This document shows, piece by piece, positions 1-64,000 of a DNA stretch of 64,000 nt (positions are counted from its first letter, which is position 1; every line of letters starts with the position of its first letter). Origin of the DNA: an uncultured virus (IMG/VR IMGVR_UViG_3300032038_000054) (lineage: Duplodnaviria > Heunggongvirae > Uroviricota > Caudoviricetes); the IMG/VR virus record IMGVR_UViG_3300032038_000054. The stretch is one strand, 5' to 3'. Position numbers and translations under genes: made by a program. The notes under the pieces were generated by a model. That model was not told the origin of the DNA. It made no database searches and was given only the letters and a program-made list of their open reading frames with translations.

Positions 1-165
1 AGAAATGTTCTTGGGGATGAAATGATAACAATATATAAAAATGAAAGCTTAACCATTGATATATGTTATAACTATGCATACTTCGAGGTATTCGGATTAA
101 CAAATGAAGAGTTTAGAGAACTTGAAAAGTATTACGACTCTTTAGAAGAAAGCGAGAAGGAATAA
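1..165 (+). CDS. Hypothetical protein, 5'-truncated by window edge
   Basis: Frame 1 is open from base 1 (RNVLGDEMITIY...YFEVFGLTNEEF...) to TAA at 163-165, directly followed by the next ATG. Confidence 0.7.
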   Translation, partial: RNVLGDEMITIYKNESLTIDICYNYAYFEVFGLTNEEFRELEKYYDSLEESEKE

Positions 166-642
166 ATGGAAAAGAAAGAACTAAAAGCAACAACGCAAAA
201 AAGTTATTACGGGAAAGCAATAGTAATAGAAGATAAGTTCGGAAATAAAAGACTGAAAAGCTATAAAACAATAGTAGCAGAAATCACAAGAAAGGGAAAA
301 TTCAAAAGGCTATGGGAAGGATATAGCCAAACGACAATGAATCATATAAATGAATTTAGAAAAGAAAATGGGCTAGAAAAAATCAATGCAAAAGAATGGA
401 AGAACATGCAAGTAGAAAAAAGGGATGAAAAAAGAAAAAGATGGGTATATGTTCTAAGAGATACAAAAAAGAAAACAAATGAAATATTTGAAATAGAACA
501 AAAAAGAAACGCTCTAACAAGAGCTTTAAGAAAAGAAAAATACGGAAATTTTCTAGCATTAAAAAGCTTTATAGAAATAGCACACAAAGGAGCGAAAATA
601 TATTTAAGTGACAACGCAATTCTATCAATAGAGCAAATTTAA
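166..642 (+). CDS. Hypothetical basic protein (158 aa)
   Basis: ORF track; AAGGA RBS; tight packing with neighbours. Confidence 0.8.
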   Translation: MEKKELKATTQKSYYGKAIVIEDKFGNKRLKSYKTIVAEITRKGKFKRLWEGYSQTTMNHINEFRKENGLEKINAKEWKNMQVEKRDEKRKRWVYVLRDTKKKTNEIFEIEQKRNALTRALRKEKYGNFLALKSFIEIAHKGAKIYLSDNAILSIEQI

Positions 643-652
643 GAGGTGAACA

Positions 653-856
653 ATGAATATAATAACATTACAAGCATTAACAAAAATGTGCTTAAAAGAA
701 ATGGATAAAGGAAACGGGAATAAGGTAGTAATGGTAAGAAACAATACGAAATTTGGAAATTTCACGCCAATATTAGCAGAATTTGAAGATAACAAAGACG
801 AAATAAACAAAAATATAAAAACAAGCAGTCCAGAAAACTTTATATTACTAGGGTGA
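653..856 (+). CDS. Hypothetical protein (67 aa)
   Basis: GAGGTG RBS upstream. Confidence 0.7.
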   Translation: MNIITLQALTKMCLKEMDKGNGNKVVMVRNNTKFGNFTPILAEFEDNKDEINKNIKTSSPENFILLG

Positions 857-859
857 AAA

Positions 860-1006
860 ATGAGCGAGAAAGAATTTGAAAGATTCATAAAAAGATACAA
901 AGAAACAAGAATAGCAAATAGAATAATGAATATAACGATAAACGTAATGATAATACTGTTAATCATAGTAAATATAGAAATATTAATATTATTAAACATG
1001 AGGTGA
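860..1006 (+). CDS. Small membrane protein (48 aa)
   Basis: Read by hand: MSEKEFERFIKRYKETRIANRIMNITINVMIILLIIVNIEILILLNMR*; fills the gap between neighbours. Confidence 0.55.
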   Translation: MSEKEFERFIKRYKETRIANRIMNITINVMIILLIIVNIEILILLNMR

Positions 1007-1008
1007 GA

Positions 1009-1284
1009 ATGAGGTTTATAGCGACAAAAGAGGCAATAAATAAACTAAATACATACAAAATGACGGAACTGGAAGTAGCACAAGAGCATAAGGCGTTATG
1101 GAATATTGAACATGAAGGAGGGAATATTGGGCAAGCAATAATAAATTTCAAGAACAAAGATTTAATAATAGCACCAGTAGGTAAGAGAACAGCATTAATA
1201 TATAAATACAAGCAAGAAATAAAGGGTGATTATAGAGCATTACCAGAAATAGAATATAACGGGAAAGAATGGAAAACAAAATAA
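1009..1284 (+). CDS. Hypothetical protein
   Basis: ORF track 1003..1284; ATG at 1009 follows GAGGTG. Confidence 0.7.
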   Translation: MRFIATKEAINKLNTYKMTELEVAQEHKALWNIEHEGGNIGQAIINFKNKDLIIAPVGKRTALIYKYKQEIKGDYRALPEIEYNGKEWKTK

Positions 1285-1313
1285 TAGACAAAGCGAATAT
1301 ATATTCGTATAAT
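1285..1313 (+). promoter_or_regulatory. Sigma-A-type promoter with a palindromic operator in the spacer
   Basis: TAGACA-17 nt-TATAAT; spacer contains the perfect palindrome CGAATATATATTCG (1294-1307). Confidence 0.7.
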
Positions 1314-1327
1314 AAAAGAGAAGCGAA

Positions 1328-1564
1328 ATGAAAAAAGATGAATGGATTTTAAGCAAAGAGCTAGGAAGAATAAGAAAATATGGAATAAATTTTCAAGCGC
1401 AAAGAGCAAATGAAACACAAGCAGGAAACCAAGCGGAATTAAGATATGACATAGTAACAGAAAAGACAAGAGAAGTAATAGTGCCGTATTGTACAATAGA
1501 AGAAATAATGTCAGTAACACTAGCACTAGAAAAAGTAATGGAAAGATTGAAAGATAGTGGATAG
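1328..1564 (+). CDS. Hypothetical protein (78 aa)
   Basis: ORF track; first gene after the 1285 promoter. Confidence 0.65.
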   Translation: MKKDEWILSKELGRIRKYGINFQAQRANETQAGNQAELRYDIVTEKTREVIVPYCTIEEIMSVTLALEKVMERLKDSG

Positions 1565-2237
1565 ATTGAAGAAAAGACATGAAATATGGATTGCAATAGC
1601 AATAGTTCTTATGATGATTAACGTCATATTTGTAATAATCTCATTACCAATATTATTAGTCGTATTTATAGATTATAGTTTATGTAAAAGCAAAAAAGAA
1701 ATAAAAGAAGAAGAAATAATACCAGAAGAAACAAGAAATCCAGAAATCATAAGAGCAGTATATGAAGACATAGAAGAAAGAAAACAAAAAGAAAGAGAAT
1801 ACGAAAAAATTATAGATGTAAGACAATTTGAAGGAAGAGATGATGTAAAAAAAGAAGAGGTAGAAGAATATATATGGCATCATCAAATAGGAGCAGGAAG
1901 AAGAGAAATAGAATTAATAATAAAAAAAATAATAAAAGTATGTAATATAACAGAAGAAGAAGGAAAAGAAATAATAGCAGAGCATTACTTAAAAGGAAGA
2001 GGAGATTGGGAGAACAACGAAGAAAAAAAGATAGAAAGAGAATATATAAGAAAAAGAATACGTGAAAAAGAAAATGATTATAAAAAAGTAGATGAAATAA
2101 TAAAAAAAGTAGAAAGCAAAATAGGAGAAAGCGAAAAAATAACAAAAGAAATAAGGGATAAGAAGAAAGAAAATGCAACATATGAATACATATTTCATTA
2201 TGAAGAATGGTTAAAGAAGAGGAAAAAGAATGAATGA
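1557..2237 (+). CDS. Membrane-anchored, highly charged protein (226 aa)
   Basis: N-terminal hydrophobic stretch IWIAIAIVLMMINVIFVIISLPILLVVFI followed by an E/K-rich body; overlaps the FtsK start. Confidence 0.75.
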   Translation: MDRLKKRHEIWIAIAIVLMMINVIFVIISLPILLVVFIDYSLCKSKKEIKEEEIIPEETRNPEIIRAVYEDIEERKQKEREYEKIIDVRQFEGRDDVKKEEVEEYIWHHQIGAGRREIELIIKKIIKVCNITEEEGKEIIAEHYLKGRGDWENNEEKKIEREYIRKRIREKENDYKKVDEIIKKVESKIGESEKITKEIRDKKKENATYEYIFHYEEWLKKRKKNE

Positions 2238-3546
2238 AAAAGGATTGATGAGATTTTCCGTAGGAATGTTCGCACTAGGACAAATGTTAAAGAAAAACGA
2301 CAACAAAGGAAAAGAACTTTTCAAAAAGAATAACTATTATAATCCGTTCAGATTACCACAAATGAATCATCCAGTATTCGGGAAATTATTTACAACCACA
2401 ACAAAAGGAGCAGAAAGAAATGGAAAAGCAAAAGAAACAGCGGAGAAAATATGCGATGAGATATATAGATTGGAAAACATAGAAATGATACCGCTTTACT
2501 ATAAAGAAGGCGCAAGCACAATAAAAATAAAAGTAAAACCAATAACAAACATAAAGAAAAGCTTCAATATACAACGACAAATAAAATACATAGTAGGAAA
2601 TGAGGAAGCAAGAATATATCCAGAAGGAGATAGAATAACAATAGAGATACCAAACAAAGGCAATGCAGTAAGGTTTGGAAATCTAATAAATGACGTGAAA
2701 TACAAAATAAATCAAAGCAAGACATATGTACCAATAGGAGAGAATATAGAAGGAGAAACTGTATTTGGAGACATAAAAGAAATGCCACATATGTTAGTGG
2801 CAGGAGCGACAGGAAGCGGTAAATCAGTGTTTATAAACGGCATAATTGCATCGTTATTAATAAAAAACACGCCATATGATATGAAAATGATATTGATTGA
2901 CCCGAAGATGGTAGAGTTTAGAATGTATGCAGAACTTGACTATGTAAAATACGTAACAGAGATAAAAGAAGCAATAGAAGTATTGAATAGTCTATGCGTA
3001 GAAATGGATAAGCGATATGATTTAATGGCATCAAAGGGATGTAGAAATATAGAAACATACAATGAAAAATACAAAAATGTAAGACTGCCGAAAATACTAC
3101 TGGTAGTAGACGAGATGGCAGATATGATAATAAATAAAGCACACGGAAAGGAAGTAGAAAGAAACATAATAAGATTAGCGCAGAAAGCAAGAGCATGTGG
3201 AATGCACATGGTATTAGCGACACAAAGACCATCAAGAGAGGTTGTAACAGGTCTAATAAAAGCAAATATTCCATGTAGAGCATGTCTGGCAGTGACTTCA
3301 AGAACAGAAAGCATGATTATGTTAGACCAAACAGGAGCAGAAAAATTACAAGGACATGGCGACATGCTATTTTTAGATGGAATAAATAATAGAGAGCCAA
3401 AAAGATTACAGGCAGGTTTAATAACAGACAATGAAATAAAAAACCTAGTAATATCACTAGCTTTAGACAACCAACCAGAGTATGCAAATAAATTCAATTG
3501 GAATAATAAAGCAGAAGAGATAAGAAAGTATTACGGGAGAGCGTGA
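2230..3546 (+). CDS. FtsK/SpoIIIE-family DNA translocase motor domain, with no evident N-terminal TM region or C-terminal gamma domain
   Basis: PHMLVAGATGSGKS (Walker A), LIDPKMVE, LLVVDEMAD (Walker B), RLAQKARACGMHMVLATQRPS, GAEKLQGHGDML. Confidence 0.93.
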   Translation: MNEKGLMRFSVGMFALGQMLKKNDNKGKELFKKNNYYNPFRLPQMNHPVFGKLFTTTTKGAERNGKAKETAEKICDEIYRLENIEMIPLYYKEGASTIKIKVKPITNIKKSFNIQRQIKYIVGNEEARIYPEGDRITIEIPNKGNAVRFGNLINDVKYKINQSKTYVPIGENIEGETVFGDIKEMPHMLVAGATGSGKSVFINGIIASLLIKNTPYDMKMILIDPKMVEFRMYAELDYVKYVTEIKEAIEVLNSLCVEMDKRYDLMASKGCRNIETYNEKYKNVRLPKILLVVDEMADMIINKAHGKEVERNIIRLAQKARACGMHMVLATQRPSREVVTGLIKANIPCRACLAVTSRTESMIMLDQTGAEKLQGHGDMLFLDGINNREPKRLQAGLITDNEIKNLVISLALDNQPEYANKFNWNNKAEEIRKYYGRA

Positions 3547-4166
3547 ATGGAATGAATAAAAAAACATCATGCATAACAGAAGAACAATTTAATAAGATAA
3601 TAAATATCATATACAATGGAACAAATAATGGCAAAATAAAACCATCAAAAGAAATAGCACTAATATTAACAATAACAGGAAATTGTGCGCTAAGAATAGG
3701 AGATTGTACAAAACTAAAATTAAAATCATTCATAAAAGAAGGAGGCGAATATAAATATAACATAATAGAAGAAAAGACAGGTAAATCAAGAACATGTATC
3801 ATTCCAAAAGAAATATATGGGATGATTAAAGAATATGCAGAGAAAGAAGGGAAAGGCGAAGAAGAAAATATATTTAGTATAACAGTAAGAGCAATACAAT
3901 ACAAATTAGCAAGCGTAGCAAAATATTTAGGAGAGGATTATGTAAATATAAGCACACATTCATTCAGAAAATGCGCAGGAATGAGAATATACAGGCTAAG
4001 CGGAAATGATATAGAGCTAACAAGAAAATTTCTGAATCATTCATCAGTAAGCACAACGCAAAGATATCTTGGCGTAAACAATGATGATATAAACAGAATA
4101 TTAAAATCAAACTACAAGATACCATTTAAGGAGGAAAATGAGCTATACGGTCAACATAAGAAATAA
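3543..4166 (+). CDS. Small tyrosine recombinase, catalytic domain only (207 aa)
   Basis: ALRIGD (R), EEKTGK (K), THSFRK (HxxR), LNHSS (H), TQRYLG (Y). Confidence 0.9.
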   Translation: MNGMNKKTSCITEEQFNKIINIIYNGTNNGKIKPSKEIALILTITGNCALRIGDCTKLKLKSFIKEGGEYKYNIIEEKTGKSRTCIIPKEIYGMIKEYAEKEGKGEEENIFSITVRAIQYKLASVAKYLGEDYVNISTHSFRKCAGMRIYRLSGNDIELTRKFLNHSSVSTTQRYLGVNNDDINRILKSNYKIPFKEENELYGQHKK

Positions 4167-4293
4167 ATACCATAATTTCATAGAAAAAATAGATGAATTT
4201 AAAACGTACAAAGAAGCAGAAAATTATATTAAAGAATCACACGTAGACATTGATAATTCATGCGAAGAATTTGAAATAATAGAGGTAGAATAA
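4138..4293 (+). CDS. Hypothetical protein (51 aa)
   Basis: AAGGAGG RBS, then MSYTVNIRNK...FEIIEVE*; abuts the next ATG. Confidence 0.6.
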   Translation: MSYTVNIRNKYHNFIEKIDEFKTYKEAENYIKESHVDIDNSCEEFEIIEVE

Positions 4294-4623
4294 ATGAGGA
4301 GATATTTAGGAATAATAACAATATTAATAATGATATTTGCAATGAGCGTAAAAGTCAAAGCATCATACGAAGAAGAATGGCTTGCGAAAAAGAAAGCACA
4401 ACAGGAAAAATACATGAAAGAATTGGAGGCAGAAGGAAATTTAACGGAAGAAGCATACAAGTCAATAACAAAAAAGGATGCAAAGAAAAAGAAAAGAAAT
4501 GAAAAGAATATTCAGCAAGAAAATAAAGGCTTAGTGTATGGTGTAGATGAATTACATATAACAGGATTGCCAACAGACGAAAGAGGTTATACGCAAGCAG
4601 GAAATTATGGGGAAATAGACTAA
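4294..4623 (+). CDS. Putative secreted protein (109 aa)
   Basis: Signal-peptide-like N-terminus MRRYLGIITILIMIFAMSVKVKA. Confidence 0.7.
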   Translation: MRRYLGIITILIMIFAMSVKVKASYEEEWLAKKKAQQEKYMKELEAEGNLTEEAYKSITKKDAKKKKRNEKNIQQENKGLVYGVDELHITGLPTDERGYTQAGNYGEID

Positions 4624-4655
4624 AATATCAAGGCAAATTAGGATAGGGGAAAAAG

Positions 4656-4922
4656 ATGATAGATTGGCTATATAAAAACAAAAGGAATGAAAATAAATTC
4701 ATCGAAGTAAGAAGATATGACGATGGACATTATGTTTGGAAACAATCAATAAGGCACAAAGCAAAAATAGAAAAGAAATCAAACATAGAAATCGACATAT
4801 TGAATTATACAGGATGCTCATTAAAAAGATGCAAGAAAGGAGTATGGAAAAGACAAAGAAAAGGCGTAATTGATGAAGTATTAAATGATTATAACATTGT
4901 AAAAAGTAAAATAGAGGCTTAA
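4656..4922 (+). CDS. Hypothetical protein (88 aa)
   Basis: ORF track; ends inside the terminator. Confidence 0.7.
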   Translation: MIDWLYKNKRNENKFIEVRRYDDGHYVWKQSIRHKAKIEKKSNIEIDILNYTGCSLKRCKKGVWKRQRKGVIDEVLNDYNIVKSKIEA

Positions 4923-4942
4923 TTTCAGCCTCTATTTTTTTT
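4908..4942. terminator. Intrinsic terminator at the convergence of the plus- and minus-strand blocks, probably bidirectional
   Basis: AAAATAGAGGCT-loop-AGCCTCTATTTTTTTT. Confidence 0.85.
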
Positions 4943-4970
4943 AGCATTGCGCACCAAGGGGTTACTATAA

Positions 4971-5279
4971 TTACTTTTTGAAGTCAAGTGTCTTAGCCTC
5001 GACTATGCTCTTAAAAATTTGTCCAAAATCGGAATGCCCTACAATTTCATAATCAGTAGTGGTTGCTCTAAAACAAAGGACATTGCCATATTCTGTCATA
5101 GCAAGTAAAACTTGTCCGTCAGAAGTAAAACCGTAAAATGGAGCGAAGGCGCAACCCAGAGCATAGCCAAAAATAATTCCAGTCTTATCTGGCATAAACT
5201 TATATCGAACAATATCACCTATTTTATAACCAAAGTCACTCTTATCCATGTTGTTACCTCGCAATAAATGTAAATCCAA
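4971..5279 (-). CDS. Hypothetical protein (probable start at 5249, MDKSDF)
   Basis: ORF track; GAGG RBS before the second Met. Confidence 0.65.
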   Translation of the reverse strand: MDLHLLRGNNMDKSDFGYKIGDIVRYKFMPDKTGIIFGYALGCAFAPFYGFTSDGQVLLAMTEYGNVLCFRATTTDYEIVGHSDFGQIFKSIVEAKTLDFKK

Positions 5280-8200
5280 TATAAAAAGTTGTATTTGCAG
5301 TCACAGAAAGAGATTTTCTACAATGAAGACCAGTGTAACTGTACCAAAAAGACACGCCGCCAGCCTCAACATTAACCCATCCATTAGGATTAGCAGGTAA
5401 TCCACCAAATAACACAGCGCCACCGCTATAAGTTTTTGACGCACTAAATTTCATAATGCATGTAACTTGTACAATATCACCGCGTCTAACATAAGTTAAT
5501 TGAGTTAATAATACATTAGAATCTCTTGTAGCATAATTGGGCGTTCCCGCCGCATTATCATAAAAATAACTAATATCAAGTGCATTATCTCTATCAACTC
5601 CTATTAAATGATATCTTGTACCATCGTAAATAAAAGTGGCTAAATCTCCCGCATGAATAGCATACGCCTTTATATTTGCGCCCCTATGCCATATATTTTT
5701 AGCTCCTTTTGAATTAATATTCATTGTTGCATTAGCAGGAACAGCGTTGGTGAATTTAACAGAAACATAGCCGTTAGTAACTAAATTATACCCACTAAGA
5801 GTTACTACCTTGGCGGATGTAGCTTCTGCGGTAGAACATGTACCATAGCCAGAGCCTAAACTTTGTGGAGTATAAGTAGTGTTATCATCAGAGCCATGTG
5901 ATTGCCAAACCCAAGAACCGCCATCGAATACATATGTAACATATCTATTAGAATAACCGAACGCAGTATTATTAGTGCCAGTAGGATAGGCATTGTTGTA
6001 ATAAATATTATAAGCACCAGTTCCATTAACATTAAGGGTAACTTTATTTTCGCTAGTAGCACTATACGAATTGGAGTTTTTGAATTTAACACAAACAGTA
6101 ACTCCTTTTCTTAATTTAAAATAGCCATCAACTGTAGCAACCTTATCTTTCACGTCAGCCGCCGTCTCGCAAGCCCCTATATAAATATTGCCCTTATAAA
6201 AAGTATCATTAGGTCTATATGTGTCATTTGAAAAAGCAGGTCTAAGCATGGGCTTAAAAACCTTATTATTAACAGTTGTGCCTTTTACAATTCTAATAAA
6301 ATAATTCTGGGTAGTATAAGAACCCGCGTAATCTTCAAGTTTAATTTTTTTTCCTTCACCATAATCATAAAAGGCTGATTCACCATCCTTATAGGAAAAT
6401 TTTAATTGTAAATCAAGCATGTAGGTAGAAGAAGAACCGCCGCTAGGACAACCAGATAAAATATACTCTCCCGCAGGAAGGTCATATGTGTTTATCGAAT
6501 GACCTGCAAGAACACAACTCGAATCGGCAGTAGCAGTTCCGTTTACAGTAATTTCACCAGTAGTAGGATTAAAAGTATAAGCAATACCGTTATTAACGTT
6601 AGAGTGAGTGCCATAACTCCATGAAGGCAAAAGGTTCTTGCCAGTAGCAGTCATAAGGGCGGATAAATCTCTGTCAAGAGATAACTGCCTCCATTCAGTC
6701 CATTTATTTTGGATGTTGTAATTATCATAAGACCTAAAAAAAATATTATAACTTTGAGATACATTAAAGCTATCAGACGAATGGTTAAGCGCGTAAGTAA
6801 TATAAAATTGCGTCGCATAAGACGAATCCGCAACCCTCATCACAGTTAACTTTCCCGCGAGTTTTGTGGGAATATTTAAAATAGTATTAGCCCTATTATT
6901 TGACGCAACATTATAAATGCCCTCTGTCTTATAATTATTCAAATCAGCATTATCTGGAATTTCTTGCCCATAATATACTAGGGATTGGTCTTGCTCGACA
7001 AGCCTCTTGTCGCCTCGCCAGTTGCCGTTTTTAACATAGTTATACATTAAAGCACCATTAGCTACGTTATGCTTTAATTGAAATCCATTGTTACCAAAAA
7101 AGACGTTATCAACAACGTAACCAGAAGTATCAGCCACATAATTCTGCCCCGCAACACTGCTAGAAACATCGAACGAAACAACATGATAAACGTCGTTGAT
7201 AGAGTCATACATAAGCGTTATATAATGTACACCTCTTAAACGTAAACCATCATTAACTCTTATAGTATTATTATGGTAATACCAAATAGGCTTCGCGCCA
7301 GTGTTATTAATATTAAGAGTTGCATTCACAGGAAGCGCGCTTTCAACCCTAATCATAACCATAACGCCATTGACAAGAGAAAAATTATCTATACTCGCAG
7401 TAACAGCCGAGCCGCTAATAGTAGCGACAGCATACCCACCGTTAGGCACAGCGTCGCTTGGCGCTAATTCGCACCATGGTTGAGCTGTTCCATCGTCATC
7501 AATGCATCTAACACAAACATGAACCTTATGTCCAGTGCCTTGCCAATTAGTTATATACATTTGAACGACGCGATTGCTAGAATCTGTATCAAGAACCCAG
7601 AGTTTTCCAGACCACGCTTTGTCCATGGGCATATTTGCAATAGTAGCCGCTTTGCCGTTATCAGAAACATAATAACTGCCCGCAGTAACATAATCATTAA
7701 GGTCTGCGTTATCGGGAATAGGAGTTCCTTTGAAATCAAGAGTATGAATTGCCTCGCGAAAAGCATCCATATCACCAATTTCATACGTAAGTTTCCCTTG
7801 TTTATCCATATAGAACTTGATTCCCTTTTGTCCTTTACGGTTGCCTTGCTCATCGTAATTTCTAACATAAGCGAACCATCCAATTCTTCCATCAGGCTCG
7901 ACAATGGATTCTGTACGCATGAAAATTCTTCCGTCTTTATCAAGATGGCTTTCCATGGTAGGGTAAATTACACTTGAAACGTTATTGTTTGTCTTTGAAG
8001 CAATAACGTTGTGATGTTTAATTTCAAGTGCATCAGCAACATTCCTAATTGTATAACCTTTATCATCTGGCTGTCTAGCCACAAAATAATCTTTTATTTT
8101 TGAAATAAAAGAAGAGAAAAGGCTTTTTCTCTTCTTTTTTTCGGACACATCATAAAAAGGGATATAATCTTCATCAGAAATATCCGCTACTTCATCTTTT

Positions 8201-8346
8201 ACAGCATAATAATCCGCCCTACCTTCTATTCCTACGCCAGATTTCTTATGCGCTGTATCGCCTTTCGTGAGCTTTTCTTCGTCAACAGAATCCTGTCTTA
8301 GATTTATCAAATCATCACCATTAAATCTAACTTGATTAACAGCCAT
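5254..8346 (-). CDS. Modular tail fibre / receptor-binding protein (1030 aa)
   Basis: Two knob-like repeats (IPDNADLNxYxTxGxYxV...GKLxV...QxYI) and three repeats of the type TLNINxxGAKxIWY; beta-rich composition. Confidence 0.8.
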   Translation of the reverse strand: MAVNQVRFNGDDLINLRQDSVDEEKLTKGDTAHKKSGVGIEGRADYYAVKDEVADISDEDYIPFYDVSEKKKRKSLFSSFISKIKDYFVARQPDDKGYTIRNVADALEIKHHNVIASKTNNNVSSVIYPTMESHLDKDGRIFMRTESIVEPDGRIGWFAYVRNYDEQGNRKGQKGIKFYMDKQGKLTYEIGDMDAFREAIHTLDFKGTPIPDNADLNDYVTAGSYYVSDNGKAATIANMPMDKAWSGKLWVLDTDSSNRVVQMYITNWQGTGHKVHVCVRCIDDDGTAQPWCELAPSDAVPNGGYAVATISGSAVTASIDNFSLVNGVMVMIRVESALPVNATLNINNTGAKPIWYYHNNTIRVNDGLRLRGVHYITLMYDSINDVYHVVSFDVSSSVAGQNYVADTSGYVVDNVFFGNNGFQLKHNVANGALMYNYVKNGNWRGDKRLVEQDQSLVYYGQEIPDNADLNNYKTEGIYNVASNNRANTILNIPTKLAGKLTVMRVADSSYATQFYITYALNHSSDSFNVSQSYNIFFRSYDNYNIQNKWTEWRQLSLDRDLSALMTATGKNLLPSWSYGTHSNVNNGIAYTFNPTTGEITVNGTATADSSCVLAGHSINTYDLPAGEYILSGCPSGGSSSTYMLDLQLKFSYKDGESAFYDYGEGKKIKLEDYAGSYTTQNYFIRIVKGTTVNNKVFKPMLRPAFSNDTYRPNDTFYKGNIYIGACETAADVKDKVATVDGYFKLRKGVTVCVKFKNSNSYSATSENKVTLNVNGTGAYNIYYNNAYPTGTNNTAFGYSNRYVTYVFDGGSWVWQSHGSDDNTTYTPQSLGSGYGTCSTAEATSAKVVTLSGYNLVTNGYVSVKFTNAVPANATMNINSKGAKNIWHRGANIKAYAIHAGDLATFIYDGTRYHLIGVDRDNALDISYFYDNAAGTPNYATRDSNVLLTQLTYVRRGDIVQVTCIMKFSASKTYSGGAVLFGGLPANPNGWVNVEAGGVSFWYSYTGLHCRKSLSVTANTTFYIGFTFIAR

Positions 8347-8569
8347 TCAAGCCATCCTTTCTAAGATATTCTATCAGCATAACAGAATACTTACTTATAA
8401 TATTACTAACTTGCCTATTAGACATGTTGATTTCTTCACTAATTTTCTCGTGTGAAAGCCCATCAATAAAGCATTTTCTTAAAATGAGTCTATCTCTTTG
8501 TGAATGGATATTTTCTTCAATTACCTCACTCATCTCGCTATTGGTATAGTTAATATTTTTTAGTCTCAT
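8336..8569 (-). CDS. Sigma-70 region-4-like HTH regulator (77 aa)
   Basis: RDRLILRKCFIDGLSHEKISEEINMSNRQVSNII. Confidence 0.75.
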   Translation of the reverse strand: MRLKNINYTNSEMSEVIEENIHSQRDRLILRKCFIDGLSHEKISEEINMSNRQVSNIISKYSVMLIEYLRKDGLNGC

Positions 8570-8614
8570 TAGTCCTCACTTAATCCCTTTGAAAAGCAAG
8601 GGTTATTTTACGAC

Positions 8615-8662
8615 AAAATAATAGCCAACCTCCGCGAAAAGGTTGGCTCTCTTTGGCTCTAC
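8615..8662 (-). terminator. Terminator-like hairpin preceded by the motif GTAGAGCCAAAGAGAGCC
   Basis: Minus strand: AGCCAACCT-loop-AGGTTGGCT-ATTATTTT. Confidence 0.6.
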
Positions 8663-8691
8663 ATTCATAAAGCTTCTGATTGTAGATGCAA

Positions 8692-8946
8692 TTATGCCTC
8701 GTCAGAATCGTTATTATGACTCTTTTTTACAAGTTTAAATACATCTTGCATCTTATTTTTCTTTAAAAAACAACACAAGCCAATCTCTTCTGCAAAAAAA
8801 CCATAAAAACATATCGTTAAAACCGTCGATTCAGCACCCGTAACGGCAAGGATTATTGTATGAGCAATCGTATATATGATAACAGAAATAACGCTTAAAA
8901 GCAACCATTTGTCAAGATTGTCCATCTTCTTCTTATCCTGCTTCAT
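8692..8946 (-). CDS. Small two-TM membrane protein (holin-like)
   Basis: AGGAG RBS before ATG at 8946; two hydrophobic segments; lies in the lysis cluster. Confidence 0.55.
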   Translation of the reverse strand: MKQDKKKMDNLDKWLLLSVISVIIYTIAHTIILAVTGAESTVLTICFYGFFAEEIGLCCFLKKNKMQDVFKLVKKSHNNDSDEA

Positions 8947-9310
8947 AAGAGTTCTCCTGCTGTTTTGTTGGCAAAGCCAAAGCTTTTTCCTTATACGATT
9001 TAGCAACATCATTGCCTCCGAGCTTAGAATATATAGAATATGTTTTATCAAGCGTCAAGCGTTCATCGCTATCACAATAGCCTTTTTCTATATACTTTTC
9101 ACATGAATTGATAATATTCATCCTCAGTAATGCTTGCACACCGTCTGCTATAAGAGCGACTTGTTCACGTTGCTTTTTCTCTGGCTCTCTGATTTTCTTT
9201 AAGCTGTTCAAAACTATCGTGGTAGCCCCAGAAACCGTTATTACTACCCCGCACACCCACGCTAAGATTGCTATGTAATCTTTTATTGATAATACACTCG
9301 TCGTACTCAT
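8933..9310 (-). CDS. Single-TM lysis-cluster protein (holin-like)
   Basis: N-terminal TM, then a GVQALLR...YSKLGGN body; near the endolysin. Confidence 0.55.
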   Translation of the reverse strand: MSTTSVLSIKDYIAILAWVCGVVITVSGATTIVLNSLKKIREPEKKQREQVALIADGVQALLRMNIINSCEKYIEKGYCDSDERLTLDKTYSIYSKLGGNDVAKSYKEKALALPTKQQENSYEAG

Positions 9311-9329
9311 CTCAAACCCCTTCCCAAAG

Positions 9330-9644
9330 TCAGTCTTTTACAAATTCAGTCATTACATACCCTACAATCTTACACCATCCATCCTTTTCCTCTTCGACAA
9401 TAACAGGAGTTCCTGTTTTAAGTCTAAAAAGAACTTCTCCGTTCGGGTTAGTTCTTACATTAATTAAATTAGCAGAAGATGAGATTATTTTCTTTCCTTT
9501 CTTCTCGGAAATCTTTTTCTCTACCTTCTTTTCATCCTCAATAGGAGCTTTAACATCTTCTACAGGAGGATTGAAAGCATTATCTTTCATTGGCTTTACA
9601 ACTTCGTTTACATTCTCTGAATTTTTCTTTCTCGGCATGTTCAT
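9330..9644 (-). CDS. SH3b-like domain protein
   Basis: LINVRTNPNGEVLFRLKTGTPVIVEEEKDGWCKI.GYVMTEFV. Confidence 0.65.
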   Translation of the reverse strand: MNMPRKKNSENVNEVVKPMKDNAFNPPVEDVKAPIEDEKKVEKKISEKKGKKIISSSANLINVRTNPNGEVLFRLKTGTPVIVEEEKDGWCKIVGYVMTEFVKD

Positions 9645-9671
9645 TCTCCTTTTGTCTAATTATTAAAGGCT

Positions 9672-10424
9672 TTAAGCCTTCAATTCATTCAACTTATTAA
9701 TTGTTTTTTTGCCAACAATTCCGTCTTGAGTTAAACCGTTATCTTTTTGGAATAAAATAACGGCTAGTTTTGTTTTGACTCCAAATTGCTTGTCAACATC
9801 TAAATTAGCCCCATGACGATTTAGCTCGTATTGAAGCCACGCGACACTCTCTCCAATACTACCTTCTTTAAGGAGTGAACTTGTCAACTTGTACGGATTG
9901 TCACCAATATCTACTACAACAACAACATGATGACCTGCTTTTAACAGAATATCTCCGCGTTTTAAACGCGCTGTGTTTGCAGTATAAAGAGGTGTTGTAA
10001 ATATTTGAACGTCACCAGTCGCTTTTAGCACTGCTTGCAATGTTCTAGTTGTAGCACAATTACCAGAAAGAGTCAATGCACTCTCTGGAACACCCGCATA
10101 CATACATGCGACACTAACCAAAGCAGAACAATCAGTTTCACAAGGGGTATTGACTTTTGACACATCGTAATTATACTTTCTCGCTTGGGCAAGAAGTGTG
10201 TTCCTTTGAAGTTGGTCGTAGCCAATATTGTCATTTTTACAAGCGTTCTCCATGCACTGGGCTACTTTTTCCGCCATGCGAGGCTCATTAAATCTTATAA
10301 CGCATGTCCATCCGTTTCTATACCATGGACGAGTGCAGACCTCCTTTTTTGTTTGGTCTCCTGCTGTTCCATTTTTTACCGTTCCATTCTCACTTATACT
10401 TGCATGTGCTATTGTCACACTCAT
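9672..10424 (-). CDS. Endolysin: NlpC/P60-CHAP-like cysteine hydrolase plus a C-terminal peptidoglycan-binding domain
   Basis: ETDCSALV (Cys), GDILLKAGHHVVVV (His); C-terminal LLKEGSIGESVAWLQ...FQKDNGLTQDGIVGKKT. Confidence 0.85.
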   Translation of the reverse strand: MSVTIAHASISENGTVKNGTAGDQTKKEVCTRPWYRNGWTCVIRFNEPRMAEKVAQCMENACKNDNIGYDQLQRNTLLAQARKYNYDVSKVNTPCETDCSALVSVACMYAGVPESALTLSGNCATTRTLQAVLKATGDVQIFTTPLYTANTARLKRGDILLKAGHHVVVVVDIGDNPYKLTSSLLKEGSIGESVAWLQYELNRHGANLDVDKQFGVKTKLAVILFQKDNGLTQDGIVGKKTINKLNELKA

Positions 10425-10741
10425 TAGTCATCCACCTCTTCGTAATCATATTTGCTGTTGCAATAATTGTTTTCTAAAGAAGCTAATAATCTTTGTCGTT
10501 CTTCGTCAAAATATTCTTTCAACACTTCTTTAAATTTTTCCAATCCGTCTGGGTTGTCGCTTAAATACTTACCAACGTCAACACTTTTGCCGTCAATAGT
10601 AAAATCATAAGCGTCCAGAGTGTCAAAAAAATTATTAATCGAATCTTCAACCGCATAATCAAAACCCTTCACATATTCTTTTGTGATACCCGTATCACAA
10701 AGCTTCCTTCTCATTCTCGACATAGGCTTTAGCCTTTTCAT
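10424..10741 (-). CDS. Hypothetical protein between holin and endolysin
   Basis: ORF track; overlaps both neighbours. Confidence 0.6.
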   Translation of the reverse strand: MKRLKPMSRMRRKLCDTGITKEYVKGFDYAVEDSINNFFDTLDAYDFTIDGKSVDVGKYLSDNPDGLEKFKEVLKEYFDEERQRLLASLENNYCNSKYDYEEVDD

Positions 10742-11021
10742 TCTTTGAGAGAATATCTTTCATGTCTTCAAGTACGGCATCCACCCATGCGCTAAAGACA
10801 GGAAAAGGAATAATCTTTGAAAAAATCGGGTACTTTTCAATAAAGTTACCATAAACCACCGAGAGCTTTATCTTTCCTGTGCCACTGCCTAAATCTTTTT
10901 CAGCCATGACAACAGCCTGTAGCAGAAATTCGACAACCGAACGCTTACCGTTCAGCAAGAAATATACTACCACGGCTACTACAGTGATAATTAAGCTCCA
11001 ATTATTAATTATCCATTCCAT
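10695..11021 (-). CDS. Phage holin (LL-H-like)
   Basis: N-terminal TM, then AVVMAEKDLGSGTGKIKLSVVY. Confidence 0.75.
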   Translation of the reverse strand: MEWIINNWSLIITVVAVVVYFLLNGKRSVVEFLLQAVVMAEKDLGSGTGKIKLSVVYGNFIEKYPIFSKIIPFPVFSAWVDAVLEDMKDILSKNEKAKAYVENEKEAL

Positions 11022-11041
11022 ACTACCACCATCCTTCTAAT

Positions 11042-11090
11042 CAAAAAAAAGAGAGTCAAGGATTAAATCCTCGGCTCTCTTTGGCTCTAC
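11042..11090 (-). terminator. Intrinsic terminator preceded by the motif GTAGAGCCAAAGAGAGCC
   Basis: Minus strand: AGAGAGCCGAGGA-TTTAA-TCCTTGACTCTC followed by a long T tract. Confidence 0.75.
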
Positions 11091-11128
11091 CTAAATGGTA
11101 GCATGGTTTACCTCATTAAACAAACAAT

Positions 11129-11566
11129 TTAATTGTTCATTGACTCGATTGCAACTCTGATAGCCTCTTTTTCGGTTTCATTAGTTGCTTTATCCATTAG
11201 CCTTTGAAGTTCCTCTTTTGTGTTTGAACTGCCCGCATAATACCCGTTATCTCTCGAATATCCATCGGCATATCTTCCTTGATTATCTCGCTGTGCATTA
11301 GCACCACGTCCTCTCGCAAAAGAATAACCGCCCATCGGGTACATACCAGAATATCCATCTTGCCCATTCATAGAATTTCCAATATAAGATGCTCCTGCGT
11401 ATGAGCTTCCTTTAAAATCTTCCATAGCCTCGATTGTGTCAATGTCTTTAATAACATCAACTGCTTTGTAAACAACCTCAAGGCTATTCATATCAAGAGC
11501 GTTTTTGCGGCTTATATGCTCAAGTTCATCACACATAAGTTCTTTTATCTGATTATAAACTCTCAT
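11129..11566 (-). CDS. Unknown-module gene 6: helical ends with a Gly/Ser/Tyr-rich middle
   Basis: ORF track; AAAGGAG RBS; RGRGANAQRDNQGRY motif. Confidence 0.8.
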   Translation of the reverse strand: MRVYNQIKELMCDELEHISRKNALDMNSLEVVYKAVDVIKDIDTIEAMEDFKGSSYAGASYIGNSMNGQDGYSGMYPMGGYSFARGRGANAQRDNQGRYADGYSRDNGYYAGSSNTKEELQRLMDKATNETEKEAIRVAIESMNN

Positions 11567-11579
11567 ATTACGCTCCTTT

Positions 11580-12029
11580 CTAAGCTATCCTCGATACAGT
11601 CAAATTTGCATTTGCTACTTCAACTGTTGGAGTAGGCGTTGTAGTGTCATCTGTTACACCGCTTACGTATCTTACAGACACGTTAAAACAGCACCCTTTA
11701 GGAACTGTTATAATAGCTGTACTGGTCAAATTCTGAAACTCCTCTACTGCTTGCGGAGTAGCAATAGCTAAGCTACTCGGACGAGTTTCACCATTAACTG
11801 AGATAGCAATACCAACAGGGGTTACTTCACCACCTGTCGGTATCTGTACATTGCCATTCCAAATAAGTTGATAACGAGCAAAACAATTAGGGGGTGCACC
11901 TCGGAGAGTAAAGTTCCCTGTTCCGTTGTCATGTATCACATAACCTCTCGGACAAGGAATGGAAGCATTAAACACAATCGGATTGTTTAAAGCAACAGTC
12001 TGATTGCCTATTTCTATATACTCAGCCAT
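11580..12029 (-). CDS. Unknown-module gene 5: beta-rich protein, possibly a BclA-CTD/TNF-like jelly roll
   Basis: ORF track; AGGAGG RBS; alternating beta pattern; fold assignment is inference. Confidence 0.7.
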   Translation of the reverse strand: MAEYIEIGNQTVALNNPIVFNASIPCPRGYVIHDNGTGNFTLRGAPPNCFARYQLIWNGNVQIPTGGEVTPVGIAISVNGETRPSSLAIATPQAVEEFQNLTSTAIITVPKGCCFNVSVRYVSGVTDDTTTPTPTVEVANANLTVSRIA

Positions 12030-12044
12030 AGTGTCATCCTCCTA

Positions 12045-12950
12045 TTAAAATTGACCGCATCCACAACTTACTGTTTGAGGACAACTAAAAATCGGAGTAT
12101 TGCCGTAAACGGGTGTTGTTCCAACAGGACAATTTTTCAGTCTGTTGTACAACTGGTCTACCTCATTAGCAAAGCCCTGTGAAATAAATGCGTTCTGCGC
12201 TGTCTGTGATTCTCTAAGCGTAGCCATATTAAGCTGTGTTTGAAGCTCTGAAATTCTATCATTCTTCGCATCAACCTGTGCTTTTACGCCATCAAGTTCA
12301 AGCTGACAGAGTTTGTCAAGGATTGCTTGTGTGCCCCTTGCTTGAGAATCTATGATATCTCTTGTGTTTGTTGCACTTGCATTCCTTGTAGCACATTCCT
12401 CAGTTGCGATAGTATAGCGAATATCGCCTAATCCACCCTTAACATCAGAATTATTCTGTGCTAACTGTCCTTGAACAGCATTGAAGCCTTGTGCTGTAGC
12501 TGTTTGGCTTGCAAAAGCCTGTTGCATACTAGCCATCTGTCTAGCATTATCAGCTATTTCAGCCTGTGAGAAACCACTATTTACAGCTTGAACAATTCCA
12601 TTTCCTGTCTGACAAAGATTCTGATTGATTCCCGCAATACCAAGTTGAACATCACCGAAACCAGATGTTACAGAATTTTGCAGTCCGCTAATAGCGGTGT
12701 TTAAAGCTTGATTCTGGAAACCATTAGTAGTAATCTGTGCGTTATTCATCCATGGATAAAGAAGATTTCCGTCAGCACCACCAAAGCCTCCGAATCCTCC
12801 GTTTCCCCATCCTCCGAAACCGCCAAAAGCGAAAAGAAGGATAAGAATAAGCCACCAATCACCATTGTAGCCAAAGCCTCCTCCCATACCACTATTAGCG
12901 GCGTAAGCAGGAGCTACTGGCATGTAAAGCTGTGAGCTATTTTCTACCAT
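12045..12950 (-). CDS. Unknown-module gene 4: Gly/aromatic-rich hydrophobic N-terminus, Q/A/N-rich coiled coil, Cys-rich tail
   Basis: DWWLILILLFAFGGFGGWGNGGFGG...; ends FSCPQTVSCGCGQF. Confidence 0.85.
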   Translation of the reverse strand: MVENSSQLYMPVAPAYAANSGMGGGFGYNGDWWLILILLFAFGGFGGWGNGGFGGFGGADGNLLYPWMNNAQITTNGFQNQALNTAISGLQNSVTSGFGDVQLGIAGINQNLCQTGNGIVQAVNSGFSQAEIADNARQMASMQQAFASQTATAQGFNAVQGQLAQNNSDVKGGLGDIRYTIATEECATRNASATNTRDIIDSQARGTQAILDKLCQLELDGVKAQVDAKNDRISELQTQLNMATLRESQTAQNAFISQGFANEVDQLYNRLKNCPVGTTPVYGNTPIFSCPQTVSCGCGQF

Positions 12951-13102
12951 TCAATAGCGTCTCCTTTCGTTTGATTTATTTCCATATGCGCATAATAGAA
13001 ACCTTGCTTAAACCTCACAAAAGGAATATAATATAACCATCCGTATAGTTACTTTACATATTAGTTTTGCGAGGGAAGCAATTAACTTACCACCCATTAA
13101 AG

Positions 13103-13378
13103 TTAATTGCTTTTTTCATTCATCATATTTTGCACTTGATTAACTTGACCTTCAAATTGTCGAATATTATTAGGCATCATACCGTTTTGTATGAGATATT
13201 GTCCTATTTGCTCATAATTGCACCCCATCTTCTGTATTTCTTCCGCTTGAACATCATTTATCATCCCGCGTTGGCGCAGAATATTAGACAGCATGTTTGG
13301 GTTTTGTCTTATTTGCTGTAGCTGATTAAAAAAACTCATCATAGGGTTATTCATCATATTAAAAAAACTATTCATCAT
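13103..13378 (-). CDS. Unknown-module gene 3: Met/Asn/Gln-rich protein
   Basis: ORF track; AAAGGA RBS. Confidence 0.75.
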   Translation of the reverse strand: MMNSFFNMMNNPMMSFFNQLQQIRQNPNMLSNILRQRGMINDVQAEEIQKMGCNYEQIGQYLIQNGMMPNNIRQFEGQVNQVQNMMNEKSN

Positions 13379-13453
13379 CTAATCCTTTAATTGATTGACT
13401 TTCACTAATTATTGACATATCATATATTTAGTGAAATAACAACGAGGTACACT

Positions 13454-14593
13454 ATGGAACAAATGACAATTACTGCTAAAATTCAGATATCAGTCGATAC
13501 AGACAGTAGGGTTTTGCTTGATGAAACCATGTCTGTTTATTCCGATGCCTGCAATTTTGTGTCTGACTATGTGTTCCATACTCACGACTTAAAGCAGTTT
13601 TCGCTTAACAAGATATTGTACTCTACACTCCGAGAAAAGTTTGGACTCAAATCTCAGATGGCTCAGTCTGTATTTAAAACTGTTATCGCAAGATATAAGA
13701 CCATTCTTAAAAATCAGAAAGAGTGGATTCAGCCGTCTTTCAAGAAGCCACAGTATGACCTTGTATGGAACAGGGATTATTCCCTTACACAAAACTGCTT
13801 TTCAGTAAACACTTTGAATGGTCGTGTTAAATTACCTTATTTTGTTGAAGGTATGTCAAAATACTTTGACCATACAATCTATAAGTTTGGTACAGCCAAG
13901 CTTGTAAATAAGCATGGCAAGTATTATTTGCATATCCCCGTAACCTACGATGTCGAAGAAAGTAATGTTTCTGACATCTGTAATGTCGTTGGTATTGACA
14001 GAGGTATAAACTTTGTCATTGCTACTTATGACAGTAAGCACAAGTCTGGATTTGTAAGCGGTAAAGCCATCAAACAGAAACGTGCTCACTATTCCAAACT
14101 TCGTAAAGAACTCCAAATGCGTCACACTCCATCTGCAAAACGTAGGATTAAAGCTATCGGTCAGCGAGAAAACCGTTGGATGCAGGATGTAAACCATTGT
14201 GTGTCAAAGGCACTCGTTGAGAACAACCCGAAGCATACACTTTTTGTCCTTGAAGATTTGTCGGGCGTTCGCAATGCTACAGAGCGTGTCAGAACTAAAG
14301 ACCGCTATGTTTCTGTGTCATGGTCTTTCTATGACCTTGAACAAAAACTCATCTACAAGGCTAAACAGAATCAGTCTGCTGTTATTAAGGTTGACCCTCG
14401 TTATACGAGTCAGTGCTGTCCTGTATGTGGACGCATTGAAAAGTCTAACCGCAACAAGAAGATACATCTGTTTACTTGTAAAAACTGTGGCTATAAATCT
14501 AACGATGACCGTATTGGAGCTATGAATCTGTACCGCATGGGAATCAACTATCTCGAAGACAGTCAAGTACCGAGTACAGTTACGGCAGAGTAA
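13454..14593 (+). CDS. tnpB: RNA-guided endonuclease TnpB (copy 1)
   Basis: RuvC-I VGIDRG, RuvC-II LEDL, YTSQCCPVCG...CKNCG zinc ribbon, RuvC-III NDDRIGA; GAGG RBS before ATG at 13454. Confidence 0.93.
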   Translation: MEQMTITAKIQISVDTDSRVLLDETMSVYSDACNFVSDYVFHTHDLKQFSLNKILYSTLREKFGLKSQMAQSVFKTVIARYKTILKNQKEWIQPSFKKPQYDLVWNRDYSLTQNCFSVNTLNGRVKLPYFVEGMSKYFDHTIYKFGTAKLVNKHGKYYLHIPVTYDVEESNVSDICNVVGIDRGINFVIATYDSKHKSGFVSGKAIKQKRAHYSKLRKELQMRHTPSAKRRIKAIGQRENRWMQDVNHCVSKALVENNPKHTLFVLEDLSGVRNATERVRTKDRYVSVSWSFYDLEQKLIYKAKQNQSAVIKVDPRYTSQCCPVCGRIEKSNRNKKIHLFTCKNCGYKSNDDRIGAMNLYRMGINYLEDSQVPSTVTAE

Positions 14594-14729
14594 ATCTTTG
14601 TCGTAAGGGGCGGTGTCAACCGTCCCATGATGCGACACCACGGAAGTTACACCGACAAAATGTAGGAGTTATTGCAACGAACTACAGGGGAGTCGCAAGC
14701 CCATTACCTTTAGGTGATGGGTAGTTGAC
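14560..14729 (+). ncRNA. Predicted TnpB omega-RNA scaffold of element 1 (5' boundary approximate)
   Basis: GC-richer structured tract between the tnpB 3' end and the right-end hairpin, the known location of TnpB omega-RNAs. Confidence 0.65.
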
Positions 14730-14732
14730 CAT

Positions 14733-15182
14733 TTAGTCCTCTTCATTTGTCTTTTTCTTAGTAGGCTTAAACGAAATCTCAGAAATCTTCTTTTCAACTT
14801 CTTCCTTTATTTTGTCTGAAACAATCTGTTCAACCAAGTCCTCTATTTTATCTGATATAAGACTTTCAAGCTCCTCTCGCTTCATATAATCTTTAAGCTG
14901 TTCAGAATCTTTCGGTTCAGTTTCATCTACAAGCCTTTTCTTAATAAAAGTTACTTTACCTAGTTGGTCTACAGACTTCATGTAAAGATAATCAGCTCTT
15001 TGATTCATCAAAAAGATACTTTGTCCTGCATTAAGAGGATAGTTCACACCTTCTTCCTCGCTTTGAACCCAAGCAAGTATTTGATTCTGAGCCTGTGAAG
15101 GCTGTGGCATTACTGGTTGTTGAAGTTGTTGTTGAAAATTTGGATAGCTTTGATAATAGCTAGGATAGGGATAGTTGTTCAT
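14733..15182 (-). CDS. Unknown-module gene 2: Tyr/Pro/Gln-rich N-terminus followed by a globular-looking core
   Basis: MNNYPYPSYYQ...WVQSEEEGVNYPLNAGQSIFLM...YMKSVDQLG; ATGA overlap with the upstream gene. Confidence 0.8.
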   Translation of the reverse strand: MNNYPYPSYYQSYPNFQQQLQQPVMPQPSQAQNQILAWVQSEEEGVNYPLNAGQSIFLMNQRADYLYMKSVDQLGKVTFIKKRLVDETEPKDSEQLKDYMKREELESLISDKIEDLVEQIVSDKIKEEVEKKISEISFKPTKKKTNEED

Positions 15183-15568
15183 TCTTTTTCCTCTCTTTTC
15201 CAATAAAATATCGGGGTCTCGTCACTACTATTCCAAGAATCGTAGATATTTGAATCTTTGATACAGGCAACGTGTGTACCCGTTCCAACAATGAATGTTC
15301 CTTTAGGATGGTCTTTTGCAAAATCCCTAAAGGTATAACAATCTGGACACAGGTTAGAGATTGCGTATCGTCTAAAGCCTTTTGAATGTAAATACGAATT
15401 AAGGACAATATTCGATGAAGGCATATCCTTCAAGAAAAATCCTTGCGAAGCTAGTTCGATATACGCACTATCCCATGACGTATTTAACGCTTTCGCTAAA
15501 CACCTTATAGTGCAGTCTCCTATTCCGCGTCTCTGGTATGGATTCGGGTTATAATACACGTATGCCAT
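15179..15568 (-). CDS. Unknown-module gene 1: putative papain-like (C39-like) cysteine peptidase
   Basis: GDCTIR (Cys), GTHVAC (His), IYDSW (Asp) in papain-like order. Confidence 0.6.
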   Translation of the reverse strand: MAYVYYNPNPYQRRGIGDCTIRCLAKALNTSWDSAYIELASQGFFLKDMPSSNIVLNSYLHSKGFRRYAISNLCPDCYTFRDFAKDHPKGTFIVGTGTHVACIKDSNIYDSWNSSDETPIFYWKREEKE

Positions 15569-15632
15569 CTTGCTTTCCTTTCGTGAGGGGATGACAATTT
15601 ATTTTATAGGGGCTGTCATCCCTCTGAACTGT

Positions 15633-15699
15633 ATTATATAATACTTGTTTAAATAGGAACATGAAAAAAACATGCAATTTTTATGAAATTTTCATGCAA
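15633..15699 (-). promoter_or_regulatory. Promoter with -10 TATAAT and four 11-bp-phased direct repeats in place of a -35 box
   Basis: Plus strand: ATTATA at 15633; CATGAAA/CATGCAA/TATGAAA/CATGCAA at 15660, 15671, 15682, 15693. Confidence 0.65.
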
Positions 15700-15745
15700 T
15701 TTTTGAGAAATATAAAAAAATAATGTCAATTTAAACACTTAACGC

Positions 15746-15780
15746 AAAATAGCCCTCAACAAATAAGTTGAGGGCTATTT
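15746..15780 (-). terminator. Intrinsic terminator ending the second tail block
   Basis: AAATAGCCCTCAAC-loop-GTTGAGGGCTATTT. Confidence 0.85.
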
Positions 15781-15796
15781 AATAATTTTGAACCTA

Positions 15797-17566
15797 TTAT
15801 GCCTTTACGTCAGTACAAATAAAGTAAAAATTATTATTAGTTCCATATAAGCCATCTTTAAAAGCGCTATTAGGGCTTAAAATGTAATAATACTCATCAT
15901 TGCCATCGTCACAATCCTGATAAGGAATGACTTTGGGAGATTCTACTTGCCAATCAATTTTTAAATCTGATTGTCTTTCATAGCCACGACCATAACCCCG
16001 ATAAATATAATTAGAAAGTCCCTTATTAGTAGCTATTGCTCCACCCATTATTCGCGTATTAGTTGACGACTGAGAATATGCCCCTTGTCTAGTGGAAGGC
16101 ATGTCCTCATAATATTCCATTATTGAGCCGTCAATACTCTCATAATGTTTTCCATAAGAAGTGAAGCACTCCGCATTAGAGCCATATCCGCTTACATAAT
16201 ATGAATCATATGTGTTATAGAAACCGTCTCGATATTCAGCATGTTTATCTATTTGCCAATTATCGCCTCTAATTATATACTCACCGTTATTATTTGTGCA
16301 TACATGTATTTTATTATAATACGACGGGTTGTTATGCCAAGTAATATACACGCCGCATTGATACGCATTAAAATTATACGTTCTTATTTGTCTCCAAACG
16401 CCGTTTTCTAACACACAAAGGACGCTTGTACTTGAGTTTTCATTACTACTGCCAAATGCATAAAGCTTCCATGTTTGAGCGCTGTCTGTCGTGTATTTAA
16501 AAACATAGTATGGTGCAAAAGAGGAAGCATTAATGGATGATGGAGAACCATAACTTACCCACTCCATTACCTTTCCTTCCGCATCTTTTTTTGACAATTT
16601 ATAAACATTACTTGATTTTTTGGCGACTACAAATAAGGAATTGTCAAACAACATAACCTGCCTTACGCCATAAGAGTCTCCCTGTCCATTATTAGGTGTC
16701 CATCTAGTAACTATTTTACATCTTTTTTCAATACTTCCTGCTCTTATGGTTAAGTACGTGCTTCCCATAATTGATGTAGAATGTGTACTGACAGTCAAAC
16801 CGTCATTAGAAATACCACCTGCATGAACATAATCATCATCAACACTATATTTAATCCTATTAATATCAGCATTCGCAGGTACAATTTGAATAGGTATTTT
16901 CTTACTATCTTGATAGGTCAGCCTTACTTTGGAAGGCACTATGATATCTTCAATCGGAATAGCAGACTCTCCGTTTGCCCATAGTATTGTATCTGGACGA
17001 TTCTTTTGTTTGATTAGTGCCTTTATGTAGAAAGTTCCATTACTGATTCCTGTTACAAGCCCTGTAGAACTCACGGTTGCTACAGAAGTATCAGTGCTAG
17101 AATATTCAACTGTATATTTCGCATTTGAAGGCAATACGCTTAATGTTAATTGAATCGTATCGCCTATTCCAACTTCAAAAGGCGTAGGAGTCAATGTTGC
17201 ACTCGTAATAGCAACATTGAAATTAAACCAATTTAGACAGCTTTGCTCCAAATGATTAAGCCCATCTGCGTTTACAAAATTATTATTTCCCTTATAAGAA
17301 CCTCTTTCACCAACGGTCACATTCCCATCCATCCTCTTGAATGAATCGAGGGCTTTTTCAAAAGCTTCAAATTCTGACGGGAAGTAATCGTTATCATAAC
17401 TTGTTTTCGGCAATCCAAGATTTATTTCTACGGCTTTTTCGGGATTGTCATTATTAAATCTATCGTTAAGAAATAACAGGTTATTTCTTATTCTATTATA
17501 GTCTTGATATGTAAACTGGTCGGTCTTAACCCAGTCTGTTTTAGGAGTTATCCATTCGTAGCTCAC
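15797..17566 (-). CDS. Tail-associated protein with Ig-like (Big_2) domains (589 aa)
   Basis: N-terminal WITPKTDW...DYNRI; Ig-like VGIGDTIQL...YSSTDTSVATVSSTGLVTG. Confidence 0.75.
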   Translation of the reverse strand: MSYEWITPKTDWVKTDQFTYQDYNRIRNNLLFLNDRFNNDNPEKAVEINLGLPKTSYDNDYFPSEFEAFEKALDSFKRMDGNVTVGERGSYKGNNNFVNADGLNHLEQSCLNWFNFNVAITSATLTPTPFEVGIGDTIQLTLSVLPSNAKYTVEYSSTDTSVATVSSTGLVTGISNGTFYIKALIKQKNRPDTILWANGESAIPIEDIIVPSKVRLTYQDSKKIPIQIVPANADINRIKYSVDDDYVHAGGISNDGLTVSTHSTSIMGSTYLTIRAGSIEKRCKIVTRWTPNNGQGDSYGVRQVMLFDNSLFVVAKKSSNVYKLSKKDAEGKVMEWVSYGSPSSINASSFAPYYVFKYTTDSAQTWKLYAFGSSNENSSTSVLCVLENGVWRQIRTYNFNAYQCGVYITWHNNPSYYNKIHVCTNNNGEYIIRGDNWQIDKHAEYRDGFYNTYDSYYVSGYGSNAECFTSYGKHYESIDGSIMEYYEDMPSTRQGAYSQSSTNTRIMGGAIATNKGLSNYIYRGYGRGYERQSDLKIDWQVESPKVIPYQDCDDGNDEYYYILSPNSAFKDGLYGTNNNFYFICTDVKA

Positions 17567-17724
17567 TCTTCATCCTCCAAAAAATCAACAAACAATTCGT
17601 CACAATCCGTAGAACTAGCCTCTTCTTGCGCTCGACTAACTGCCTCTATACCTTCTTCCATTCTGTTTAGAAGAACCGCAGTTACAACCTCGCCAGTTAC
17701 CCATACGTGTTTATTATAACTCAT
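17563..17724 (-). CDS. Small tail-associated protein (53 aa)
   Basis: Read by hand: MSYNKHVWVTGEVVTAVLLNRMEEGIE...; overlaps both neighbours by 4 nt. Confidence 0.65.
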   Translation of the reverse strand: MSYNKHVWVTGEVVTAVLLNRMEEGIEAVSRAQEEASSTDCDELFVDFLEDEE

Positions 17725-19931
17725 AAGTTTTCTCCAATCTTAAATCTGCCTACAATAGCTCTTTCTAAGTTTGCGTCCGTTCTATAAGACACTCTTCTTG
17801 CTACAAGTTTACATGAAAAATCCATTCCCATGCTTGTATTAATAGTTTCTTCTTCGATTCTCACTTCATTATCAGCAACATAATTATTCTCAAGATAAAT
17901 CAAATCGTCAGCATCAATTGAAGTATCTCCTCTATAAGTTAAAGAATACTCCACATCATTATCATAATATTCTCTAAGCCATTCTGCTTGTTGATTTGCC
18001 ATTATAGACGAACCTATCAATGGGTTTGTTGATTTCTTTTCAACTCCCGTTTCGTGAATATCAAGAGTATATATATTGTCGGTAACAGTAAAAGGATGCG
18101 CATAAACTTCTATATCCTGCTCCTTATTAGAACTTACAACAATATAATACGCTCCGCTTTCTTTTATAGTACCATTAGAAACCTTGTAGTCGTAGTATGG
18201 CTGTGAGAAAGTCATTGTATTATCTCCGACCACAGCACTAATTGAACCAATAGCCGAACCGTAAGCACCCTCTATGGTTGTAATATCTACGGTTTCCCCG
18301 CCTTCTTCATTCGGTGTGGTGACAATATTAACTCGTGAGTTTCCGCTTTCCGAATCCGTTTTCTCTAAGTCATAAACATAGCTGTGAACATTAATCCTAG
18401 ATACTCGCTCTAAATCATTCACCATAGGAACATTCTTTAATTCATGGTAAGTCAGATTATATCTAACACCACCATCAAGCTCGATGCTGTTTAAATGAAT
18501 CCTCTGATTTGGCGATGCTCCATTAAACGTTATTTCTATTTCATCTACAACCCCGTCATAAGAATAAACAGTTGTAATACTAAGATTTGTTAAAGACTGA
18601 GTATTTACTGCACTTCCAGACCTCTTTGAAACAACTGTTACAGAAGTAGGAATAACTACCGCAAACTTTAAGAAAACTCTCTTAAGGTCAAATTCCGTTT
18701 TAAACGTCATAATTATCTTATGGCTATGCGTAAATGCTCCGTTTGAATTAGCTATCTCGTCAGAAACATAACCTACTTGCCGATACGTTTCATTCTCTGG
18801 CAAAAACAAGAGCGAACCATCTGCGTATACATATTCATGTTCTGCATCAGCATAATTGTACAAAGAATTATCATTAAAAATAGCTGACGGAATAGAATAT
18901 GAAGTAGCACCTTCAAAGAATATATCCTTTATATACTCTGCTCTTGTACCGCTAACGACACAAATATTTCCATCCCTATCCTCATATAATACACTTCTTG
19001 AAGCGTTTGCTATCATCTGCAACGCTTCATTATGAGGACAAATAGGCAACGGATTAGAGAACACTGTTTTTCTTAAAGAAGAATCAATAATGTAATCCTC
19101 TACTCCTGCATCAATTAAAACATTCTCAGTTAAATCATATGCTGAAATACCGTCTTTATAATATTGCCCCTTATAGTAATCTCCCACTAAGAAATTCAGC
19201 TTTCCCGTGCAATTAAATGTTGCTTGGTAATCATCGCTATTCCATGATTTAACAAATACCTTGCCACCTTTAATCGTATAAACAGAGCCGTCAGACATTT
19301 CGTAACCATAATTATATTCAATCATTTGTTGTTCTTGAATGTACTCTGCATAACCATAAGGGTTATCCTTATTAAACAAATGATTTCTATTATCCACGAC
19401 AAGAGTAAACGTCTTTACTGGCAAACTATTAGATATATGACTTACGGCATTGTCTCTTACTGTTGAAATGATTTGCTTGTCAGTAAACTCAAGTTCGATT
19501 CCGAAGTAAACAGTTTTTAATGCGAGTTTACCACTATTAGGGGTTATTTTAATATATGGAGACGACATAAACCCTTCATCATATACTAACTTATTTTCAG
19601 TAATAGCTACCGTATCGCTTTTTGTTCCGTTAGTAACAGTTATAGTCGAAGGCAATGTTCCAGAAAAAACAAGAGTCAATCCCGCAATGTTAAGTTCGTG
19701 ATATTGTCCAAACGTAAATGTAATACTTCCATCACCTTCCGTACTTACAACGCCTTGATAAGAAGAAGGACTATCCTTGTACAATAATTCTTCGCTTCCC
19801 GTAAAAGAAGATGAAATCGAAGCATTCTTTTGAGCGTAGGGATTATACAGCTTTAGCTTTGCAGTAACAGATGTATGTCCTCGCCATCTTTCTTTCATTT
19901 CTTCCTTATATTCATCAGATACATACTGCAT
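17721..19931 (-). CDS. Minor tail / baseplate hub-like protein (736 aa)
   Basis: Context; NPLPICPHNEALQMIANA...YEDRDG and YRGDTSIDADDLI motifs resemble siphophage tail-tip proteins. Confidence 0.65.
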   Translation of the reverse strand: MQYVSDEYKEEMKERWRGHTSVTAKLKLYNPYAQKNASISSSFTGSEELLYKDSPSSYQGVVSTEGDGSITFTFGQYHELNIAGLTLVFSGTLPSTITVTNGTKSDTVAITENKLVYDEGFMSSPYIKITPNSGKLALKTVYFGIELEFTDKQIISTVRDNAVSHISNSLPVKTFTLVVDNRNHLFNKDNPYGYAEYIQEQQMIEYNYGYEMSDGSVYTIKGGKVFVKSWNSDDYQATFNCTGKLNFLVGDYYKGQYYKDGISAYDLTENVLIDAGVEDYIIDSSLRKTVFSNPLPICPHNEALQMIANASRSVLYEDRDGNICVVSGTRAEYIKDIFFEGATSYSIPSAIFNDNSLYNYADAEHEYVYADGSLLFLPENETYRQVGYVSDEIANSNGAFTHSHKIIMTFKTEFDLKRVFLKFAVVIPTSVTVVSKRSGSAVNTQSLTNLSITTVYSYDGVVDEIEITFNGASPNQRIHLNSIELDGGVRYNLTYHELKNVPMVNDLERVSRINVHSYVYDLEKTDSESGNSRVNIVTTPNEEGGETVDITTIEGAYGSAIGSISAVVGDNTMTFSQPYYDYKVSNGTIKESGAYYIVVSSNKEQDIEVYAHPFTVTDNIYTLDIHETGVEKKSTNPLIGSSIMANQQAEWLREYYDNDVEYSLTYRGDTSIDADDLIYLENNYVADNEVRIEEETINTSMGMDFSCKLVARRVSYRTDANLERAIVGRFKIGENL

Positions 19932-19952
19932 TTGAATTCTCCTTATACAGCA

Positions 19953-20438
19953 TCACTCGCCAGTTTTCGCTTCCCATGAATACACAGGAGTTCCGTTGCT
20001 AATAGTAGCTGTTAATACGTATTCGCCATCTTCACCTTCCGCAAGGGGTAGTAGTTTGTCAGAAGAAGCATATCCTACCCATGCGTTCCAATTAGATGCA
20101 TAAGTTCTCATATACAAAGAAGAGTCTTCATTGATTATAAATATCTGTACAACGCCGCTTCCTGTTTCAGCTACAATAAACTTTCCACTTTTCTCAACAG
20201 GCAAATGAGCGATTTCAGAGGCATCTGAATCACTCGCTATATAAAACACTCCTTTTACAGTCATATCATTTACATCAGCGCCCGTCTCGATGCTTTCTCC
20301 CGCTCTTATCATTAAATCGGGAGTCGCACCTCCCATAGTCTCTGTTATAGGCGTTAGTTTTTCTTCAACAAAAGTCTTTATCGCAGTATCTAGTTTTTCC
20401 ATAAATTTCTGCATAAAAGAAAGTGTTATTACCGACAT
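19953..20438 (-). CDS. Knob-domain tail fibre-like protein (161 aa)
   Basis: IETGADVNDMTVKGVFYI...KSGKFIV...VVQIFI resembles the repeats in the 1030-aa fibre. Confidence 0.6.
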   Translation of the reverse strand: MSVITLSFMQKFMEKLDTAIKTFVEEKLTPITETMGGATPDLMIRAGESIETGADVNDMTVKGVFYIASDSDASEIAHLPVEKSGKFIVAETGSGVVQIFIINEDSSLYMRTYASNWNAWVGYASSDKLLPLAEGEDGEYVLTATISNGTPVYSWEAKTGE

Positions 20439-20478
20439 AGTTACCTCTTTTCTTTAATCTAACATTTGCTCTCTCAAT

Positions 20479-20507
20479 ATTATATTACAGTTTACCTTTA
20501 TTATCAA
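20479..20507 (-). promoter_or_regulatory. Sigma-A-type promoter for the second tail block
   Basis: Minus strand TTGATA-17 nt-TATAAT. Confidence 0.7.
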
Positions 20508-20509
20508 AG

Positions 20510-20533
20510 AAAAAGAGTAGCTTTCGCTACTCT
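20510..20533 (-). terminator. Intrinsic terminator ending the middle-gene block
   Basis: Minus strand AGAGTAGC-GAAA-GCTACTCT-TTTT. Confidence 0.85.
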
Positions 20534-20623
20534 AACCCTTACTTCTTTTTCGGAACTTTCTGTTCACCAGTTACCTTATTGACTCTTACTATCTGTCCTT
20601 TATTAGAGTCGCTTTTCTTTTCT

Positions 20624-20917
20624 CTACTTGTTGTTGTCTGAGTAATCTTCGCTTTTTGCCCCATACATCACATCTCCATTTCCGATTATGTTTACACCAC
20701 TTCCGTCTTGCTGAGCATCAATAGTTGTAGTTGTTTGAACGCATTGCCACTGGCACTCATACCATATCCACCCTATGTTTGTTGCTATAAGGCATAGTAT
20801 TAACGCCAATATCACAATCCATAATTTCATTACAAATCGTTCCATTCTAGCTTGTGAGCTTTCAAAAGCCAAATAAGATACGTTTAAAGACTCAGCTTTT
20901 TCTTTTTCATTGCTCAT
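20624..20917 (-). CDS. Single-TM hypothetical protein
   Basis: GGAGG RBS before MSNEK; TM segment LWIVILALILCLIATNIGWIW. Confidence 0.7.
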   Translation of the reverse strand: MSNEKEKAESLNVSYLAFESSQARMERFVMKLWIVILALILCLIATNIGWIWYECQWQCVQTTTTIDAQQDGSGVNIIGNGDVMYGAKSEDYSDNNK

Positions 20918-20949
20918 ATTAACACAGTACCTCCAATTTATCAATCTTT

Positions 20950-21384
20950 TTAGTGCGCATCTGGTATTAATTTTATTCCCGTAACCTCTTCAAGACGGTC
21001 AACAATGTCTTCTGTATTATACCCCATATTGGAATATTTTACGATTTTTTTATTTACTCTTTCAAATAAAGACATTACCTGTCCATGCTCATTATCTTCC
21101 GACTCTTTCCAATTATAATCTTCTATCATCGTCATGCCAAGACACGCAAAGAAATGTATGTAATTAGAGTCTACTGCTTTCTGATACTCTTCATACGCCT
21201 TATAATCAAGATGCTTTTGTGCATGAGCCATTATTGTCTCAACCTTGCCAAGTGACTTCTCTAACCTTCGTCTCTGACTACGATTTCCACCCTTCGCATT
21301 TATTATATTGGCAACATCGCCTATCACATCATCCGTCATGTAATTCTTTCTATTAAGAACATTTAAACTGCTATACTTATTCAT
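20950..21384 (-). CDS. Hypothetical protein (144 aa)
   Basis: ORF track; GAGGAG RBS. Confidence 0.75.
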   Translation of the reverse strand: MNKYSSLNVLNRKNYMTDDVIGDVANIINAKGGNRSQRRRLEKSLGKVETIMAHAQKHLDYKAYEEYQKAVDSNYIHFFACLGMTMIEDYNWKESEDNEHGQVMSLFERVNKKIVKYSNMGYNTEDIVDRLEEVTGIKLIPDAH

Positions 21385-21549
21385 GTCTGCTCCTCTTCAT
21401 AATATATCAACTCCACAATTTCCATAGGCGATACCCACGTTCCGTCCTTCACAGTATCTAATTTTATAATATCTGCTTTAGGGATTCTGTTTTTGTTCAA
21501 ATAAACGATAGCATCATCCATTCCTTGAAAAACAACTCTCTTATACAAT

Positions 21550-21864
21550 TCATCCTCCTTCCAAGCGTTCTTTTATATAAACATACGCTTTTCTTAATGC
21601 CAACCAGTTATTAGTTTCCGTTTTCGAGAACAAACTAGGAATATCACCATACTTTCTCTTAACCCATTCATAATACCATTTTGCCTTGGCTATGTCTTGT
21701 TCTTTAGGGTTATTCTGTTTTTCTCCTGCTCTGTACAAATACTTATAAGCATTTGTCAAACAGAATGAGATTGCCATTTCCAAACCAAAATCATCAACCA
21801 TTTCATCAATACATTCTTTCTTTCCTTTTACATTATAATGCGCAGGATGGTCTACGTTGTTCAT
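21550..21864 (-). CDS. DUF3310 (SaV-like) phage protein
   Basis: NVDHPAHY...ECID...FCLTNAYKYLYRAGEK...DIAKAKWY. Confidence 0.85.
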   Translation of the reverse strand: MNNVDHPAHYNVKGKKECIDEMVDDFGLEMAISFCLTNAYKYLYRAGEKQNNPKEQDIAKAKWYYEWVKRKYGDIPSLFSKTETNNWLALRKAYVYIKERLEGG

Positions 21865-24800
21865 CTTTTCCTCCTATGTATCTTGCTCTACAAGCTCTCC
21901 TTGAATGCATCTTTTTCTTAGTATATATATCCGAATACTTTCTGAAATAACCTTCTATATTATACAAGAAAACTAAGTCTTTACCGCATTTCTCATCATG
22001 TTTCAACATTGATATTAAATCCTTGATGGGAATTGCCCTATCTATAATATTGTTCTCGTCTACCACATAATCATCATCCATGCTTCTATTCCCCTTTAAC
22101 TAAAATAATAACCCTTTTCCTTTATTTCTTCCCACTCTTTTGCAATAAATAATTCATCAATCATGCTTCTTTTTTCACCGCATCTAATAATTGCGGTAAC
22201 ACGATAAAATTCAGCGCCCTTCTTACCATTACCCATAATTTTTTCTTCGCTTATAATCTTATCCACATAATATTTTAATATACTCATTTATTTCCCCTAC
22301 CATCTTCCGAAAGCCATACGGATTTCATTATAGATAGTGCATCTTCCATAGCCTTTTTATACTGCGGATTATCTGAATTATAGACAGCCAATGAAACTTT
22401 AGACATAGCATCTAATGCTTTATTCTGAAATTCTAAGCTTACTACATTATAACCACGCTCGTATTGCTGTCTATCATACTTTAAAGCTTTGACAAGTTCA
22501 TCCCTATCAACCTTTATATCCAATGATGAAATCATTTTAAAAACATTATCCTCAACCCAAGAATTATAGGTATTGCTCACCTCTTTATGTATTAAGGTTA
22601 TCGGACTTTCGTATTGCTCCGCAGGAATAAGGTAATCGCTATTAAAAACCTTAGAAAAATCAATATTATAGTTACTCATATCTCCCCTCCCAATATTTCG
22701 GCTCTCGATGAGTCGTCAAATTATTTTTAATCGCTTATCAATATTATATTTGATGAATGTGTAAGATATGTTTTTCCATTTTTATCCGTCACTTGAATGA
22801 TGCCATCGCATCCCGACCATGCTGAAATTTCAATCTCGCCATATCCTTCTATGACAGCCTTATTATATGTATTACTGCACGCTAATCGCTCATTACAACC
22901 AGTCAGCAGAAGACCAATTAACACAATGATAATTCCCTTTTTCATGCTATCACCTCTTATTCATATCATCATCAATCCATTTAGTTATAGCCACAGCCAT
23001 TATCAAAATTCCAATGCTTATAATTATTCTTATCATGTGAAACCCTTTATCTTTTCGCAAACAACTCTCTCAGAATAGGACATTTACCACTTTCGATTAT
23101 TCTTCCGCAAGCACCTAACTCGCCACCGCAAACAGTAACTCCATGACAATCTTTCTTCCACTCGCAATTATTAATCGCGTCATCTATTTGCTTTTGCGTT
23201 ATCTCCATTGTCACTCCTCTTTGATTAAAAATCACCATCAAGCTTAAGTCTAATTTCATTAAGCTCTCTTCTAAGCTTTACGATATCTGACTGAATAACA
23301 GTTCGCTTTCCATAAAAGAAAACTGACGTTTCGCTTAGCTCTCTTTTTGCAAGCTCGATAATTCTATCAAGCGATTCTCTGCAATACGTTAGGTCTTTCA
23401 TAATTTCTTTCTTGCTTGCACTCATTTTAATCCTCCTCATCGCATGACTTACCTAATATTTTTGTCATAAACTCTGGCTCTTTTAAAGTCAAATTTCTAT
23501 ACATCTGTTCTGCCTTATCTCCCGTGATTACTTTTACAATATTTATTGAAGGGTTAAAGCCTAAGCCATATCCTTCTCTTCCAACCACCAACACAGGAAC
23601 ATCTTCTTGTGATTTATCATATGTCACTATCAATTTCTCACTCATTTATTGATTCTCCTTTCGTAATATCAAGACTTCCTTACAAAAACAATGTTACCCT
23701 ATAAGGGCAACATTGTCAACACGTTTCTTCCATTATTTCTAAATATTACATGTCGCTTTCTGTTGTTTTGGAAATCCCGATTAAAGAATATAGCTTCTCT
23801 CTTACGAGACCTATTTGTTCATCTATATAGCCCTTTAATCTTACTTCCCTACTTTCATTAAACCATTTAGCTTTAAATTTTGTAAGTGTTTCTCTATAGC
23901 CATCCTCTGATATATCACCGCTTTGCCACCACTCTAAATCATGTAGTACATCACACAAATCTTCTATCAAATCATTCATTTCAGCATCATACATTTGGTT
24001 TCCGCATTCACATCTTAATCTGTTGTATATGTAATTATAACTTCCTCCGCTCATTTTACCCTCCTTAATAAGCTTCATTATCAGATTTTCATTGGCTTAT
24101 TCCTGTCTAGTGTTTTGTACAATTCTCTTCGCTTCTTCTTTTGCTTTCGCAACTCCATCAATAAAGCCTAATCGGTATGCATCCCACTCCGAATCTGAAT
24201 ACTTTAACAGGTCTCCCTGTTTTTTCCATGGAGCGGAAATATTAATATCATGTATTTTTACCCTAACAACATCATTACTCAAAGCTTTCTTTGCAATTTC
24301 AGCTTCTTCTTCAAGTCTTTTCAATTCGATATCATTTTTTGATGCTATATATGTCATGCCTAATACTACCACTCCGACTATCACAACTACTATTACTATT
24401 GTTATTGCCATAAAATACATTTCCTCACCTCCTTATTTACTTAAATCAATTCCAAAAGCATTAGTTTTTACATACACTTTCCCGTTTACATCTTGAAAAA
24501 TAGGCTCAGTGCATCCGTATTCAATAAGCTCATATCCATCCTTGATTATGTTGTCGTGACTATCTGAGATATAAGCTATCAACTCATTGGTATTTGCATC
24601 TACAACGCATCTGTTCATTCTTTACTCGCCTCCTTTATCTGTTTTAATCCCCATATTTTTCAGCAAAAATACTTGCTATATTCCATCCAATGTTGTCTGT
24701 AATCTTTTCTGCCAATTCTTTTGAAGCTAAAGAAGATGCAAGTTTCGGTATATCAATCATACTTTCATTTACTCTTTTATACACCTCAACATTTACCGCC

Positions 24801-24922
24801 TTTATAATAGCATCACGAATAAAATATTTGTTTGAAGGTTCTCCAAACCAAGTTTTCACTCGCTCATTAACTGCCTTCTTAATTAACTGTTCTATCTGCT
24901 CATTACTAATTTCTACATTCAT
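21833..24922 (-). other. Run of about 12 short, tightly packed hypothetical genes, including a probable lipoprotein at 22727..22945
   Basis: ORFs 21833, 22096, 22284, 22727 (LLLTGC lipobox), 23047, 23225, 23427, 23746, 24097, 24433, 24644 with GGAGG-type RBSs. Confidence 0.7.
23688..23719 (-). promoter_or_regulatory. Promoter-operator repeat, copy 1
   Basis: TTGACA-17-TAACAT; palindrome ACAATGTTACCCT-n3-AGGGCAACATTGT. Confidence 0.75.
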
Positions 24923-25018
24923 TCTTTCACCTCGTTCATCTGCTTCAATACTTCGGCTATTTGTGGATAGTTTTTACCAGTTTTAACCCAATAGTCATTG
25001 AATGTATGCTTGTCTATA

Positions 25019-26506
25019 GTGAACTACCCACCACCTAAAGGAAGTGGGCTTCGTAGAGCCATTCGGCTCTTTTTAAGAAGTTTGATATTTAAGCTTCCAC
25101 CTGATTTATCAGGCAATCCTTATTCTTACGGGCGTGTCCACCTCGCCCCTAGCGTATAGTCCGTCTAAGGACACAACGTTACTTTTACGTAGGATATTAA
25201 GCGCTCCATTTATATCAGCATTAAGACATTTACCATTCTTACATTGATACATTCCTCTGTGAATTCTATTGCCGCTAAATATATATGTTTTTGGATTATC
25301 ATTATTGTAAATTGGAAGTTCATCTTTATCCCAGAATGAGGATTTAGATGTATAGCTTTCTTCCTGTTTTACAAACACAATACTATTTAACTCACATAGA
25401 TATTCTAATTTAAAGCGCAATTGACCGTAAGGGATATTTACAAAATTTTGATTATTTGCTTTTCCCATATCAACATTGCGTTGGAATGTCTCATTATAGC
25501 CAACTACGAGAGTTCCTATATTATTAGATATACAATAGTCTATGATTTTACGAGCAGTCTTGTTCATATAATCATTAACCTTATTGTTTCTATTTCTGGT
25601 ATTAGCTTTTTGTCTGTTAGTTGGTCTATATCCCAAACGCTGTTTGTCTTTAATTGACTGTAACTGAGCATTACGCTTGTTATACCACTGATTGATAGAT
25701 TTAAGTCTCTTTCCATCTATGATGAATGACTTACCTTCACTTGATACAGCAGTTACAAGATTATTTATACCTAAGTCTAAAGCTAGTGCATTGTTTTGAT
25801 TTAGATTTCCTTGAATATTTTCAGCTTCATATATGTACTGGATTTCAAAGAACCTAGCGTTTGCCTTTGGTATTATGCGTATCTCTTTAACTTTTTTATC
25901 AACTAAAATCGGTGGTATTGTAATCTCTACACTTTTATGGGTCTTCTTATAAGTGTTTGAAAATGGAAGTATTAACTTATTTCCATTTAGCCTTACAAAA
26001 CCAATCACAAGAGTAGCATATCCATCTTTCGGAAGATAATTAGGTAATTTACAATCTTTAAAAGCATACTTACCTTTTTTAGCAAGCTTCAGTAAACCAA
26101 AGAATGACTTGAAGCTGCCATCTACTTCTTTAAGTATCTGCTGAGCCATATTTGAGTTGAGTAATTTATAGTTTTCAGATGACTTTAAAAGAGCGTAGTT
26201 CTTCTCATAGTTTAGATACTCGCCTTCATTGAGGTAGTATTGTCTTACATTGTAGATTGCCTGATTAGTTAAGTTCTTTGCTATATGGCAAAGTTCCTTG
26301 ATTGATTTATAGTCTTCTTTTGACAGATGTTTAACCTGTTGTTTTACTGCAAGATACATAAGCTTTCTCCTTTCTATAGATTTAGGATTATCCTATGTAT
26401 ATATTATATCATATTTTACTAAAAAATACCATTTTCAGTAAAATAACAGTCTATGAGGCGGCATTCATCCCACCACTCAAGAGTAGTGTTTTTCTGCCTC
26501 GTTTCT
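25019..26506 (-). mobile_element. Non-autonomous IS200/IS605-family element 2 (tnpB only), inserted in a small gene
   Basis: Left end after TTTAT with an imperfect hairpin; right end CCCACTTCCTTTAGGTGGTGGGTAGTTCAC; removing it restores an ORF from 26526 to 24919. Confidence 0.8.
25109..26359 (-). CDS. tnpB: RNA-guided endonuclease TnpB (copy 2; variant without the Cys zinc ribbon)
   Basis: ALDLGINN, QEESYTSK, NADINGA. Confidence 0.92.
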   Translation of the reverse strand: MYLAVKQQVKHLSKEDYKSIKELCHIAKNLTNQAIYNVRQYYLNEGEYLNYEKNYALLKSSENYKLLNSNMAQQILKEVDGSFKSFFGLLKLAKKGKYAFKDCKLPNYLPKDGYATLVIGFVRLNGNKLILPFSNTYKKTHKSVEITIPPILVDKKVKEIRIIPKANARFFEIQYIYEAENIQGNLNQNNALALDLGINNLVTAVSSEGKSFIIDGKRLKSINQWYNKRNAQLQSIKDKQRLGYRPTNRQKANTRNRNNKVNDYMNKTARKIIDYCISNNIGTLVVGYNETFQRNVDMGKANNQNFVNIPYGQLRFKLEYLCELNSIVFVKQEESYTSKSSFWDKDELPIYNNDNPKTYIFSGNRIHRGMYQCKNGKCLNADINGALNILRKSNVVSLDGLYARGEVDTPVRIRIA

Positions 26507-28120
26507 ATAAATTCACGCTTTGCCATCAATCCCACCCCTTCATCTTCTTGATTATCTTTTTAACCCAATCGGGCAACGCACATTTCCATATAGGCACATC
26601 AAACTCATAGTTGAAGCAACAGCCGCAGTCCTCACACTCTCCCTCGTATGAGAAGCTATCCCACCCCATGATGCAATCCTCACAGCACCTATCTATGCCG
26701 AAATACTTCTTTTGTTTGCCGTTTTTCACTTCGTTCCAACTGAACAGCTCTAAAACCCCGATTTTCATTCTTCCTGTCCTCCTTTATATGGTGCGTTCCA
26801 ATCGCTTTCTGATAATAGATTGTCTATCTCTTCACACAAATGCTCGTATGCCCAATGATATCCTCTATCTACTGCATTAAGCGGTTCTCCACCGTTATCA
26901 TCATCTCGTGCTTCCATCCTTCTTTTTAATCTTTCAAGATAGGGCTTAACTATATCCTGCTCAGAAAAAGAATGAATACGCCCTATCTGAGCTTTAAATG
27001 CTATATCCTCATAATGGATGCTGTCTCCTTGTAATATAGGTGCTATCGGTGCGTTAACATATACAATTTCTCTTGTTTCTATAAATTCACGCTTTGCCAT
27101 TCCTTATCCCTCACTTTCTACCTTTTCTAAGTTAGCCCCGCACTCTGGACAACATCCGTCATCAGCCTTTATGGTTGGCAACTCGTTAATTGCCTTCACC
27201 ACGACAGGCTCTCTGCTTACATACACGGTTGTTTTCCACCATCTTCTTATTAGTTCTAAAACCTCTTTTTTGTTTACATATTCTTCCATTCCTCATCTCT
27301 CACTTTCTACCTGCTCATAGCATTCACAAATATTCCTCTTACCATCATCTCCAAATGGGTAAGATACTGTTTTCCCTAGTTCGCAATACGGGTATAACAT
27401 ATGGCTAAAATATTTAAGTCTGTCATCTTTAACCACTTCATATCTTACGTGTTTGCATTTTTCTGATACGCAATTCATACACCCTCGCTTTCTGCTTTGT
27501 ACTTGTCAAGAATCTGCATAACTTCATCAAGTAGTAAAACTTCTTCTGTCTTTCCATCAATTCTGCCAACATACCATTTTCCATGGCTCGATTTTTTTAT
27601 CTCTGCTCTTATCTTGTCAAGCACTTCACGTTCAATGTATTTCTGCTTGATAACTGAATAAAGGTCTATCTCTATCATAGGCTTAAACGATTCTTTATCC
27701 GATACCGTCGCGCCCTCTGTAAGCGCTGTGATGATATAATTCGCAAAGGCAGGTTCAAAAGCCTTTTCTATCTCTTCTATTGCTTCTTCTCTTGTCATTC
27801 TTCTACCTCATACTTTATATGTCTACCGTTATCACTCCCACATCTTCCACACCAACTATTAAAAGTATACAAATTCATTTCGTTTTTATGATGTATAACA
27901 TTTCCGCAACGTGAACACTTATATCTATCATCTTCTTGCTCTGATAAATCAGACATTCTAAGCCATTCACCCTTTCTTGGCTCTTGCTCTAATGCCTTGA
28001 GCAACTCGTTAACCTTGATAAATGTAGCCTTACGATACGGCACTGATTTAGCTTGCTTGAGATTGTAAATTGCTTCGCGGTATGTCATGTTTTCGGCGTA
28101 CTTTTCAGCCTCTTCTCTTG

Positions 28121-28714
28121 TCATCCTTCTCCCTCACTTTCTGCCTTATATGGTTGCGGTAATGGCATCCAAGCTATTACTTTTTCGCCTGTTGGAACCT
28201 CTTCCCACTCTCCAGATACGTGTGAATACCACACAACCTCAAGGCATACGCAACCATCTTCTTTATCTACCAATGTAACAAGAAACATTCTGTTTTCTTC
28301 GGGTAATCTCTCACTAACAGGAATCCATCTAGGCTCTTGCTTAATACCTTTTGTAACCATATCAAAACTATCTATAATTCGATTGGCTTCGTCATTTGTC
28401 GGGAGAAAATCAAGCTCGTTGTAAACGTCGTGCATAAAATCTTCTCTTGCGTCGTCCAAGCTCCATGTATTAGGTTCTTGTGGTGTTACTGGCGGCAATT
28501 CATTTACTAACTTGTCTATGTCTCTACAATTCCACCAATGATTTTGAATAATCGTAATCACGGATTTTCTACTTACCGCATCCTCGCAAGGCTCTCGCTC
28601 TAATGCCTTGCACGCCTCATAAAGTGCTTCTTTGATAGGATGTTTGCTTTGACATTCATTCTCCCAAGTCCGCAATTCTTCGTTTAGCCACAGTATTGCT
28701 TCTTCCCTTGTCAT
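28121..28714 (-). CDS. Multi-module protein with a C-terminal DUF551-like domain
   Basis: WIPVSERLPE...VIAWMPLPQPY. Confidence 0.75.
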   Translation of the reverse strand: MTREEAILWLNEELRTWENECQSKHPIKEALYEACKALEREPCEDAVSRKSVITIIQNHWWNCRDIDKLVNELPPVTPQEPNTWSLDDAREDFMHDVYNELDFLPTNDEANRIIDSFDMVTKGIKQEPRWIPVSERLPEENRMFLVTLVDKEDGCVCLEVVWYSHVSGEWEEVPTGEKVIAWMPLPQPYKAESEGEG

Positions 28715-30206
28715 TTTCTCTCCTCACTTTCTGGCTTTAATTCATTGATTTTCTGTTGGATAATCTCTTGTACTTGCCATTTAGAAATGCAATCAGATGA
28801 AGCATAATCACATATAGGTGCATCTAAATCTTCTATGTCATTCCATAGAAATCTAAGCATAGCCACCATATCAGCATTCAAGCGGTTTTCGTAATCTTTT
28901 TTAAAAGAATCATAGGCTTCCGTAAACGCATCTAGCTTAACTCGTTCTAACGCAGATGCCTGTTGTACTACGGTAATCCATGCTTTTGTAATATCCACTC
29001 CGTATAAAACATAGTTTTTTGCATAAGCATAAGCCGTCTCTAATACCATTGTTGATTCTTCTGATAATTTATCTAATAATTGCCGTCTAACATTATCATC
29101 CGTCTTCTTTTTCATCTTCACACACTCCGCATTTCTTTAGTATTTCATCTAATCTTGTTAAGCTGATATTGATAAATCCCTCATGCTCATATTTCATCAT
29201 TTCTTGAATTGCTTTATATACATTGTCTTTTGGGATTGCTTCTACTGTTCCTTTTTCACTTACAAAATACTCGATATTACTTCTAGTGATTTCATCTATC
29301 GCATCATTTCCGAAATAATCGAATAATACGTCAATATCAATCAATCTCCCCATCTTCCATCACCTCTAATATCCTTCTTTCAATGTCGCTCATTTCGCCA
29401 AAGGATAATTTTTTTAATGAATCGGCTATTTCTTCTATCTTCTGATATTTGTGCATGGTATCTTTGGCTGTCTGCAATGCTTCAATCATATCTGAATAGG
29501 CTTTATTAAGTGATGTGCTTGCTGTCCATGTTCCTCTAACTCCTGTTCCGACAACCTCTCCACTAGACACGTTTTCATCTATCAGCTTTTGATATGCGCC
29601 AATAGAAAAATCTAATTTATGTATGCAATCATCAATCGTCATTCCCATCTTCTATCACCTCTTTGATTTTATTCACCAATATCATTGCATTTTCATCATC
29701 ATCCCATGCTTTTACAATCTGTTCTATCTTCTGATGCTTACGCATGATATCTATTGCTATTTTAAATGCTTCGGATATATAAATTGCTCTTGGCTCTCTT
29801 CTTTGATGTATATAGTTATGGTTGTCTATCCGTCTAATAGCTTCGTCAATTGCCATTCCCATCATTATTTCTCACTCAGCTTTCCATATTATCAAAAATG
29901 TCTGCAACTAACTGAATTGCATCTTCTTGTGCCTTATCATCTTGATAAATATATTCACCTCCACATTCTTCTGCCAATGGGTGTTTTTCTACATATCCTG
30001 CTATAAGTGCTTTAATTTCTTCCATATCGTAAATCATTCCTTATCCTCACTTTCTCTCTTTAACTCTCTGCATTGAACTTTATCCCACTCTTGGCAAAAT
30101 GAACTATCATTTGAATTATCAAACTCAAATTTGGCTCCTTCAATAGCTTCTTCTTTGTTATTTGCCATTTTTGTATACTCTTTTATTAACTTGACTTTAT
30201 ATGTTT

Positions 30207-30533
30207 TCATGCGTTCTCGCTTTCTGCCCTATAAGGTTCGGGTAACGGCATCCAAGCGACTACATCCTGCCGAGCGAACCAATTCTTATCGCTATACCAA
30301 CAGGTTTTTGAATATCTTCTTAAGTGGTCGTTCTTCACGCTTACGAGATATAGCCCATCTTTTTTAGGCAATCCCTCGGCAACAGGAGTCCATTTTTGCT
30401 CTTGCTCTAATGCTTTGATGTTTTCCTTAAGCCAATTCACATCATTTTGAGTGAGATATGATACGGCATCATCTCCGTTATCTAGTTCAGATAGGAGGCA
30501 ATTGATTTCATTGATAATCTCTTTTCTTGTCAT
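30207..30533 (-). CDS. DUF551-like domain protein
   Basis: WTPVAEGLP...VVAWMPLPEPY. Confidence 0.75.
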   Translation of the reverse strand: MTRKEIINEINCLLSELDNGDDAVSYLTQNDVNWLKENIKALEQEQKWTPVAEGLPKKDGLYLVSVKNDHLRRYSKTCWYSDKNWFARQDVVAWMPLPEPYRAESENA

Positions 30534-30788
30534 CCCTCATTATCCTTTCCTGCGGCTTTCAGTCTTGATAAAATAGGCTTCCGTATGCACCATATTGTAC
30601 AAGCACTCTGCCAACATTATAGTAATGCTCGGTAGTTACAATAAGTGTTCCGTCCTTTTCAAGTACAGGCTCTTGCTTTAGTGCTTTAATTGCCGCGTTT
30701 AACGTGTCAAGCCACTCTTGCGTGTGTAAACCATCGCGCGCACAATCTTCGTATTCATCCATTAGCATTTCTATCTGTTCTCTTCTTG

Positions 30789-31199
30789 TCATTTCTTATC
30801 TCCACCCTTCATCTTATATTTATCAATAGTCGTTAATACATCGGTTAATACTTCGCAAACTATATGTTCTTTTTCATATCCTTCATCATACATCCACTTT
30901 CCCGATAGCGGGAACATGGCTTTTATTTTTACTATTATCTTGTCAAGAACCTCAATATCATATGGGTTTGACAACTCGTTTAGCCCTAGAAGCCAATTTG
31001 CCGAAACATCAAAATTTTTACAAATTTTCACTATTTCATCAGACCTAAGAGGGCGTTTATTATTAATAATTTTCCAAGCAGTATATTTCGTAACGCACAA
31101 CATATCCGCAAATGACTGTTGTGTTACATTGTATTTATTAAGCAATTGTTTCAATCTGGTATCATTTCTCATTCTCATCACTTTTTCACACCCTCTCAA
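30789..31199 (-). CDS. XRE-family HTH fused to an array module
   Basis: RLKQLL...TQQSFADML...ICKNFDVSANWLLG, then VLDKI...IDKYK. Confidence 0.7.
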   Translation of the reverse strand: MRGCEKVMRMRNDTRLKQLLNKYNVTQQSFADMLCVTKYTAWKIINNKRPLRSDEIVKICKNFDVSANWLLGLNELSNPYDIEVLDKIIVKIKAMFPLSGKWMYDEGYEKEHIVCEVLTDVLTTIDKYKMKGGDKK

Positions 31200-31485
31200 A
31201 CCTCCCTACACATTTTATCGAAAGCCTCATTTACAGTTTTTACAAACTTTTTAGCTATCTGATAAGTGTCCTCACAAAAAAGGAATCCTCTCATGCTTAC
31301 TTCCTTTTTATCATGCACTACTCCAAGTTCCTCGTCATACAAATAATTATTTCCTATTTTTATTTTAAACTCACCCGCACCGCCGTTTTTCAAAACAGTC
31401 AGATAATCAACTAATTCGTTTACTGTCATAGGTTCACACTTTTCTAATACCATATTTCGCTCCTTTCAAAGTCCTTTATACAAAA

Positions 31486-31517
31486 ACAATGTTACCCTAA
31501 AAGGGTAACATTGTCAA
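31486..31517 (-). promoter_or_regulatory. Promoter-operator repeat, copy 2
   Basis: TTGACA-17-TAACAT; perfect arms ACAATGTTACCCT/AGGGTAACATTGT. Confidence 0.78.
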
Positions 31518-31522
31518 TATCA

Positions 31523-31738
31523 TTATTCACTTTTTCCTACAAATTCATCTACGAAAATCAAAGGCGCGGATTTTTCCATTCTATGTTCAGTTTTTACTTT
31601 CGTCTTTTTTGATTTATTTAGTTTTGCCATTTCACACTTTTTTGGACTGACACTCGCGCATGGCATAACATTGAGACCACATACAGGTATACCACACAGC
31701 TTCACCATGTACGGGCATCCACCTACACTCTCCGCCAT
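31523..31738 (-). CDS. Cys-rich hypothetical protein
   Basis: ORF track; GAGG RBS. Confidence 0.55.
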   Translation of the reverse strand: MAESVGGCPYMVKLCGIPVCGLNVMPCASVSPKKCEMAKLNKSKKTKVKTEHRMEKSAPLIFVDEFVGKSE

Positions 31739-32149
31739 TACAATACCTCTCTAATACCATACCACATCCCTACACAAAGCGCCTCTATTTTCCCTTCAAC
31801 ACGTCCAATAAATCTTTAAACGGAACTTTGTAAATCTTTTTCTTACCACATTTATAGCATACTTTTATCATGTAAAAAATATTGTTCTTATCTATGTAAA
31901 CTTTAGTATCTTCATCTCTGAATCGACAACCACCACTCAGAAAACATCTTACTCTGTTCATTTGTGCCTCCTGCAAAGTTCGCTTTAATATGTCTCTACT
32001 CCTTATAGTTGCTCCGCACTCTGACGGCTTCACATACCAAAACTGTGAAAATCTAAGGCGTGTTATATTTCATTTCTATGCGTGAGTATTTATGTAACAC
32101 TCACGCTAATTAGACGCTTGCTGTTTACTCTGTCCACGAGAACAGCTAG

Positions 32150-32250
32150 TAAGTGGGCAAGGATTTGAACCTTACATGATTGAACTCCCACAACCGCAAC
32201 AGTCGGTGTCAATCTTATGTGTAAGCGTCTACCTCATTCCGCCACCACTT
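32150..32250 (-). ncRNA. Non-canonical tRNA-like RNA A
   Basis: AAGTGG/CCACTT acceptor, TGGCGGAATGAGGTAGACGC D-arm, GTAAGG-TTCAAAT-CCTTGC T-arm; no canonical anticodon arm. Confidence 0.7.
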
Positions 32251-32395
32251 TTCTTTTTAATGCCCTATAAGCTCTGTCCGTTCCTTGCAGAACCATTTTA
32301 CAACCTTTGCACATAGCATCGGCGTTACTGTTTATCCCTACTTCTGGGATATCAGCTAATAAATCTTGGTTCTCAAAATAGCACTTGATAAGTGA

Positions 32396-32950
32396 TTATG
32401 GAATATATTCACCATCATAATCTGTTAATACGGGATAACCCTGTTGACATACTTTATGGAATTCATCAAGACCTTTATCTCTTATTATTTCAAGAAAATA
32501 GACAATTAACTTTTCTGTCTCTGGATGAAAATGTCTGCCTTTTCTTACTTTGTTGAAATAATTAAGCGGTTCATCTTGTGTCCATTTTGCATTGCTATAT
32601 ACTTTACCTGCACCAATCCAATCACAGACCATTTCTATAACATATTTTGATGGCATTTTATTTGCAATAATATTGCCGTTATCATCAAAATCTGTCCACC
32701 ATTCCCAATGATGTTTATTTACACCTTTGTGATGCAACCATGCCATAGAATAACCACAATCTTCTTTTTCTGCCTCAATAGGACTTCTGTTTCCTTGAAA
32801 ATATTTTGCAGATGCAAAAAATTCTATAGCACTAAACTTTGATAAATCATGCGTAATACCCTGCCATATTATGCCACAAGATTTGCATTCTTGATATACA
32901 ACCATTTTATGCTTACATATTGTTTTTAAATGTTTCCATTTTGCTCCTAT
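32396..32950 (-). CDS. DUF5662-like (HD-type) protein; probable ATA start at 32950
   Basis: GITHDLSKFS, AWLHHKGVNKHHWEWW, EMVCDWIGAG; frame is open upstream of the annotated Met up to an AGGAGG RBS. Confidence 0.75.
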   Translation of the reverse strand: MGAKWKHLKTICKHKMVVYQECKSCGIIWQGITHDLSKFSAIEFFASAKYFQGNRSPIEAEKEDCGYSMAWLHHKGVNKHHWEWWTDFDDNGNIIANKMPSKYVIEMVCDWIGAGKVYSNAKWTQDEPLNYFNKVRKGRHFHPETEKLIVYFLEIIRDKGLDEFHKVCQQGYPVLTDYDGEYIP

Positions 32951-33150
32951 GATTACCCCTCCTCATTTACTCATACGATTGAGCCTTACGGCTCACTGTC
33001 CGCGCTGTAGCGCCATTTTTGATGCCCTGTAAGCACTGTTTTGCTTCGTCTTTACTGCGCCGTAATCTTGAACTGTTCACCGTAATATTCTATCCTTTTA
33101 AATTTTAGCTTACCGTACCAAGCGCTTCGCATTTGTTGGTATCTTTGTTT

Positions 33151-33306
33151 TTGACACTCCCCATGCCTAAAGGTAGGGGATTCTTGCTTCATCCACTTAC
33201 CGCGCTAACCCGAAAGGTTCAACGTCTTACATTGTGTCCACAAGCGTATATTCGGGTATGTCCTACCCTATTTGCCACTGTCTTAGGCTAGTGACAGCCC
33301 TTTGTT
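33151..33306 (-). ncRNA. Orphan TnpB omega-RNA / IS right end with no tnpB and no left end
   Basis: Aligns to 46976..47130 with 11 substitutions and 1 indel by hand count; ends GGGGAGTGTCAA. Confidence 0.85.
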
Positions 33307-33326
33307 GTCGCGCCCATTTCAGCAAT

Positions 33327-33449
33327 TCTGCGGGTAAGGATTTGAACCTTACATGATATGATTTCCTTCAAAAACAACAGTTTCTTTTATCACAAAGACT
33401 TGTATCATATCTTCTGTCAAAAGCGTCTACCTATTCCAGCCACCGCATA
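33327..33449 (-). ncRNA. Non-canonical tRNA-like RNA B
   Basis: TGCGG/CCGCA acceptor, TGGCTGGAATAGGTAGACGC D-arm, GTAAGG-TTCAAAT-CCTTAC T-arm; long branched insert. Confidence 0.7.
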
Positions 33450-33451
33450 AA

Positions 33452-33646
33452 TTATTTAATTCTCACCAATGTTCTTTTAATATCATTGGCTACATTCTCT
33501 TTATTTGAAGCTACTATTGCTTCAATCACGTCCATAGGCTCACATCTACAGCTATGACAAACTAAATCTATTATTTTCTCTGGTTCTGACATTCCGTCGT
33601 CAAGCTTTTTATGTGTCTCTACAATTTTTCTTTGAATCTCAGTCAT
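33452..33646 (-). CDS. Hypothetical protein (start MTEIQ)
   Basis: GAAAGGA RBS; the longer ORF call starts inside the IscB element end. Confidence 0.6.
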   Translation of the reverse strand: MTEIQRKIVETHKKLDDGMSEPEKIIDLVCHSCRCEPMDVIEAIVASNKENVANDIKRTLVRIK

Positions 33647-33717
33647 AAATAAAATCCTTTCGTCTTCGTAGGCGAAACCCATAAGCAAGCTCATGGAAGA
33701 AAGCCTTGTGGGTATAC

Positions 33718-34956
33718 CTATATAGCAATCCGCTTTTCTGTTAAATATCTGCCCCGTGGTTCAAGCAATCTCATGTTCTTGTAACCTACGGATGCATTTA
33801 AACGTGTTCCATCTAAAAGTCTTAAATCCATACGTCCTGTTATCCGTCTGCCAAAAATAAAACACTCTATACGATTCCACAGAACTTTGTCAAACAATCT
33901 GAAACCTTTAACCAAATATTCAGCTTGATTACGTTTCCTATAGCCGCCCTTCTGAATAGTATTTTTATGTATCTGCCTGTTGTGACAACGTACTTTCTTT
34001 TGGTAAAAAACATATCCTAGTGGCTTCGCTAATGAATTGCCACTAATACACCTCGCATCAATGTAATGTTCTTTTGGCAAGCCATGTTCTATACGCTTAT
34101 TCTTTGTAATATATCCATATGTCATGTGTACATTCGGATATGTTTCTTTAAGTTTGTTATAGAAAGTCCACCGCATAATTCCCATAAAAGCAGAATCTTT
34201 AAAACTAGCGCCACGCTTAATTGACTTAGGTAGTTGTACATTCCCTTTATGGTACTGAATGTGGCAATATTCACAAAGCGTTACTAAATTATTTGGTGCA
34301 TCACCACCTGTCTTTCGGCTTTCAATATGATGGACATTCAGTATATTGTCTTTTGATTTACCTTTACAGCATTGGCAAGTATGGTTATCACGCCATAACA
34401 CATATTCTCTGACATTCCAAAAATCTAACTGTTCGCCTTGCTGATATTCAACTCCTTGTATATTTGGATTTTTAATCTTCTGAATATCAAATTGTGCTGT
34501 TTCCACAGTAATCTTAGTTATTGGAAGTATCTTATGCACATTTGCAATTACTGTAAGGTGAGTATTAATCTTTTCTTTGATGCTTGGTGCAAGCCATCCA
34601 TCACCTCTACGTCTATTGTCAAATCTAGCCTTGCGATATCTAATCTTGCGGTTACGTCTCGCCCTACGATTTTCCCTACGAGTGGATAACAGCTCAACAA
34701 TGTCGTTACGAAGTTTCACATCTGCTTCATAAAGAACTTTATCCTCTGTTGTAGCTGAAACTCCGATGTGTTTACTTCCTGCATCAATTCCAAGACTAAT
34801 AGGTTGCGTATAATTTGTGCCTTTATACAAAAGTTGTATTGTAAACGGACAACGTTTAATGACTTTAGCTTTACCATCTTCAAGAAGATGCCTAACCTTT
34901 CCATACCGATTAGTCGGCATTAGTGGCTGTCCGTCTGCGTTTAACACGTATACCAT
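33718..34956 (-). CDS. iscB: RNA-guided endonuclease IscB
   Basis: PLMP N-terminus, GIDAGS (RuvC-I), RRxRR bridge helix, VETAQFD (RuvC-II), HNH VHHI...NLVTLCEYCH, HYIDA (RuvC-III). Confidence 0.95.
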   Translation of the reverse strand: MVYVLNADGQPLMPTNRYGKVRHLLEDGKAKVIKRCPFTIQLLYKGTNYTQPISLGIDAGSKHIGVSATTEDKVLYEADVKLRNDIVELLSTRRENRRARRNRKIRYRKARFDNRRRGDGWLAPSIKEKINTHLTVIANVHKILPITKITVETAQFDIQKIKNPNIQGVEYQQGEQLDFWNVREYVLWRDNHTCQCCKGKSKDNILNVHHIESRKTGGDAPNNLVTLCEYCHIQYHKGNVQLPKSIKRGASFKDSAFMGIMRWTFYNKLKETYPNVHMTYGYITKNKRIEHGLPKEHYIDARCISGNSLAKPLGYVFYQKKVRCHNRQIHKNTIQKGGYRKRNQAEYLVKGFRLFDKVLWNRIECFIFGRRITGRMDLRLLDGTRLNASVGYKNMRLLEPRGRYLTEKRIAI

Positions 34957-34964
34957 AATCGGTA

Positions 34965-35234
34965 TTCCTTTCCTGTGAACTTAATCACATAATTCAGTTC
35001 CATACTGAACTGTAATGATACCTTCGCCAATGTTAATGAGAGGTTTTATATATCTACAACACTATTCCTATACCACAGAATTGTTTAATCACAGACCTTA
35101 GAACTACAAGCTAGGTATTATACTCGTAGGTAACTATATATTCTCTCTTAACGTAGTTCAGCCAATAGGCTTCACTTAGGCTACTCACTCTGGGTTGTTA
35201 GACAACCCCACGGCTTGCCGTGGGTATTAGTGAG
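34965..35234 (-). ncRNA. IscB omega-RNA (HEARO-like) scaffold
   Basis: About 270 nt non-coding, upstream of iscB, with CTCAC/GTGAG stem, TAGCCTAAG, ACTACGTT and AACATTGGCGAAG motifs. Confidence 0.8.
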
Positions 35235-35448
35235 GCTTGCTCATGCCTAGCGTGTTCAAATACTCCTCAGACCAAAAAGGATAAGGCTCTAAATCACTTT
35301 CATCTTTCCTTAGTCCATAACTTTTTATAAGCTCATCTAAATAATTCGCCACCAAATCACTCAACACTTCTGAAACATCTAGCGAATAGATTTCACACGT
35401 CTCTTCAATTTGTCTTTTTACCGAATCTTCAACTTCTACATTACACAT
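35227..35448 (-). CDS. Hypothetical protein whose 3' end runs into the IscB element
   Basis: ORF track; the stop codon falls inside the omega-RNA scaffold start. Confidence 0.6.
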   Translation of the reverse strand: MCNVEVEDSVKRQIEETCEIYSLDVSEVLSDLVANYLDELIKSYGLRKDESDLEPYPFWSEEYLNTLGMSKPH

Positions 35449-35458
35449 AATGTTCCTT

Positions 35459-35632
35459 TCAGTCGATTTTTCCTTCGTATCTCAAGACCTTTTCCATTAG
35501 CGTCAATAAATAATTTACTGGCTTTGTCGCGCCTTGCTCCCAATTTCTTATTGTCTTTCTAGGTATTCCAAGATACTCAGAAAATTCCTGTCTTGTCATT
35601 TTTGATTCTTCTCTCATTTTTCTAACATCCAT
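35459..35632 (-). CDS. Small XRE-family HTH regulator (57 aa)
   Basis: Read by hand: MDVRKMREESKMTRQEFSEYLGIPRKTIRNWEQGATKP...; below the ORF-track length cut-off. Confidence 0.8.
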   Translation of the reverse strand: MDVRKMREESKMTRQEFSEYLGIPRKTIRNWEQGATKPVNYLLTLMEKVLRYEGKID

Positions 35633-35653
35633 TTACATATCCTCACTTATAAT

Positions 35654-35685
35654 ACAATATTACCCTTATTAGGCACTATTGTCAA
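35654..35685 (-). promoter_or_regulatory. Promoter-operator repeat, copy 3 (degenerate)
   Basis: TTGACA-17-TAATAT; ACAATATTACCCT...AGGCACTATTGT. Confidence 0.65.
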
Positions 35686-35691
35686 TTATAT

Positions 35692-37590
35692 TCACACCAT
35701 TTCTACAAATTTTTTCTGCATCAAATCGTATGCTCTTGAAATTTCTCTTTCTATCACATCGTTTTTATTTATACGCTCATGCGTTATCGCATCATCAAAT
35801 GTAATGATTGCTCTGACTTTAATCTTAACCCCTTCTTTTTCCTTAATCTTTTTCACAGGGTTTCCGCGCCCTAAAATTTCTTTCCATTGTTTTATTATCT
35901 TGTCGTTATTAAACTCATACTCAAACTTGCCTTTCAACTGATTGCTGAATATTTTTTCCACATCGAACTTATCATTTATTTCCCATGGAATTTTATATCC
36001 ATTTTCGCCTTCTTTAAAATTCAATTCGGGCAATACTTCCAAATCAGTTACCAATACAGGTATTCCAAGCTCAAGAGCTTCAACCAAAGAATAACAAAAA
36101 CCTTCGTGGTCTGATAACTGTGCTAAGTAATCAGCACTTTTTATATAAGGCGCAATATCAAGAGTAGGTTTTAAAAATGTTATGTTGGTTGCTCCTTGAA
36201 TCGGAGAATCGCAAAAGCACAACCAAACAAACGGAATATTGCGCTTTCTCAAAAGATTAGAGAGCGCTACCATTCTCTTTTGCCCTTTTTCATTAGTGCC
36301 AGTTCTCGTAGCAGAGACAATAATAATAGCCTTTTTAACATCTTTTGGCGCAGTTAAGTTATGTATAGTTTTATAATCCTTTTTGAAATCTAAATAAGAT
36401 TTTGCAACAGCCTCCGAAACAGGAACAAGGTAGTCATTGTCTTTTGGAATTACAAGAGCCTCATCCCACTTACATGAATGAACCATCTGTACTTTCTGTC
36501 TGTAAAAAACATTCTTCGGAGAATCGTCTGTTATTCTATTTACAATAAGCGTATCGCATTCGATATACGTAGATAAATCGTTTCTCTCTACCCTTGCAAA
36601 CTCCTTTAATCTAGCTTTCTGCTTTTCATCTATAATTTTATACAAGACCGTTATATCATAGCTTGGTGACATTTGCTTGCAAAAATTATAAATAAATGTT
36701 TCTATTCCACCTATTTCAAATGTTTTTTCCGTCCATATCACAATGTCTGTTTTTATCGGCATTACAACTCTTGTGAACAAGTTTGTCGGATAACCTCTTA
36801 ATTCCGTTCCATGTATTTTTCTTGGCGGCATTACTAAGGCATACTCACTTAACTTCGGAATGTTGTTCTGGTTAGTCATAAGTATTATTTCAGCCACTTT
36901 ATTGAGTTCCCTAAATTCTGAAATAAGGAATGTCATGGCTTCGGTTACTATAGGGAAATAGTATATTACTCTTCGAGTTCTCAAAAGTCCTTTCTGAAAT
37001 CTTTTTGTCAAAGAATCGGGTGTATTAGTCCTGTAAAAATACATAAATTCCGATATAAAAGCTTTCTTACCTTTGCTCTCGTCGATTTTCTTGATAAATT
37101 CTGCATCTTCTCCAATTGATTTATTAGGATTAAACCTAACATTCCCTATAAAGCTCTTTTTGTAAACTCTATTCCATACACATTGATTAGTCGCAGGAAA
37201 CTTATCATCAATAGTTTTTATTTCAACTACTGTTTGTCCTCCGTCAGAAAACGTTTTCCACGACATGTAGCAATAATCAAAAGCTGTTTTTTCGATTTCA
37301 TCCAAGATAAGTTTAATATAATTATCAGACACTAAATCATCTGAATCTATAAACGATATATATTCCCCATGAGATTTGCTTATGCCTGTATTTCTAGCCT
37401 CGCTAACCCCTTTATTGCTTTGATAATAAAAATTCACCCATTCATAATTGCTTTTTAATTTAGGACAAGAGCCATCATCAACAACAATCACCTCTACCTT
37501 ATCATTTACTTGAGGAGCTAAACAATCAAGTAATTCGCTTAAATAAGGCTCTGAATTATACGCAGGAATTATCACGGTTAATTTTTTCAT
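35692..37590 (-). CDS. Two-domain glycosyltransferase (GT2 plus GT-B/GT4-like)
   Basis: VIIPAYN, VVDDGS, NKGVSEARN, FIDSDD; then IGGIETF and EGFCYSLVEALELGIPVLVTD. Confidence 0.88.
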   Translation of the reverse strand: MKKLTVIIPAYNSEPYLSELLDCLAPQVNDKVEVIVVDDGSCPKLKSNYEWVNFYYQSNKGVSEARNTGISKSHGEYISFIDSDDLVSDNYIKLILDEIEKTAFDYCYMSWKTFSDGGQTVVEIKTIDDKFPATNQCVWNRVYKKSFIGNVRFNPNKSIGEDAEFIKKIDESKGKKAFISEFMYFYRTNTPDSLTKRFQKGLLRTRRVIYYFPIVTEAMTFLISEFRELNKVAEIILMTNQNNIPKLSEYALVMPPRKIHGTELRGYPTNLFTRVVMPIKTDIVIWTEKTFEIGGIETFIYNFCKQMSPSYDITVLYKIIDEKQKARLKEFARVERNDLSTYIECDTLIVNRITDDSPKNVFYRQKVQMVHSCKWDEALVIPKDNDYLVPVSEAVAKSYLDFKKDYKTIHNLTAPKDVKKAIIIVSATRTGTNEKGQKRMVALSNLLRKRNIPFVWLCFCDSPIQGATNITFLKPTLDIAPYIKSADYLAQLSDHEGFCYSLVEALELGIPVLVTDLEVLPELNFKEGENGYKIPWEINDKFDVEKIFSNQLKGKFEYEFNNDKIIKQWKEILGRGNPVKKIKEKEGVKIKVRAIITFDDAITHERINKNDVIEREISRAYDLMQKKFVEMV

Positions 37591-38398
37591 ACAACTCATC
37601 AAGTTCGTCTCCATATCTTCCGAAAAACCATTGTTCAAATTTATCAAACTCTTTTACACGCTCATAGTTATAATCTATCGCTTTGCTTCTCTTTCCGTAC
37701 TCCCAATGCGGATTAATCAAAATCTTATCTACAATCTTAGGAATGTCGTTTATATTATCAACCCTTACTATTCCTTCTTCATCAAATAATCGCCCAATAT
37801 TTCTCGCTCCGTAATATATCGGCACACACTTATTCGCAAAAGCGTTCCCGATTTTTTCTGTAAACCACCAGTCATCAAGATAATTTTCTATGCATATCGA
37901 AAACTTATATTCCTCGTATATTTGTGCAGTAGTCACATAACTACCGCCATCATAAGTTCCCATACAGTCTACTTTATCTTCCAACTCTTTGCAAAGCGCT
38001 TTTCTTATTATGTGTTGCGCACACATCTCCTTGTCAGAAGAACAAAAAGATATGTTTTTCAGTTTATTCCATCTGCTGTCATTCCAGTTGCCAAGCCCTT
38101 CTTGACCGCCTCCCCACAGAATCAGTCTTGAATTAGGCAATAATGATAACAACTGAGAATCATGGGTAAATACCATTGCAAACTCTTTACCGTTATATTC
38201 CATCCATCTATACAACTCTGGATTTAAAGACCTCGGTTCTATCAAAATAGCTATAGCCTTAGATTTATCTATACCCTTTTCCCTCATCGCAATATAATCC
38301 ACTAGGCAAGTAATATACTTTTCACCTTTAACCATATTGTGATTTGGAAAATGGTCATATGGGCTATACATCTTAAGCCTCATTTTAATACCTCTCAT
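37556..38398 (-). CDS. GT10-like (alpha-1,3/4-fucosyltransferase-type) glycosyltransferase
   Basis: YKFSICIEN...FTEKI...CVPIYYGA motif. Confidence 0.8.
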   Translation of the reverse strand: MRGIKMRLKMYSPYDHFPNHNMVKGEKYITCLVDYIAMREKGIDKSKAIAILIEPRSLNPELYRWMEYNGKEFAMVFTHDSQLLSLLPNSRLILWGGGQEGLGNWNDSRWNKLKNISFCSSDKEMCAQHIIRKALCKELEDKVDCMGTYDGGSYVTTAQIYEEYKFSICIENYLDDWWFTEKIGNAFANKCVPIYYGARNIGRLFDEEGIVRVDNINDIPKIVDKILINPHWEYGKRSKAIDYNYERVKEFDKFEQWFFGRYGDELDELYEKINRDNSCV

Positions 38399-38506
38399 TT
38401 TTGTAAATTTTGCCCATTTAAGACGTTTTTATGTCTTAATGATAATTTCCTTGTAGTTAATATAAAAACTCAAGGAAGGTAGGAAATTTTTATATTTGAG
38501 GGCATA

Positions 38507-38761
38507 TTATTTATTCAGCACATACCTTGCAAATTTACAACAGTGTCCATACTTATCAACCTTCTCAATATCAAACGTTGTAATATCATATCCTTTTTTT
38601 CTTAACTGGAATATTATAGCCGAAAGTCTTGTAGCCCCAAACATGTTAATCGCTTCCATACTTGTAATGCTTCCGTTTGATTTTAAATACTTAAGAACCT
38701 CACTGGTTTTATTTCTTTTAACTGGCGTTACAGCTTCATGTCTTTTTATAAATGCTTTCAT
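38507..38761 (-). CDS. Winged-HTH phage protein
   Basis: VLKYLKSNGSITSMEAINMFGATRLSAIIFQLRKKGYDI. Confidence 0.75.
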   Translation of the reverse strand: MKAFIKRHEAVTPVKRNKTSEVLKYLKSNGSITSMEAINMFGATRLSAIIFQLRKKGYDITTFDIEKVDKYGHCCKFARYVLNK

Positions 38762-39150
38762 TTTGTTACCTCCTTCTTGGCACGCTTCGCATCCCTTAAC
38801 TCTTTCCTTCTTGCATTTATCTCGTCTTTATGCAAGTTGTAATAATCTAACGCTTTCTTTCTACGCTCGATTATATTACTATTATACCTCATTTGATTCT
38901 TTTTATTTATATTTTCTTTGTTTTTCTCATAATACTTGGCGTGCCTTGCTTTATCTTTTTCTTTGTTTTCTTGGCGATACCTCGCAGACTTTTCTTTTAT
39001 CTCCTCTTTGTTTTCTTGATAATATTTAGCGTGTCTTATTTTATCCTTTTTCTTCAAAAACTCTTTGCCCGCGTCATTAATATCATCCAAAGCATATTTA
39101 CAGTTTTTTAATTTGCAATTTAAACAATCATATCCACAATTTAATCTCAC
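38758..39150 (-). CDS. Basic protein with N-terminal Cys cluster and YYQENKE repeats
   Basis: ORF track. Confidence 0.7.
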   Translation of the reverse strand: MRLNCGYDCLNCKLKNCKYALDDINDAGKEFLKKKDKIRHAKYYQENKEEIKEKSARYRQENKEKDKARHAKYYEKNKENINKKNQMRYNSNIIERRKKALDYYNLHKDEINARRKELRDAKRAKKEVTK

Positions 39151-39386
39151 CCTTGTTTTTCAATCCTTCCGATTTCATCAAGTGCATCAATTATAATTCT
39201 TGCTATGCTTTGAGATATTTCACTGTTATTATATTTCTGCGGAAAAGCATTAATCTTAGTCATATACGTTTCATAAAAAGCATCGTCTTTTACTTCCGTA
39301 TCTCTCATCTCTTTTATTAACTTCCATGCCTCAGTGTACGGTTCGTACACCGAGGCTTTAAATTTATCCATCTGCTGTTCTGTCAT
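39147..39386 (-). CDS. Hypothetical protein (79 aa)
   Basis: ORF track. Confidence 0.65.
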   Translation of the reverse strand: MTEQQMDKFKASVYEPYTEAWKLIKEMRDTEVKDDAFYETYMTKINAFPQKYNNSEISQSIARIIIDALDEIGRIEKQG

Positions 39387-39389
39387 ATA

Positions 39390-41465
39390 TTACCCCCATG
39401 GAAGGTCATCGTCTTCCTCTGCATCTCTAAATCCCAAATCCTTTTCAAGTTTCATTTCTTCTTGCTGTGGCGCTTTTGCATTTGCCATATCAATCCATCC
39501 GTAATTATGAACTTCATCCACGTCATTTTTTAATCTTTTCGTTTCCTTTTCGTAGAACAGTTCGTTGTACGAATCATCTACTGAGCCAAATCTTGCCTTT
39601 GCGCAGTGCCATATATTAGTTCCGCCAGTTCCCGTCCAGTTCACACCAAAAAATTGATTATAGGAATTATCAAAGGTCTGATTCCTTCGATAGACAAAGA
39701 TTATATTGTCCATCGCATTAACAATATCTGACGTTCCGCTTATGTCATACATTCCCAAAAGCCCCATAGGTTTCTTGGGATGGCAAACAATAATAATGTG
39801 TATGTTTTTGCGCTGTGCAAATTCATGTAACTGCCAAGCAAATCTTGACTGCGCCTCATACTTTTCTTTCGACAATCTTGATATATCAAGCGCCATCAGA
39901 TTGTCTATGCAAAGCATGTCAAGCTTATGTCTGTCAACCATTTTATCGAACTGCTCAATAATAGCCTCGAAATCAAATCCGTATTGGTTATTGTATAACC
40001 AAAATTTTCCTTCAAGCCAATCAGCTATCTTCTCTTGGTACTTATAAGGCACATCGTAATAACCTTCCCACATAGTCGGTTCAACATAACTTCTTCCTGC
40101 ACCTTGCTGATACATCCATCTCATGTAATCATCTTCTGCAAGCTCTCCACTAAATACCGCCACATTATTTCCTGCATCAATAGCATTAAGTATTATCTGT
40201 GAGAGAATTGTAGATTTTGCACTTCCTGCTTGTCCGCTTAAAGCCGTAACGTCTTTCTTTCTAAGACCTCTATACTTTTTATCAAATTCATATATGCCAG
40301 TCTTGATAATCTGTTCCGTCTGTTTAGGTCTAGCTAATATCTGCTTTGCGGTAAAGAAGATAGGCTCTCCTTCCTTTTGCTCGATATGTACTGGTTCTGG
40401 CTTAGCATCTCTGTTATATGAGTTGAATATCTGCCTTTCTTCCTGCTGACGCTTACGCTCATAAGCGTCTGGCTCAAACAACATTCTTACATCTTTCCAC
40501 GTCTTATCAGCACATGAATTATGCAAACACTTGAAGGCAATTGCACCATTGCTACGCTTAAAGATTGCCGCATCCTTACCCGTATGGTTATGGTCGAACG
40601 GACAATGCGTTAAGCAATACTTCGTTCCACTCCCATAAGAATAGGCGGCATAGCTAATTCCATATTTCTGCATCCACGCTTCAATGTCAAAGCTCTCAGA
40701 TGAATAATTATTGTATCGGCTAGGGTTTATCTGTTCCGCCTTCACAAGCCCGCATATCCTTTTGATATACATTGAATCAACAGGTGTTACAACTTCTGGC
40801 ATCTTGATAATCTTACTCATACGATGAGGTCTTTCCTCGGTGTTTAATCCCTTTTGAGCAAGAGTACCATAAAGCTTACAAACTCTTGAAGCATTGAAGT
40901 TTACTTGGTCTATTTTCATCTCATCATCAGAGAACAACTCATCTAATGCTACCAAGAAGTTTTTTAGCAGGTCTGCGTTTTCTTTGTTGTTCTGCATCTT
41001 TAGCTTGTACAACAAATGATATCCATTGCCAGAGAATCCTATTATCGGTCTTGGGAATCCCTGTTCTAACAAAAAGTTATGAACTTTCCCGCACTTTGCA
41101 AGAGCTTTATCTATCTGTTCCTGCGTTGATGAAGTGTCTTTAGGTCTCACAGGGTCTATATCAATCAATATCCATTCTCTCGCCTCAATGTCATTGTCTG
41201 ATGTTGAAGCAATCTTTCCCGAAATAAGCTTATCTCTCTGCGCTCTGCTATAACAAGCCTCGTCAATCGCATTAAGAACAATATAAACATTTGAATCCTG
41301 TAAATCCTGCTTCTTTAAACACTCAACAGCCTTGTCTGCACTTTTGAAATAACCGCTGTAAGGGAATTTTGAACGCTGAGATATTATACGAATTTCAAAT
41401 ACTCTGTCATCCCCTTTGATAGCATTAATTGCTTTTCTTACTTCAACTTCGTTGATAAACGTCAT
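39390..41465 (-). CDS. Primase-helicase fusion (AEP-like N-terminus, Zn finger, DnaB/SF4 helicase)
   Basis: LIDID, SGNGYH, CPFDHNH...CLHNSC; SGQAGSAKS, CIDNLM, IVCHPKK, DISGTSDI, KARFG. Confidence 0.82.
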   Translation of the reverse strand: MTFINEVEVRKAINAIKGDDRVFEIRIISQRSKFPYSGYFKSADKAVECLKKQDLQDSNVYIVLNAIDEACYSRAQRDKLISGKIASTSDNDIEAREWILIDIDPVRPKDTSSTQEQIDKALAKCGKVHNFLLEQGFPRPIIGFSGNGYHLLYKLKMQNNKENADLLKNFLVALDELFSDDEMKIDQVNFNASRVCKLYGTLAQKGLNTEERPHRMSKIIKMPEVVTPVDSMYIKRICGLVKAEQINPSRYNNYSSESFDIEAWMQKYGISYAAYSYGSGTKYCLTHCPFDHNHTGKDAAIFKRSNGAIAFKCLHNSCADKTWKDVRMLFEPDAYERKRQQEERQIFNSYNRDAKPEPVHIEQKEGEPIFFTAKQILARPKQTEQIIKTGIYEFDKKYRGLRKKDVTALSGQAGSAKSTILSQIILNAIDAGNNVAVFSGELAEDDYMRWMYQQGAGRSYVEPTMWEGYYDVPYKYQEKIADWLEGKFWLYNNQYGFDFEAIIEQFDKMVDRHKLDMLCIDNLMALDISRLSKEKYEAQSRFAWQLHEFAQRKNIHIIIVCHPKKPMGLLGMYDISGTSDIVNAMDNIIFVYRRNQTFDNSYNQFFGVNWTGTGGTNIWHCAKARFGSVDDSYNELFYEKETKRLKNDVDEVHNYGWIDMANAKAPQQEEMKLEKDLGFRDAEEDDDLPWG

Positions 41466-41480
41466 ATGTATTCCTCTCCC

Positions 41481-42278
41481 TTACTGATAATCAGCGTACC
41501 GATTATTCTGTACTTCTTTTGTCTTTTCTTTCCGTTCTCTCATTGATACAAAGTCTGGTCTGAGAGCATATATGTCTTGCCAAGTCTTAAACACTGACTG
41601 GTCTAATATATCAGCCTGTGTATATTCATCCTGTGACAATCCTTCAAGTTTCTTTTTGAGCTGTTGTATCGCTCTTTCAGTCATCGGCTTTTTAATTGCA
41701 TTTCTCATAGCAAGAAAATCATTGAAAGCTGACTGCACAATCTCTGAATCTGAAAAATCATATTCCTTCAAAAAAACTTTTTCTTTTTTTACTTTTTCTT
41801 TTTTATTTATATTTATATCTTTATCTATATCTATATCTATATCTGTCTCGTTACCTTGCGTAACAGTATCGTTACATGTAACGTTACACTCTAATTTCTT
41901 TTTCTCTCTATACTTCGCAACCCTAAGTCTGGTCTGCTCTCGTATCTTTTCCATGCCTTCAATATTTTGATATTTTTCCCAGTTTGAAACATGAATTATG
42001 TCATCAAAAATATCAATCATTCCAAACTCAACAAATGTTCTAAGCGCAAGTTGTACGGTAGGAAGCGGTCTATTAAACATTGTCGCCAACATCTGTTCCG
42101 TAAACGGTATATCTTTAGTAAAATAGACATTCCCACAATCATTTACATTTCCCGCAAGCATCAATATTTTGAACCAAATGACAATTATCGAATCTCCTTC
42201 TGGCATTGATTCAATAATTCTAATTTTCTTATTATCAAATACATCTGTAGCAATTTTTATCCATTTTACGTCAGCCAT
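41481..42278 (-). CDS. Phage replisome organiser / replication initiator
   Basis: VKWIKIATDVFDNKKIRIIESMPEGD N-terminus, NWEKYQ, DIDIDID linker, internal iterons. Confidence 0.88.
   Translation of the reverse strand: MADVKWIKIATDVFDNKKIRIIESMPEGDSIIVIWFKILMLAGNVNDCGNVYFTKDIPFTEQMLATMFNRPLPTVQLALRTFVEFGMIDIFDDIIHVSNWEKYQNIEGMEKIREQTRLRVAKYREKKKLECNVTCNDTVTQGNETDIDIDIDKDININKKEKVKKEKVFLKEYDFSDSEIVQSAFNDFLAMRNAIKKPMTERAIQQLKKKLEGLSQDEYTQADILDQSVFKTWQDIYALRPDFVSMRERKEKTKEVQNNRYADYQ
41849..41888. repeat. GTTAC/GTAAC iterons inside the initiator gene (putative origin)
   Basis: CGTTAC..GTAAC..CGTTACATGTAACGTTACA next to an AT-rich tract. Confidence 0.65.
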
Positions 42279-42288
42279 TTTTACCCCC

Positions 42289-42338
42289 TGTAACGTTACA
42301 TTTTACTTGTAACGTTACACTCATTTTGTAACGTTACA
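42289..42338. repeat. Three TGTAACGTTACA palindromes with a 19-bp period
   Basis: Copies at 42289, 42308 and 42327. Confidence 0.9.
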
Positions 42339-42688
42339 TCTTTTTGTTCGTTCAAATACAGTTCATATTCCTTGTAAAGTTTCATAAAATCATCAAAGCG
42401 CATACATACAAGAGTTTCGCAATGATTTTTTCTAAAAAAAACAGCAGGAATGTTACCCTTGCCTTCTTCGGAACTATCATTTATTGCTTGCGCCATCCAG
42501 TCGTATATCATAATCTTTTCTTGATGCTTGGCTTCGATATGTATTCCATCAAGCCCCACTACATCGGAAGCGTCGCCAGTGTTTCCACAATACTGCGCTG
42601 TGCGTCTTGCATCATAGCCATATTCTTTAAGTTTTGATGCAATCTCGCGTTCGTAACGCTTCCCTTTTTCTCTGCTCATTTTTCCCAT
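42296..42688 (-). CDS. Holliday junction resolvase-like PD-(D/E)xK nuclease
   Basis: KGKRYEREIA...SDVV...HIEAK. Confidence 0.78.
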   Translation of the reverse strand: MGKMSREKGKRYEREIASKLKEYGYDARRTAQYCGNTGDASDVVGLDGIHIEAKHQEKIMIYDWMAQAINDSSEEGKGNIPAVFFRKNHCETLVCMRFDDFMKLYKEYELYLNEQKDVTLQNECNVTSKM

Positions 42689-42750
42689 TCATACCTCTTT
42701 TCTGCCACGGATTTTTATAACCGCCGTGGCTCGGTTCGGGTAACTCTATA

Positions 42751-43176
42751 TTATACGAATGGAAGTTCTTCGTCAATACCTTCTGGAATATTCATAAAGC
42801 CATCGTTATCAGTAGCATTATTAGTGGTATCTCTAGGTGCGGCAGGTTCATTGCTCTGCTGAGACTGTCTTTCAACAAATTCAGAAGAATCTACAATAAC
42901 ATCAGTTGTATATACTTTCTGTCCGTCTCTGTTGGTATATGAGCCTGTCTGAATATGTCCAGTTATGCCAATCTTCATGCCTTTTCTGAAATACTTTTCA
43001 ATAAACTCTGCGTTTTTATCGAAAGCGACACAACTAATAAAATCAGCGTCATATCTTCCTTCTGCGTTCTTAAATTTTCTATTGACCGCCAATGTCATTC
43101 TTGTTACCGTCTTTCCGTTCGCGTTTCTTACGTCTGGGTCTGCTGTGAAATTTCCAATAAGATTTACTACGTTCAT
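42751..43176 (-). CDS. ssb: Single-stranded DNA-binding protein
   Basis: OB-fold motifs; acidic DEELPF tail. Confidence 0.93.
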   Translation of the reverse strand: MNVVNLIGNFTADPDVRNANGKTVTRMTLAVNRKFKNAEGRYDADFISCVAFDKNAEFIEKYFRKGMKIGITGHIQTGSYTNRDGQKVYTTDVIVDSSEFVERQSQQSNEPAAPRDTTNNATDNDGFMNIPEGIDEELPFV

Positions 43177-43178
43177 TA

Positions 43179-43580
43179 TTATTCTCCTTTTCCAAAAAAT
43201 AGTTCAGTTACATCTACTGCTCTTAGTTTAGCTCTATATATTTTATTATTTCTATCAATTTTATACCAATCATCGCACTTAAACTCTCGACATATAAGTG
43301 GTCTGACTTCGTAAATAGTACACTTATGAGTAGCTTTTGTGTCATCTAAAAAAGGGCATGTGGCATCAAACAAAGCCTCTCTGTGAACAAATATAGCGTG
43401 TTTCTGTTGCTTTATATTGTGCTTCTTGATGTAATTGCGGATAGTATTGATTTCCTTATTATTCAAGGCTAAATAGCGAGAACAACAGTTGCCACACTCA
43501 CTACATTTTCCATTATGAGTAAAGTCATGTGTGCCATTTTGATAATCATTTGCCATTTCTTCAACACTTCCAATTTTCAT
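43179..43580 (-). CDS. YkgJ-family cysteine-cluster protein
   Basis: CSECGNCC...CPFL...CTIYEVRPLICR. Confidence 0.85.
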   Translation of the reverse strand: MKIGSVEEMANDYQNGTHDFTHNGKCSECGNCCSRYLALNNKEINTIRNYIKKHNIKQQKHAIFVHREALFDATCPFLDDTKATHKCTIYEVRPLICREFKCDDWYKIDRNNKIYRAKLRAVDVTELFFGKGE

Positions 43581-43876
43581 TCTAGTCCTCCAAAAACCCT
43601 GTTGAAAATTTTATTATCATCACTGGTATCTTCTTCCTCAAAAAGCCCACTTAAGCTCTTAGCAAGTTGCTTTATACGCTCAATTTTTTCTGTGTATTGC
43701 TTGGTGAGTTCCATGAGCCTTTCATTGGACAATGATGCAATCTCTAAAATGTCACGTATGTCATCTTTTTCAAACACTTCGTTGTCCATCAGTCCTTTAA
43801 AAAGTGATACGAGTTCCGCTTTGATTATTTCAACATCGCCAGTTATTTCAACTTTGCCATTTTCACTTTTAATCAT
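43577..43876 (-). CDS. Hypothetical protein (99 aa)
   Basis: ORF track; AAGGAG RBS. Confidence 0.65.
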   Translation of the reverse strand: MIKSENGKVEITGDVEIIKAELVSLFKGLMDNEVFEKDDIRDILEIASLSNERLMELTKQYTEKIERIKQLAKSLSGLFEEEDTSDDNKIFNRVFGGLE

Positions 43877-43887
43877 TTCCCACTCCT

Positions 43888-44193
43888 TTAGAGATAGTTT
43901 TTACCATAGCGTTTAATCCAATCTTCAATTTTTTTGTTGTAATGCTCAAGCCAAGTTTTTTCTGCAAGCTGTTGTAACTCTTCCTTGTAATCGCCATGTT
44001 GATGAAGTCTCATGTGATGAGAGTGGCATAATTGGCAATGTAAGCCATCTTTTTCAGCGAGAACTCTTTTGGAAGTTCCGAACACCATATGGTGTTTGTC
44101 AGTTCCCTTTATGCCGTCTATGCCTTGCATCTTGCAAATATAGCAATATTCGTCATTATCTGGGATTATGCTTTTGCTCATGCTGTAATTCAA
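43888..44193 (-). CDS. HNH-like Zn-binding recombination-associated nuclease
   Basis: CYIC...HHMVFG...LCHSHH...H. Confidence 0.65.
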   Translation of the reverse strand: MNYSMSKSIIPDNDEYCYICKMQGIDGIKGTDKHHMVFGTSKRVLAEKDGLHCQLCHSHHMRLHQHGDYKEELQQLAEKTWLEHYNKKIEDWIKRYGKNYL

Positions 44194-44683
44194 CCTCCCT
44201 CATTCTTTGCAACTCATTCGGTGTCAACACTTCGATATCAAGCGCTTTAGCATCTTGTACTGCAAAATCTACAAGAGCTTGCATTTCTGATACCGAAAAC
44301 GAACTGCTACCCCTTAATAAAACATAATATCTGTATCTCACTCCGTCATTACCTTCAACAGTTGCACTTCTTGGAGCAATATGGTACGTAAGAGCATTTA
44401 AAGCCTCATTTTCGGCTTCTACTGTATCGGGTATTAAAGTATATACAGGTTTGTCTTCAACACGCTGTACGAGACCGAGAGAGCGTAAATTAAGGTTATG
44501 TAGTTTGGCTTTTGGTTCATGTGTTTTCACGGCAATCTTTTCAAGTAATTGCCAATAATAAGCATTACTTGAAAGACTGCGTTTCTTTTTATGGATAGTT
44601 AAATCCCACATGGCATCTTGGTCTATATTATTACTGGTTAAAAAAGCTATTATATCTTTTGCTCGACCTACAAATGAAGCCAT
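44156..44683 (-). CDS. NinB-like recombination protein
   Basis: KKRSLSSNAYYW...GSSSFSVSEMQALVD. Confidence 0.65.
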   Translation of the reverse strand: MASFVGRAKDIIAFLTSNNIDQDAMWDLTIHKKKRSLSSNAYYWQLLEKIAVKTHEPKAKLHNLNLRSLGLVQRVEDKPVYTLIPDTVEAENEALNALTYHIAPRSATVEGNDGVRYRYYVLLRGSSSFSVSEMQALVDFAVQDAKALDIEVLTPNELQRMREVELQHEQKHNPR

Positions 44684-44694
44684 ATTCTACTCCT

Positions 44695-45360
44695 CTACTT
44701 TTTTGCATCTGGTGTGTTTGAAAATTTATTAAGGATAACAATAGCCTCGGTATCTGTCAGAGATTCAAGACTCTTAGCCTTAAACATCGACAATATAGTA
44801 ACTTCGTTGATGCCTGTTCTATTCATCTCACTCTTGATTCTTTCTAACTGTTCGGGTGTTGCGTTTCCGCCAGACGGAAGAAGTGTTTTATCAACGCTTG
44901 ATTTCAGCTTCTCATTCAACTTAGCATCAGAAGCGCTTTCCTTTGAACTCTTCTTGTTCTGCTGATTCTGATATTCGTCAGTATCAGCATCTTTAGTATC
45001 ATCAATCAAGAACATTCCGTTGAGTGCGTACTTTCTTGCGTAAGAGGATGTTGCACCAGTTATCTGACTCCAATCCATTCCCTTTTTATCAAGTTCTTCT
45101 CTAGCATAGGCAGTGTTTTCAACAGTTTCGCCAGTTTCAATATCAACGAGCCTAACAACCGCTTTGACATAATACCTATCACCAATAAGCTCAAGTGAAT
45201 CAGAGATAAACAATGTTGCCTTGTATTTCTTGAGTACAGGCTTTAATCCTTCAAGAATATCCTCGCACGAACGATAATTGTACTTTCCGAAAGAATTGTA
45301 AGCATTCTTTGGTGCTTTTAATTCTTCTTGAATTGATGATAATTTCTCATAAATCCCCAT
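44695..45360 (-). CDS. ERF-family single-strand annealing protein
   Basis: YNYRSCEDIL, SQITGATSSYARKYALNGMFLIDD. Confidence 0.9.
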   Translation of the reverse strand: MGIYEKLSSIQEELKAPKNAYNSFGKYNYRSCEDILEGLKPVLKKYKATLFISDSLELIGDRYYVKAVVRLVDIETGETVENTAYAREELDKKGMDWSQITGATSSYARKYALNGMFLIDDTKDADTDEYQNQQNKKSSKESASDAKLNEKLKSSVDKTLLPSGGNATPEQLERIKSEMNRTGINEVTILSMFKAKSLESLTDTEAIVILNKFSNTPDAKK

Positions 45361-45361
45361 A

Positions 45362-46141
45362 TTATTCTCCTTTAATTAATTTGTATTTGACTTCCATAAA
45401 GTCTAATGTTTGTAAGACTTTATCTAAATCCTTTAGGCTTATAATTATGCTTGCTGTACTAGGCTTTGTCGGTGGCTTTTCTTCATGTTTTGCCGCACAC
45501 TGCTCATCTTTTTGCGAGGCGCTGATAACTTCTTTGTCTTTTAGATACTGTTGATTTCTGTTGATAACTGCCTTTAAATCTCTAGTCTTCTTATAGATTT
45601 TGATAAGCTCATCGTTTATCTCACTATTAAGTGATTCAATGATTTTTAAATCATTTCTTACGGCTACAACCTTTTCTCCAATATCAAAAGCAATATCTTT
45701 TTCAGAGTAAGAAACGTTTGTCCATTTGGGATTAAAAATTAAATCAAATGGCAAAAATTCCTCAAGTCCTTGAATATTGTTATCGTAAATCTCTTTTGCT
45801 ACCTGTGCTTTTGCTTGAGCCTTTTCTTCCGCAAACATCTTGATTTGAGTGTCGATTTCTTTGATAGGTTTATCTATTTCTTCGAGAAGAGTTTTTACTT
45901 GTCCTTCAAACTCGTTGTAAGGAGTCATAAAATCTTCTTTTAATTCCTTTCGCCTATCATCTACTGCCTTGTGAATCTTTCTTAGTGTTGCGAGTTCTTT
46001 CTTAAACTCTGGGATAGAGTCTTCTGTCACTGTCAAACCAGAATATGCACTCATTTGAATTGCAAGAGCTTTTTTAATTTCACTGAAATCGCATTCAATT
46101 TTTCCTGCTGTTTGCGTGACGTTTAAATCAAATCCTACCAT
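45362..46141 (-). CDS. DUF1351-like coiled-coil protein
   Basis: KKELATLRK...RKELKEDFMTPYNEFE...NPKWTN; usual position next to the SSAP. Confidence 0.75.
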   Translation of the reverse strand: MVGFDLNVTQTAGKIECDFSEIKKALAIQMSAYSGLTVTEDSIPEFKKELATLRKIHKAVDDRRKELKEDFMTPYNEFEGQVKTLLEEIDKPIKEIDTQIKMFAEEKAQAKAQVAKEIYDNNIQGLEEFLPFDLIFNPKWTNVSYSEKDIAFDIGEKVVAVRNDLKIIESLNSEINDELIKIYKKTRDLKAVINRNQQYLKDKEVISASQKDEQCAAKHEEKPPTKPSTASIIISLKDLDKVLQTLDFMEVKYKLIKGE

Positions 46142-46155
46142 AACGCTCCTTTCTT

Positions 46156-46725
46156 TTACTTATAAAATCTTTGTCCGTATTCTTCAAACAGAAAAGATTT
46201 ATTTTTTCTATGCCAACTCTTTGAACTATTAGAAGATGATTCAAAGAATAAAGCGCCTTGTGATATGTCTTTACCGCCTTCCAATTCGGCTAATGCCATA
46301 TGAGTTTCACTTGTGGGATTAGCTTTTTTAAAAACCCCATTTCCCATTACAGCAAATTGATACTGTCCATTGTGTTTTTGATAAATAACTTCTCTAACAG
46401 TGTTCGGGAAATTCTCGTTTTCTACGCGATTCATAATTACATTCATTACAACAAGCTGTCCTTCTACGCCTTGATTTCCCGCTTCACTCCAAGCAAGTTT
46501 CATAATCATTTCCGCTTCTTCTTGAGTGAGTTCAACAATACTTTCGTCTATACTATACTCTTCATTGCTAGAAGTTGTATAAATTGGAATTTCATCATGT
46601 TCATCTGTATTTTCATCTATTATATATGTTTCGATAGGTTCTATAACAACTTCTGTTTTTCGGGTTGATAATGTCATTAAAACAGTGATTAATATTGATA
46701 ACATAATTGAAATAATCCGTTTCAT
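46156..46725 (-). CDS. Cell wall hydrolase (Hydrolase_2, SleB/CwlJ-like) with an N-terminal anchor
   Basis: SEAGNQGVEGQLVVMNVIMNRV...FPNTVREVIYQ...QF...GALFF. Confidence 0.85.
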   Translation of the reverse strand: MKRIISIMLSILITVLMTLSTRKTEVVIEPIETYIIDENTDEHDEIPIYTTSSNEEYSIDESIVELTQEEAEMIMKLAWSEAGNQGVEGQLVVMNVIMNRVENENFPNTVREVIYQKHNGQYQFAVMGNGVFKKANPTSETHMALAELEGGKDISQGALFFESSSNSSKSWHRKNKSFLFEEYGQRFYK

Positions 46726-46740
46726 GCCTCCCTCTCCTGT

Positions 46741-46953
46741 TCACAATTTTGTGTTCGCCAAGAAAATTTTTCTTTTTAACGTATCAGATAAATTTAAAAT
46801 CTTAGCAAGATTTTCAAACTCGGATATTTTAACCTCGCTACCTCTAATAATAGCATAAAGACGCTCCCGTGAAATTCCTGCTTTTTTAGCAATGTGGACT
46901 TTTGTTATTCCACTGTCTTTTATAACTTCTAGCAGTAATTTACCATCCGTCAT
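46741..46953 (-). CDS. Cro-like HTH regulator
   Basis: ITKVHIAKKAGISRERLY...SEVKISE; first native gene after the 48281 promoter. Confidence 0.7.
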   Translation of the reverse strand: MTDGKLLLEVIKDSGITKVHIAKKAGISRERLYAIIRGSEVKISEFENLAKILNLSDTLKRKIFLANTKL

Positions 46954-46975
46954 CCTGTTACTCCTTTCTCATGTG

Positions 46976-47130
46976 TTGACACTCCCCATGCCTAAAGACA
47001 GGGGATTCTTGCTTCACCCACTACTGCGCTGACCTAAAAGGTTCAACGTCTTACATTGTGTCCACAAGCGTATATTCGGGTATGTCCTACCCTATTTGTC
47101 ACTATCTTAGGCTAATGACAGCCCCTTGTT
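46976..47130 (-). ncRNA. TnpB omega-RNA scaffold of element 3
   Basis: Overlaps the last tnpB codons; its extent is independently marked by the copy at 33151..33306. Confidence 0.8.
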
Positions 47131-48198
47131 TAAAATATTAATCGCCGCATTGTAGTCACGGTCATGCTTTGTATGGCAGAATGGACATTCCCATTCTCTT
47201 ACAGACAGATTTCTCACAAGCGGATTAGCTTGACCGCAATTATTACAGGTTTGACTACTTGGATAGAATGTGGGTACTTTTATTATTGTGTTGCCATACC
47301 ACGTAGCCTTGTAGTCTAGCATTGTGAAAAACTTGCTCCATGAAACACTTGATATTGCTTTCGCTAATCTATGATTGCGCATCATTCCTTCAATGTTTAA
47401 ATCCTCACAGCAGATTGTTTGGTTTTCACTCACTAGCTTTGTGGATTCTTTTTGCAGGAAATCATTTCTTTGGTTAGTTACCTTTTCATAGATTCTTGCA
47501 ACCTTAATGCGCTGTTTGTTTCTGTTCCTTGAACTTTTTTGTTTCCTTGATAGTCTGCGCTGTTCACGCTTTAATTTCTTTTCAGACTTTTCAAGATACT
47601 TAGGGTTATCAACCTTGTTACCATTACTATCCGCATAAAACTCTTTAAGTCCTACATCTATGCCAATTTCTTTCCCATTGTTCTGCTTAAGTTCGGGTTC
47701 AAAATCTACATTCAGCACCGCAAAGTATTTACCCACAGGTGTTTTCTCAATGGTTACGTTATTGATATGACCTACTTCCATTGATTGTTTTACTTTTACA
47801 TATCCCAACTTTGGAAGTTTAAGATAATTGCCTACGATACGAATATTATTGCCACGATTCAAGGTTCTATATGATTGATGATTGTTGTGCTTACTCTTAA
47901 ACTGCGGAAACTTCGCTCTCTTCTTAAAGAAATTCTGATATGCTCTGTCTAAATCTCTTAATGATTGTTGAAGTGCAACGGAATCAACATCTTTTAGAAA
48001 AGCAAAATCATCAGACTTTTTTAACTTTGTCAGCATAGCAGATGTTTGGATATAGTTAGCTTTTTCACCATTCTTATAGGCTTTATCTCGCATATCTAAT
48101 CCTTTGTTATAGATTAGTCGGCAACAACCTAAAGTCTGCAATATTAAGTTTTCCTGTTCTTTATTAGGATATATTCTAAACTTTACACCTTTATTCAT
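47107..48198 (-). CDS. tnpB: RNA-guided endonuclease TnpB (copy 3)
   Basis: KFRIYPNKEQ HTH, IGIDVG, CEDLN, PSSQTCNNC...CPFC, HDRDYNAAINI. Confidence 0.95.
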   Translation of the reverse strand: MNKGVKFRIYPNKEQENLILQTLGCCRLIYNKGLDMRDKAYKNGEKANYIQTSAMLTKLKKSDDFAFLKDVDSVALQQSLRDLDRAYQNFFKKRAKFPQFKSKHNNHQSYRTLNRGNNIRIVGNYLKLPKLGYVKVKQSMEVGHINNVTIEKTPVGKYFAVLNVDFEPELKQNNGKEIGIDVGLKEFYADSNGNKVDNPKYLEKSEKKLKREQRRLSRKQKSSRNRNKQRIKVARIYEKVTNQRNDFLQKESTKLVSENQTICCEDLNIEGMMRNHRLAKAISSVSWSKFFTMLDYKATWYGNTIIKVPTFYPSSQTCNNCGQANPLVRNLSVREWECPFCHTKHDRDYNAAINILNKGLSLA

Positions 48199-48280
48199 TG
48201 GCTAATCCTTTACTTATTGGCTCTTGTCGTTTATATCCCCATAGCTAAAGCTAGGGGTTTGCGCTCGTCTTGATACAACT

Positions 48281-48309
48281 ATCATATCGCAAAGTGCTTT
48301 AAATGTCAA
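48281..48309 (-). promoter_or_regulatory. Near-consensus sigma-A promoter heading the early/middle block
   Basis: TTGACA-17 nt-TATGAT. Confidence 0.8.
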
Positions 48310-48352
48310 TACTTTTTACAAAAATGTATTTATTTTGCACACATATAAAAAC

Positions 48353-48380
48353 AAAAAAGTCGAGCAACTGCCCGACTTTT
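48353..48380 (-). terminator. Intrinsic terminator ending the head/tail block
   Basis: Minus strand AAAAGTCGGGCA-GT-TGCTCGACTTTTTT. Confidence 0.8.
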
Positions 48381-48387
48381 CCACAAT

Positions 48388-48777
48388 TCAATCATCAATA
48401 ATTCCACAATCAATAATATTCATTTTACATGAACGATAGTATTGGAAATCTCCATTAGAATTAATGTAATAAGGTTCGCATGTTCTATCGCCGCAATAAC
48501 ACAGATGAGTACAATAGCCTCCGTTTACAACATCTGGAAAAGTAGCATGAAACTTAAAGTCTTTGACTAAGTTCAGTATATTTTTCCATTGTTCTTTAGT
48601 AAGCCATCGCCATTCCATGTTGTCGAGTTTATAAATATCTCTTCCTACACGCTCTCCAACCATTTCTCCTAACGCATTTCTTCCGCTATTTACGTTCGTT
48701 GAAACTGTTTCCGACAATCCTCTAATGGGAACTGGTAAAGAAGTTCCGTTAATCGTTAAAAGTGCCATATCAATCAC
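48388..48777 (-). CDS. Distal tail (Dit)-like protein
   Basis: Follows the tape measure gene; SGRNALGEMVGERVG...YCGDR motif. Confidence 0.7.
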   Translation of the reverse strand: MIDMALLTINGTSLPVPIRGLSETVSTNVNSGRNALGEMVGERVGRDIYKLDNMEWRWLTKEQWKNILNLVKDFKFHATFPDVVNGGYCTHLCYCGDRTCEPYYINSNGDFQYYRSCKMNIIDCGIIDD

Positions 48778-48838
48778 CTCTTATTTGGAGAGCCGACTTA
48801 CGCCGACTCTCCTTGATAAATAGTATCGTGGTTCATAC

Positions 48839-51800
48839 TTAGTCTACAAATCTATTGCCAAGTCCTTTTTGTCCTCTATTATTAGCTTCTGCAATCTGCC
48901 TATCTCCTATCTGCACATTAACATCTTTATTGTTAATTGTATCAGCTAAGATATTAGTCTGATTTTCAATAGCATTCTTAATAGATTCATTAGCCATCGA
49001 CACACCATTCGCTACTGCGGTTACTATCTGTTCATTATTTGCAACAGCCGCCTTATTTCCGAAGCTTCCAACAAATTCGGGCTTTCCGTTTTCTCGTGCG
49101 ACAAATAACTCGCCTGTGTTGGGAATACCGCCCATCTGGAAACCTCTCACAAGGTATGAATTTTTATACCAGTTTTCAAAATCCGATTTAGTTCCTCGTG
49201 CTTGTCTACCTCCCACAGTAAAAAAGAAGTCATTAAACTCCCATGAGGGGTCATTGTAAAACTTTGATATGTCGTATGCTCCGCCGTGACCACTTACTAC
49301 GCCATACATATTAAACGAATGATATGCGCCTGTGTCTTTGTTACGGAGTCTAACTTCAGTTCCATATCCTGTTTTTAATGCTTCAAGTTCCTTAACAGCT
49401 TCTCTTGGTATATTCCCAAGCTTAACATTATACTTATTCAAAACCTCAAGGTACTTATTAAGAGCGTCCGTTACATCGCTAGGAATATATTGGGAAGTTG
49501 CATTATTGTTTGTCTTTTTCTTTAAATCGTTTGGAGAGTTTTCATTTATTCCGTAAGTGCTTCTTATAAATGCCTTTATCTTTTCAATAGATTCAGCATC
49601 GTTTATAGCATCTTTTGCACTTGCAGAATTGCCTGTGCCATTACCTTTTTTGAAGAAAGTGATAGCGCTTCCGCTATTATCCTTCGAGCTTTGAATAACG
49701 GTTGCAAGTTCTTCTTTTGAGAGTGAAGATATAGGTCTTACACTTCCATTAATACCTATTCTTGCATCCTTTAAATCTCCAAGGCTATTCATTAAGGACT
49801 TATCAGCTAACTTCTGTAACTCTTTTACGTTAAATTCGTAAGGAGAAGCATCAGTGTAACCCCTATTCGTCATTAATGAGTTGTAGTAGCTCTCAGCTTG
49901 TTTTTTCTGCTCATCAGTTCCATGCGATTTAATAGAATCATAAAGCGCCTTTCCTGTTGAACGCAAGCTTTCAACTTTTGCATTAGCCTCTTTAGAAGCT
50001 TTATCGAAAGCCTCACCAGATGTTACCGCCTTTCCGTTAGAATCCAGAACTGTCGGATATACAGCAGGAGTATTTTTGTTGTTTTCTTCTCTCTTGGCTT
50101 CGCTTTTCTTCTTTGCTTCCTCTTGTTCTTTTTGCTTTTTCTCCTCAAGCTCTTTCTTCCGCTTCTCTTCAAGCTCTTTCTGCTTCTCATAAGACGTTGC
50201 TCTTATTGTTCCATCAGAGTTATACAAAATGCCATCTTCTTCATATGTTCCCTTTGGCATTATTGCGCCCCATGAAGTTTTTTGAGATTCTTCCTTTTCT
50301 TTCTTAGTGCTATCGGATGCATTTCCGTTTGAAGAACCAGATGAATCTCCGCTAGACGAACCACCCGAATGTTTGTCTTCATGGTCTTGCGTAGAGCCGC
50401 CCGAACTTCCGCCAGATGAGCCTCCCGAAGAACCACCGCTAACAGTATTGTTTGTGCCGTTAGTAGAAGGATTCTTACTTGTTCCACCAGTAGAAGGAGT
50501 CTTAGCTGTTCCGCCAGTAGAGGATGAACTTGAGCCGCCATTAGAACCCCATCTGTCCTTCAAGAAATCAAGTACACTGCGTCTATCTCTTGAGTCAATC
50601 CTTGTTCCATTGCTATCAGTTATAGGGAACTCTCCGTCAGCAATTCTTCTTCTAAGAGCTATAGGCAAATCATCTGTAAGTCTTACAAGTTGACCGTCAA
50701 CCATGGCAAACAGACCGACTTTTCCGTAGTTTGTATAAAGGAAAATATCTTTGCCGTTATTCGCTGTAACAGTTCCATTTCCGTCAGAAGCAACACTTCC
50801 CGTCTTTCCTCCTGTTGATGAAGAACCACTAGAAGAACCGCTTGAAGAACCGCTTGATTTTCCAGTTGACGAGCTATTTGAAGAACCGCCTGTCGAAGAA
50901 TTACCGCTATCCCTCTTAGCTCCCGCTACCGCAGGATTATCCTTATTTCCACATCCGTTGCAATTGCAACAACATGTGCATTCGCACTTAATGTTACCAA
51001 GTTTATTTATCAATGCGTTTATAGCATCTATAAGCCTTGATGTAGCATTGTTCCAAGAATCTGTCGTTGCATGCGCCTCAAAAGTAATAACTCCATCAAG
51101 CTTCTCGTTGAGCTTCGCAAAGATTTCATCAATCTTAGCTTTTGCTCTATCAGCCCAACGAACAAGATAATCATAAGCATTATCCAACTCGTTTTGGAAT
51201 CCCGATGCAACGCCTGTAAGTATATTAGGTGCTTTAAACGATTCAAGAGCTTGTTTAATCCTGTCAAGCCAAGCCTTTACTAAATCAAGGACTTTTGCCA
51301 TTTCTTGATTAACATTGTCCGAAATACCCTTGAAGAGTTTTATATTATTCAGCTTTTCAAATTCTAACTGAATCCAAGCTACATAATATCTGACAATATC
51401 AAGAACTTTAGACAACTCCTTGTCGGCTTTTTCACTGAGTCCGTTAAGGAAATTATCAGCAATACCGTTTAATATTCCTTCTACAGTATCTCTGAATTTT
51501 CTTATTCCTTTTTCAACGCGCACGAGGAAGCTACTAATCATGTTGCCTAACTTATTCAAGCGTTTTCTAGCATCAGACATTGAGCTGTTTCCAAGAAACA
51601 TATCGGCAAAAGTACCAGTATTCTGAGAAGAAATGGTACTTGTTGTGCTAGCAGTTGTACTGATAGATGAGTTTCCTGTTACGCCCTTTTTAGGATTGCC
51701 CCATTTCTTTTTTAGTTCCTTAATCAATTTATCCTTAGCTGTATTATCTAAAGCATCGTTTTTTACAACTAGGTCAATATTTCTTGAAAGGATTTTCCAT

Positions 51801-54800
51801 TTCAAATCATCACTAAGACCATCGGTAATAGCATAATCTTTGCCATCTACTCTTATATATACATCTTGTACAGCGCCAGACATTGTTCTTGCTTTATAAG
51901 TATTTGTATCAGAGTCAGTATAAATAGGCGGTTCTTCTTTTGTCGAAAGAGTTGTGCTAGACGATGCCTTGAAATTACTTGCAAAATCGCTATTCCTCAA
52001 CGCTTCGTAATATTTCGCATCACCGTAATCACTATCATCATAAGACGTTCCACCAATCACAAAAGGATTGAATATCGTAGAAGTCGATGATGTTGAAGCA
52101 TTAATTTTGATATCTTTCAACTCTTTAGCAATTGCACGTCCAATAATCTCTCCGAAATGCGCCCAATCTATATCTTCGAGAACATCTCTGAATGCACGAG
52201 CCATTGTTCTTCCGAAGTTTTCCCAGTCGTAAGCACCGCCAAAGCCAGTAGCTATAAGCCATCCTGCGTCTCTCCAATTGACATTTTTATTAAATGCCGC
52301 GGCGAGTTGCGCTCCTGCATCTGAGTAGTTTGAATTAGCTTTGAAATTTTCAGCAAACTTCTTCCAATCGTAAGCATCGAAAAAGATATTTAATGCTTCT
52401 ACTATTACATCTCGTAATCTATCATAATCTACGCCGCCGAATTGAGTAAGAGTACCACCGCCTACAGTCAAACCACCACCACCTGCGTAGGTCTCCTCCA
52501 TTTTCTTCGAGCCTTCAATAACACCATCAGAGTTAAAATCAACCTCTTTTACATGAAGCCTATCTGCAAATATGTCTTCAACGAGAAGGATTTTTGACGT
52601 GATTTCATCGGTGTTTATGTAAGATGCAGTAATTGTTCCGAGCTTGGGGTCTTTAAGCGTAATAGGAACTTTCTTGTCTTTGTTGAAAAGGTCTTCCCAA
52701 GTTTTCGCATAAGAATCATCCATCTCTGGCGTAACATCCACGGGAACAGAATACTTATCTTTCGATTTCTTTCCGCTAAAGAAATCTTTAATCTTCTTGC
52801 CAAAATCCTCAATTTTTTTCTTAATCTTACCGAAGAACGACTCTAAGCCATTATCAAGCCCTTTAGGTTCAACATCATCAAAAGCATTTGAGAAATCAAA
52901 TTTCTCTTTAAAGGCTTTTTTGAGAAGTGATACTATCCACCCACCTAATAACATAGCAACGCCAACAAAGGGATTCGTTGCAATCATATATCCTGTCAAC
53001 AAAGCATATAATATTGTCGCAACTTTTTCCAATATAGTTGGAATGTAATCTCGTATAGCTTTTGCAATTTCGGTTGCTAATCCGTCAAGGTCATTCAATA
53101 CAGCTTTCGACATAGCTGCTTTTTCTGACATTGACATTAGAAGTAGTCTTATTGATATACCTATTAGCATCCCTTTTAGTTTGCCAAGATTAAGTCTTTC
53201 GACTATTTTCATAATCTGGCGGTGAATATCGCTTGTTTCATCCCAGAAAGAATCGACAATCGCTACAATGCTGTCTATGATAGTATTCAACGATTCAACT
53301 ATTGTTTCCTCATTGTTCTTTAAAAACGCAACGAACCTATCTGAAAACTGTTTCATTGCTTTGTCTGCATCATCAGCTACACCACCAAAGAAAGAAGCCG
53401 CTCCTGTTACTATTCCAAGTAAAGTTTCTTCGATAATATCAGCAAGATTTGCGAAAGTATTGCGGTTAACCAGACCTTTCAGCGTATCTTCTATCGTGGT
53501 ACTGAATGCGCCGAATGCATCCTGTATCATCTTTCTGATGTTGTTTTTATTAGCGAATATTTTATCTATCGCATCAGCAACACCCGTTGATATCTGCTTT
53601 GCTAAATCGCCCCATTTAATTCCCTTAAGAGCAATATCTACTGCCACAACAAGGTCTACAACAACTTGCCCTACGTTGGCAATGGTATTTCTTAATGCTC
53701 CGCTGTTTATAGCGCTGTTTACAAGGTCTTTAACCCTTTTCGCAAGAGCATTAAGGTCTATGTCTAATACAGGCTCAATAAACTTAATAACTACATTAAT
53801 TGCCTTGTTTAAAGTAACGCTAGTGTTATTCCAGAACCTATCATTATTAAGGAAACCGTTTATTGTATCAACCGCATTCTTTGAAAAATCATTGACGTTT
53901 CGCTCTATTGCATTCCAATCAATGTGTTCCATGGTTATGCTTAAATGCTCAGCTAACCACTTTCCGAGATTAAAGTCGGCAGGAAGTGAATCGAAAATTC
54001 CTCTCAATGCACTTGATACTTTATTAACTACATCGGCGGGGAATTTGAAAACTTCATCCCAGTTAATCGCATTCAAGCCCTTTTGGATTGCGCCCTGTAT
54101 TGCGCTTCCAATGTCATAAGCCTTTATGTCATTAACAACCTTGTGCAGTCCTTCAAAAATAGTATTTCCGAATTTTGCAATGCTTGTGGTTACTTTTGAT
54201 AAGAATGCTTCGTCAGCAAACACTCCGTTGATAACATCGGCAATATTTGAAGCCCATCCCTTTACACCTTGTCTAAATGTAGCCCAATCAATATCAAGCG
54301 CTCTTGTTATCGCATTCTTGAGATTTTCAGTGAGACTACTAAAGTCTATTCTGCTAAAATCAGAGAAAGCGTTTATAAATATGTCATTTATGATATGCTT
54401 GATGGTATTGCCAATATCGTTCCAAAGGCGAGTATCTCTAGCCCACTGATTAACAGCATCGGTAATGCCTTTTGTCCATCCGTCAACTGCATGTCTTACT
54501 TGAGACCAATTAATTCCTTCAAGAGCTGTTTTAATAGCAAGTGCTACTGAATCAGCCATATTTTTGAAATTAAAGCTCCATGCAAATGTATCAAGATAAG
54601 CTACAATAACATCATTAATAACATGAGCTACTGTACTTCCTATATCTTTCCAGAGCTGTTTATCTGCAAAGATTTCATTCCACATGTTTGCCAAACCTTT
54701 GGCAAGTGTAACAACTGTATCTCTTATGAGCGCCCAATCAATAGTTTCAAGCGCACCCTTTAAGAACGTTGTAATTGCCTGTCCAAGAGCTTTCCAGTCA

Positions 54801-57800
54801 AGGTCATGTACTGCTTCGTTGATTATAGCAAAGAGATAGTTTACTATTTCGCCTACTGTTTTTCCGAGCATAGCCCAAAATTCTTTATCTCTAAGGACTG
54901 TATTAACTATCTCAAATAATCTCTTTACGAAATTCCTAGCCTTTTCCTGTAAAGCATTCCAGTCAATATCACGAAGCTTATCTTTCATCCAATCAAGAAT
55001 ATCTTGAACTTGAACCTTTATACCGTCAAACGTACCATCAATAGGCACTTTTTCAAACATATCTTCTGGAAGAATGCCTTGTTTGTTGTCCTTGTTGTCG
55101 TTTAATATATTAAGTTCATCAAGTCCGTTAGTGAGATTCTTGACCTTTTTGTTAGCATCCTCTACATTCTGTCCGTAATCTTCAAAGAACTTATTCGCCC
55201 TTAAGTAATAAGGCTGTCCTGTAAGAATAGCCATGAATTTAGAGATGTTTTCTGCAACGCCAGTAAGCATTGTGAGGAAATTCTCTACAGGTGAAGCTAT
55301 TGCATTAATCAAAGGCTCAAAGATAGCTATTGTTTGATTTGCAAGTCTTCTCAAAGCTGAGAAAATGATTGAAACATTGTAATTGAGTTGCAACATTTCG
55401 TCATTTGCATTTTTTTCAAACAAAACCATATCTTCAAATGCTTGCTTCATTGCGTTTAAGAAAGCGGTAATCGACTTTCTCATCAGCATTCTTGTAAGCA
55501 TTGAGAAGTATCTTGTTATGGATTTAATAGCACCTTTTAAGATGTGAGTTTGCTTAATAACCTTAGATAACTGGAAATTACTCGAAGCAAGGGTTTTTAC
55601 AAAGCTAGGAGAAACAGCTAAAAGAAGTGCCTTCATTCCCTTTATAGCGGGCGCAAAAGCGTTGCCAACCTTGCCAAAGATTGAAACAATAGTCTTTCCA
55701 AAATCGCCAATCTTACGCAAGGCGCTTACGACTATCTCCGCACCGCTACGTACAATAGACACAGCCTTGTTCACTGCTCCTGCAACGGCATTAAATGCTC
55801 CCACTACAGATGAAAGCATATTCTTTGCAAACTGCATGAGGCTTTGTGTAAACTTTACAATTGAATCACGAAGCTCAGTTATGATTTTATAGTAAGTTTT
55901 GAAGATTGCTATAACAACACCCGCAACTGCGGCAACAGCACCCAAAGCAGTTGCAACAGAACCAAGCGTTCCTGCCAACTCTGACAGCCCCGCAAGCTTT
56001 CCTGCATCCATAGCAATTTCTCCGCTTTGGACTCCTTTTCCGAACAGAGTTGAAAGTTTACCGACAGACTTGCTTATATCACCTTTTCCGCCAGACAACA
56101 TTTGTCCAAACTGAGTGAATCCTTTGCCTATGCTATTGCGAGTTTCCTGCTCAATTTTTTCGCTTGCTTTGCTTGCTCTTTCAAGTTCGTCAGCAAAAGC
56201 CGCGGCTCTAGCACTAGCGTCTTGAAGAGTCTCTGGCATTGCGTCAAGGTCTTCTTGTGCTTTTCTTATCTCTTCTTCGATTTCAACCATTCTGTCTTTA
56301 ATGGCTTGGAATCCTCTTCCCATTCGAGATGAGCTATCTGCACCCTCGCCATTATTAAACTTCTTCATAATCGAAGCATATCTTTCATATTCTTCTTTAA
56401 GATTACGAATGTATTTTAATCCTTCGTTTTCATTGTTGAAACGAGGTGCTTTCTCAATAGCTACATGCAATTGTTCAATTATGGTTCTTAATTGATTAGC
56501 TTCTGCGCTTGCTGTAGCCCACTTACTAACTTGAGTCTGGAATACAGAAGAATCTTTATAATTCTGTTTTGTAGCCACAGTCGTTTGCATTTTAGCGTAT
56601 TCTTCTGCAATGGTTTTTAAACGCTGTTGTAACATGCGCTCAGCTTCCGCAAGGCTTCTTTCAAGCTGTCTAAGAGGCGCACTGGTATCAAACATTGAAG
56701 AAATATCAATGTCTTTAATGTTTTGCTTTAAGTGGTTGGCAAAATCATCCCATGTTCTGTTAGCTGATGTTACTACTTTCTGGAATGTCGCAACGCCACT
56801 GCCGTCTAGTTTAATGCTAATCTTATTATTGCTTCCCTGTATACTTCCAAGAGAATTTAAAATCTTCGCCAATGCATCAGCTATAAGATTGAGCTTGCTA
56901 GGGTCTGCTTCTTGCAATCTATCAAGCGCTCTTGTAACAGAACCGAGGTCTTTAAGAGCCTCAATCTTGCCGTCGGGGATAACATTAAGAGTGTCAAACA
57001 ATCTTTCTAGCACAAGTTCCAAGCCGTTAAGATTGCTTACATTCATCTTCATCAAGCCTTTAAGGTTATTAACCATAATCTTAAAGTTATTTAATCCTTG
57101 CCCCATACCGCTGAGCTTTGTAAGCGCTTCGCCTATAACAAGTATAGGTTCAACATTTACGCTATCATTACCCATTATATGAAGCCATGATGATAATGAT
57201 TTTAAGCCTTCTGCAAGATTTTGGATGTTCTGAATACCATCTAATCCCTTGAAAGATTCAAGAGATTTACCAAGCTGAGAAATCACATTGTTTTCGGGAA
57301 GAGAAACACTTGTATCTTTCGCAAGGTTAATGATATCTCTTAATGCGTAGAACACATAAGAGAATTTATCCATATTAGTAGGAAGCGCATCATAGAAAGC
57401 TTTTATTTGCGTTCCTAAAATAGTAAGCACATTGTTTTTCTCGTCAAAGTCTGTGTATTTAAGAGCATTAAGAATAGAAGCGACAGGCTGTGCAAGCGCT
57501 CCGATTTTTTCAAATTTCTGTAATGCACTCTCGATTGAACTATCGCTAGAAAGAGCCTTTAAATAATCAAGTAATTGAGTAAGACCTTTTGTCTGCAAGT
57601 CTCTTCCATTAAGCATATCTAAGGCACTTATTAAAGAGCCAAGACCTTGACCTAATCCTCCAACATTCTTGTAGGAATCATTCAAGTGCTTAAATTTTTC
57701 AAGCGTTTCAAAAAGATTACTATTCTTTATAGGTTTTAAAGAATCGTCTAAATCCGTTGTTATAGCTTCTATAGATTCACGAACATTATAGAACCCTCTA

Positions 57801-58702
57801 TCTGCTTCTTGGAAACCACTAACAAGCTTATCCATTGTGTCTTGCACAGTAGATGAGGTTGAGCCGAGCGTCTGAAATGTTTTTGTGAGAATTTGAAGCG
57901 TAGCGACTGTTCTTTCAGAACTGCCCGCAATATCCTTATCTCCAAACTTTTTCAGTTCGTTTGCTATTGCGCCAATAGCCCCTACATCAACGTTTTTAGT
58001 GTCTTTCAAGGCATCTGTGAGATTTGCAATGCCTTGTGTGGCTTGTCCTACAAATCCCCACTTGCGTCCATTCATTGTGTCTGTAAACGCATTTAGAGCC
58101 TGTCCAAGGCCTTTGATGTAAGAGAAATCTTTAACATCATTCTTCTTGAAAGACTCTGTTGCCTTGCTTAAATTAAGCAAGCCTAGTGCTACATCGTTTA
58201 TACTTTTTACATTGTCATCAAGTCCGTTAAATGTATGAAGTGCTTCGCCAAGCTTTTTAATGTTTCTTATGCCAGTAGTAGCATCTTTTTCTACCTTAGA
58301 AAGCTTCTCAAGCACATCAACCATTTTGCTGATTCCGCCTATTACGTCATTTATACCCTTAAGGTTTACACCTACATTGGTAAAAGATTGCAAGGCTTTA
58401 CCAAGCGAATCAAGCTGTTTGATGGTTTTATTTGCGTCTTTCGTAAACTCTGCAAGACCGCCTAACGCACCCTTAAGCTTTTCAATATCCTTGACGGTTT
58501 TATCAGCGTTCGACTTGCCTTTTCCATAATTATTGAGCTGAGCAAGCGCTGATGACATTTTGTCTAAAGAAACTGCGCCTTTTGATGCATTTGCTGAAAA
58601 CTGCGAGAGTTTGCTTAGCGCACTTATGGCACTGTCAATACCATTTAGGTCGCCACATTCGGAGTCTACTTTAATGAGTAAATCTTCTAATTCTTGCGCC
58701 AT
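48839..58702 (-). CDS. Tape measure protein (3287 aa) with a large non-repetitive insert
   Basis: Helical repeats with periodic IDW/INW; C-terminal GGIPNTGELFVARENG.PEFVG...VANNEQI; position after the chaperones. Confidence 0.9.
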   Translation of the reverse strand: MAQELEDLLIKVDSECGDLNGIDSAISALSKLSQFSANASKGAVSLDKMSSALAQLNNYGKGKSNADKTVKDIEKLKGALGGLAEFTKDANKTIKQLDSLGKALQSFTNVGVNLKGINDVIGGISKMVDVLEKLSKVEKDATTGIRNIKKLGEALHTFNGLDDNVKSINDVALGLLNLSKATESFKKNDVKDFSYIKGLGQALNAFTDTMNGRKWGFVGQATQGIANLTDALKDTKNVDVGAIGAIANELKKFGDKDIAGSSERTVATLQILTKTFQTLGSTSSTVQDTMDKLVSGFQEADRGFYNVRESIEAITTDLDDSLKPIKNSNLFETLEKFKHLNDSYKNVGGLGQGLGSLISALDMLNGRDLQTKGLTQLLDYLKALSSDSSIESALQKFEKIGALAQPVASILNALKYTDFDEKNNVLTILGTQIKAFYDALPTNMDKFSYVFYALRDIINLAKDTSVSLPENNVISQLGKSLESFKGLDGIQNIQNLAEGLKSLSSWLHIMGNDSVNVEPILVIGEALTKLSGMGQGLNNFKIMVNNLKGLMKMNVSNLNGLELVLERLFDTLNVIPDGKIEALKDLGSVTRALDRLQEADPSKLNLIADALAKILNSLGSIQGSNNKISIKLDGSGVATFQKVVTSANRTWDDFANHLKQNIKDIDISSMFDTSAPLRQLERSLAEAERMLQQRLKTIAEEYAKMQTTVATKQNYKDSSVFQTQVSKWATASAEANQLRTIIEQLHVAIEKAPRFNNENEGLKYIRNLKEEYERYASIMKKFNNGEGADSSSRMGRGFQAIKDRMVEIEEEIRKAQEDLDAMPETLQDASARAAAFADELERASKASEKIEQETRNSIGKGFTQFGQMLSGGKGDISKSVGKLSTLFGKGVQSGEIAMDAGKLAGLSELAGTLGSVATALGAVAAVAGVVIAIFKTYYKIITELRDSIVKFTQSLMQFAKNMLSSVVGAFNAVAGAVNKAVSIVRSGAEIVVSALRKIGDFGKTIVSIFGKVGNAFAPAIKGMKALLLAVSPSFVKTLASSNFQLSKVIKQTHILKGAIKSITRYFSMLTRMLMRKSITAFLNAMKQAFEDMVLFEKNANDEMLQLNYNVSIIFSALRRLANQTIAIFEPLINAIASPVENFLTMLTGVAENISKFMAILTGQPYYLRANKFFEDYGQNVEDANKKVKNLTNGLDELNILNDNKDNKQGILPEDMFEKVPIDGTFDGIKVQVQDILDWMKDKLRDIDWNALQEKARNFVKRLFEIVNTVLRDKEFWAMLGKTVGEIVNYLFAIINEAVHDLDWKALGQAITTFLKGALETIDWALIRDTVVTLAKGLANMWNEIFADKQLWKDIGSTVAHVINDVIVAYLDTFAWSFNFKNMADSVALAIKTALEGINWSQVRHAVDGWTKGITDAVNQWARDTRLWNDIGNTIKHIINDIFINAFSDFSRIDFSSLTENLKNAITRALDIDWATFRQGVKGWASNIADVINGVFADEAFLSKVTTSIAKFGNTIFEGLHKVVNDIKAYDIGSAIQGAIQKGLNAINWDEVFKFPADVVNKVSSALRGIFDSLPADFNLGKWLAEHLSITMEHIDWNAIERNVNDFSKNAVDTINGFLNNDRFWNNTSVTLNKAINVVIKFIEPVLDIDLNALAKRVKDLVNSAINSGALRNTIANVGQVVVDLVVAVDIALKGIKWGDLAKQISTGVADAIDKIFANKNNIRKMIQDAFGAFSTTIEDTLKGLVNRNTFANLADIIEETLLGIVTGAASFFGGVADDADKAMKQFSDRFVAFLKNNEETIVESLNTIIDSIVAIVDSFWDETSDIHRQIMKIVERLNLGKLKGMLIGISIRLLLMSMSEKAAMSKAVLNDLDGLATEIAKAIRDYIPTILEKVATILYALLTGYMIATNPFVGVAMLLGGWIVSLLKKAFKEKFDFSNAFDDVEPKGLDNGLESFFGKIKKKIEDFGKKIKDFFSGKKSKDKYSVPVDVTPEMDDSYAKTWEDLFNKDKKVPITLKDPKLGTITASYINTDEITSKILLVEDIFADRLHVKEVDFNSDGVIEGSKKMEETYAGGGGLTVGGGTLTQFGGVDYDRLRDVIVEALNIFFDAYDWKKFAENFKANSNYSDAGAQLAAAFNKNVNWRDAGWLIATGFGGAYDWENFGRTMARAFRDVLEDIDWAHFGEIIGRAIAKELKDIKINASTSSTSTIFNPFVIGGTSYDDSDYGDAKYYEALRNSDFASNFKASSSTTLSTKEEPPIYTDSDTNTYKARTMSGAVQDVYIRVDGKDYAITDGLSDDLKWKILSRNIDLVVKNDALDNTAKDKLIKELKKKWGNPKKGVTGNSSISTTASTTSTISSQNTGTFADMFLGNSSMSDARKRLNKLGNMISSFLVRVEKGIRKFRDTVEGILNGIADNFLNGLSEKADKELSKVLDIVRYYVAWIQLEFEKLNNIKLFKGISDNVNQEMAKVLDLVKAWLDRIKQALESFKAPNILTGVASGFQNELDNAYDYLVRWADRAKAKIDEIFAKLNEKLDGVITFEAHATTDSWNNATSRLIDAINALINKLGNIKCECTCCCNCNGCGNKDNPAVAGAKRDSGNSSTGGSSNSSSTGKSSGSSSGSSSGSSSTGGKTGSVASDGNGTVTANNGKDIFLYTNYGKVGLFAMVDGQLVRLTDDLPIALRRRIADGEFPITDSNGTRIDSRDRRSVLDFLKDRWGSNGGSSSSSTGGTAKTPSTGGTSKNPSTNGTNNTVSGGSSGGSSGGSSGGSTQDHEDKHSGGSSSGDSSGSSNGNASDSTKKEKEESQKTSWGAIMPKGTYEEDGILYNSDGTIRATSYEKQKELEEKRKKELEEKKQKEQEEAKKKSEAKREENNKNTPAVYPTVLDSNGKAVTSGEAFDKASKEANAKVESLRSTGKALYDSIKSHGTDEQKKQAESYYNSLMTNRGYTDASPYEFNVKELQKLADKSLMNSLGDLKDARIGINGSVRPISSLSKEELATVIQSSKDNSGSAITFFKKGNGTGNSASAKDAINDAESIEKIKAFIRSTYGINENSPNDLKKKTNNNATSQYIPSDVTDALNKYLEVLNKYNVKLGNIPREAVKELEALKTGYGTEVRLRNKDTGAYHSFNMYGVVSGHGGAYDISKFYNDPSWEFNDFFFTVGGRQARGTKSDFENWYKNSYLVRGFQMGGIPNTGELFVARENGKPEFVGSFGNKAAVANNEQIVTAVANGVSMANESIKNAIENQTNILADTINNKDVNVQIGDRQIAEANNRGQKGLGNRFVD

Positions 58703-58776
58703 ACCATTCTCCTTTATAACAAATTAAGGGATAGTGCTATAAGCACTATTTACTTATAGTCCACTATCCCTTGTTA

Positions 58777-59082
58777 TCAATGTGTTATGGGTTTATTTTT
58801 TCTCATAGCATTAAACTGTTGTACGTATTTCTCGAAATCTCTGCCTTCTTCAACCGCAGTTTTCTTTTGTTTGCCGCCAAATAGTTCAAACGGCTTTTGA
58901 GGGTATTTAGTGTTCTTTGCTAATACCGAAGCGATGGCATGTTGATTATAAAGACCATACAACCAAGCTTCAAGATTAGTTGCGTTTTGTCTCGAATCCA
59001 TATCCATTTCATACGCTTTTTCAAAAGGTTTTAACTTGCGAGGATTCAAATGCCAGAAAACATCGTAAGGAACGTGCATCAA
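58777..59082 (-). CDS. Tail assembly chaperone, frameshift-extension part (gpT-like)
   Basis: Frame is open upstream into the preceding gene. Confidence 0.75.
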   Translation of the reverse strand: MMHVPYDVFWHLNPRKLKPFEKAYEMDMDSRQNATNLEAWLYGLYNQHAIASVLAKNTKYPQKPFELFGGKQKKTAVEEGRDFEKYVQQFNAMRKNKPITH

Positions 59083-59138
59083 TAATGCCGATGGAAGCCA
59101 ACCCTCATTTACTGCCTCAGTAAAACTACTATACTTTT

Positions 59139-59504
59139 TTACTTCTTTGTTGTGGTCTTCCTTGTCTGAGGCTTCTTGTGGTCTTGAGGAGTCGGACGAT
59201 TCCCAAAACCCGCATCAGCCATAGCCTCTGTGAATACACCAAAGATATCCTCAAGTGAGCCACCATTGCCAAGATGCTGTGTAAGAAGTCTACCTGCCTC
59301 TCTAACAGGAATACCTGTCATTACAGCAAGAATACCTCTTGTCATAGTCATAAGCTTTGAACGGTCAAGACCTCCATCCATCATAGCCATTACATCAATT
59401 CCCTGTCCTTCAAGGTCACAAACAAGGTTTGTGAAATCAAGCTCTGCTACAGGAAGAAGCTGTGCGCCTTCTGCCGTCTGAATTGTAATTGTTCTTGTAA
59501 TCAT
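59139..59504 (-). CDS. Tail assembly chaperone (gpG-like)
   Basis: Between tail tube and tape measure genes; slippery G-GGT-TTT at 59205-59211. Confidence 0.8.
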   Translation of the reverse strand: MITRTITIQTAEGAQLLPVAELDFTNLVCDLEGQGIDVMAMMDGGLDRSKLMTMTRGILAVMTGIPVREAGRLLTQHLGNGGSLEDIFGVFTEAMADAGFGNRPTPQDHKKPQTRKTTTKK

Positions 59505-59642
59505 AATTCTTTTTCTCCTTTTGTTCGCCTATAAACAAAATCGCCTAGTTTCTAATACATAGAAGGGGCAAGGCGTTAATCCTCGCCCCTTTCGTTTTTA
59601 GTATACCATATTAGATATCAATGTTAAAGGTTTACCTTTTTA

Positions 59643-60089
59643 TCAGCCACTAACTGACTCAACCTTCTTGATAGCCTGCTCACCCTCATCAGAGATAGTG
59701 ATTGTCATAGGAATTGCCGCATTTGACTCGTAGCCTCCAACGTAAACTGAAAGCTTACCCTGCCACTCGAACTTTCCGCCTACACCATCATCTCCAATCC
59801 AAACTTGGTATGTGTCAAGCTCCGATGCAGAAGTCTTGTCATAGTCAGCTTCCATGATAGACTGCAAGGTATCATAAATCTCTGAATCGTACCATGCACT
59901 GAACTCGTGAGAAGAAACTGTCTGAATACCATTCATGTTCTTCTGTTTTCTATCAGAAAGCGTTGTAATATCTATCTGCTCAGGCGCTCCACCTAAGTCG
60001 GGTACAGATGTAATATCACAAAGTTTTGAAAATGTTGCTGTTCCATTAGGTTTTCTGTAAAGATATGAAACATTAGATAATACTGCCAT
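59643..60089 (-). CDS. Major tail (tube) protein
   Basis: ITSVPDLGGAPEQIDITTLSD...GIQ. Confidence 0.85.
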   Translation of the reverse strand: MAVLSNVSYLYRKPNGTATFSKLCDITSVPDLGGAPEQIDITTLSDRKQKNMNGIQTVSSHEFSAWYDSEIYDTLQSIMEADYDKTSASELDTYQVWIGDDGVGGKFEWQGKLSVYVGGYESNAAIPMTITISDEGEQAIKKVESVSG

Positions 60090-60198
60090 CTTTTTTCCTC
60101 CATAAATTCCCTAGCCATAAGGGAGAATTGCCTATGTTAAAGGTTGGAAACCGCTAGGCAACGGCTTGTCGGATGCGCTTTCCTATCCAACCAATGTT

Positions 60199-60561
60199 CT
60201 ATACATCAAGCCTCTCGTATCTTGCCACGAAACGCTTTACGTTAGTAGGTGTCTCTATTGGTCTAAAGGTTCTACACCTAAATCCCAATGTTCTCATAAA
60301 GCTTCTAATTTCAGAAGCCATATTTCTTGCTTGATTCATGTTTCCATCCGTGTATGTTTCTATCTGAAATGCCAGTTTAACTCCTACTTCATTGTTAGAA
60401 AGGTCATCCAATGCAGTAGGTGCATCAAGCAAATAAAAGTACATATACGGAATTTTTACATCATTTTCATTGTAATTTTGACCTGTCTTAAGGTTTGGGT
60501 ACAGGCTTTTCATATATATACTTAAATCGTTATATATCTTATTTGTCTTATCTTCTACCAT
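60199..60561 (-). CDS. Tail terminator/completion protein
   Basis: Synteny; FQIETY...MRTLGF...RFVARY. Confidence 0.7.
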   Translation of the reverse strand: MVEDKTNKIYNDLSIYMKSLYPNLKTGQNYNENDVKIPYMYFYLLDAPTALDDLSNNEVGVKLAFQIETYTDGNMNQARNMASEIRSFMRTLGFRCRTFRPIETPTNVKRFVARYERLDV

Positions 60562-61085
60562 TTAAGAACCTCATTCCTAATCTTTCTATGTTCTCCAATC
60601 AATCTTTCAACCGCTCGATACATAAAAGGATTTGCGGGTATTCCGTTTGTTATATGCCATTTTCCATCTTCGCCTTTATACTTCCAGTAATCAAGACCTT
60701 CTTGATTATGTACAATATACGAACCAGTGTTCCAATAAATATTATAAGGCGGAGGTAAGGCATTTAACCATTCGTCATTTATTCCTTCATGGAGATTAAG
60801 ACCGATAATACCTGTTCCGAACTCTATAAACTGCACATGACCGTCAAAAACAACAACTCCTTCTGCACGTTCGCCATAATCATTGATATATACACTTTTC
60901 ATTAATCCTAGCGCACTACTCGGAGCTTCTTCTAACAAGAGTTCTTTGAAAGTTTCCATCATAGCTTCTGTATACTTCATAGGAAACTCTTTTAAAATCT
61001 TTTTATAAGTCTCGAGTTTCTTTATTGCTTCTTGTATACTAGATACTCTTAATGGATTAACTTTGATTACCTTGTCCATAACCAT
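60555..61085 (-). CDS. HK97 gp10-like neck protein
   Basis: FIEFGTG...W.Y...TNGIPANPFMY. Confidence 0.72.
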   Translation of the reverse strand: MVMDKVIKVNPLRVSSIQEAIKKLETYKKILKEFPMKYTEAMMETFKELLLEEAPSSALGLMKSVYINDYGERAEGVVVFDGHVQFIEFGTGIIGLNLHEGINDEWLNALPPPYNIYWNTGSYIVHNQEGLDYWKYKGEDGKWHITNGIPANPFMYRAVERLIGEHRKIRNEVLKW

Positions 61086-61452
61086 CTATCCTTTGGATAG
61101 CCCATACTCTTTGATATAAGCCTTTTGCAACTTTCTTGACTATATAATCTGGTTTTGTATCTGTCGAACCATCCTCTTTAAAGTCAGGCGCTACATCTAT
61201 AAAAAGCTTTGAATACTCATTAATCGGCAAATCCTGCACTGTTGAAATCATCTTGTCATATACAAGGTCTCTTCCAAAAGGCGTGTCGTATATTTCTGAG
61301 GTATTCGCGCTTATCATCGCTTTTGCCTTGATAGGATTTGAATAGCTAGGTACAGTATCTCCCGTCAAATACCCGTCATCATCGACTTCCTCTACTTCAC
61401 CGATATATGTTTGATAATAAAATTCTCTTTGATTACCGCTATAGTCAAACAT
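61057..61452 (-). CDS. Head-closure (stopper) protein
   Basis: Synteny and size. Confidence 0.6.
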   Translation of the reverse strand: MFDYSGNQREFYYQTYIGEVEEVDDDGYLTGDTVPSYSNPIKAKAMISANTSEIYDTPFGRDLVYDKMISTVQDLPINEYSKLFIDVAPDFKEDGSTDTKPDYIVKKVAKGLYQRVWAIQRIDGYGQGNQS

Positions 61453-61464
61453 TTAACCACCTTC

Positions 61465-61794
61465 TTACCAAACATAAGTTTTTACTGGTATCTGACTTAA
61501 ACTGCTACCTATGCTTTCATCGCCACCAGACTGCCAAACTCTCCTAACGCCAAGCTCTGAAAATTCTTTCAAGCCATCGCGTTTAGCTACGTCTAAAGTT
61601 GTTTTAGCAAGGTCATAAATTTCATACTCATATCTGTTTATGAAATTCTCACGTTCCTCTGCGGTAGGTATATCACCCTCACCCCAAAAGTAATGATTTA
61701 ATGCCATGCTTGTTGCTCTATCAAGTAGCACTTCAAGCTGTGCGTCCGTAAAAGAAGTTTCTCCGATTATAGCTTTAAAAGTTTCTATACTCAT
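61465..61794 (-). CDS. Head-tail adaptor protein
   Basis: Synteny; G...FSELGVRRVW motif. Confidence 0.65.
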   Translation of the reverse strand: MSIETFKAIIGETSFTDAQLEVLLDRATSMALNHYFWGEGDIPTAEERENFINRYEYEIYDLAKTTLDVAKRDGLKEFSELGVRRVWQSGGDESIGSSLSQIPVKTYVW

Positions 61795-61849
61795 ATCAAC
61801 CTCTTTTTATCGGCTAGGACGTTTCATCCTAGCCGACTTATTTTTAATA

Positions 61850-62815
61850 TCAGCCCGATACTACTGAATCCTCGGGGAAGTCCTCAGAAAGACCAGTAAT
61901 CTTAGCTGAGAGCCATTCTGCACCGTGGTCGAGACCAATCATACCGTAAATCTGATAGTTGTCACCTGCACCAGTCTTTGCAAGAGGCTCAAGGAAGAAG
62001 TTACCCTTGTTAGGAGTAATCTGCTCCATAGGACGCATGATTGAAGGATTAAACACAAGTGCTGTTCCTACAGGGATTGTAGGCATAAGCTGTACTGCTA
62101 CTGCTCCGAAAGGTGTAAGCACTGTCTGAATCTGCAAACCATTGATGTTACGCTCTCTAGGAACTGCTGACATGCCGTTCTTATTAGCGTCATAATCAAG
62201 CTGTGCAAGGTGTACTGCTGACATACCAACAACGATATTAGAAATATCGCCACCTGCATTAGCGATTGCCATAAGTGCCTTTGAGATAAGATTACGTGTG
62301 AGATAATCACCACCTGCGTTAATCTCGTTGGTAGTAATTGCTGTAAGAATACCTCTTGACTTGTTTACCTCGTTGTCAGTTGTAGCCTTATTGAATACAC
62401 CGTTGATAAATGTATACTCAATATCCTGTGCAATCTTAGCCATTGCTCTCTCAATCTGGAATGTAAGTTCACTCTGAGGGTTAGGCTGTTGTCCTGCAAC
62501 GTTAACGCCGCTCATTGTTCCCATGTTAGCCTCTTTTGCGTAAGATACGCTTACAGACTCTTGGAAAATCTGAGTAACGTTTGTCAACTGGCTTCTTGTT
62601 GAAACAAGAGCTTCGGGCGCTGTAAGTGAAGCGCTCTCTGAGATATTAGGCTGTGAACCCTGTACCGCATTGTAATACTGTCCTGTTACAAATTCCACAT
62701 GATTAGTAGTTCCTCTATTAGCTCCGATAATTGTTGAAAAAGGAGTTGTCTCAACGCCCTTTCTGAACAACATTCCGCTAAAATTGGGAGTACCAAAACT
62801 CATAGCTGTTGCCAT
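61850..62815 (-). CDS. Major capsid protein (DUF5309/SU10-like)
   Basis: TNVTQIFQESVSVSY, DIEYTFING, EPLAKTG...IYGMIGLDHG; follows the scaffold gene. Confidence 0.85.
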   Translation of the reverse strand: MATAMSFGTPNFSGMLFRKGVETTPFSTIIGANRGTTNHVEFVTGQYYNAVQGSQPNISESASLTAPEALVSTRSQLTNVTQIFQESVSVSYAKEANMGTMSGVNVAGQQPNPQSELTFQIERAMAKIAQDIEYTFINGVFNKATTDNEVNKSRGILTAITTNEINAGGDYLTRNLISKALMAIANAGGDISNIVVGMSAVHLAQLDYDANKNGMSAVPRERNINGLQIQTVLTPFGAVAVQLMPTIPVGTALVFNPSIMRPMEQITPNKGNFFLEPLAKTGAGDNYQIYGMIGLDHGAEWLSAKITGLSEDFPEDSVVSG

Positions 62816-62834
62816 TTCTTTTCCTCCTTAATGG

Positions 62835-63470
62835 TTATTGTGCGTTCTGTTGCGCCCCCATAAGCTGAGCTGTAATAGCTCCTTGAAGGTCGCCAGACGC
62901 AAGCTTTTCTTGATAAATTTTGTTATAATCAATCTGCCCGTTACCATTTCCAGAAGCGGGTTCTGGCATGTGTGCGTACAACTCTGCTGTAGTCTCTTCC
63001 TTGACTCTCTTTCTTTCGGATTCCAAAAATCCCTTGAGAAGAGTATTTACAGCCTCCTCTTCGCCTTCCATCTTCATCTGTGCAACTTTTGTTGCATAGT
63101 CTTTATCCATTCCAAGCGCAAGGTAGCTGTCAACAGAATCCCTAAAAGCATTTTTCTTTTTCTCTTTTTCAAGCTCATCTCTCATAAGAGCAATCTCTTC
63201 GGTTTGCTGTGTTGTTAGCGAACTCTCAGATGCAATCTTTTCGCTTAGTTGTTTCTTTAAGCTACTAATCTGGCTTGAATAGTCGTCTATTATCTTCTTT
63301 TGCTTGCGAAGTTCAATCTGCATAGAAGCATTTGCCTTCAAAAGCTCAGAATCTTTAGGTTGTTCTACGTTCTGCCCTTCTTGTGTAGCAGTTGAATTAA
63401 CATCCTGCTGTTCAAGGTTCTGCTCGTTCTGGTTAACAGTAGCGTTCTGATTGTTATTACTAAGTTCCAT
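62835..63470 (-). CDS. Capsid scaffolding protein
   Basis: Charged coiled coil directly upstream of the capsid gene. Confidence 0.72.
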   Translation of the reverse strand: MELSNNNQNATVNQNEQNLEQQDVNSTATQEGQNVEQPKDSELLKANASMQIELRKQKKIIDDYSSQISSLKKQLSEKIASESSLTTQQTEEIALMRDELEKEKKKNAFRDSVDSYLALGMDKDYATKVAQMKMEGEEEAVNTLLKGFLESERKRVKEETTAELYAHMPEPASGNGNGQIDYNKIYQEKLASGDLQGAITAQLMGAQQNAQ

Positions 63471-63577
63471 GTTTAATTCTCCTTTGCGTTTAAATTTATT
63501 ACACGCTTTTCTCTAAGCGAGTGCGTTTACAGTTCTCTCTGATTTATTTATATGTAAAAGGCTTATAGCCTCGAACA

Positions 63578-64000
63578 TCATTTATATTCTGTAGAACATC
63601 TACAGTTGTCAAGCTCACTTTCACTTGCTCCGAGTGAATCATCTCCCGCAAACATCATTTGAGAAGTACCAACATTAAAAGGTTCATCTATATCTACCGT
63701 AACGCCTTCCATAATTTCATGGGTAGGTCTTACTCTTTCATCTAATGATGTATGCCATATCTTTTTCTTGTTTTTCGCTTTTGCCTCGAAATATTCTTCA
63801 TTGTTATATTTCCAATTGGCTTCATTTAATGCGATTAAATTTGCTCTCGATTGACCGAGCCATGTTTCTATTTTGTCTGAGTTTGCGATTATAGCACTTA
63901 CCGCAACTCCTTTTATTACTGAATCTACAAAATCATCAGCATCATTACGTTTGTTTTTAGCAGGAATAGCTGTTATATTGTTCCAAGTTACTTCTTGTAT
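63578..64000 (-). CDS. Head morphogenesis (MuF/SPP1 gp7-like) protein, 5'-truncated by window edge
   Basis: Read by hand: KIWHTSLDERVRPTH...G..VDIDEPF.VG...NCRC. Confidence 0.8.
   Translation of the reverse strand: MQEVTWNNITAIPAKNKRNDADDFVDSVIKGVAVSAIIANSDKIETWLGQSRANLIALNEANWKYNNEEYFEAKAKNKKKIWHTSLDERVRPTHEIMEGVTVDIDEPFNVGTSQMMFAGDDSLGASESELDNCRCSTEYK

Follow-up and report, generated by a model that had tools for sequence, protein, structure and literature searches.

A strongly A-biased coding strand in one arm of a presumed rumen phage genome

Purine-rich genes of Firmicutes have been tied to transcription only recently, and whether such strand asymmetry stems from selection or from mutation is an old dispute. 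In Bacillus subtilis, transcripts rich in C and T are terminated by Rho, which favours the use of A- and G-ending codons; as the main text of that study describes for Bacillota, the coding strand is depleted of C and T, fourfold-degenerate codons end in purines and the amino acids are shifted towards purine-rich ones (Dierksheide et al., PMC13323073), features that recur in the locus described here. The RNA polymerase of Clostridioides difficile pauses at T-rich, not at A-rich sequence, and putting A in place of T speeds elongation, a clostridial mechanism proposed in connection with A-rich coding strands (PMC13174505).

The window that we analysed is a stretch of 64,000 nt from an uncultured virus (IMG/VR IMGVR_UViG_3300032038_000054) which, judging from its sequence, is a ~90-kb siphovirus-type rumen phage. 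Its host is probably a Butyrivibrio-like member of the Lachnospiraceae; copies of the phage IS are 88–91% identical in the genus Butyrivibrio, and 401 genomes of the likely host family contained no close prophage (best terminase 49%). The species is common in gut samples of cattle, sheep and goats (at least 24 runs from at least 13 studies). Positions 1–4922 of the window belong to an arm that is loaded with A on the coding strand, and we found no description of such an arm in the literature, mostly open papers and their main texts.

Composition and gene content of the A-loaded block

A accounts for 2441 of the 4922 positions on the coding strand of the block (49.6%) versus 0.353 for the coding strand in 4923–64000 (binomial p ~1e-93), and GC is 0.30 versus 0.37 elsewhere. 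Fourfold-degenerate sites in the block comprise A 0.76, C 0.04, G 0.13 and T 0.07 (n = 409), as compared with A 0.35, C 0.12, G 0.13 and T 0.41 (n = 6468) in the late genes, represented by 65 hand-listed minus-strand genes, and ATA makes up 156 of the 185 Ile codons. The preliminary description was thus right to report a strongly A-biased strand with mostly A-ending codons. Its three counts of A (38/60, 32/60 and 21/60) were exact on recount, yet both samples from the block were high picks; the whole FtsK gene is 46% A. In A-loaded arms, A minus T at fourfold sites lies between 0.45 and 0.80, whereas none of the unrelated loci among 222 fetched exceeded 0.40.

Since recoding the block with late-gene codons lowers A to 0.41, roughly 60% of the excess reflects synonymous choice and roughly 40% amino-acid composition. 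The shift operates at the nucleotide level, superposed on the preference of each codon family, and is uniform along gene length. All three other bases have moved to A, in spacers too (A 0.49–0.52 versus 0.35–0.38); we discarded spacers as a neutral reference, as they are mostly hairpins and promoters (A 0.42, T 0.30, 1998 nt). Purines make up 67–69% of the arm, the rise being specific to A with G flat, and the pyrimidines that are forced to remain amount to 31% of the arm RNA. TTTT runs occur at 1.4/kb in the arm (versus 7.6/kb), and the TT dinucleotide is not avoided beyond codon usage.

The block is read from the + strand and starts with the 3' part of a 79-aa ORF (1–165; complete in G001/L002 at 7697–7936), so that the contig breaks off within a gene at position 1, which is not the genome end it had been taken for. 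A 158-aa ORF follows (166–642), whose N-terminal part matches phrog_4264 (unknown function), and then three small ORFs of 67, 48 and 93 aa (653–1284) without a Pfam or PHROG family. A predicted sigma-70-type promoter (1285–1313; TAGACA-17-TATAAT), which agrees with the consensus at 11 of 12 positions and was the best of the scan, precedes an ORF78-TM-FtsK-recombinase module; the 14-bp perfect palindrome within it (1294–1307) is a possible operator. The module begins with the 78-aa ORF (1328–1564), kept in A-loaded relatives. Next comes a 226-aa protein (1557–2237) with an N-terminal hydrophobic segment, as seen by eye, and a Lys/Glu-rich body; its homologues sit ahead of FtsK in both arm types, and it is likely the membrane anchor of the FtsK-like ATPase. 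This FtsK/SpoIIIE-family ATPase (2230–3546; PF01580, E = 3.6e-47; phrog_1358) has its Walker A motif at 192 and its Walker B motif at 290, and no FtsK gamma or 4TM match among the families shown. The short (~195 aa) tyrosine recombinase behind it (3552–4166; PF00589) carries the catalytic set of its superfamily, R-K-H-R-H/W-Y, and its motifs LRIGD, HSFRK, LNHSS and TQRYL are intact; across an alignment of 41 homologues they vary little or not at all. The block closes with a 51-aa ORF of no family (4138–4293), a 109-aa ORF with a signal-peptide-like N-terminus by eye (4294–4623), homologues of which close the arm in both arm types, and a last ORF of 88 aa (4656–4922) that recurs as an identical protein on 39 contigs of up to 93 kb. 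Profile searches, which gave no family for most ORFs of the block, assigned none to takeover or anti-defence, and PADLOC returned generic FtsK/HerA ATPase matches only.

Two arm types and the border element

With its 5 kb, the block closes a divergent arm of ~21 kb (54.97–76.40 kb in G001) that is present in complete relatives (89–108 kb); the block appears to be neither the end of a genome nor foreign DNA. The small genes of the arm are tightly packed and point away from the terminase, and gene content and layout mark the arm as probably early. Further upstream it encodes DUF932, an M28-like peptidase and HNH; a 631-aa arm protein matched unnamed viral clusters only. The first arm gene (303–346 aa) is unique to the A-loaded type among the genomes compared. 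Across this gene and the ~3 kb that follow, the bias is mild, and it then steps up; arm genes with late-arm homologues are intermediate (A at fourfold sites, A4, 0.4–0.6). The first arm protein had no match in Pfam, NCBIfam, PDB sequence or Atlas and generic helices only among folds; a faint OB-fold row (E 0.19) was not counted.

In sister phages the same TM-FtsK-recombinase module is written in normal codons; their orthologous FtsK genes have A4 of 0.32–0.41 (5 loci) versus 0.57–0.83 in 11 A-loaded loci. As the module occurs with and without A-loading, it does not explain the trait. The A-loaded G002 has its primase-helicase type in common with the normal G003, whereas the A-loaded G001 has another, and L160 combines an A-loaded arm (A4 0.74) with late genes 96% identical in nucleotides to those of G003, the identity beginning ~15–30 bp past the border element described below. 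From these comparisons, A-loading tracks the arm and not the rest of the genome, with arm types that can be swapped. Because the normal arms form one clade (90/80), A-loading, border element and absence of hairpins together represent one evolutionary switch rather than many. The sister arm has host-like codons and a terminator-like hairpin with a conserved loop after most genes, with few consensus promoters alongside (2 in 17 kb). Such phages on the same backbone offer a natural two-state experiment; the trait is extreme, its limits are sharp, and orthologous genes may have it or lack it although the backbones are almost identical, which makes it directly testable. The apparent circular closure of a 77.4-kb record, suggested by a tidy reading frame at the join, was rejected, as ~14 kb are missing there relative to a complete relative.

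The likelihood change point of composition (4915, range 4905–4925) falls on a convergent terminator hairpin (4908–4938; feature 4908–4942) with T-tracts on both strands. The bias had been described as ending at this terminator, which is true of its strong part; a weaker + strand A excess persists for ~3 kb beyond it, in antisense. There, in the adjacent minus-strand late genes (4971–8346), fourfold sites are T-rich on the genes' own coding strand (A 0.20, T 0.54 in the first 3 kb) and hence A-rich on the + strand. Between the two lies a promoter-like border element (4942–4971, + strand) that points antisense into the late arm. It comprises a -35-like TAGCAT/TTGCAT, an 18-bp spacer with an invariant GCGCxCCAAGGGG core, which presumably resembles a dif arm, and a -10-like TATAAT/TATGCT/TATGAT. 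This element is present in each of the 11 A-loaded loci extending as far as the border, whereas four normal loci lack it, some with repeated conserved-loop hairpins in its place. It scores 48–53 with its matrix versus at most 3.6 anywhere else, and no second copy was found. An IMG/VR scan for it in distant phages returned only G001, G002 and five chance-like matches without A-loading, and Rfam had no match for the border element, the left-border units or the sister hairpins, only tRNAs and one HEARO elsewhere.

Proposed selection on transcription and competing explanations

These findings point to a strand-specific force acting on one part of the genome. We prefer, at somewhat less than even confidence, to read the A-loading as selection for + strand transcription by host RNA polymerase that is poor in pauses and termination. 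The pressure would act on the transcript while it is being made: replacing U and C would remove T-rich pauses and Rho targets, taking A instead of G would leave the RNA unfolded, and long multi-gene messages could be made fast without an antitermination system. The border element may restart + strand transcription into the late genes, where the same pressure, though weaker, could account for the spill-over past the border, and the sister arm may solve expression differently, by its hairpins. In keeping with Rho avoidance, C and T are scarce on the coding strand of the arm, at synonymous sites as well. Rho is encoded in all five genomes tested from the Lachnospiraceae, the presumed host family. 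The tie of the trait to the arm, its nucleotide-level nature and the scarcity of TTTT runs also speak for this reading.

Among synonymous singletons of four strains, a small sample, A>G outnumbers G>A by 147:79 in the arm versus 437:350 in the late genes (p = 0.012), and this A>G excess is a sign of selection for A. Rare amino-acid variants, from a likewise small and non-random set of 15 listed members per protein cluster, show Y>A raised 2.6-fold versus a general rise of 2.0-fold, and their Y>A to A>Y ratio of 3.7 (95% 1.4–9.4) counts for selection, as a purely mutational origin needs 12.7-fold. On the other hand, synonymous singletons of the A<->Y kind are balanced (15:18; p = 0.007 versus a share of 0.69 if selection were strong) and total 2.1 times the late rate versus 1.5 for the C<->T calibrator, which leans towards mutation. 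The polymorphism tests as a whole are therefore mixed, and deeper pairs are saturated for this flux test.

Other observations speak against selection on transcription. Host-like genes, sampled as 120 kb of one genome from the likely host genus, are not A-loaded (A4 0.32, T4 0.43, maximum 0.50 in 72 genes) and match the late arm in this respect; their fourfold A+G is 0.41, and they do not have the Rho purine bias. Rho avoidance alone leaves the preference of A over G unexplained. The block folds far less (-7.9 versus -17.6 kcal/mol per 100 nt), as the earlier idea of removed RNA structure had it, but no less than composition alone gives (-7.8 native versus -6.3 to -7.3 for 10 synonymous shuffles); this, the lack of TT avoidance beyond codon usage and the single switch behind the match of A-loading, border element and missing hairpins count against selection.

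Strand-specific mutation is a rather unlikely alternative, in which the arm's minus strand would serve again and again as a single-stranded template, e.g. when a long terminal repeat is copied by strand displacement or the border element is nicked. Deamination, oxidation and abasic sites copied under the A-rule would then put A in place of G, C and T on the + strand. This alternative would fit the shift of all three bases and of spacers, the abrupt right edge, which coincides with a conserved single-copy element exclusive to A-loaded arms, the symmetric and raised A<->Y flux, the intermediate genes with late-arm homologues and the antisense spill-over. Against it stand the absence of a 10-fold Y>A excess among rare amino-acid variants, the A>G singleton excess, terminases 79–80% identical across arm types with a P22-like terS, independence from the replication module and the absence of a left-to-right gradient in G002. 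Besides, ordinary transcription-associated damage would enrich the coding strand in T rather than A. In two DNA runs, contig depth did not double over the block, as it would with a long terminal repeat, but contig depth is too weak a measure to count. Contigs from RNA runs also cover the block, but contigs are no measure of transcription or gene ranking.

Arm and border element may form one device, a rather unlikely proposal that takes two shapes. In one, host RNA polymerase would draw the genome in over a + strand track free of pauses, and the border promoter would launch it anew so that it goes on pulling across the antisense late region. In the other, copying of one arm strand via a damage-prone single-stranded state would start from the element, giving a region-bounded N-to-A mutator. 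Either answer would be new for phages, be it a transcription-speed track that reshapes even proteins or a regional strand-specific mutator.

We consider it quite improbable that the arm protects itself against a pyrimidine-requiring activity that cuts or modifies RNA, such as a phage shut-off nuclease made first, a host toxin or a Cas13-like collateral activity, with A-rich messages of that time window surviving. The mild bias of the first arm gene and the next ~3 kb before the step up would suit this idea, as would the under-use of ACT in both A-loaded arms tested (110 versus 140 and 47 versus 91); however, the first arm protein has no clear nuclease family or fold, no arm-specific word is strongly avoided, antisense spill-over is not expected and the forced pyrimidines persist.

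That the asymmetry clears palindromes, as initially proposed, or restriction sites from first-injected DNA is very improbable. Asymmetry does lower the expected number of 4-mer palindromes (294 versus 416 for a symmetric strand), but their density is not below that of the rest of the genome (57.9/kb in the block versus 52.5/kb). Every strongly avoided word (GATC, GGCC, CCTGA and others) is avoided in both arms, with no arm-specific motif avoidance beyond these genome-wide sites, and GATC is absent end to end from all five related genomes, including the normal arm. As to early entry, terS is P22-like (PF16677 match). If packaging is headful from terS in the direction established for P22, the arm would enter early with inward transcription, in line with the early-entering, inward-transcribed small-ORF arm first envisaged, but positions 1–4922 would follow 22–27 kb behind terS and hence not be the first-ejected tip. 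The end repeats of G001 (127 bp) and G004 (87 bp) map to the late arm and resemble overlaps left by assembly.

Equally improbable is an independent integrated element carrying FtsK and integrase, or an assembly chimera, despite the distinct composition and lower GC, the FtsK beside a tyrosine recombinase and the exchange of arm types near the border. The block, far from being absent from relatives, occupies the same position and order in the complete G001, G002 and G004 and in normal-codon sisters, the border element has no second copy, distant relatives from the human gut encode the same module on their minority strand and the avoided motifs are common to the whole genome; an independent 15.5-kb contig spans 1–6974. 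Additive strand bias from replication plus transcription was rejected because sisters with the same two-arm layout are unbiased and the trait ignores the replication module.

Relation to known systems

The FtsK motor next to a catalytically intact tyrosine recombinase recalls, at the sequence level, FtsK-XerCD and FtsK-like coupling proteins; unlike XerCD/dif-FtsK, the recombinase is short, there is no gamma domain match and no dif-like site shown, and scores stay far below the curated cut-offs (XerC and XerD 40 and 30 versus 335 and 330 bits; FtsK 242 versus 1566). PeSL (promoter-stem-loop) cassettes of T4-type phages (PMC2839356) resemble the sister arm with its hairpin after most small genes, not the block, and the sister hairpins differ in their conserved loop and few adjoining consensus promoters. 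Small early genes are known from sk1, c2, the SPO1 takeover module and SPP1, and in sk1 and c2 they lie on the opposite strand and meet the late genes at a terminator or end, as here; none of these has such loading (A4 0.28–0.44, T4 0.22–0.42). First-injected regions of T5-like phages and Autographiviridae are likewise variable small-ORF regions with sequence rules of their own, probably early-entering here too, yet there restriction sites are reported to be missing from the leading region only and genome ends to be fixed (PMC10644984, PMC12455610), whereas the present phage avoids sites throughout its genome and seems to be packaged by the headful mode.

Pausing in C. difficile is genome-wide and concerns the polymerase of another family, not that of the Lachnospiraceae, nor a phage region (PMC13174505). 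The Rho-driven bias under runaway transcription, from a study whose main text makes no mention of phage, reaches 54% purine genome-wide (PMC13323073), as compared with 67–69% here, in one arm only and specific to A, while the late and host-like genes keep an A4 of 0.32–0.35.

Extent and position of the A bias

The A bias of the coding strand in the block at window 1-4922 (+) is real. The three hand counts of A in the preliminary description proved exact on recount, and A makes up 49.6% of the block versus 35.3% of the coding strand in the remainder of the window. Fourfold-degenerate sites are composed of A 0.76, C 0.04, G 0.13 and T 0.07 in the block (n = 409), compared with A 0.35, C 0.12, G 0.13 and T 0.41 in the minus-strand genes (n = 6468); ∼60% of the A excess is synonymous and 40% lies in amino-acid composition. 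As had been claimed, the bias stops at the terminator (4908-4938), with a change point at 4915 (range 4905-4925).

The window is the start of a virus record of 77,401 bp that lacks end repeats, and its other genes (head, tail, replication, lysis) lie on the minus strand. Comparison with G001, a complete relative of 91,323 bp with 95% identity across window 1-6974, places window position 1 at a break within a gene and indicates that ∼14 kb are absent between the two ends of the record. The junction is real, since an independent 15.5-kb contig spans 1-6974. The block forms the end of a ∼21-kb plus-strand arm in G001, G002 (108 kb) and G004 contig 21 (88.9 kb). This arm begins ∼5.5 kb upstream of terS and comprises about 46-51 genes, mostly small, among them DUF932, M28-like peptidase and HNH genes. 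Along it, the A fraction at fourfold sites (A4) rises from 0.45-0.55 over the initial few kb to 0.70-0.80 thereafter, with intermediate values for arm genes that have late-arm homologues. The match of terS to P22 gp3 suggests headful packaging. Under the P22/SPP1 packaging rules, entry of the arm would come early, its transcription pointing inward and the block following 22-27 kb after terS.

The host was probably Butyrivibrio-like, because the phage IS (first TnpB-like gene, 13412-14593, +) has 88-91% identical copies in this genus, to which the search was confined (24 of the 88 genomes gave matches, nearly full-length at 14 places). Besides, the window encodes two further TnpB-like genes (25109-26359, −; 47107-48198, −) and IscB (RRXRR-HNH; 33718-35234, −) with a HEARO RNA (35012-35234), and at least three of these four stretches are gaps in the alignment with G001. 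A GT2-GT1 fusion and a GT10 fucosyltransferase-like gene (35692-38398, −) adjoin the replication genes. GATC is absent from all five phage records or contigs compared (G000-G004, G000 being the window's own record), GGCC and CCGG occur 0-2 times each, CCTGA is avoided too and CCAG/CTGG is avoided in G002/G003, which reads as strong, partly host-specific restriction pressure.

Arm types and the border element

With the short recombinase as query, 832 homologues were retrieved, and the loci fetched with them fall into two kinds, A-loaded and normal. Phages at 59-80% recombinase identity carry a TM-FtsK-recombinase-secreted-protein module at the same place in both, yet FtsK A4 is 0.57-0.83 in 11 A-loaded loci versus 0.32-0.41 in five normal ones. 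The FtsK-recombinase operon, with its own predicted promoter and palindrome (1285-1313), may serve prophage upkeep; being present in both arm types, it does not explain the bias. G003, which has a normal arm, wholly lacks GATC like its A-loaded relatives, has a terminase 80% identical to the A-loaded counterpart and shares its primase-helicase type with A-loaded G002, while locus L160 joins an A-loaded arm to late genes 96% identical to those of G003. It is therefore the arm that A-loading follows. The six normal rows cluster as one clade (90/80) inside the A-loaded ones in the recombinase tree; the FtsK tree was mostly without resolution. The two types are thus separated by one switch, of uncertain direction. 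Among 222 surveyed loci (≥5 kb, many of them redundant), A4 exceeded T4 by at least 0.45 in 14, every one from this phage group. Early genes of sk1, c2, SPO1 and SPP1 have an A4 of 0.28-0.44, and the highest value across 72 genes of one genome of the likely host genus was 0.50.

Replication modules, too, are unlike between close relatives (window 39390-42278, −, DnaB-like, 691 aa, versus G002 14,713-17,481, the other primase-helicase type, 616 aa), a choice independent of arm type. The tape-measure-type ORF spans 5752 aa in G002 (43,433-60,691) versus 3165-3287 aa in G000, G001 and G004. HNH-type genes differ at one site before DUF932 (G001 68.2 kb, G004 75.6 kb, G002 93.0 kb) and are already A-loaded there (A4 0.80-0.82).

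Directly after the terminator lies a promoter-like border element (4942-4971, +; consensus TT/AGCA(T/A)-TGCGCACCAAGGGG-N4-TAT(A/G)(A/C)T), present in every A-loaded locus that extends as far as the border, 11/11 (G000, G001, G002, G004, L158, L159, L160, L162, L170, L172, L174; eight distinct lineages); A-loaded L161, L163 and L164 stop short of it and are outside this count. Only one copy occurs per locus (matrix score 48-53; no other site scores above 3.6), and the normal loci G003, L165, L167 and L169 have none; one G003 13-mer with two mismatches, intragenic and on the other strand, scores as background. Because its hexamer spacing is exactly 18 and its variation −10-like, we read the element as a putative promoter firing antisense into the late genes. 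Alternatively, it is possibly a nick, packaging or recombination site; its core may resemble a dif arm. Within 3 kb beyond the element, the coding composition of minus-strand genes is A 0.27 and T 0.52 in seven A-loaded lineages versus A 0.35 and T 0.43 in four normal ones (p = 3e-6, with non-independent sites). This spill-over is pronounced in L162, L170 and the G001 group and slight or lacking in G002 and L160; normal loci likewise show a rise in this zone, albeit smaller.

Hairpins, repeats and first genes of the arm

In normal arms, nearly every gene is followed by a terminator-like hairpin with a conserved loop (TRTCACA/TRTYAAA) and varying 12-14-bp stems: 14 in G003 (all on the arm plus strand; 19.6-27.9 kb, reverse-complemented), eight in L167 (seven in the arm; 1.3-7.2 kb), two in L165 (306 and 2620) and one in L169; the short loci L166 and L168 lack it, as do A-loaded arms. 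Neither this hairpin, itself a candidate for a new RNA motif, nor the border element matched an Rfam family. Another hairpin, GTCAAG...CTTGAC, recurs in A-loaded arms (G000 75,906, 77,057; G001 55,985, 57,216, 62,262; G002 82,555, 83,153, 86,184), in many cases with CTACATGG or TTACGTG after it, and is reminiscent of HEARO/omega-RNA pieces.

At the divergence point of G000 (about 73,190-73,480; L001 11,190-11,480) lie about a dozen near-palindromic TTTTGTGGTACAAAA repeats, and at the equivalent point of G002 unrelated GTTACA repeats; such repeats may serve as an origin or in partition or packaging. Between a 124-aa gene and the genes with strong A-loading, G001 (57,680-58,060; L006 17,680-18,060) and G004 (68,140-68,560) have three to four tRNA-like units in tandem, with D-arm-/T-arm-like ends kept and unrelated middles; this stretch is absent from the window's own record. 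ARAGORN at relaxed score called one unit, as an undetermined tRNA, and Rfam gave no match. The 124-aa gene, near the arm start, may be ArdC-like, and Pfam returned no match. The first arm gene of the A-loaded type (303 aa; G000 74,893-75,804; L001 12,894-13,805; about 25 relatives) has host-optimal codons and its own terminator; family and fold searches with its protein gave no known match.

Selection, mutation and other explanations

The reading we tentatively prefer, at somewhat below even confidence and built on sequence and variant data, is selection on plus-strand transcription by the host polymerase. Clostridial polymerase pauses on T-rich RNA (PMC13174505), and Rho stops C/T-rich RNA (PMC13323073). 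A-loading would spare the host polymerase both T-rich pauses and Rho stops, and A would hold the RNA unfolded; the packed A-loaded arm would depend on the sequence itself for expression, and the sister arm would use hairpin cassettes needing read-through or processing. However, host-like and late genes manage without A-loading, and TT avoidance is no greater than codon usage gives.

Strand-specific mutation is a possible, if doubtful, cause. Synonymous singletons among four strains (G000, G001, G004, L158) comprise 147 A>G and 79 G>A in the arm versus 437 A>G and 350 G>A in late genes (p = 0.012), an A>G excess that favours selection for A. On the other hand, singletons between A and pyrimidines (Y) are symmetric in the arm (15 A>Y, 18 Y>A) and their total flux is 2.1 times that in late genes, versus 1.5 for C<->T, which favours mutation. 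Rare amino-acid variants were drawn from 24 protein clusters, 12 of the arm and 12 late, each represented by a non-random listing of at most 15 members; variants with ambiguous or multiple base changes were excluded (95/303 arm, 32/196 late). Relative to late clusters, the arm has Y>A at 2.6-fold, A>Y at 0.7-fold and 2.0-fold overall, and the rare-variant ratio of 3.7 (1.4-9.4) falls below the 12.7 required under mutation alone. Mutation alone is disfavoured; selection alone and a mixture are both compatible with the data.

Protection from a pyrimidine-dependent RNA cutter is an unlikely explanation. Both versions in the preliminary description are very improbable: the proposed removal of palindromes is contradicted by their density (four-base 57.9/kb in the block vs 52.5/kb elsewhere; six-base 14.2/kb vs 10.9/kb), and late genes also avoid the words that are strongly depleted in the arm; of the proposed loss of RNA structure, the much weaker folding in the block holds, but this weakness follows from composition; and a foreign element or chimera is ruled against by genome position and sister-arm comparison (same layout in relatives, spanning contig, normal-codon sisters). 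Both special early regions and coding strands rich in purines have precedents; the literature searched contained no description of an exchangeable arm that is bounded to one region, specific for A and accompanied by a border element of its own.

Follow-up and report, generated by a model that had tools for sequence, protein, structure and literature searches.

What is a TnpB guide-RNA scaffold doing in a phage genome at a place where no tnpB gene accompanies it? The question is raised by a 156-nt segment at 33151..33306 on the minus strand, hereafter the solo copy, which lies among tRNA-like genes in a 64,000-nucleotide stretch of gut phage DNA (the window). The initial annotation had put it forward as a trans-acting second guide RNA for the phage's own TnpB, a claim that stands in one respect, a cognate and apparently intact TnpB being encoded 14 kb away, and is weakened in another, the origin of the segment being very likely that of a deletion remnant. 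Taken as a whole, the account that is probably right joins an origin as a deletion remnant with a possible residual activity in trans, and makes selection for a second guide less likely.

The solo copy and its scaffold

The solo copy and the right end of the TnpB element numbered 3 (46976..47130), which both read as minus-strand RNA, share 92.3% identity across 156 alignment columns (E 2e-60 by blastn), with 11 substitutions and 1 indel, or 12 differing positions, and their longest identical run is 62 nt (33213..33274). The homologous stretch sets in 23 nt ahead of where the tnpB stop codon ends (AAC AAR GGG CTG TCA YTA GCC TAA) and stops at exactly ...GTGTCAA, such that the solo copy consists of the final 23 nt of a former tnpB ORF, stop codon included, followed by the right end. 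The 3' flanks beyond GTGTCAA are unrelated, AAACAAAGATACC... at the solo copy and CACATGAGAAAGG... at element 3. The TCAA boundary is thus followed by a locus-specific guide, here 16 nt directly after TCAA at 33135..33150 on the minus strand (AAACAAAGATACCAAC), a length borrowed from ISDra2 as given in parts of PMC10097598. A tblastn search with the protein of element 3 (TnpB3) as query found no tnpB fragment near the solo copy, and neither blastn nor a left-end profile found a left end in 33307..35500, the sole profile match within the window being 48294..48199. An omega RNA encoded in cis overlaps a tnpB gene; the ORF remnant of the solo copy is 23 nt only. Megablast of the region 32000..36000 against the phage GenBank collection gave no match. 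On these points the initial annotation is borne out, having described a duplicate of the right end of element 3 that runs from the last tnpB codons to the terminal TCAA, is followed by different sequence, and has neither a tnpB ORF nor a left-end hairpin beside it.

TnpB3 has 25 relatives in viral contigs, and alignment of their 3' ends gives a scaffold of ~153 nt with GTGTCAA as its last letters, beyond which the sequences are unrelated. Each of the 29 scaffolds in the alignment has either TCAA or CCAA at its end, and 27 of the 29 have GTGTCAA there. RNAalifold predicts 24 nested pairs from the 29 sequences, 10 of which changed on both sides, the same alignment having served both to predict the nested structure and to score its pairing. 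In addition, the loop of hairpin 1 (GACA or GGCA) can be matched with the 3' tail (UGUC or UGCC) to give a 4-bp pseudoknot that is supported by pairing in every one of the 29. With the pseudoknot counted, 11 pairs have two-sided changes and 98.3% of 810 cells are paired, a share that falls to 31-47% after a shift of the partners by 1-3 columns.

The solo copy retains 27 of 28 consensus pairs, pseudoknot included, and its one A-A mismatch is common to tnpB3, L004, and L005. A covariance model (R1) built from 27 tnpB-linked scaffolds, neither window copy included, scores it at 133.9 bits over its full length (model positions 1-154), compared with 146.9 bits for tnpB3 and 112.5-153.1 bits for three linked copies from other records. 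Furthermore, at 156 nt the solo copy is longer than the 116-nt scaffold that is sufficient for ISDra2 TnpB in the relevant part of PMC10097598. Judged by the model and the predicted pairing, the guide-RNA scaffold of the solo copy is structurally intact, and the initial identification of a gene-less TnpB omega-RNA scaffold with a guide of its own holds.

Two of the 12 differences between the solo copy and tnpB3 fall inside consensus pairs, and pairing is kept at both. The changes specific to the solo copy number seven, two of them in paired positions where both give wobble pairs, and seven are too few to test constraint. The exchange first offered as an example of preserved pairing is real; the state of the solo copy (TGTCAC/GTGGCA, as opposed to TGTCAT/GTGACA) is found in the tnpB-linked L005 as well, however, and was therefore inherited and did not evolve in the solo copy. 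A search of Rfam at E up to 1 gave no matches on 31900..33720, so no curated family covers either the scaffold or the tRNA-like units beside it.

Empty sites and the origin of the solo copy

The 22 nt that follow the solo copy recur in three independent contigs, of which two are viral (L171 and L169, the latter the same record as L178) and one is from a metagenome (L179). In these relatives the site is uninterrupted and has the form ...GGGCGCGAC, then 30 nt ending in ATTAT or ATTAA, then AAACAAAGATACC..., which with minor variants reads ...GCTGAAATGGGCGCGAC-GACTCATAAGACCAAAGGCAGAGCCATTAT-AAACAAAGATACC...; the motif before the site is ATTAT followed by AAACAAAG... in L171 and L169 and ATTAA followed by AAACAAAG... 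in L179. On the left, the flank shared with the empty-site relatives (33307..33356, minus strand) comprises the 3' part of a tRNA-like unit and a spacer, and window positions 33356..33306 match L171 1420..1470 at 96% and L179 at 89% (blastn). On the right, the shared flank continues beyond the guide (33077..33134, minus strand; blastn), with window positions 33150..33077 matching L171 1501..1574 at 96% and L169 at 98.5%. The 30 nt at L171 1471..1500 are absent from the window, and the 156-nt fragment stands in their place.

Because the flank of the solo copy is empty-site sequence in the relatives, its right boundary is a normal IS200/IS605 insertion junction beside a TTAT motif, and the solo guide AAACAAAGATACCAAC is the flank of the original insertion site. 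As in a remnant of an IS200/IS605 element, the right end borders on a site that relatives have in uninterrupted form, with a TAM in front of it, and the type of TAM at this ancestral site (ATTAT) agrees with the TTTAT, TGTAT, and TGCAT of the element 3 sites. The left boundary (33306..33307, minus strand), where ...GGGCGCGAC is joined to tnpB at AAC AAA GGG with 1 nt (A) ambiguous, is, as read from the aligned empty sites, a deletion junction reaching into phage DNA.

These boundaries suggest a short history. A full, tnpA-less TnpB element of the IS200/IS605 family, closely related to element 3, would have inserted after a TTAT motif in the spacer of a tRNA-like gene region. A single deletion of ~1.17 kb, a size that presumes an ancestor as long as element 3, would then have taken 30 nt of the left phage flank, TAM included, as well as the left end and all but the last 23 nt of tnpB, and the whole omega-RNA scaffold plus the original guide would have survived it. 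Loss of the left end has made the solo copy unable to transpose. The viral, metagenome, and genome collections yielded no full-length element at this site, so that the full ancestral element must be reconstructed by inference, and the exact 22-mer flank had no match among genomes taken one per species.

The solo copy is present in just one further record, G002, which is 100% identical over window positions 30000..38905 and is practically the same phage; this record therefore adds no evolutionary depth, and no independent lineage in which conservation could be judged. Synteny was also followed through the DUF5662 gene that lies beyond the flank of the solo copy (32905..32396, minus strand). Here 34 viral loci match in the gene only, DNA similarity ending at ~32963, and the scaffold is present in 1 of the 34, the G002 locus, so no empty site can be drawn from them. 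From the junctions and their uninterrupted counterparts, the solo copy is very likely a deletion remnant of an ordinary insertion. The initial annotation had set against its own proposal a simple deletion remnant in random decay; the deletion fits the origin indicated by the empty sites, but the decay is not seen, the scaffold being intact.

The TnpB of element 3 and the case for a second guide

The candidate partner is encoded by the intact element 3 (46976..48272, minus strand; 1,297 nt, the left boundary being ambiguous by 2 nt, 'CA'). In the same orientation the element comprises a left end (48272..48199), the tnpB gene (48198..47107; 363 aa), and an omega scaffold (47130..46976), with the TAM at 48273..48277 and the guide position at 46960..46975 (CACATGAGAAAGGAGT), where the guide overlaps the ribosome-binding region of an HTH gene (46953..46741). 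The limits 48272..46976 and the TAM TGTAT follow from an uninterrupted site in L181, which reads ...GATTGTTTTAT followed by CACATGAGAAAGG, and also TTTAT followed by CACATGAG. The TAM initially proposed for the target of the solo guide, TGTAT, is close: it is that of element 3 in the window, but the corresponding motif is TGCAT in G002, TTTAT at the L181 empty site, and ATTAT at the ancestral site of the solo copy.

TnpB3 is full length, with the Pfam domains HTH_OrfB_IS605, OrfB_IS605, and Cas12f1-like_TNB, and matches the solved ISDra2 TnpB chains at E 8.5e-87. Its D, E, and D align with identical residues in the solved relative and are presumably the catalytic residues. By these features TnpB3 is a cognate and apparently intact partner. 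Furthermore, the tnpB ORF of G002 is letter-identical to that of the window and its scaffold differs at 15 positions, which places the 12-position difference of the solo copy within the natural range. The two further TnpB genes of the window (25109..26359 and 13412..14593) are only ~25% identical to TnpB3 and are unlikely partners of the solo scaffold.

A separate observation concerns the scaffold of element 3 itself. Around tnpB3 the window and G002 differ at 16 positions in 4,087 aligned nt, and 15 of the 16 are packed into 95 nt of the omega scaffold (46998..47092), the remaining one being in the TAM (48275); several of the scaffold differences are compensatory, such as GGG/CCC versus CCG/CGG. 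In this alignment the pattern is that of a recombination or gene-conversion patch confined to the guide-RNA scaffold of tnpB3. The solo copy was considered as its donor and set aside, the number of differences accounted for being ~10-11 of 15, as against 13 for an L005-like donor.

How might the leftover guide be used? All genes around the solo copy are on the minus strand, and the solo copy, which has the same orientation inside a long leftward gene block, is on this account probably transcribed by read-through. Its RNA could then be processed and loaded by TnpB3, and TnpB3 with the solo guide would cut ATTAT+AAACAAAGATACCAAC, in extended form ATTAT+AAACAAAGATACCAACAAAT, which is the uninterrupted allele of related phages (L169 and L171). 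Cutting that allele would follow the ordinary logic of TnpB homing, here between co-infecting phages. The phage's own allele has lost the TAM and the junction, and thus cannot be cut at the solo locus. Natural targets exist as perfect 22-nt matches, with a TTAT-type TAM in two viral contigs and with ATTAA in one metagenome contig. An intact scaffold, a cognate TnpB, and targets in relatives together make use in trans plausible, and residual activity of the solo guide with TnpB3 is, on sequence grounds, possible.

A search for guide and TAM in phages and host had been recommended with the initial proposal. Targets were found in L169 and L171 (ATTAT) and in L179 (ATTAA); matches in the search for host targets stayed at the level of the control. 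In 41 genomes around the nearest one in the collection the 16-nt guide has 8 matches with <=1 mismatch, against 8 for the reversed control, and 0 of 6 inspected matches are preceded by TTAT. Within the window the guide has 1 match with <=3 mismatches, namely itself, against 1.2 expected by chance, in agreement with the initial report of no convincing target there. A promoter scan of the region gave 9 matches against 8.1 expected, none of them informative for the solo copy, and a search of sequencing runs for the region returned 11 runs, none with half of the words. Contigs of 3 RNA-library runs and 1 run of unrecorded kind, compared with 32950..33700, cover only 33449..33646, as the 65-aa ORF of a related phage with 7 differences, and 33329..33356, as a 28-nt piece, and two of the runs gave nothing; contigs cannot show absence, and the comparison carries no weight in either direction for the solo copy.

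Other phages commonly have gene-less copies too. A scan with the last 36 nt of the right end returned 92 viral stretches, and the scaffold hits divide into 56 that are tnpB-linked and 56 that are not, both sets including duplicates and copies at contig ends. A better-preserved set, in which most of the scaffold is kept and the upstream sequence extends for 1,000 nt or more, comprises 19 rows, two of which are the window and G002; the remaining 17 reduce to 13 distinct gene-less copies, each with at least ~118 nt kept. The 5' homology limits of the better-preserved copies run from -64 to +27 relative to the stop codon. Five types are PATE-like (L080/L114/L139, L116, L119, L127, and L089/L090/L101), with a left-end hairpin directly 5' of a right end of 94-138 nt, and eight copies are without a left-end hairpin (L067, L076, L084, L110, L112, L122, L161, and the second copy in L016). 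Gene-less copies of other subfamilies keep ~36-185 nt, several of them (~36-108 nt) being cut into the scaffold, and longer tnpB remnants are present in L086, L125/L132, and L070. Clustering of 5' boundaries, considered as evidence of selection, is weakened by these scaffold-cutting fragments and longer remnants. Among 10 other viral records with gene-less copies, a TnpB relative is present in 6, where most of the TnpBs are only 34-51% identical to TnpB3, and no TnpB3 relative in 4, two of which (G044 and G050) are rated 100% complete. Given that TnpB is absent or distant in these records, the class looks like transposon debris and not like partnered guides, and what sets the window case apart is only that its genome also encodes a cognate partner.

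Some arrangements in these contigs are more elaborate. In L016 (2600..2975) and L119 another scaffold, gene-less and with a flank of its own, lies ~100-260 nt downstream of a tnpB-linked one, and the left-end hairpin before the second L119 copy indicates a PATE that inserted just after a TnpB element. L089, L090, and L091 are three PATE-like mini elements with different flanks on one 37.6-kb viral contig.

The strongest rival account, that of the initial annotation, is that selection maintains the solo copy as a second trans guide for TnpB3, with which the phage could cut, and so convert or exclude, co-infecting relatives that have the uninterrupted allele of the tRNA region. Such a role would be consistent with a scaffold intact down to its pseudoknot, with a cognate and intact TnpB on the same genome, with perfect 22-nt targets in two viral contigs (TTAT-type) and one metagenome contig (ATTAA), with a self-allele made uncuttable by loss of TAM and junction, with 13 distinct gene-less copies of at least ~118 nt in other phage records, and with the precedent for use in trans in part of PMC10691335. 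The origin, however, is an accidental deletion that removed phage flank too, the copy belongs to a single lineage with G002 as its only other carrier, gene-less copies occur in complete phages that have no TnpB3 relative (G044 and G050), truncated and non-functional lengths occur as well, and youth alone could explain the intactness. Retention for this purpose is accordingly judged unlikely, and selection for a second guide the less likely outcome. A broader form of the idea is also doubtful, namely that gene-less omega-RNA modules are guide-only selfish alleles that would borrow a cognate TnpB from elsewhere on their genome, cut the uninterrupted allele of co-infecting relatives, and so drive themselves and their neighbourhood into them, with retention of at least ~118 nt as the mark of selection.

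If that guide-only reading were true, the neighbourhood driven along would be the tRNA-like region with IscB, and the phage would possess a two-guide nuclease for competition between phages. Use of the solo guide by itself would give one TnpB two targets at almost no coding cost, would allow a dead transposon fragment to bias inheritance between competing phages, and would carry the homing role already published for TnpB over to co-infecting phages. For the present the locus is of documentary value, in that an intact element and a remnant are both placed against empty sites, a comparison that yields the type of TAM (TTAT/TGTAT), exact element boundaries, and a natural target. The lesson is that sightings of an 'orphan guide' in phages should first be compared with empty-site alleles.

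Other origins, neighbouring elements, and known systems

Two other origins compete with a deletion remnant. One is that the solo copy is a PATE-like miniature, consisting of a left and a right end without a gene and still movable by TnpA. PATE-type copies of the same scaffold family do occur in other viral contigs, yet at the solo copy there is no left end near 33307..35500 (blastn and left-end profile), the left junction falls within the phage flank, 30 nt 5' of where the element inserted, and no tnpA was seen in the window, which makes this origin very improbable.

The other concerns IscB. Upstream of the solo copy on the minus strand are an IscB gene (34956..33718; 412 aa, RRXRR+HNH) and a HEARO RNA, the omega RNA of IscB (35234..35012; Rfam RF02033, 97.1 bits), and the IscB element (33650..35234) is apparently intact, ~350 nt from the solo copy. 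Between IscB and the solo copy are a small minus-strand ORF (33694..33452, listed as 80 aa, ~65 aa from a later ATG at ~33644) and, directly before the solo scaffold, a tRNA-like unit (~33447..33318, minus strand). That the solo copy is the outer end of a composite element including IscB, or a by-product of IscB insertion, might be suggested by IscB and its HEARO RNA lying so close on the same strand and by L161, where an IscB end directly abuts a gene-less TnpB-type scaffold beginning at the equivalent codon, but is hardly credible when the IscB element has an end hairpin of its own no more than ~75 nt past the iscB stop, a feature of 10 related loci too, when the 65-aa phage ORF and the tRNA-like unit separate the two elements, when the 50 nt upstream of the solo copy are phage flank common to L171 and L179, and when these two contigs are without similarity to the IscB region of the window in the 2-4 kb compared per locus. 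A retro-copy of a processed omega RNA was rejected, as the solo copy carries the flank of its own insertion site and not the guide of its parent.

The neighbourhood has further features that deserve description in their own right. The initial annotation had overlooked the intact IscB gene with its HEARO RNA and the tRNA-like units beside the site, as well as the empty-site alleles of relatives and the exact limits of element 3. In total the phage carries three TnpB genes, one IscB, and one orphan TnpB scaffold. In L161 (3733..3921) the IscB end hairpin abuts a gene-less, L015-like TnpB-type scaffold of a different subtype, which starts at the equivalent N-E/K-G codons of tnpB; the IscB of L161 is 66% identical to that of the window, and the contig is a second case of an IscB element beside an orphan TnpB scaffold. 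The tRNA-like units are repeated, at 33318..33447 and 32148..32247 (both minus strand) and at L171 1369..1449, and have a type-II-like D-arm GGTAGACGC, a canonical T-arm GGTTCAAATCC, an acceptor stem of 5-7 bp, and no normal anticodon arm. ARAGORN called no tRNA in the window region, with or without introns. In L171 the unit is 81 nt long and folds into a cloverleaf in which a loop of 4 nt takes the position of the anticodon loop, and true tRNAs lie near the site in relatives, tRNA-Asn in L171 and tRNA-Pro in L179; the L171 spacer folds no better than shuffled sequences (z = +0.85). In L169 the matches to window positions 33150..33084 and 32248..32153 are directly adjacent, so that the intervening 835 nt of the window (32249..33083), where the DUF5662 gene and a leader of ~130 nt with a higher GC content are located, look like another insertion into a tRNA-like unit. 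Elsewhere, a 67-nt unit is present in two copies (23681..23747 and 31479..31545; 81% identical), each containing a long, perfectly paired hairpin (ACAATGTTACCC-loop-GGGTAACATTGT) with CAA after it. The unit could be a terminator or the end of another small mobile element.

The known systems that bear on the solo copy include ISDra2, whose TnpB and omega RNA are reportedly the subject of Karvelis 2021. For ISDra2, sections of Nakagawa 2023 (PMC10097598) describe a loop-to-tail pseudoknot and give a 116-nt scaffold with a 16-nt guide as sufficient. As in those sections, the scaffold discussed here shares sequence with the 3' end of tnpB, reaches as far as the right-end boundary, where the guide begins, and has the pseudoknot. 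It differs from ISDra2 in that the TAM is TTAT/TGTAT-like and not TTGAT, the scaffold is without an Rfam family, and the solo copy is gene-less.

Stand-alone omega RNAs that work in trans with compatible effectors are mentioned in a passage of a PNAS paper of 2023 (PMC10691335), which cites Altae-Tran 2021. Like these OMEGA RNAs, the solo copy has its own guide, no effector or transposase beside it, and a compatible effector locus in the same genome. They are 'evidently mobilized' according to that passage, whereas the solo copy is immobile, is without a left end and the 30 nt of flank, exists as one such copy in the window and in G002, and resides in a phage. PATEs are described, in the part of the preprint of Meers et al. 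2023 (PMC10055086) that introduces them, as gene-less IS200/IS605 miniatures that 'often encode omega RNAs' and need TnpB in trans. Like PATEs so described, the solo copy is gene-less and keeps the right end and the omega RNA of a TnpB element; unlike PATEs, which have both ends and can be mobilised by TnpA, it has no left end. Already from these portions of the two sources (PMC10691335 and PMC10055086), the idea of a nuclease with two guides is not new, as stand-alone trans omega RNAs are in print.

The homing logic of TnpB is likewise published, in passages of PMC10055086 and of a review (PMC13565253), and the latter describes 'transposon non-restorative homing' between co-infecting phages, citing the T4 Seg endonucleases. 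If active, TnpB3 with the solo guide would resemble phage homing as sketched in that excerpt of the review, in that it would cut the insert-less allele and repair would copy the allele that bears the insert. Unlike homing of the Seg type, specificity would by analogy be provided by a putative leftover guide RNA and not by the protein.
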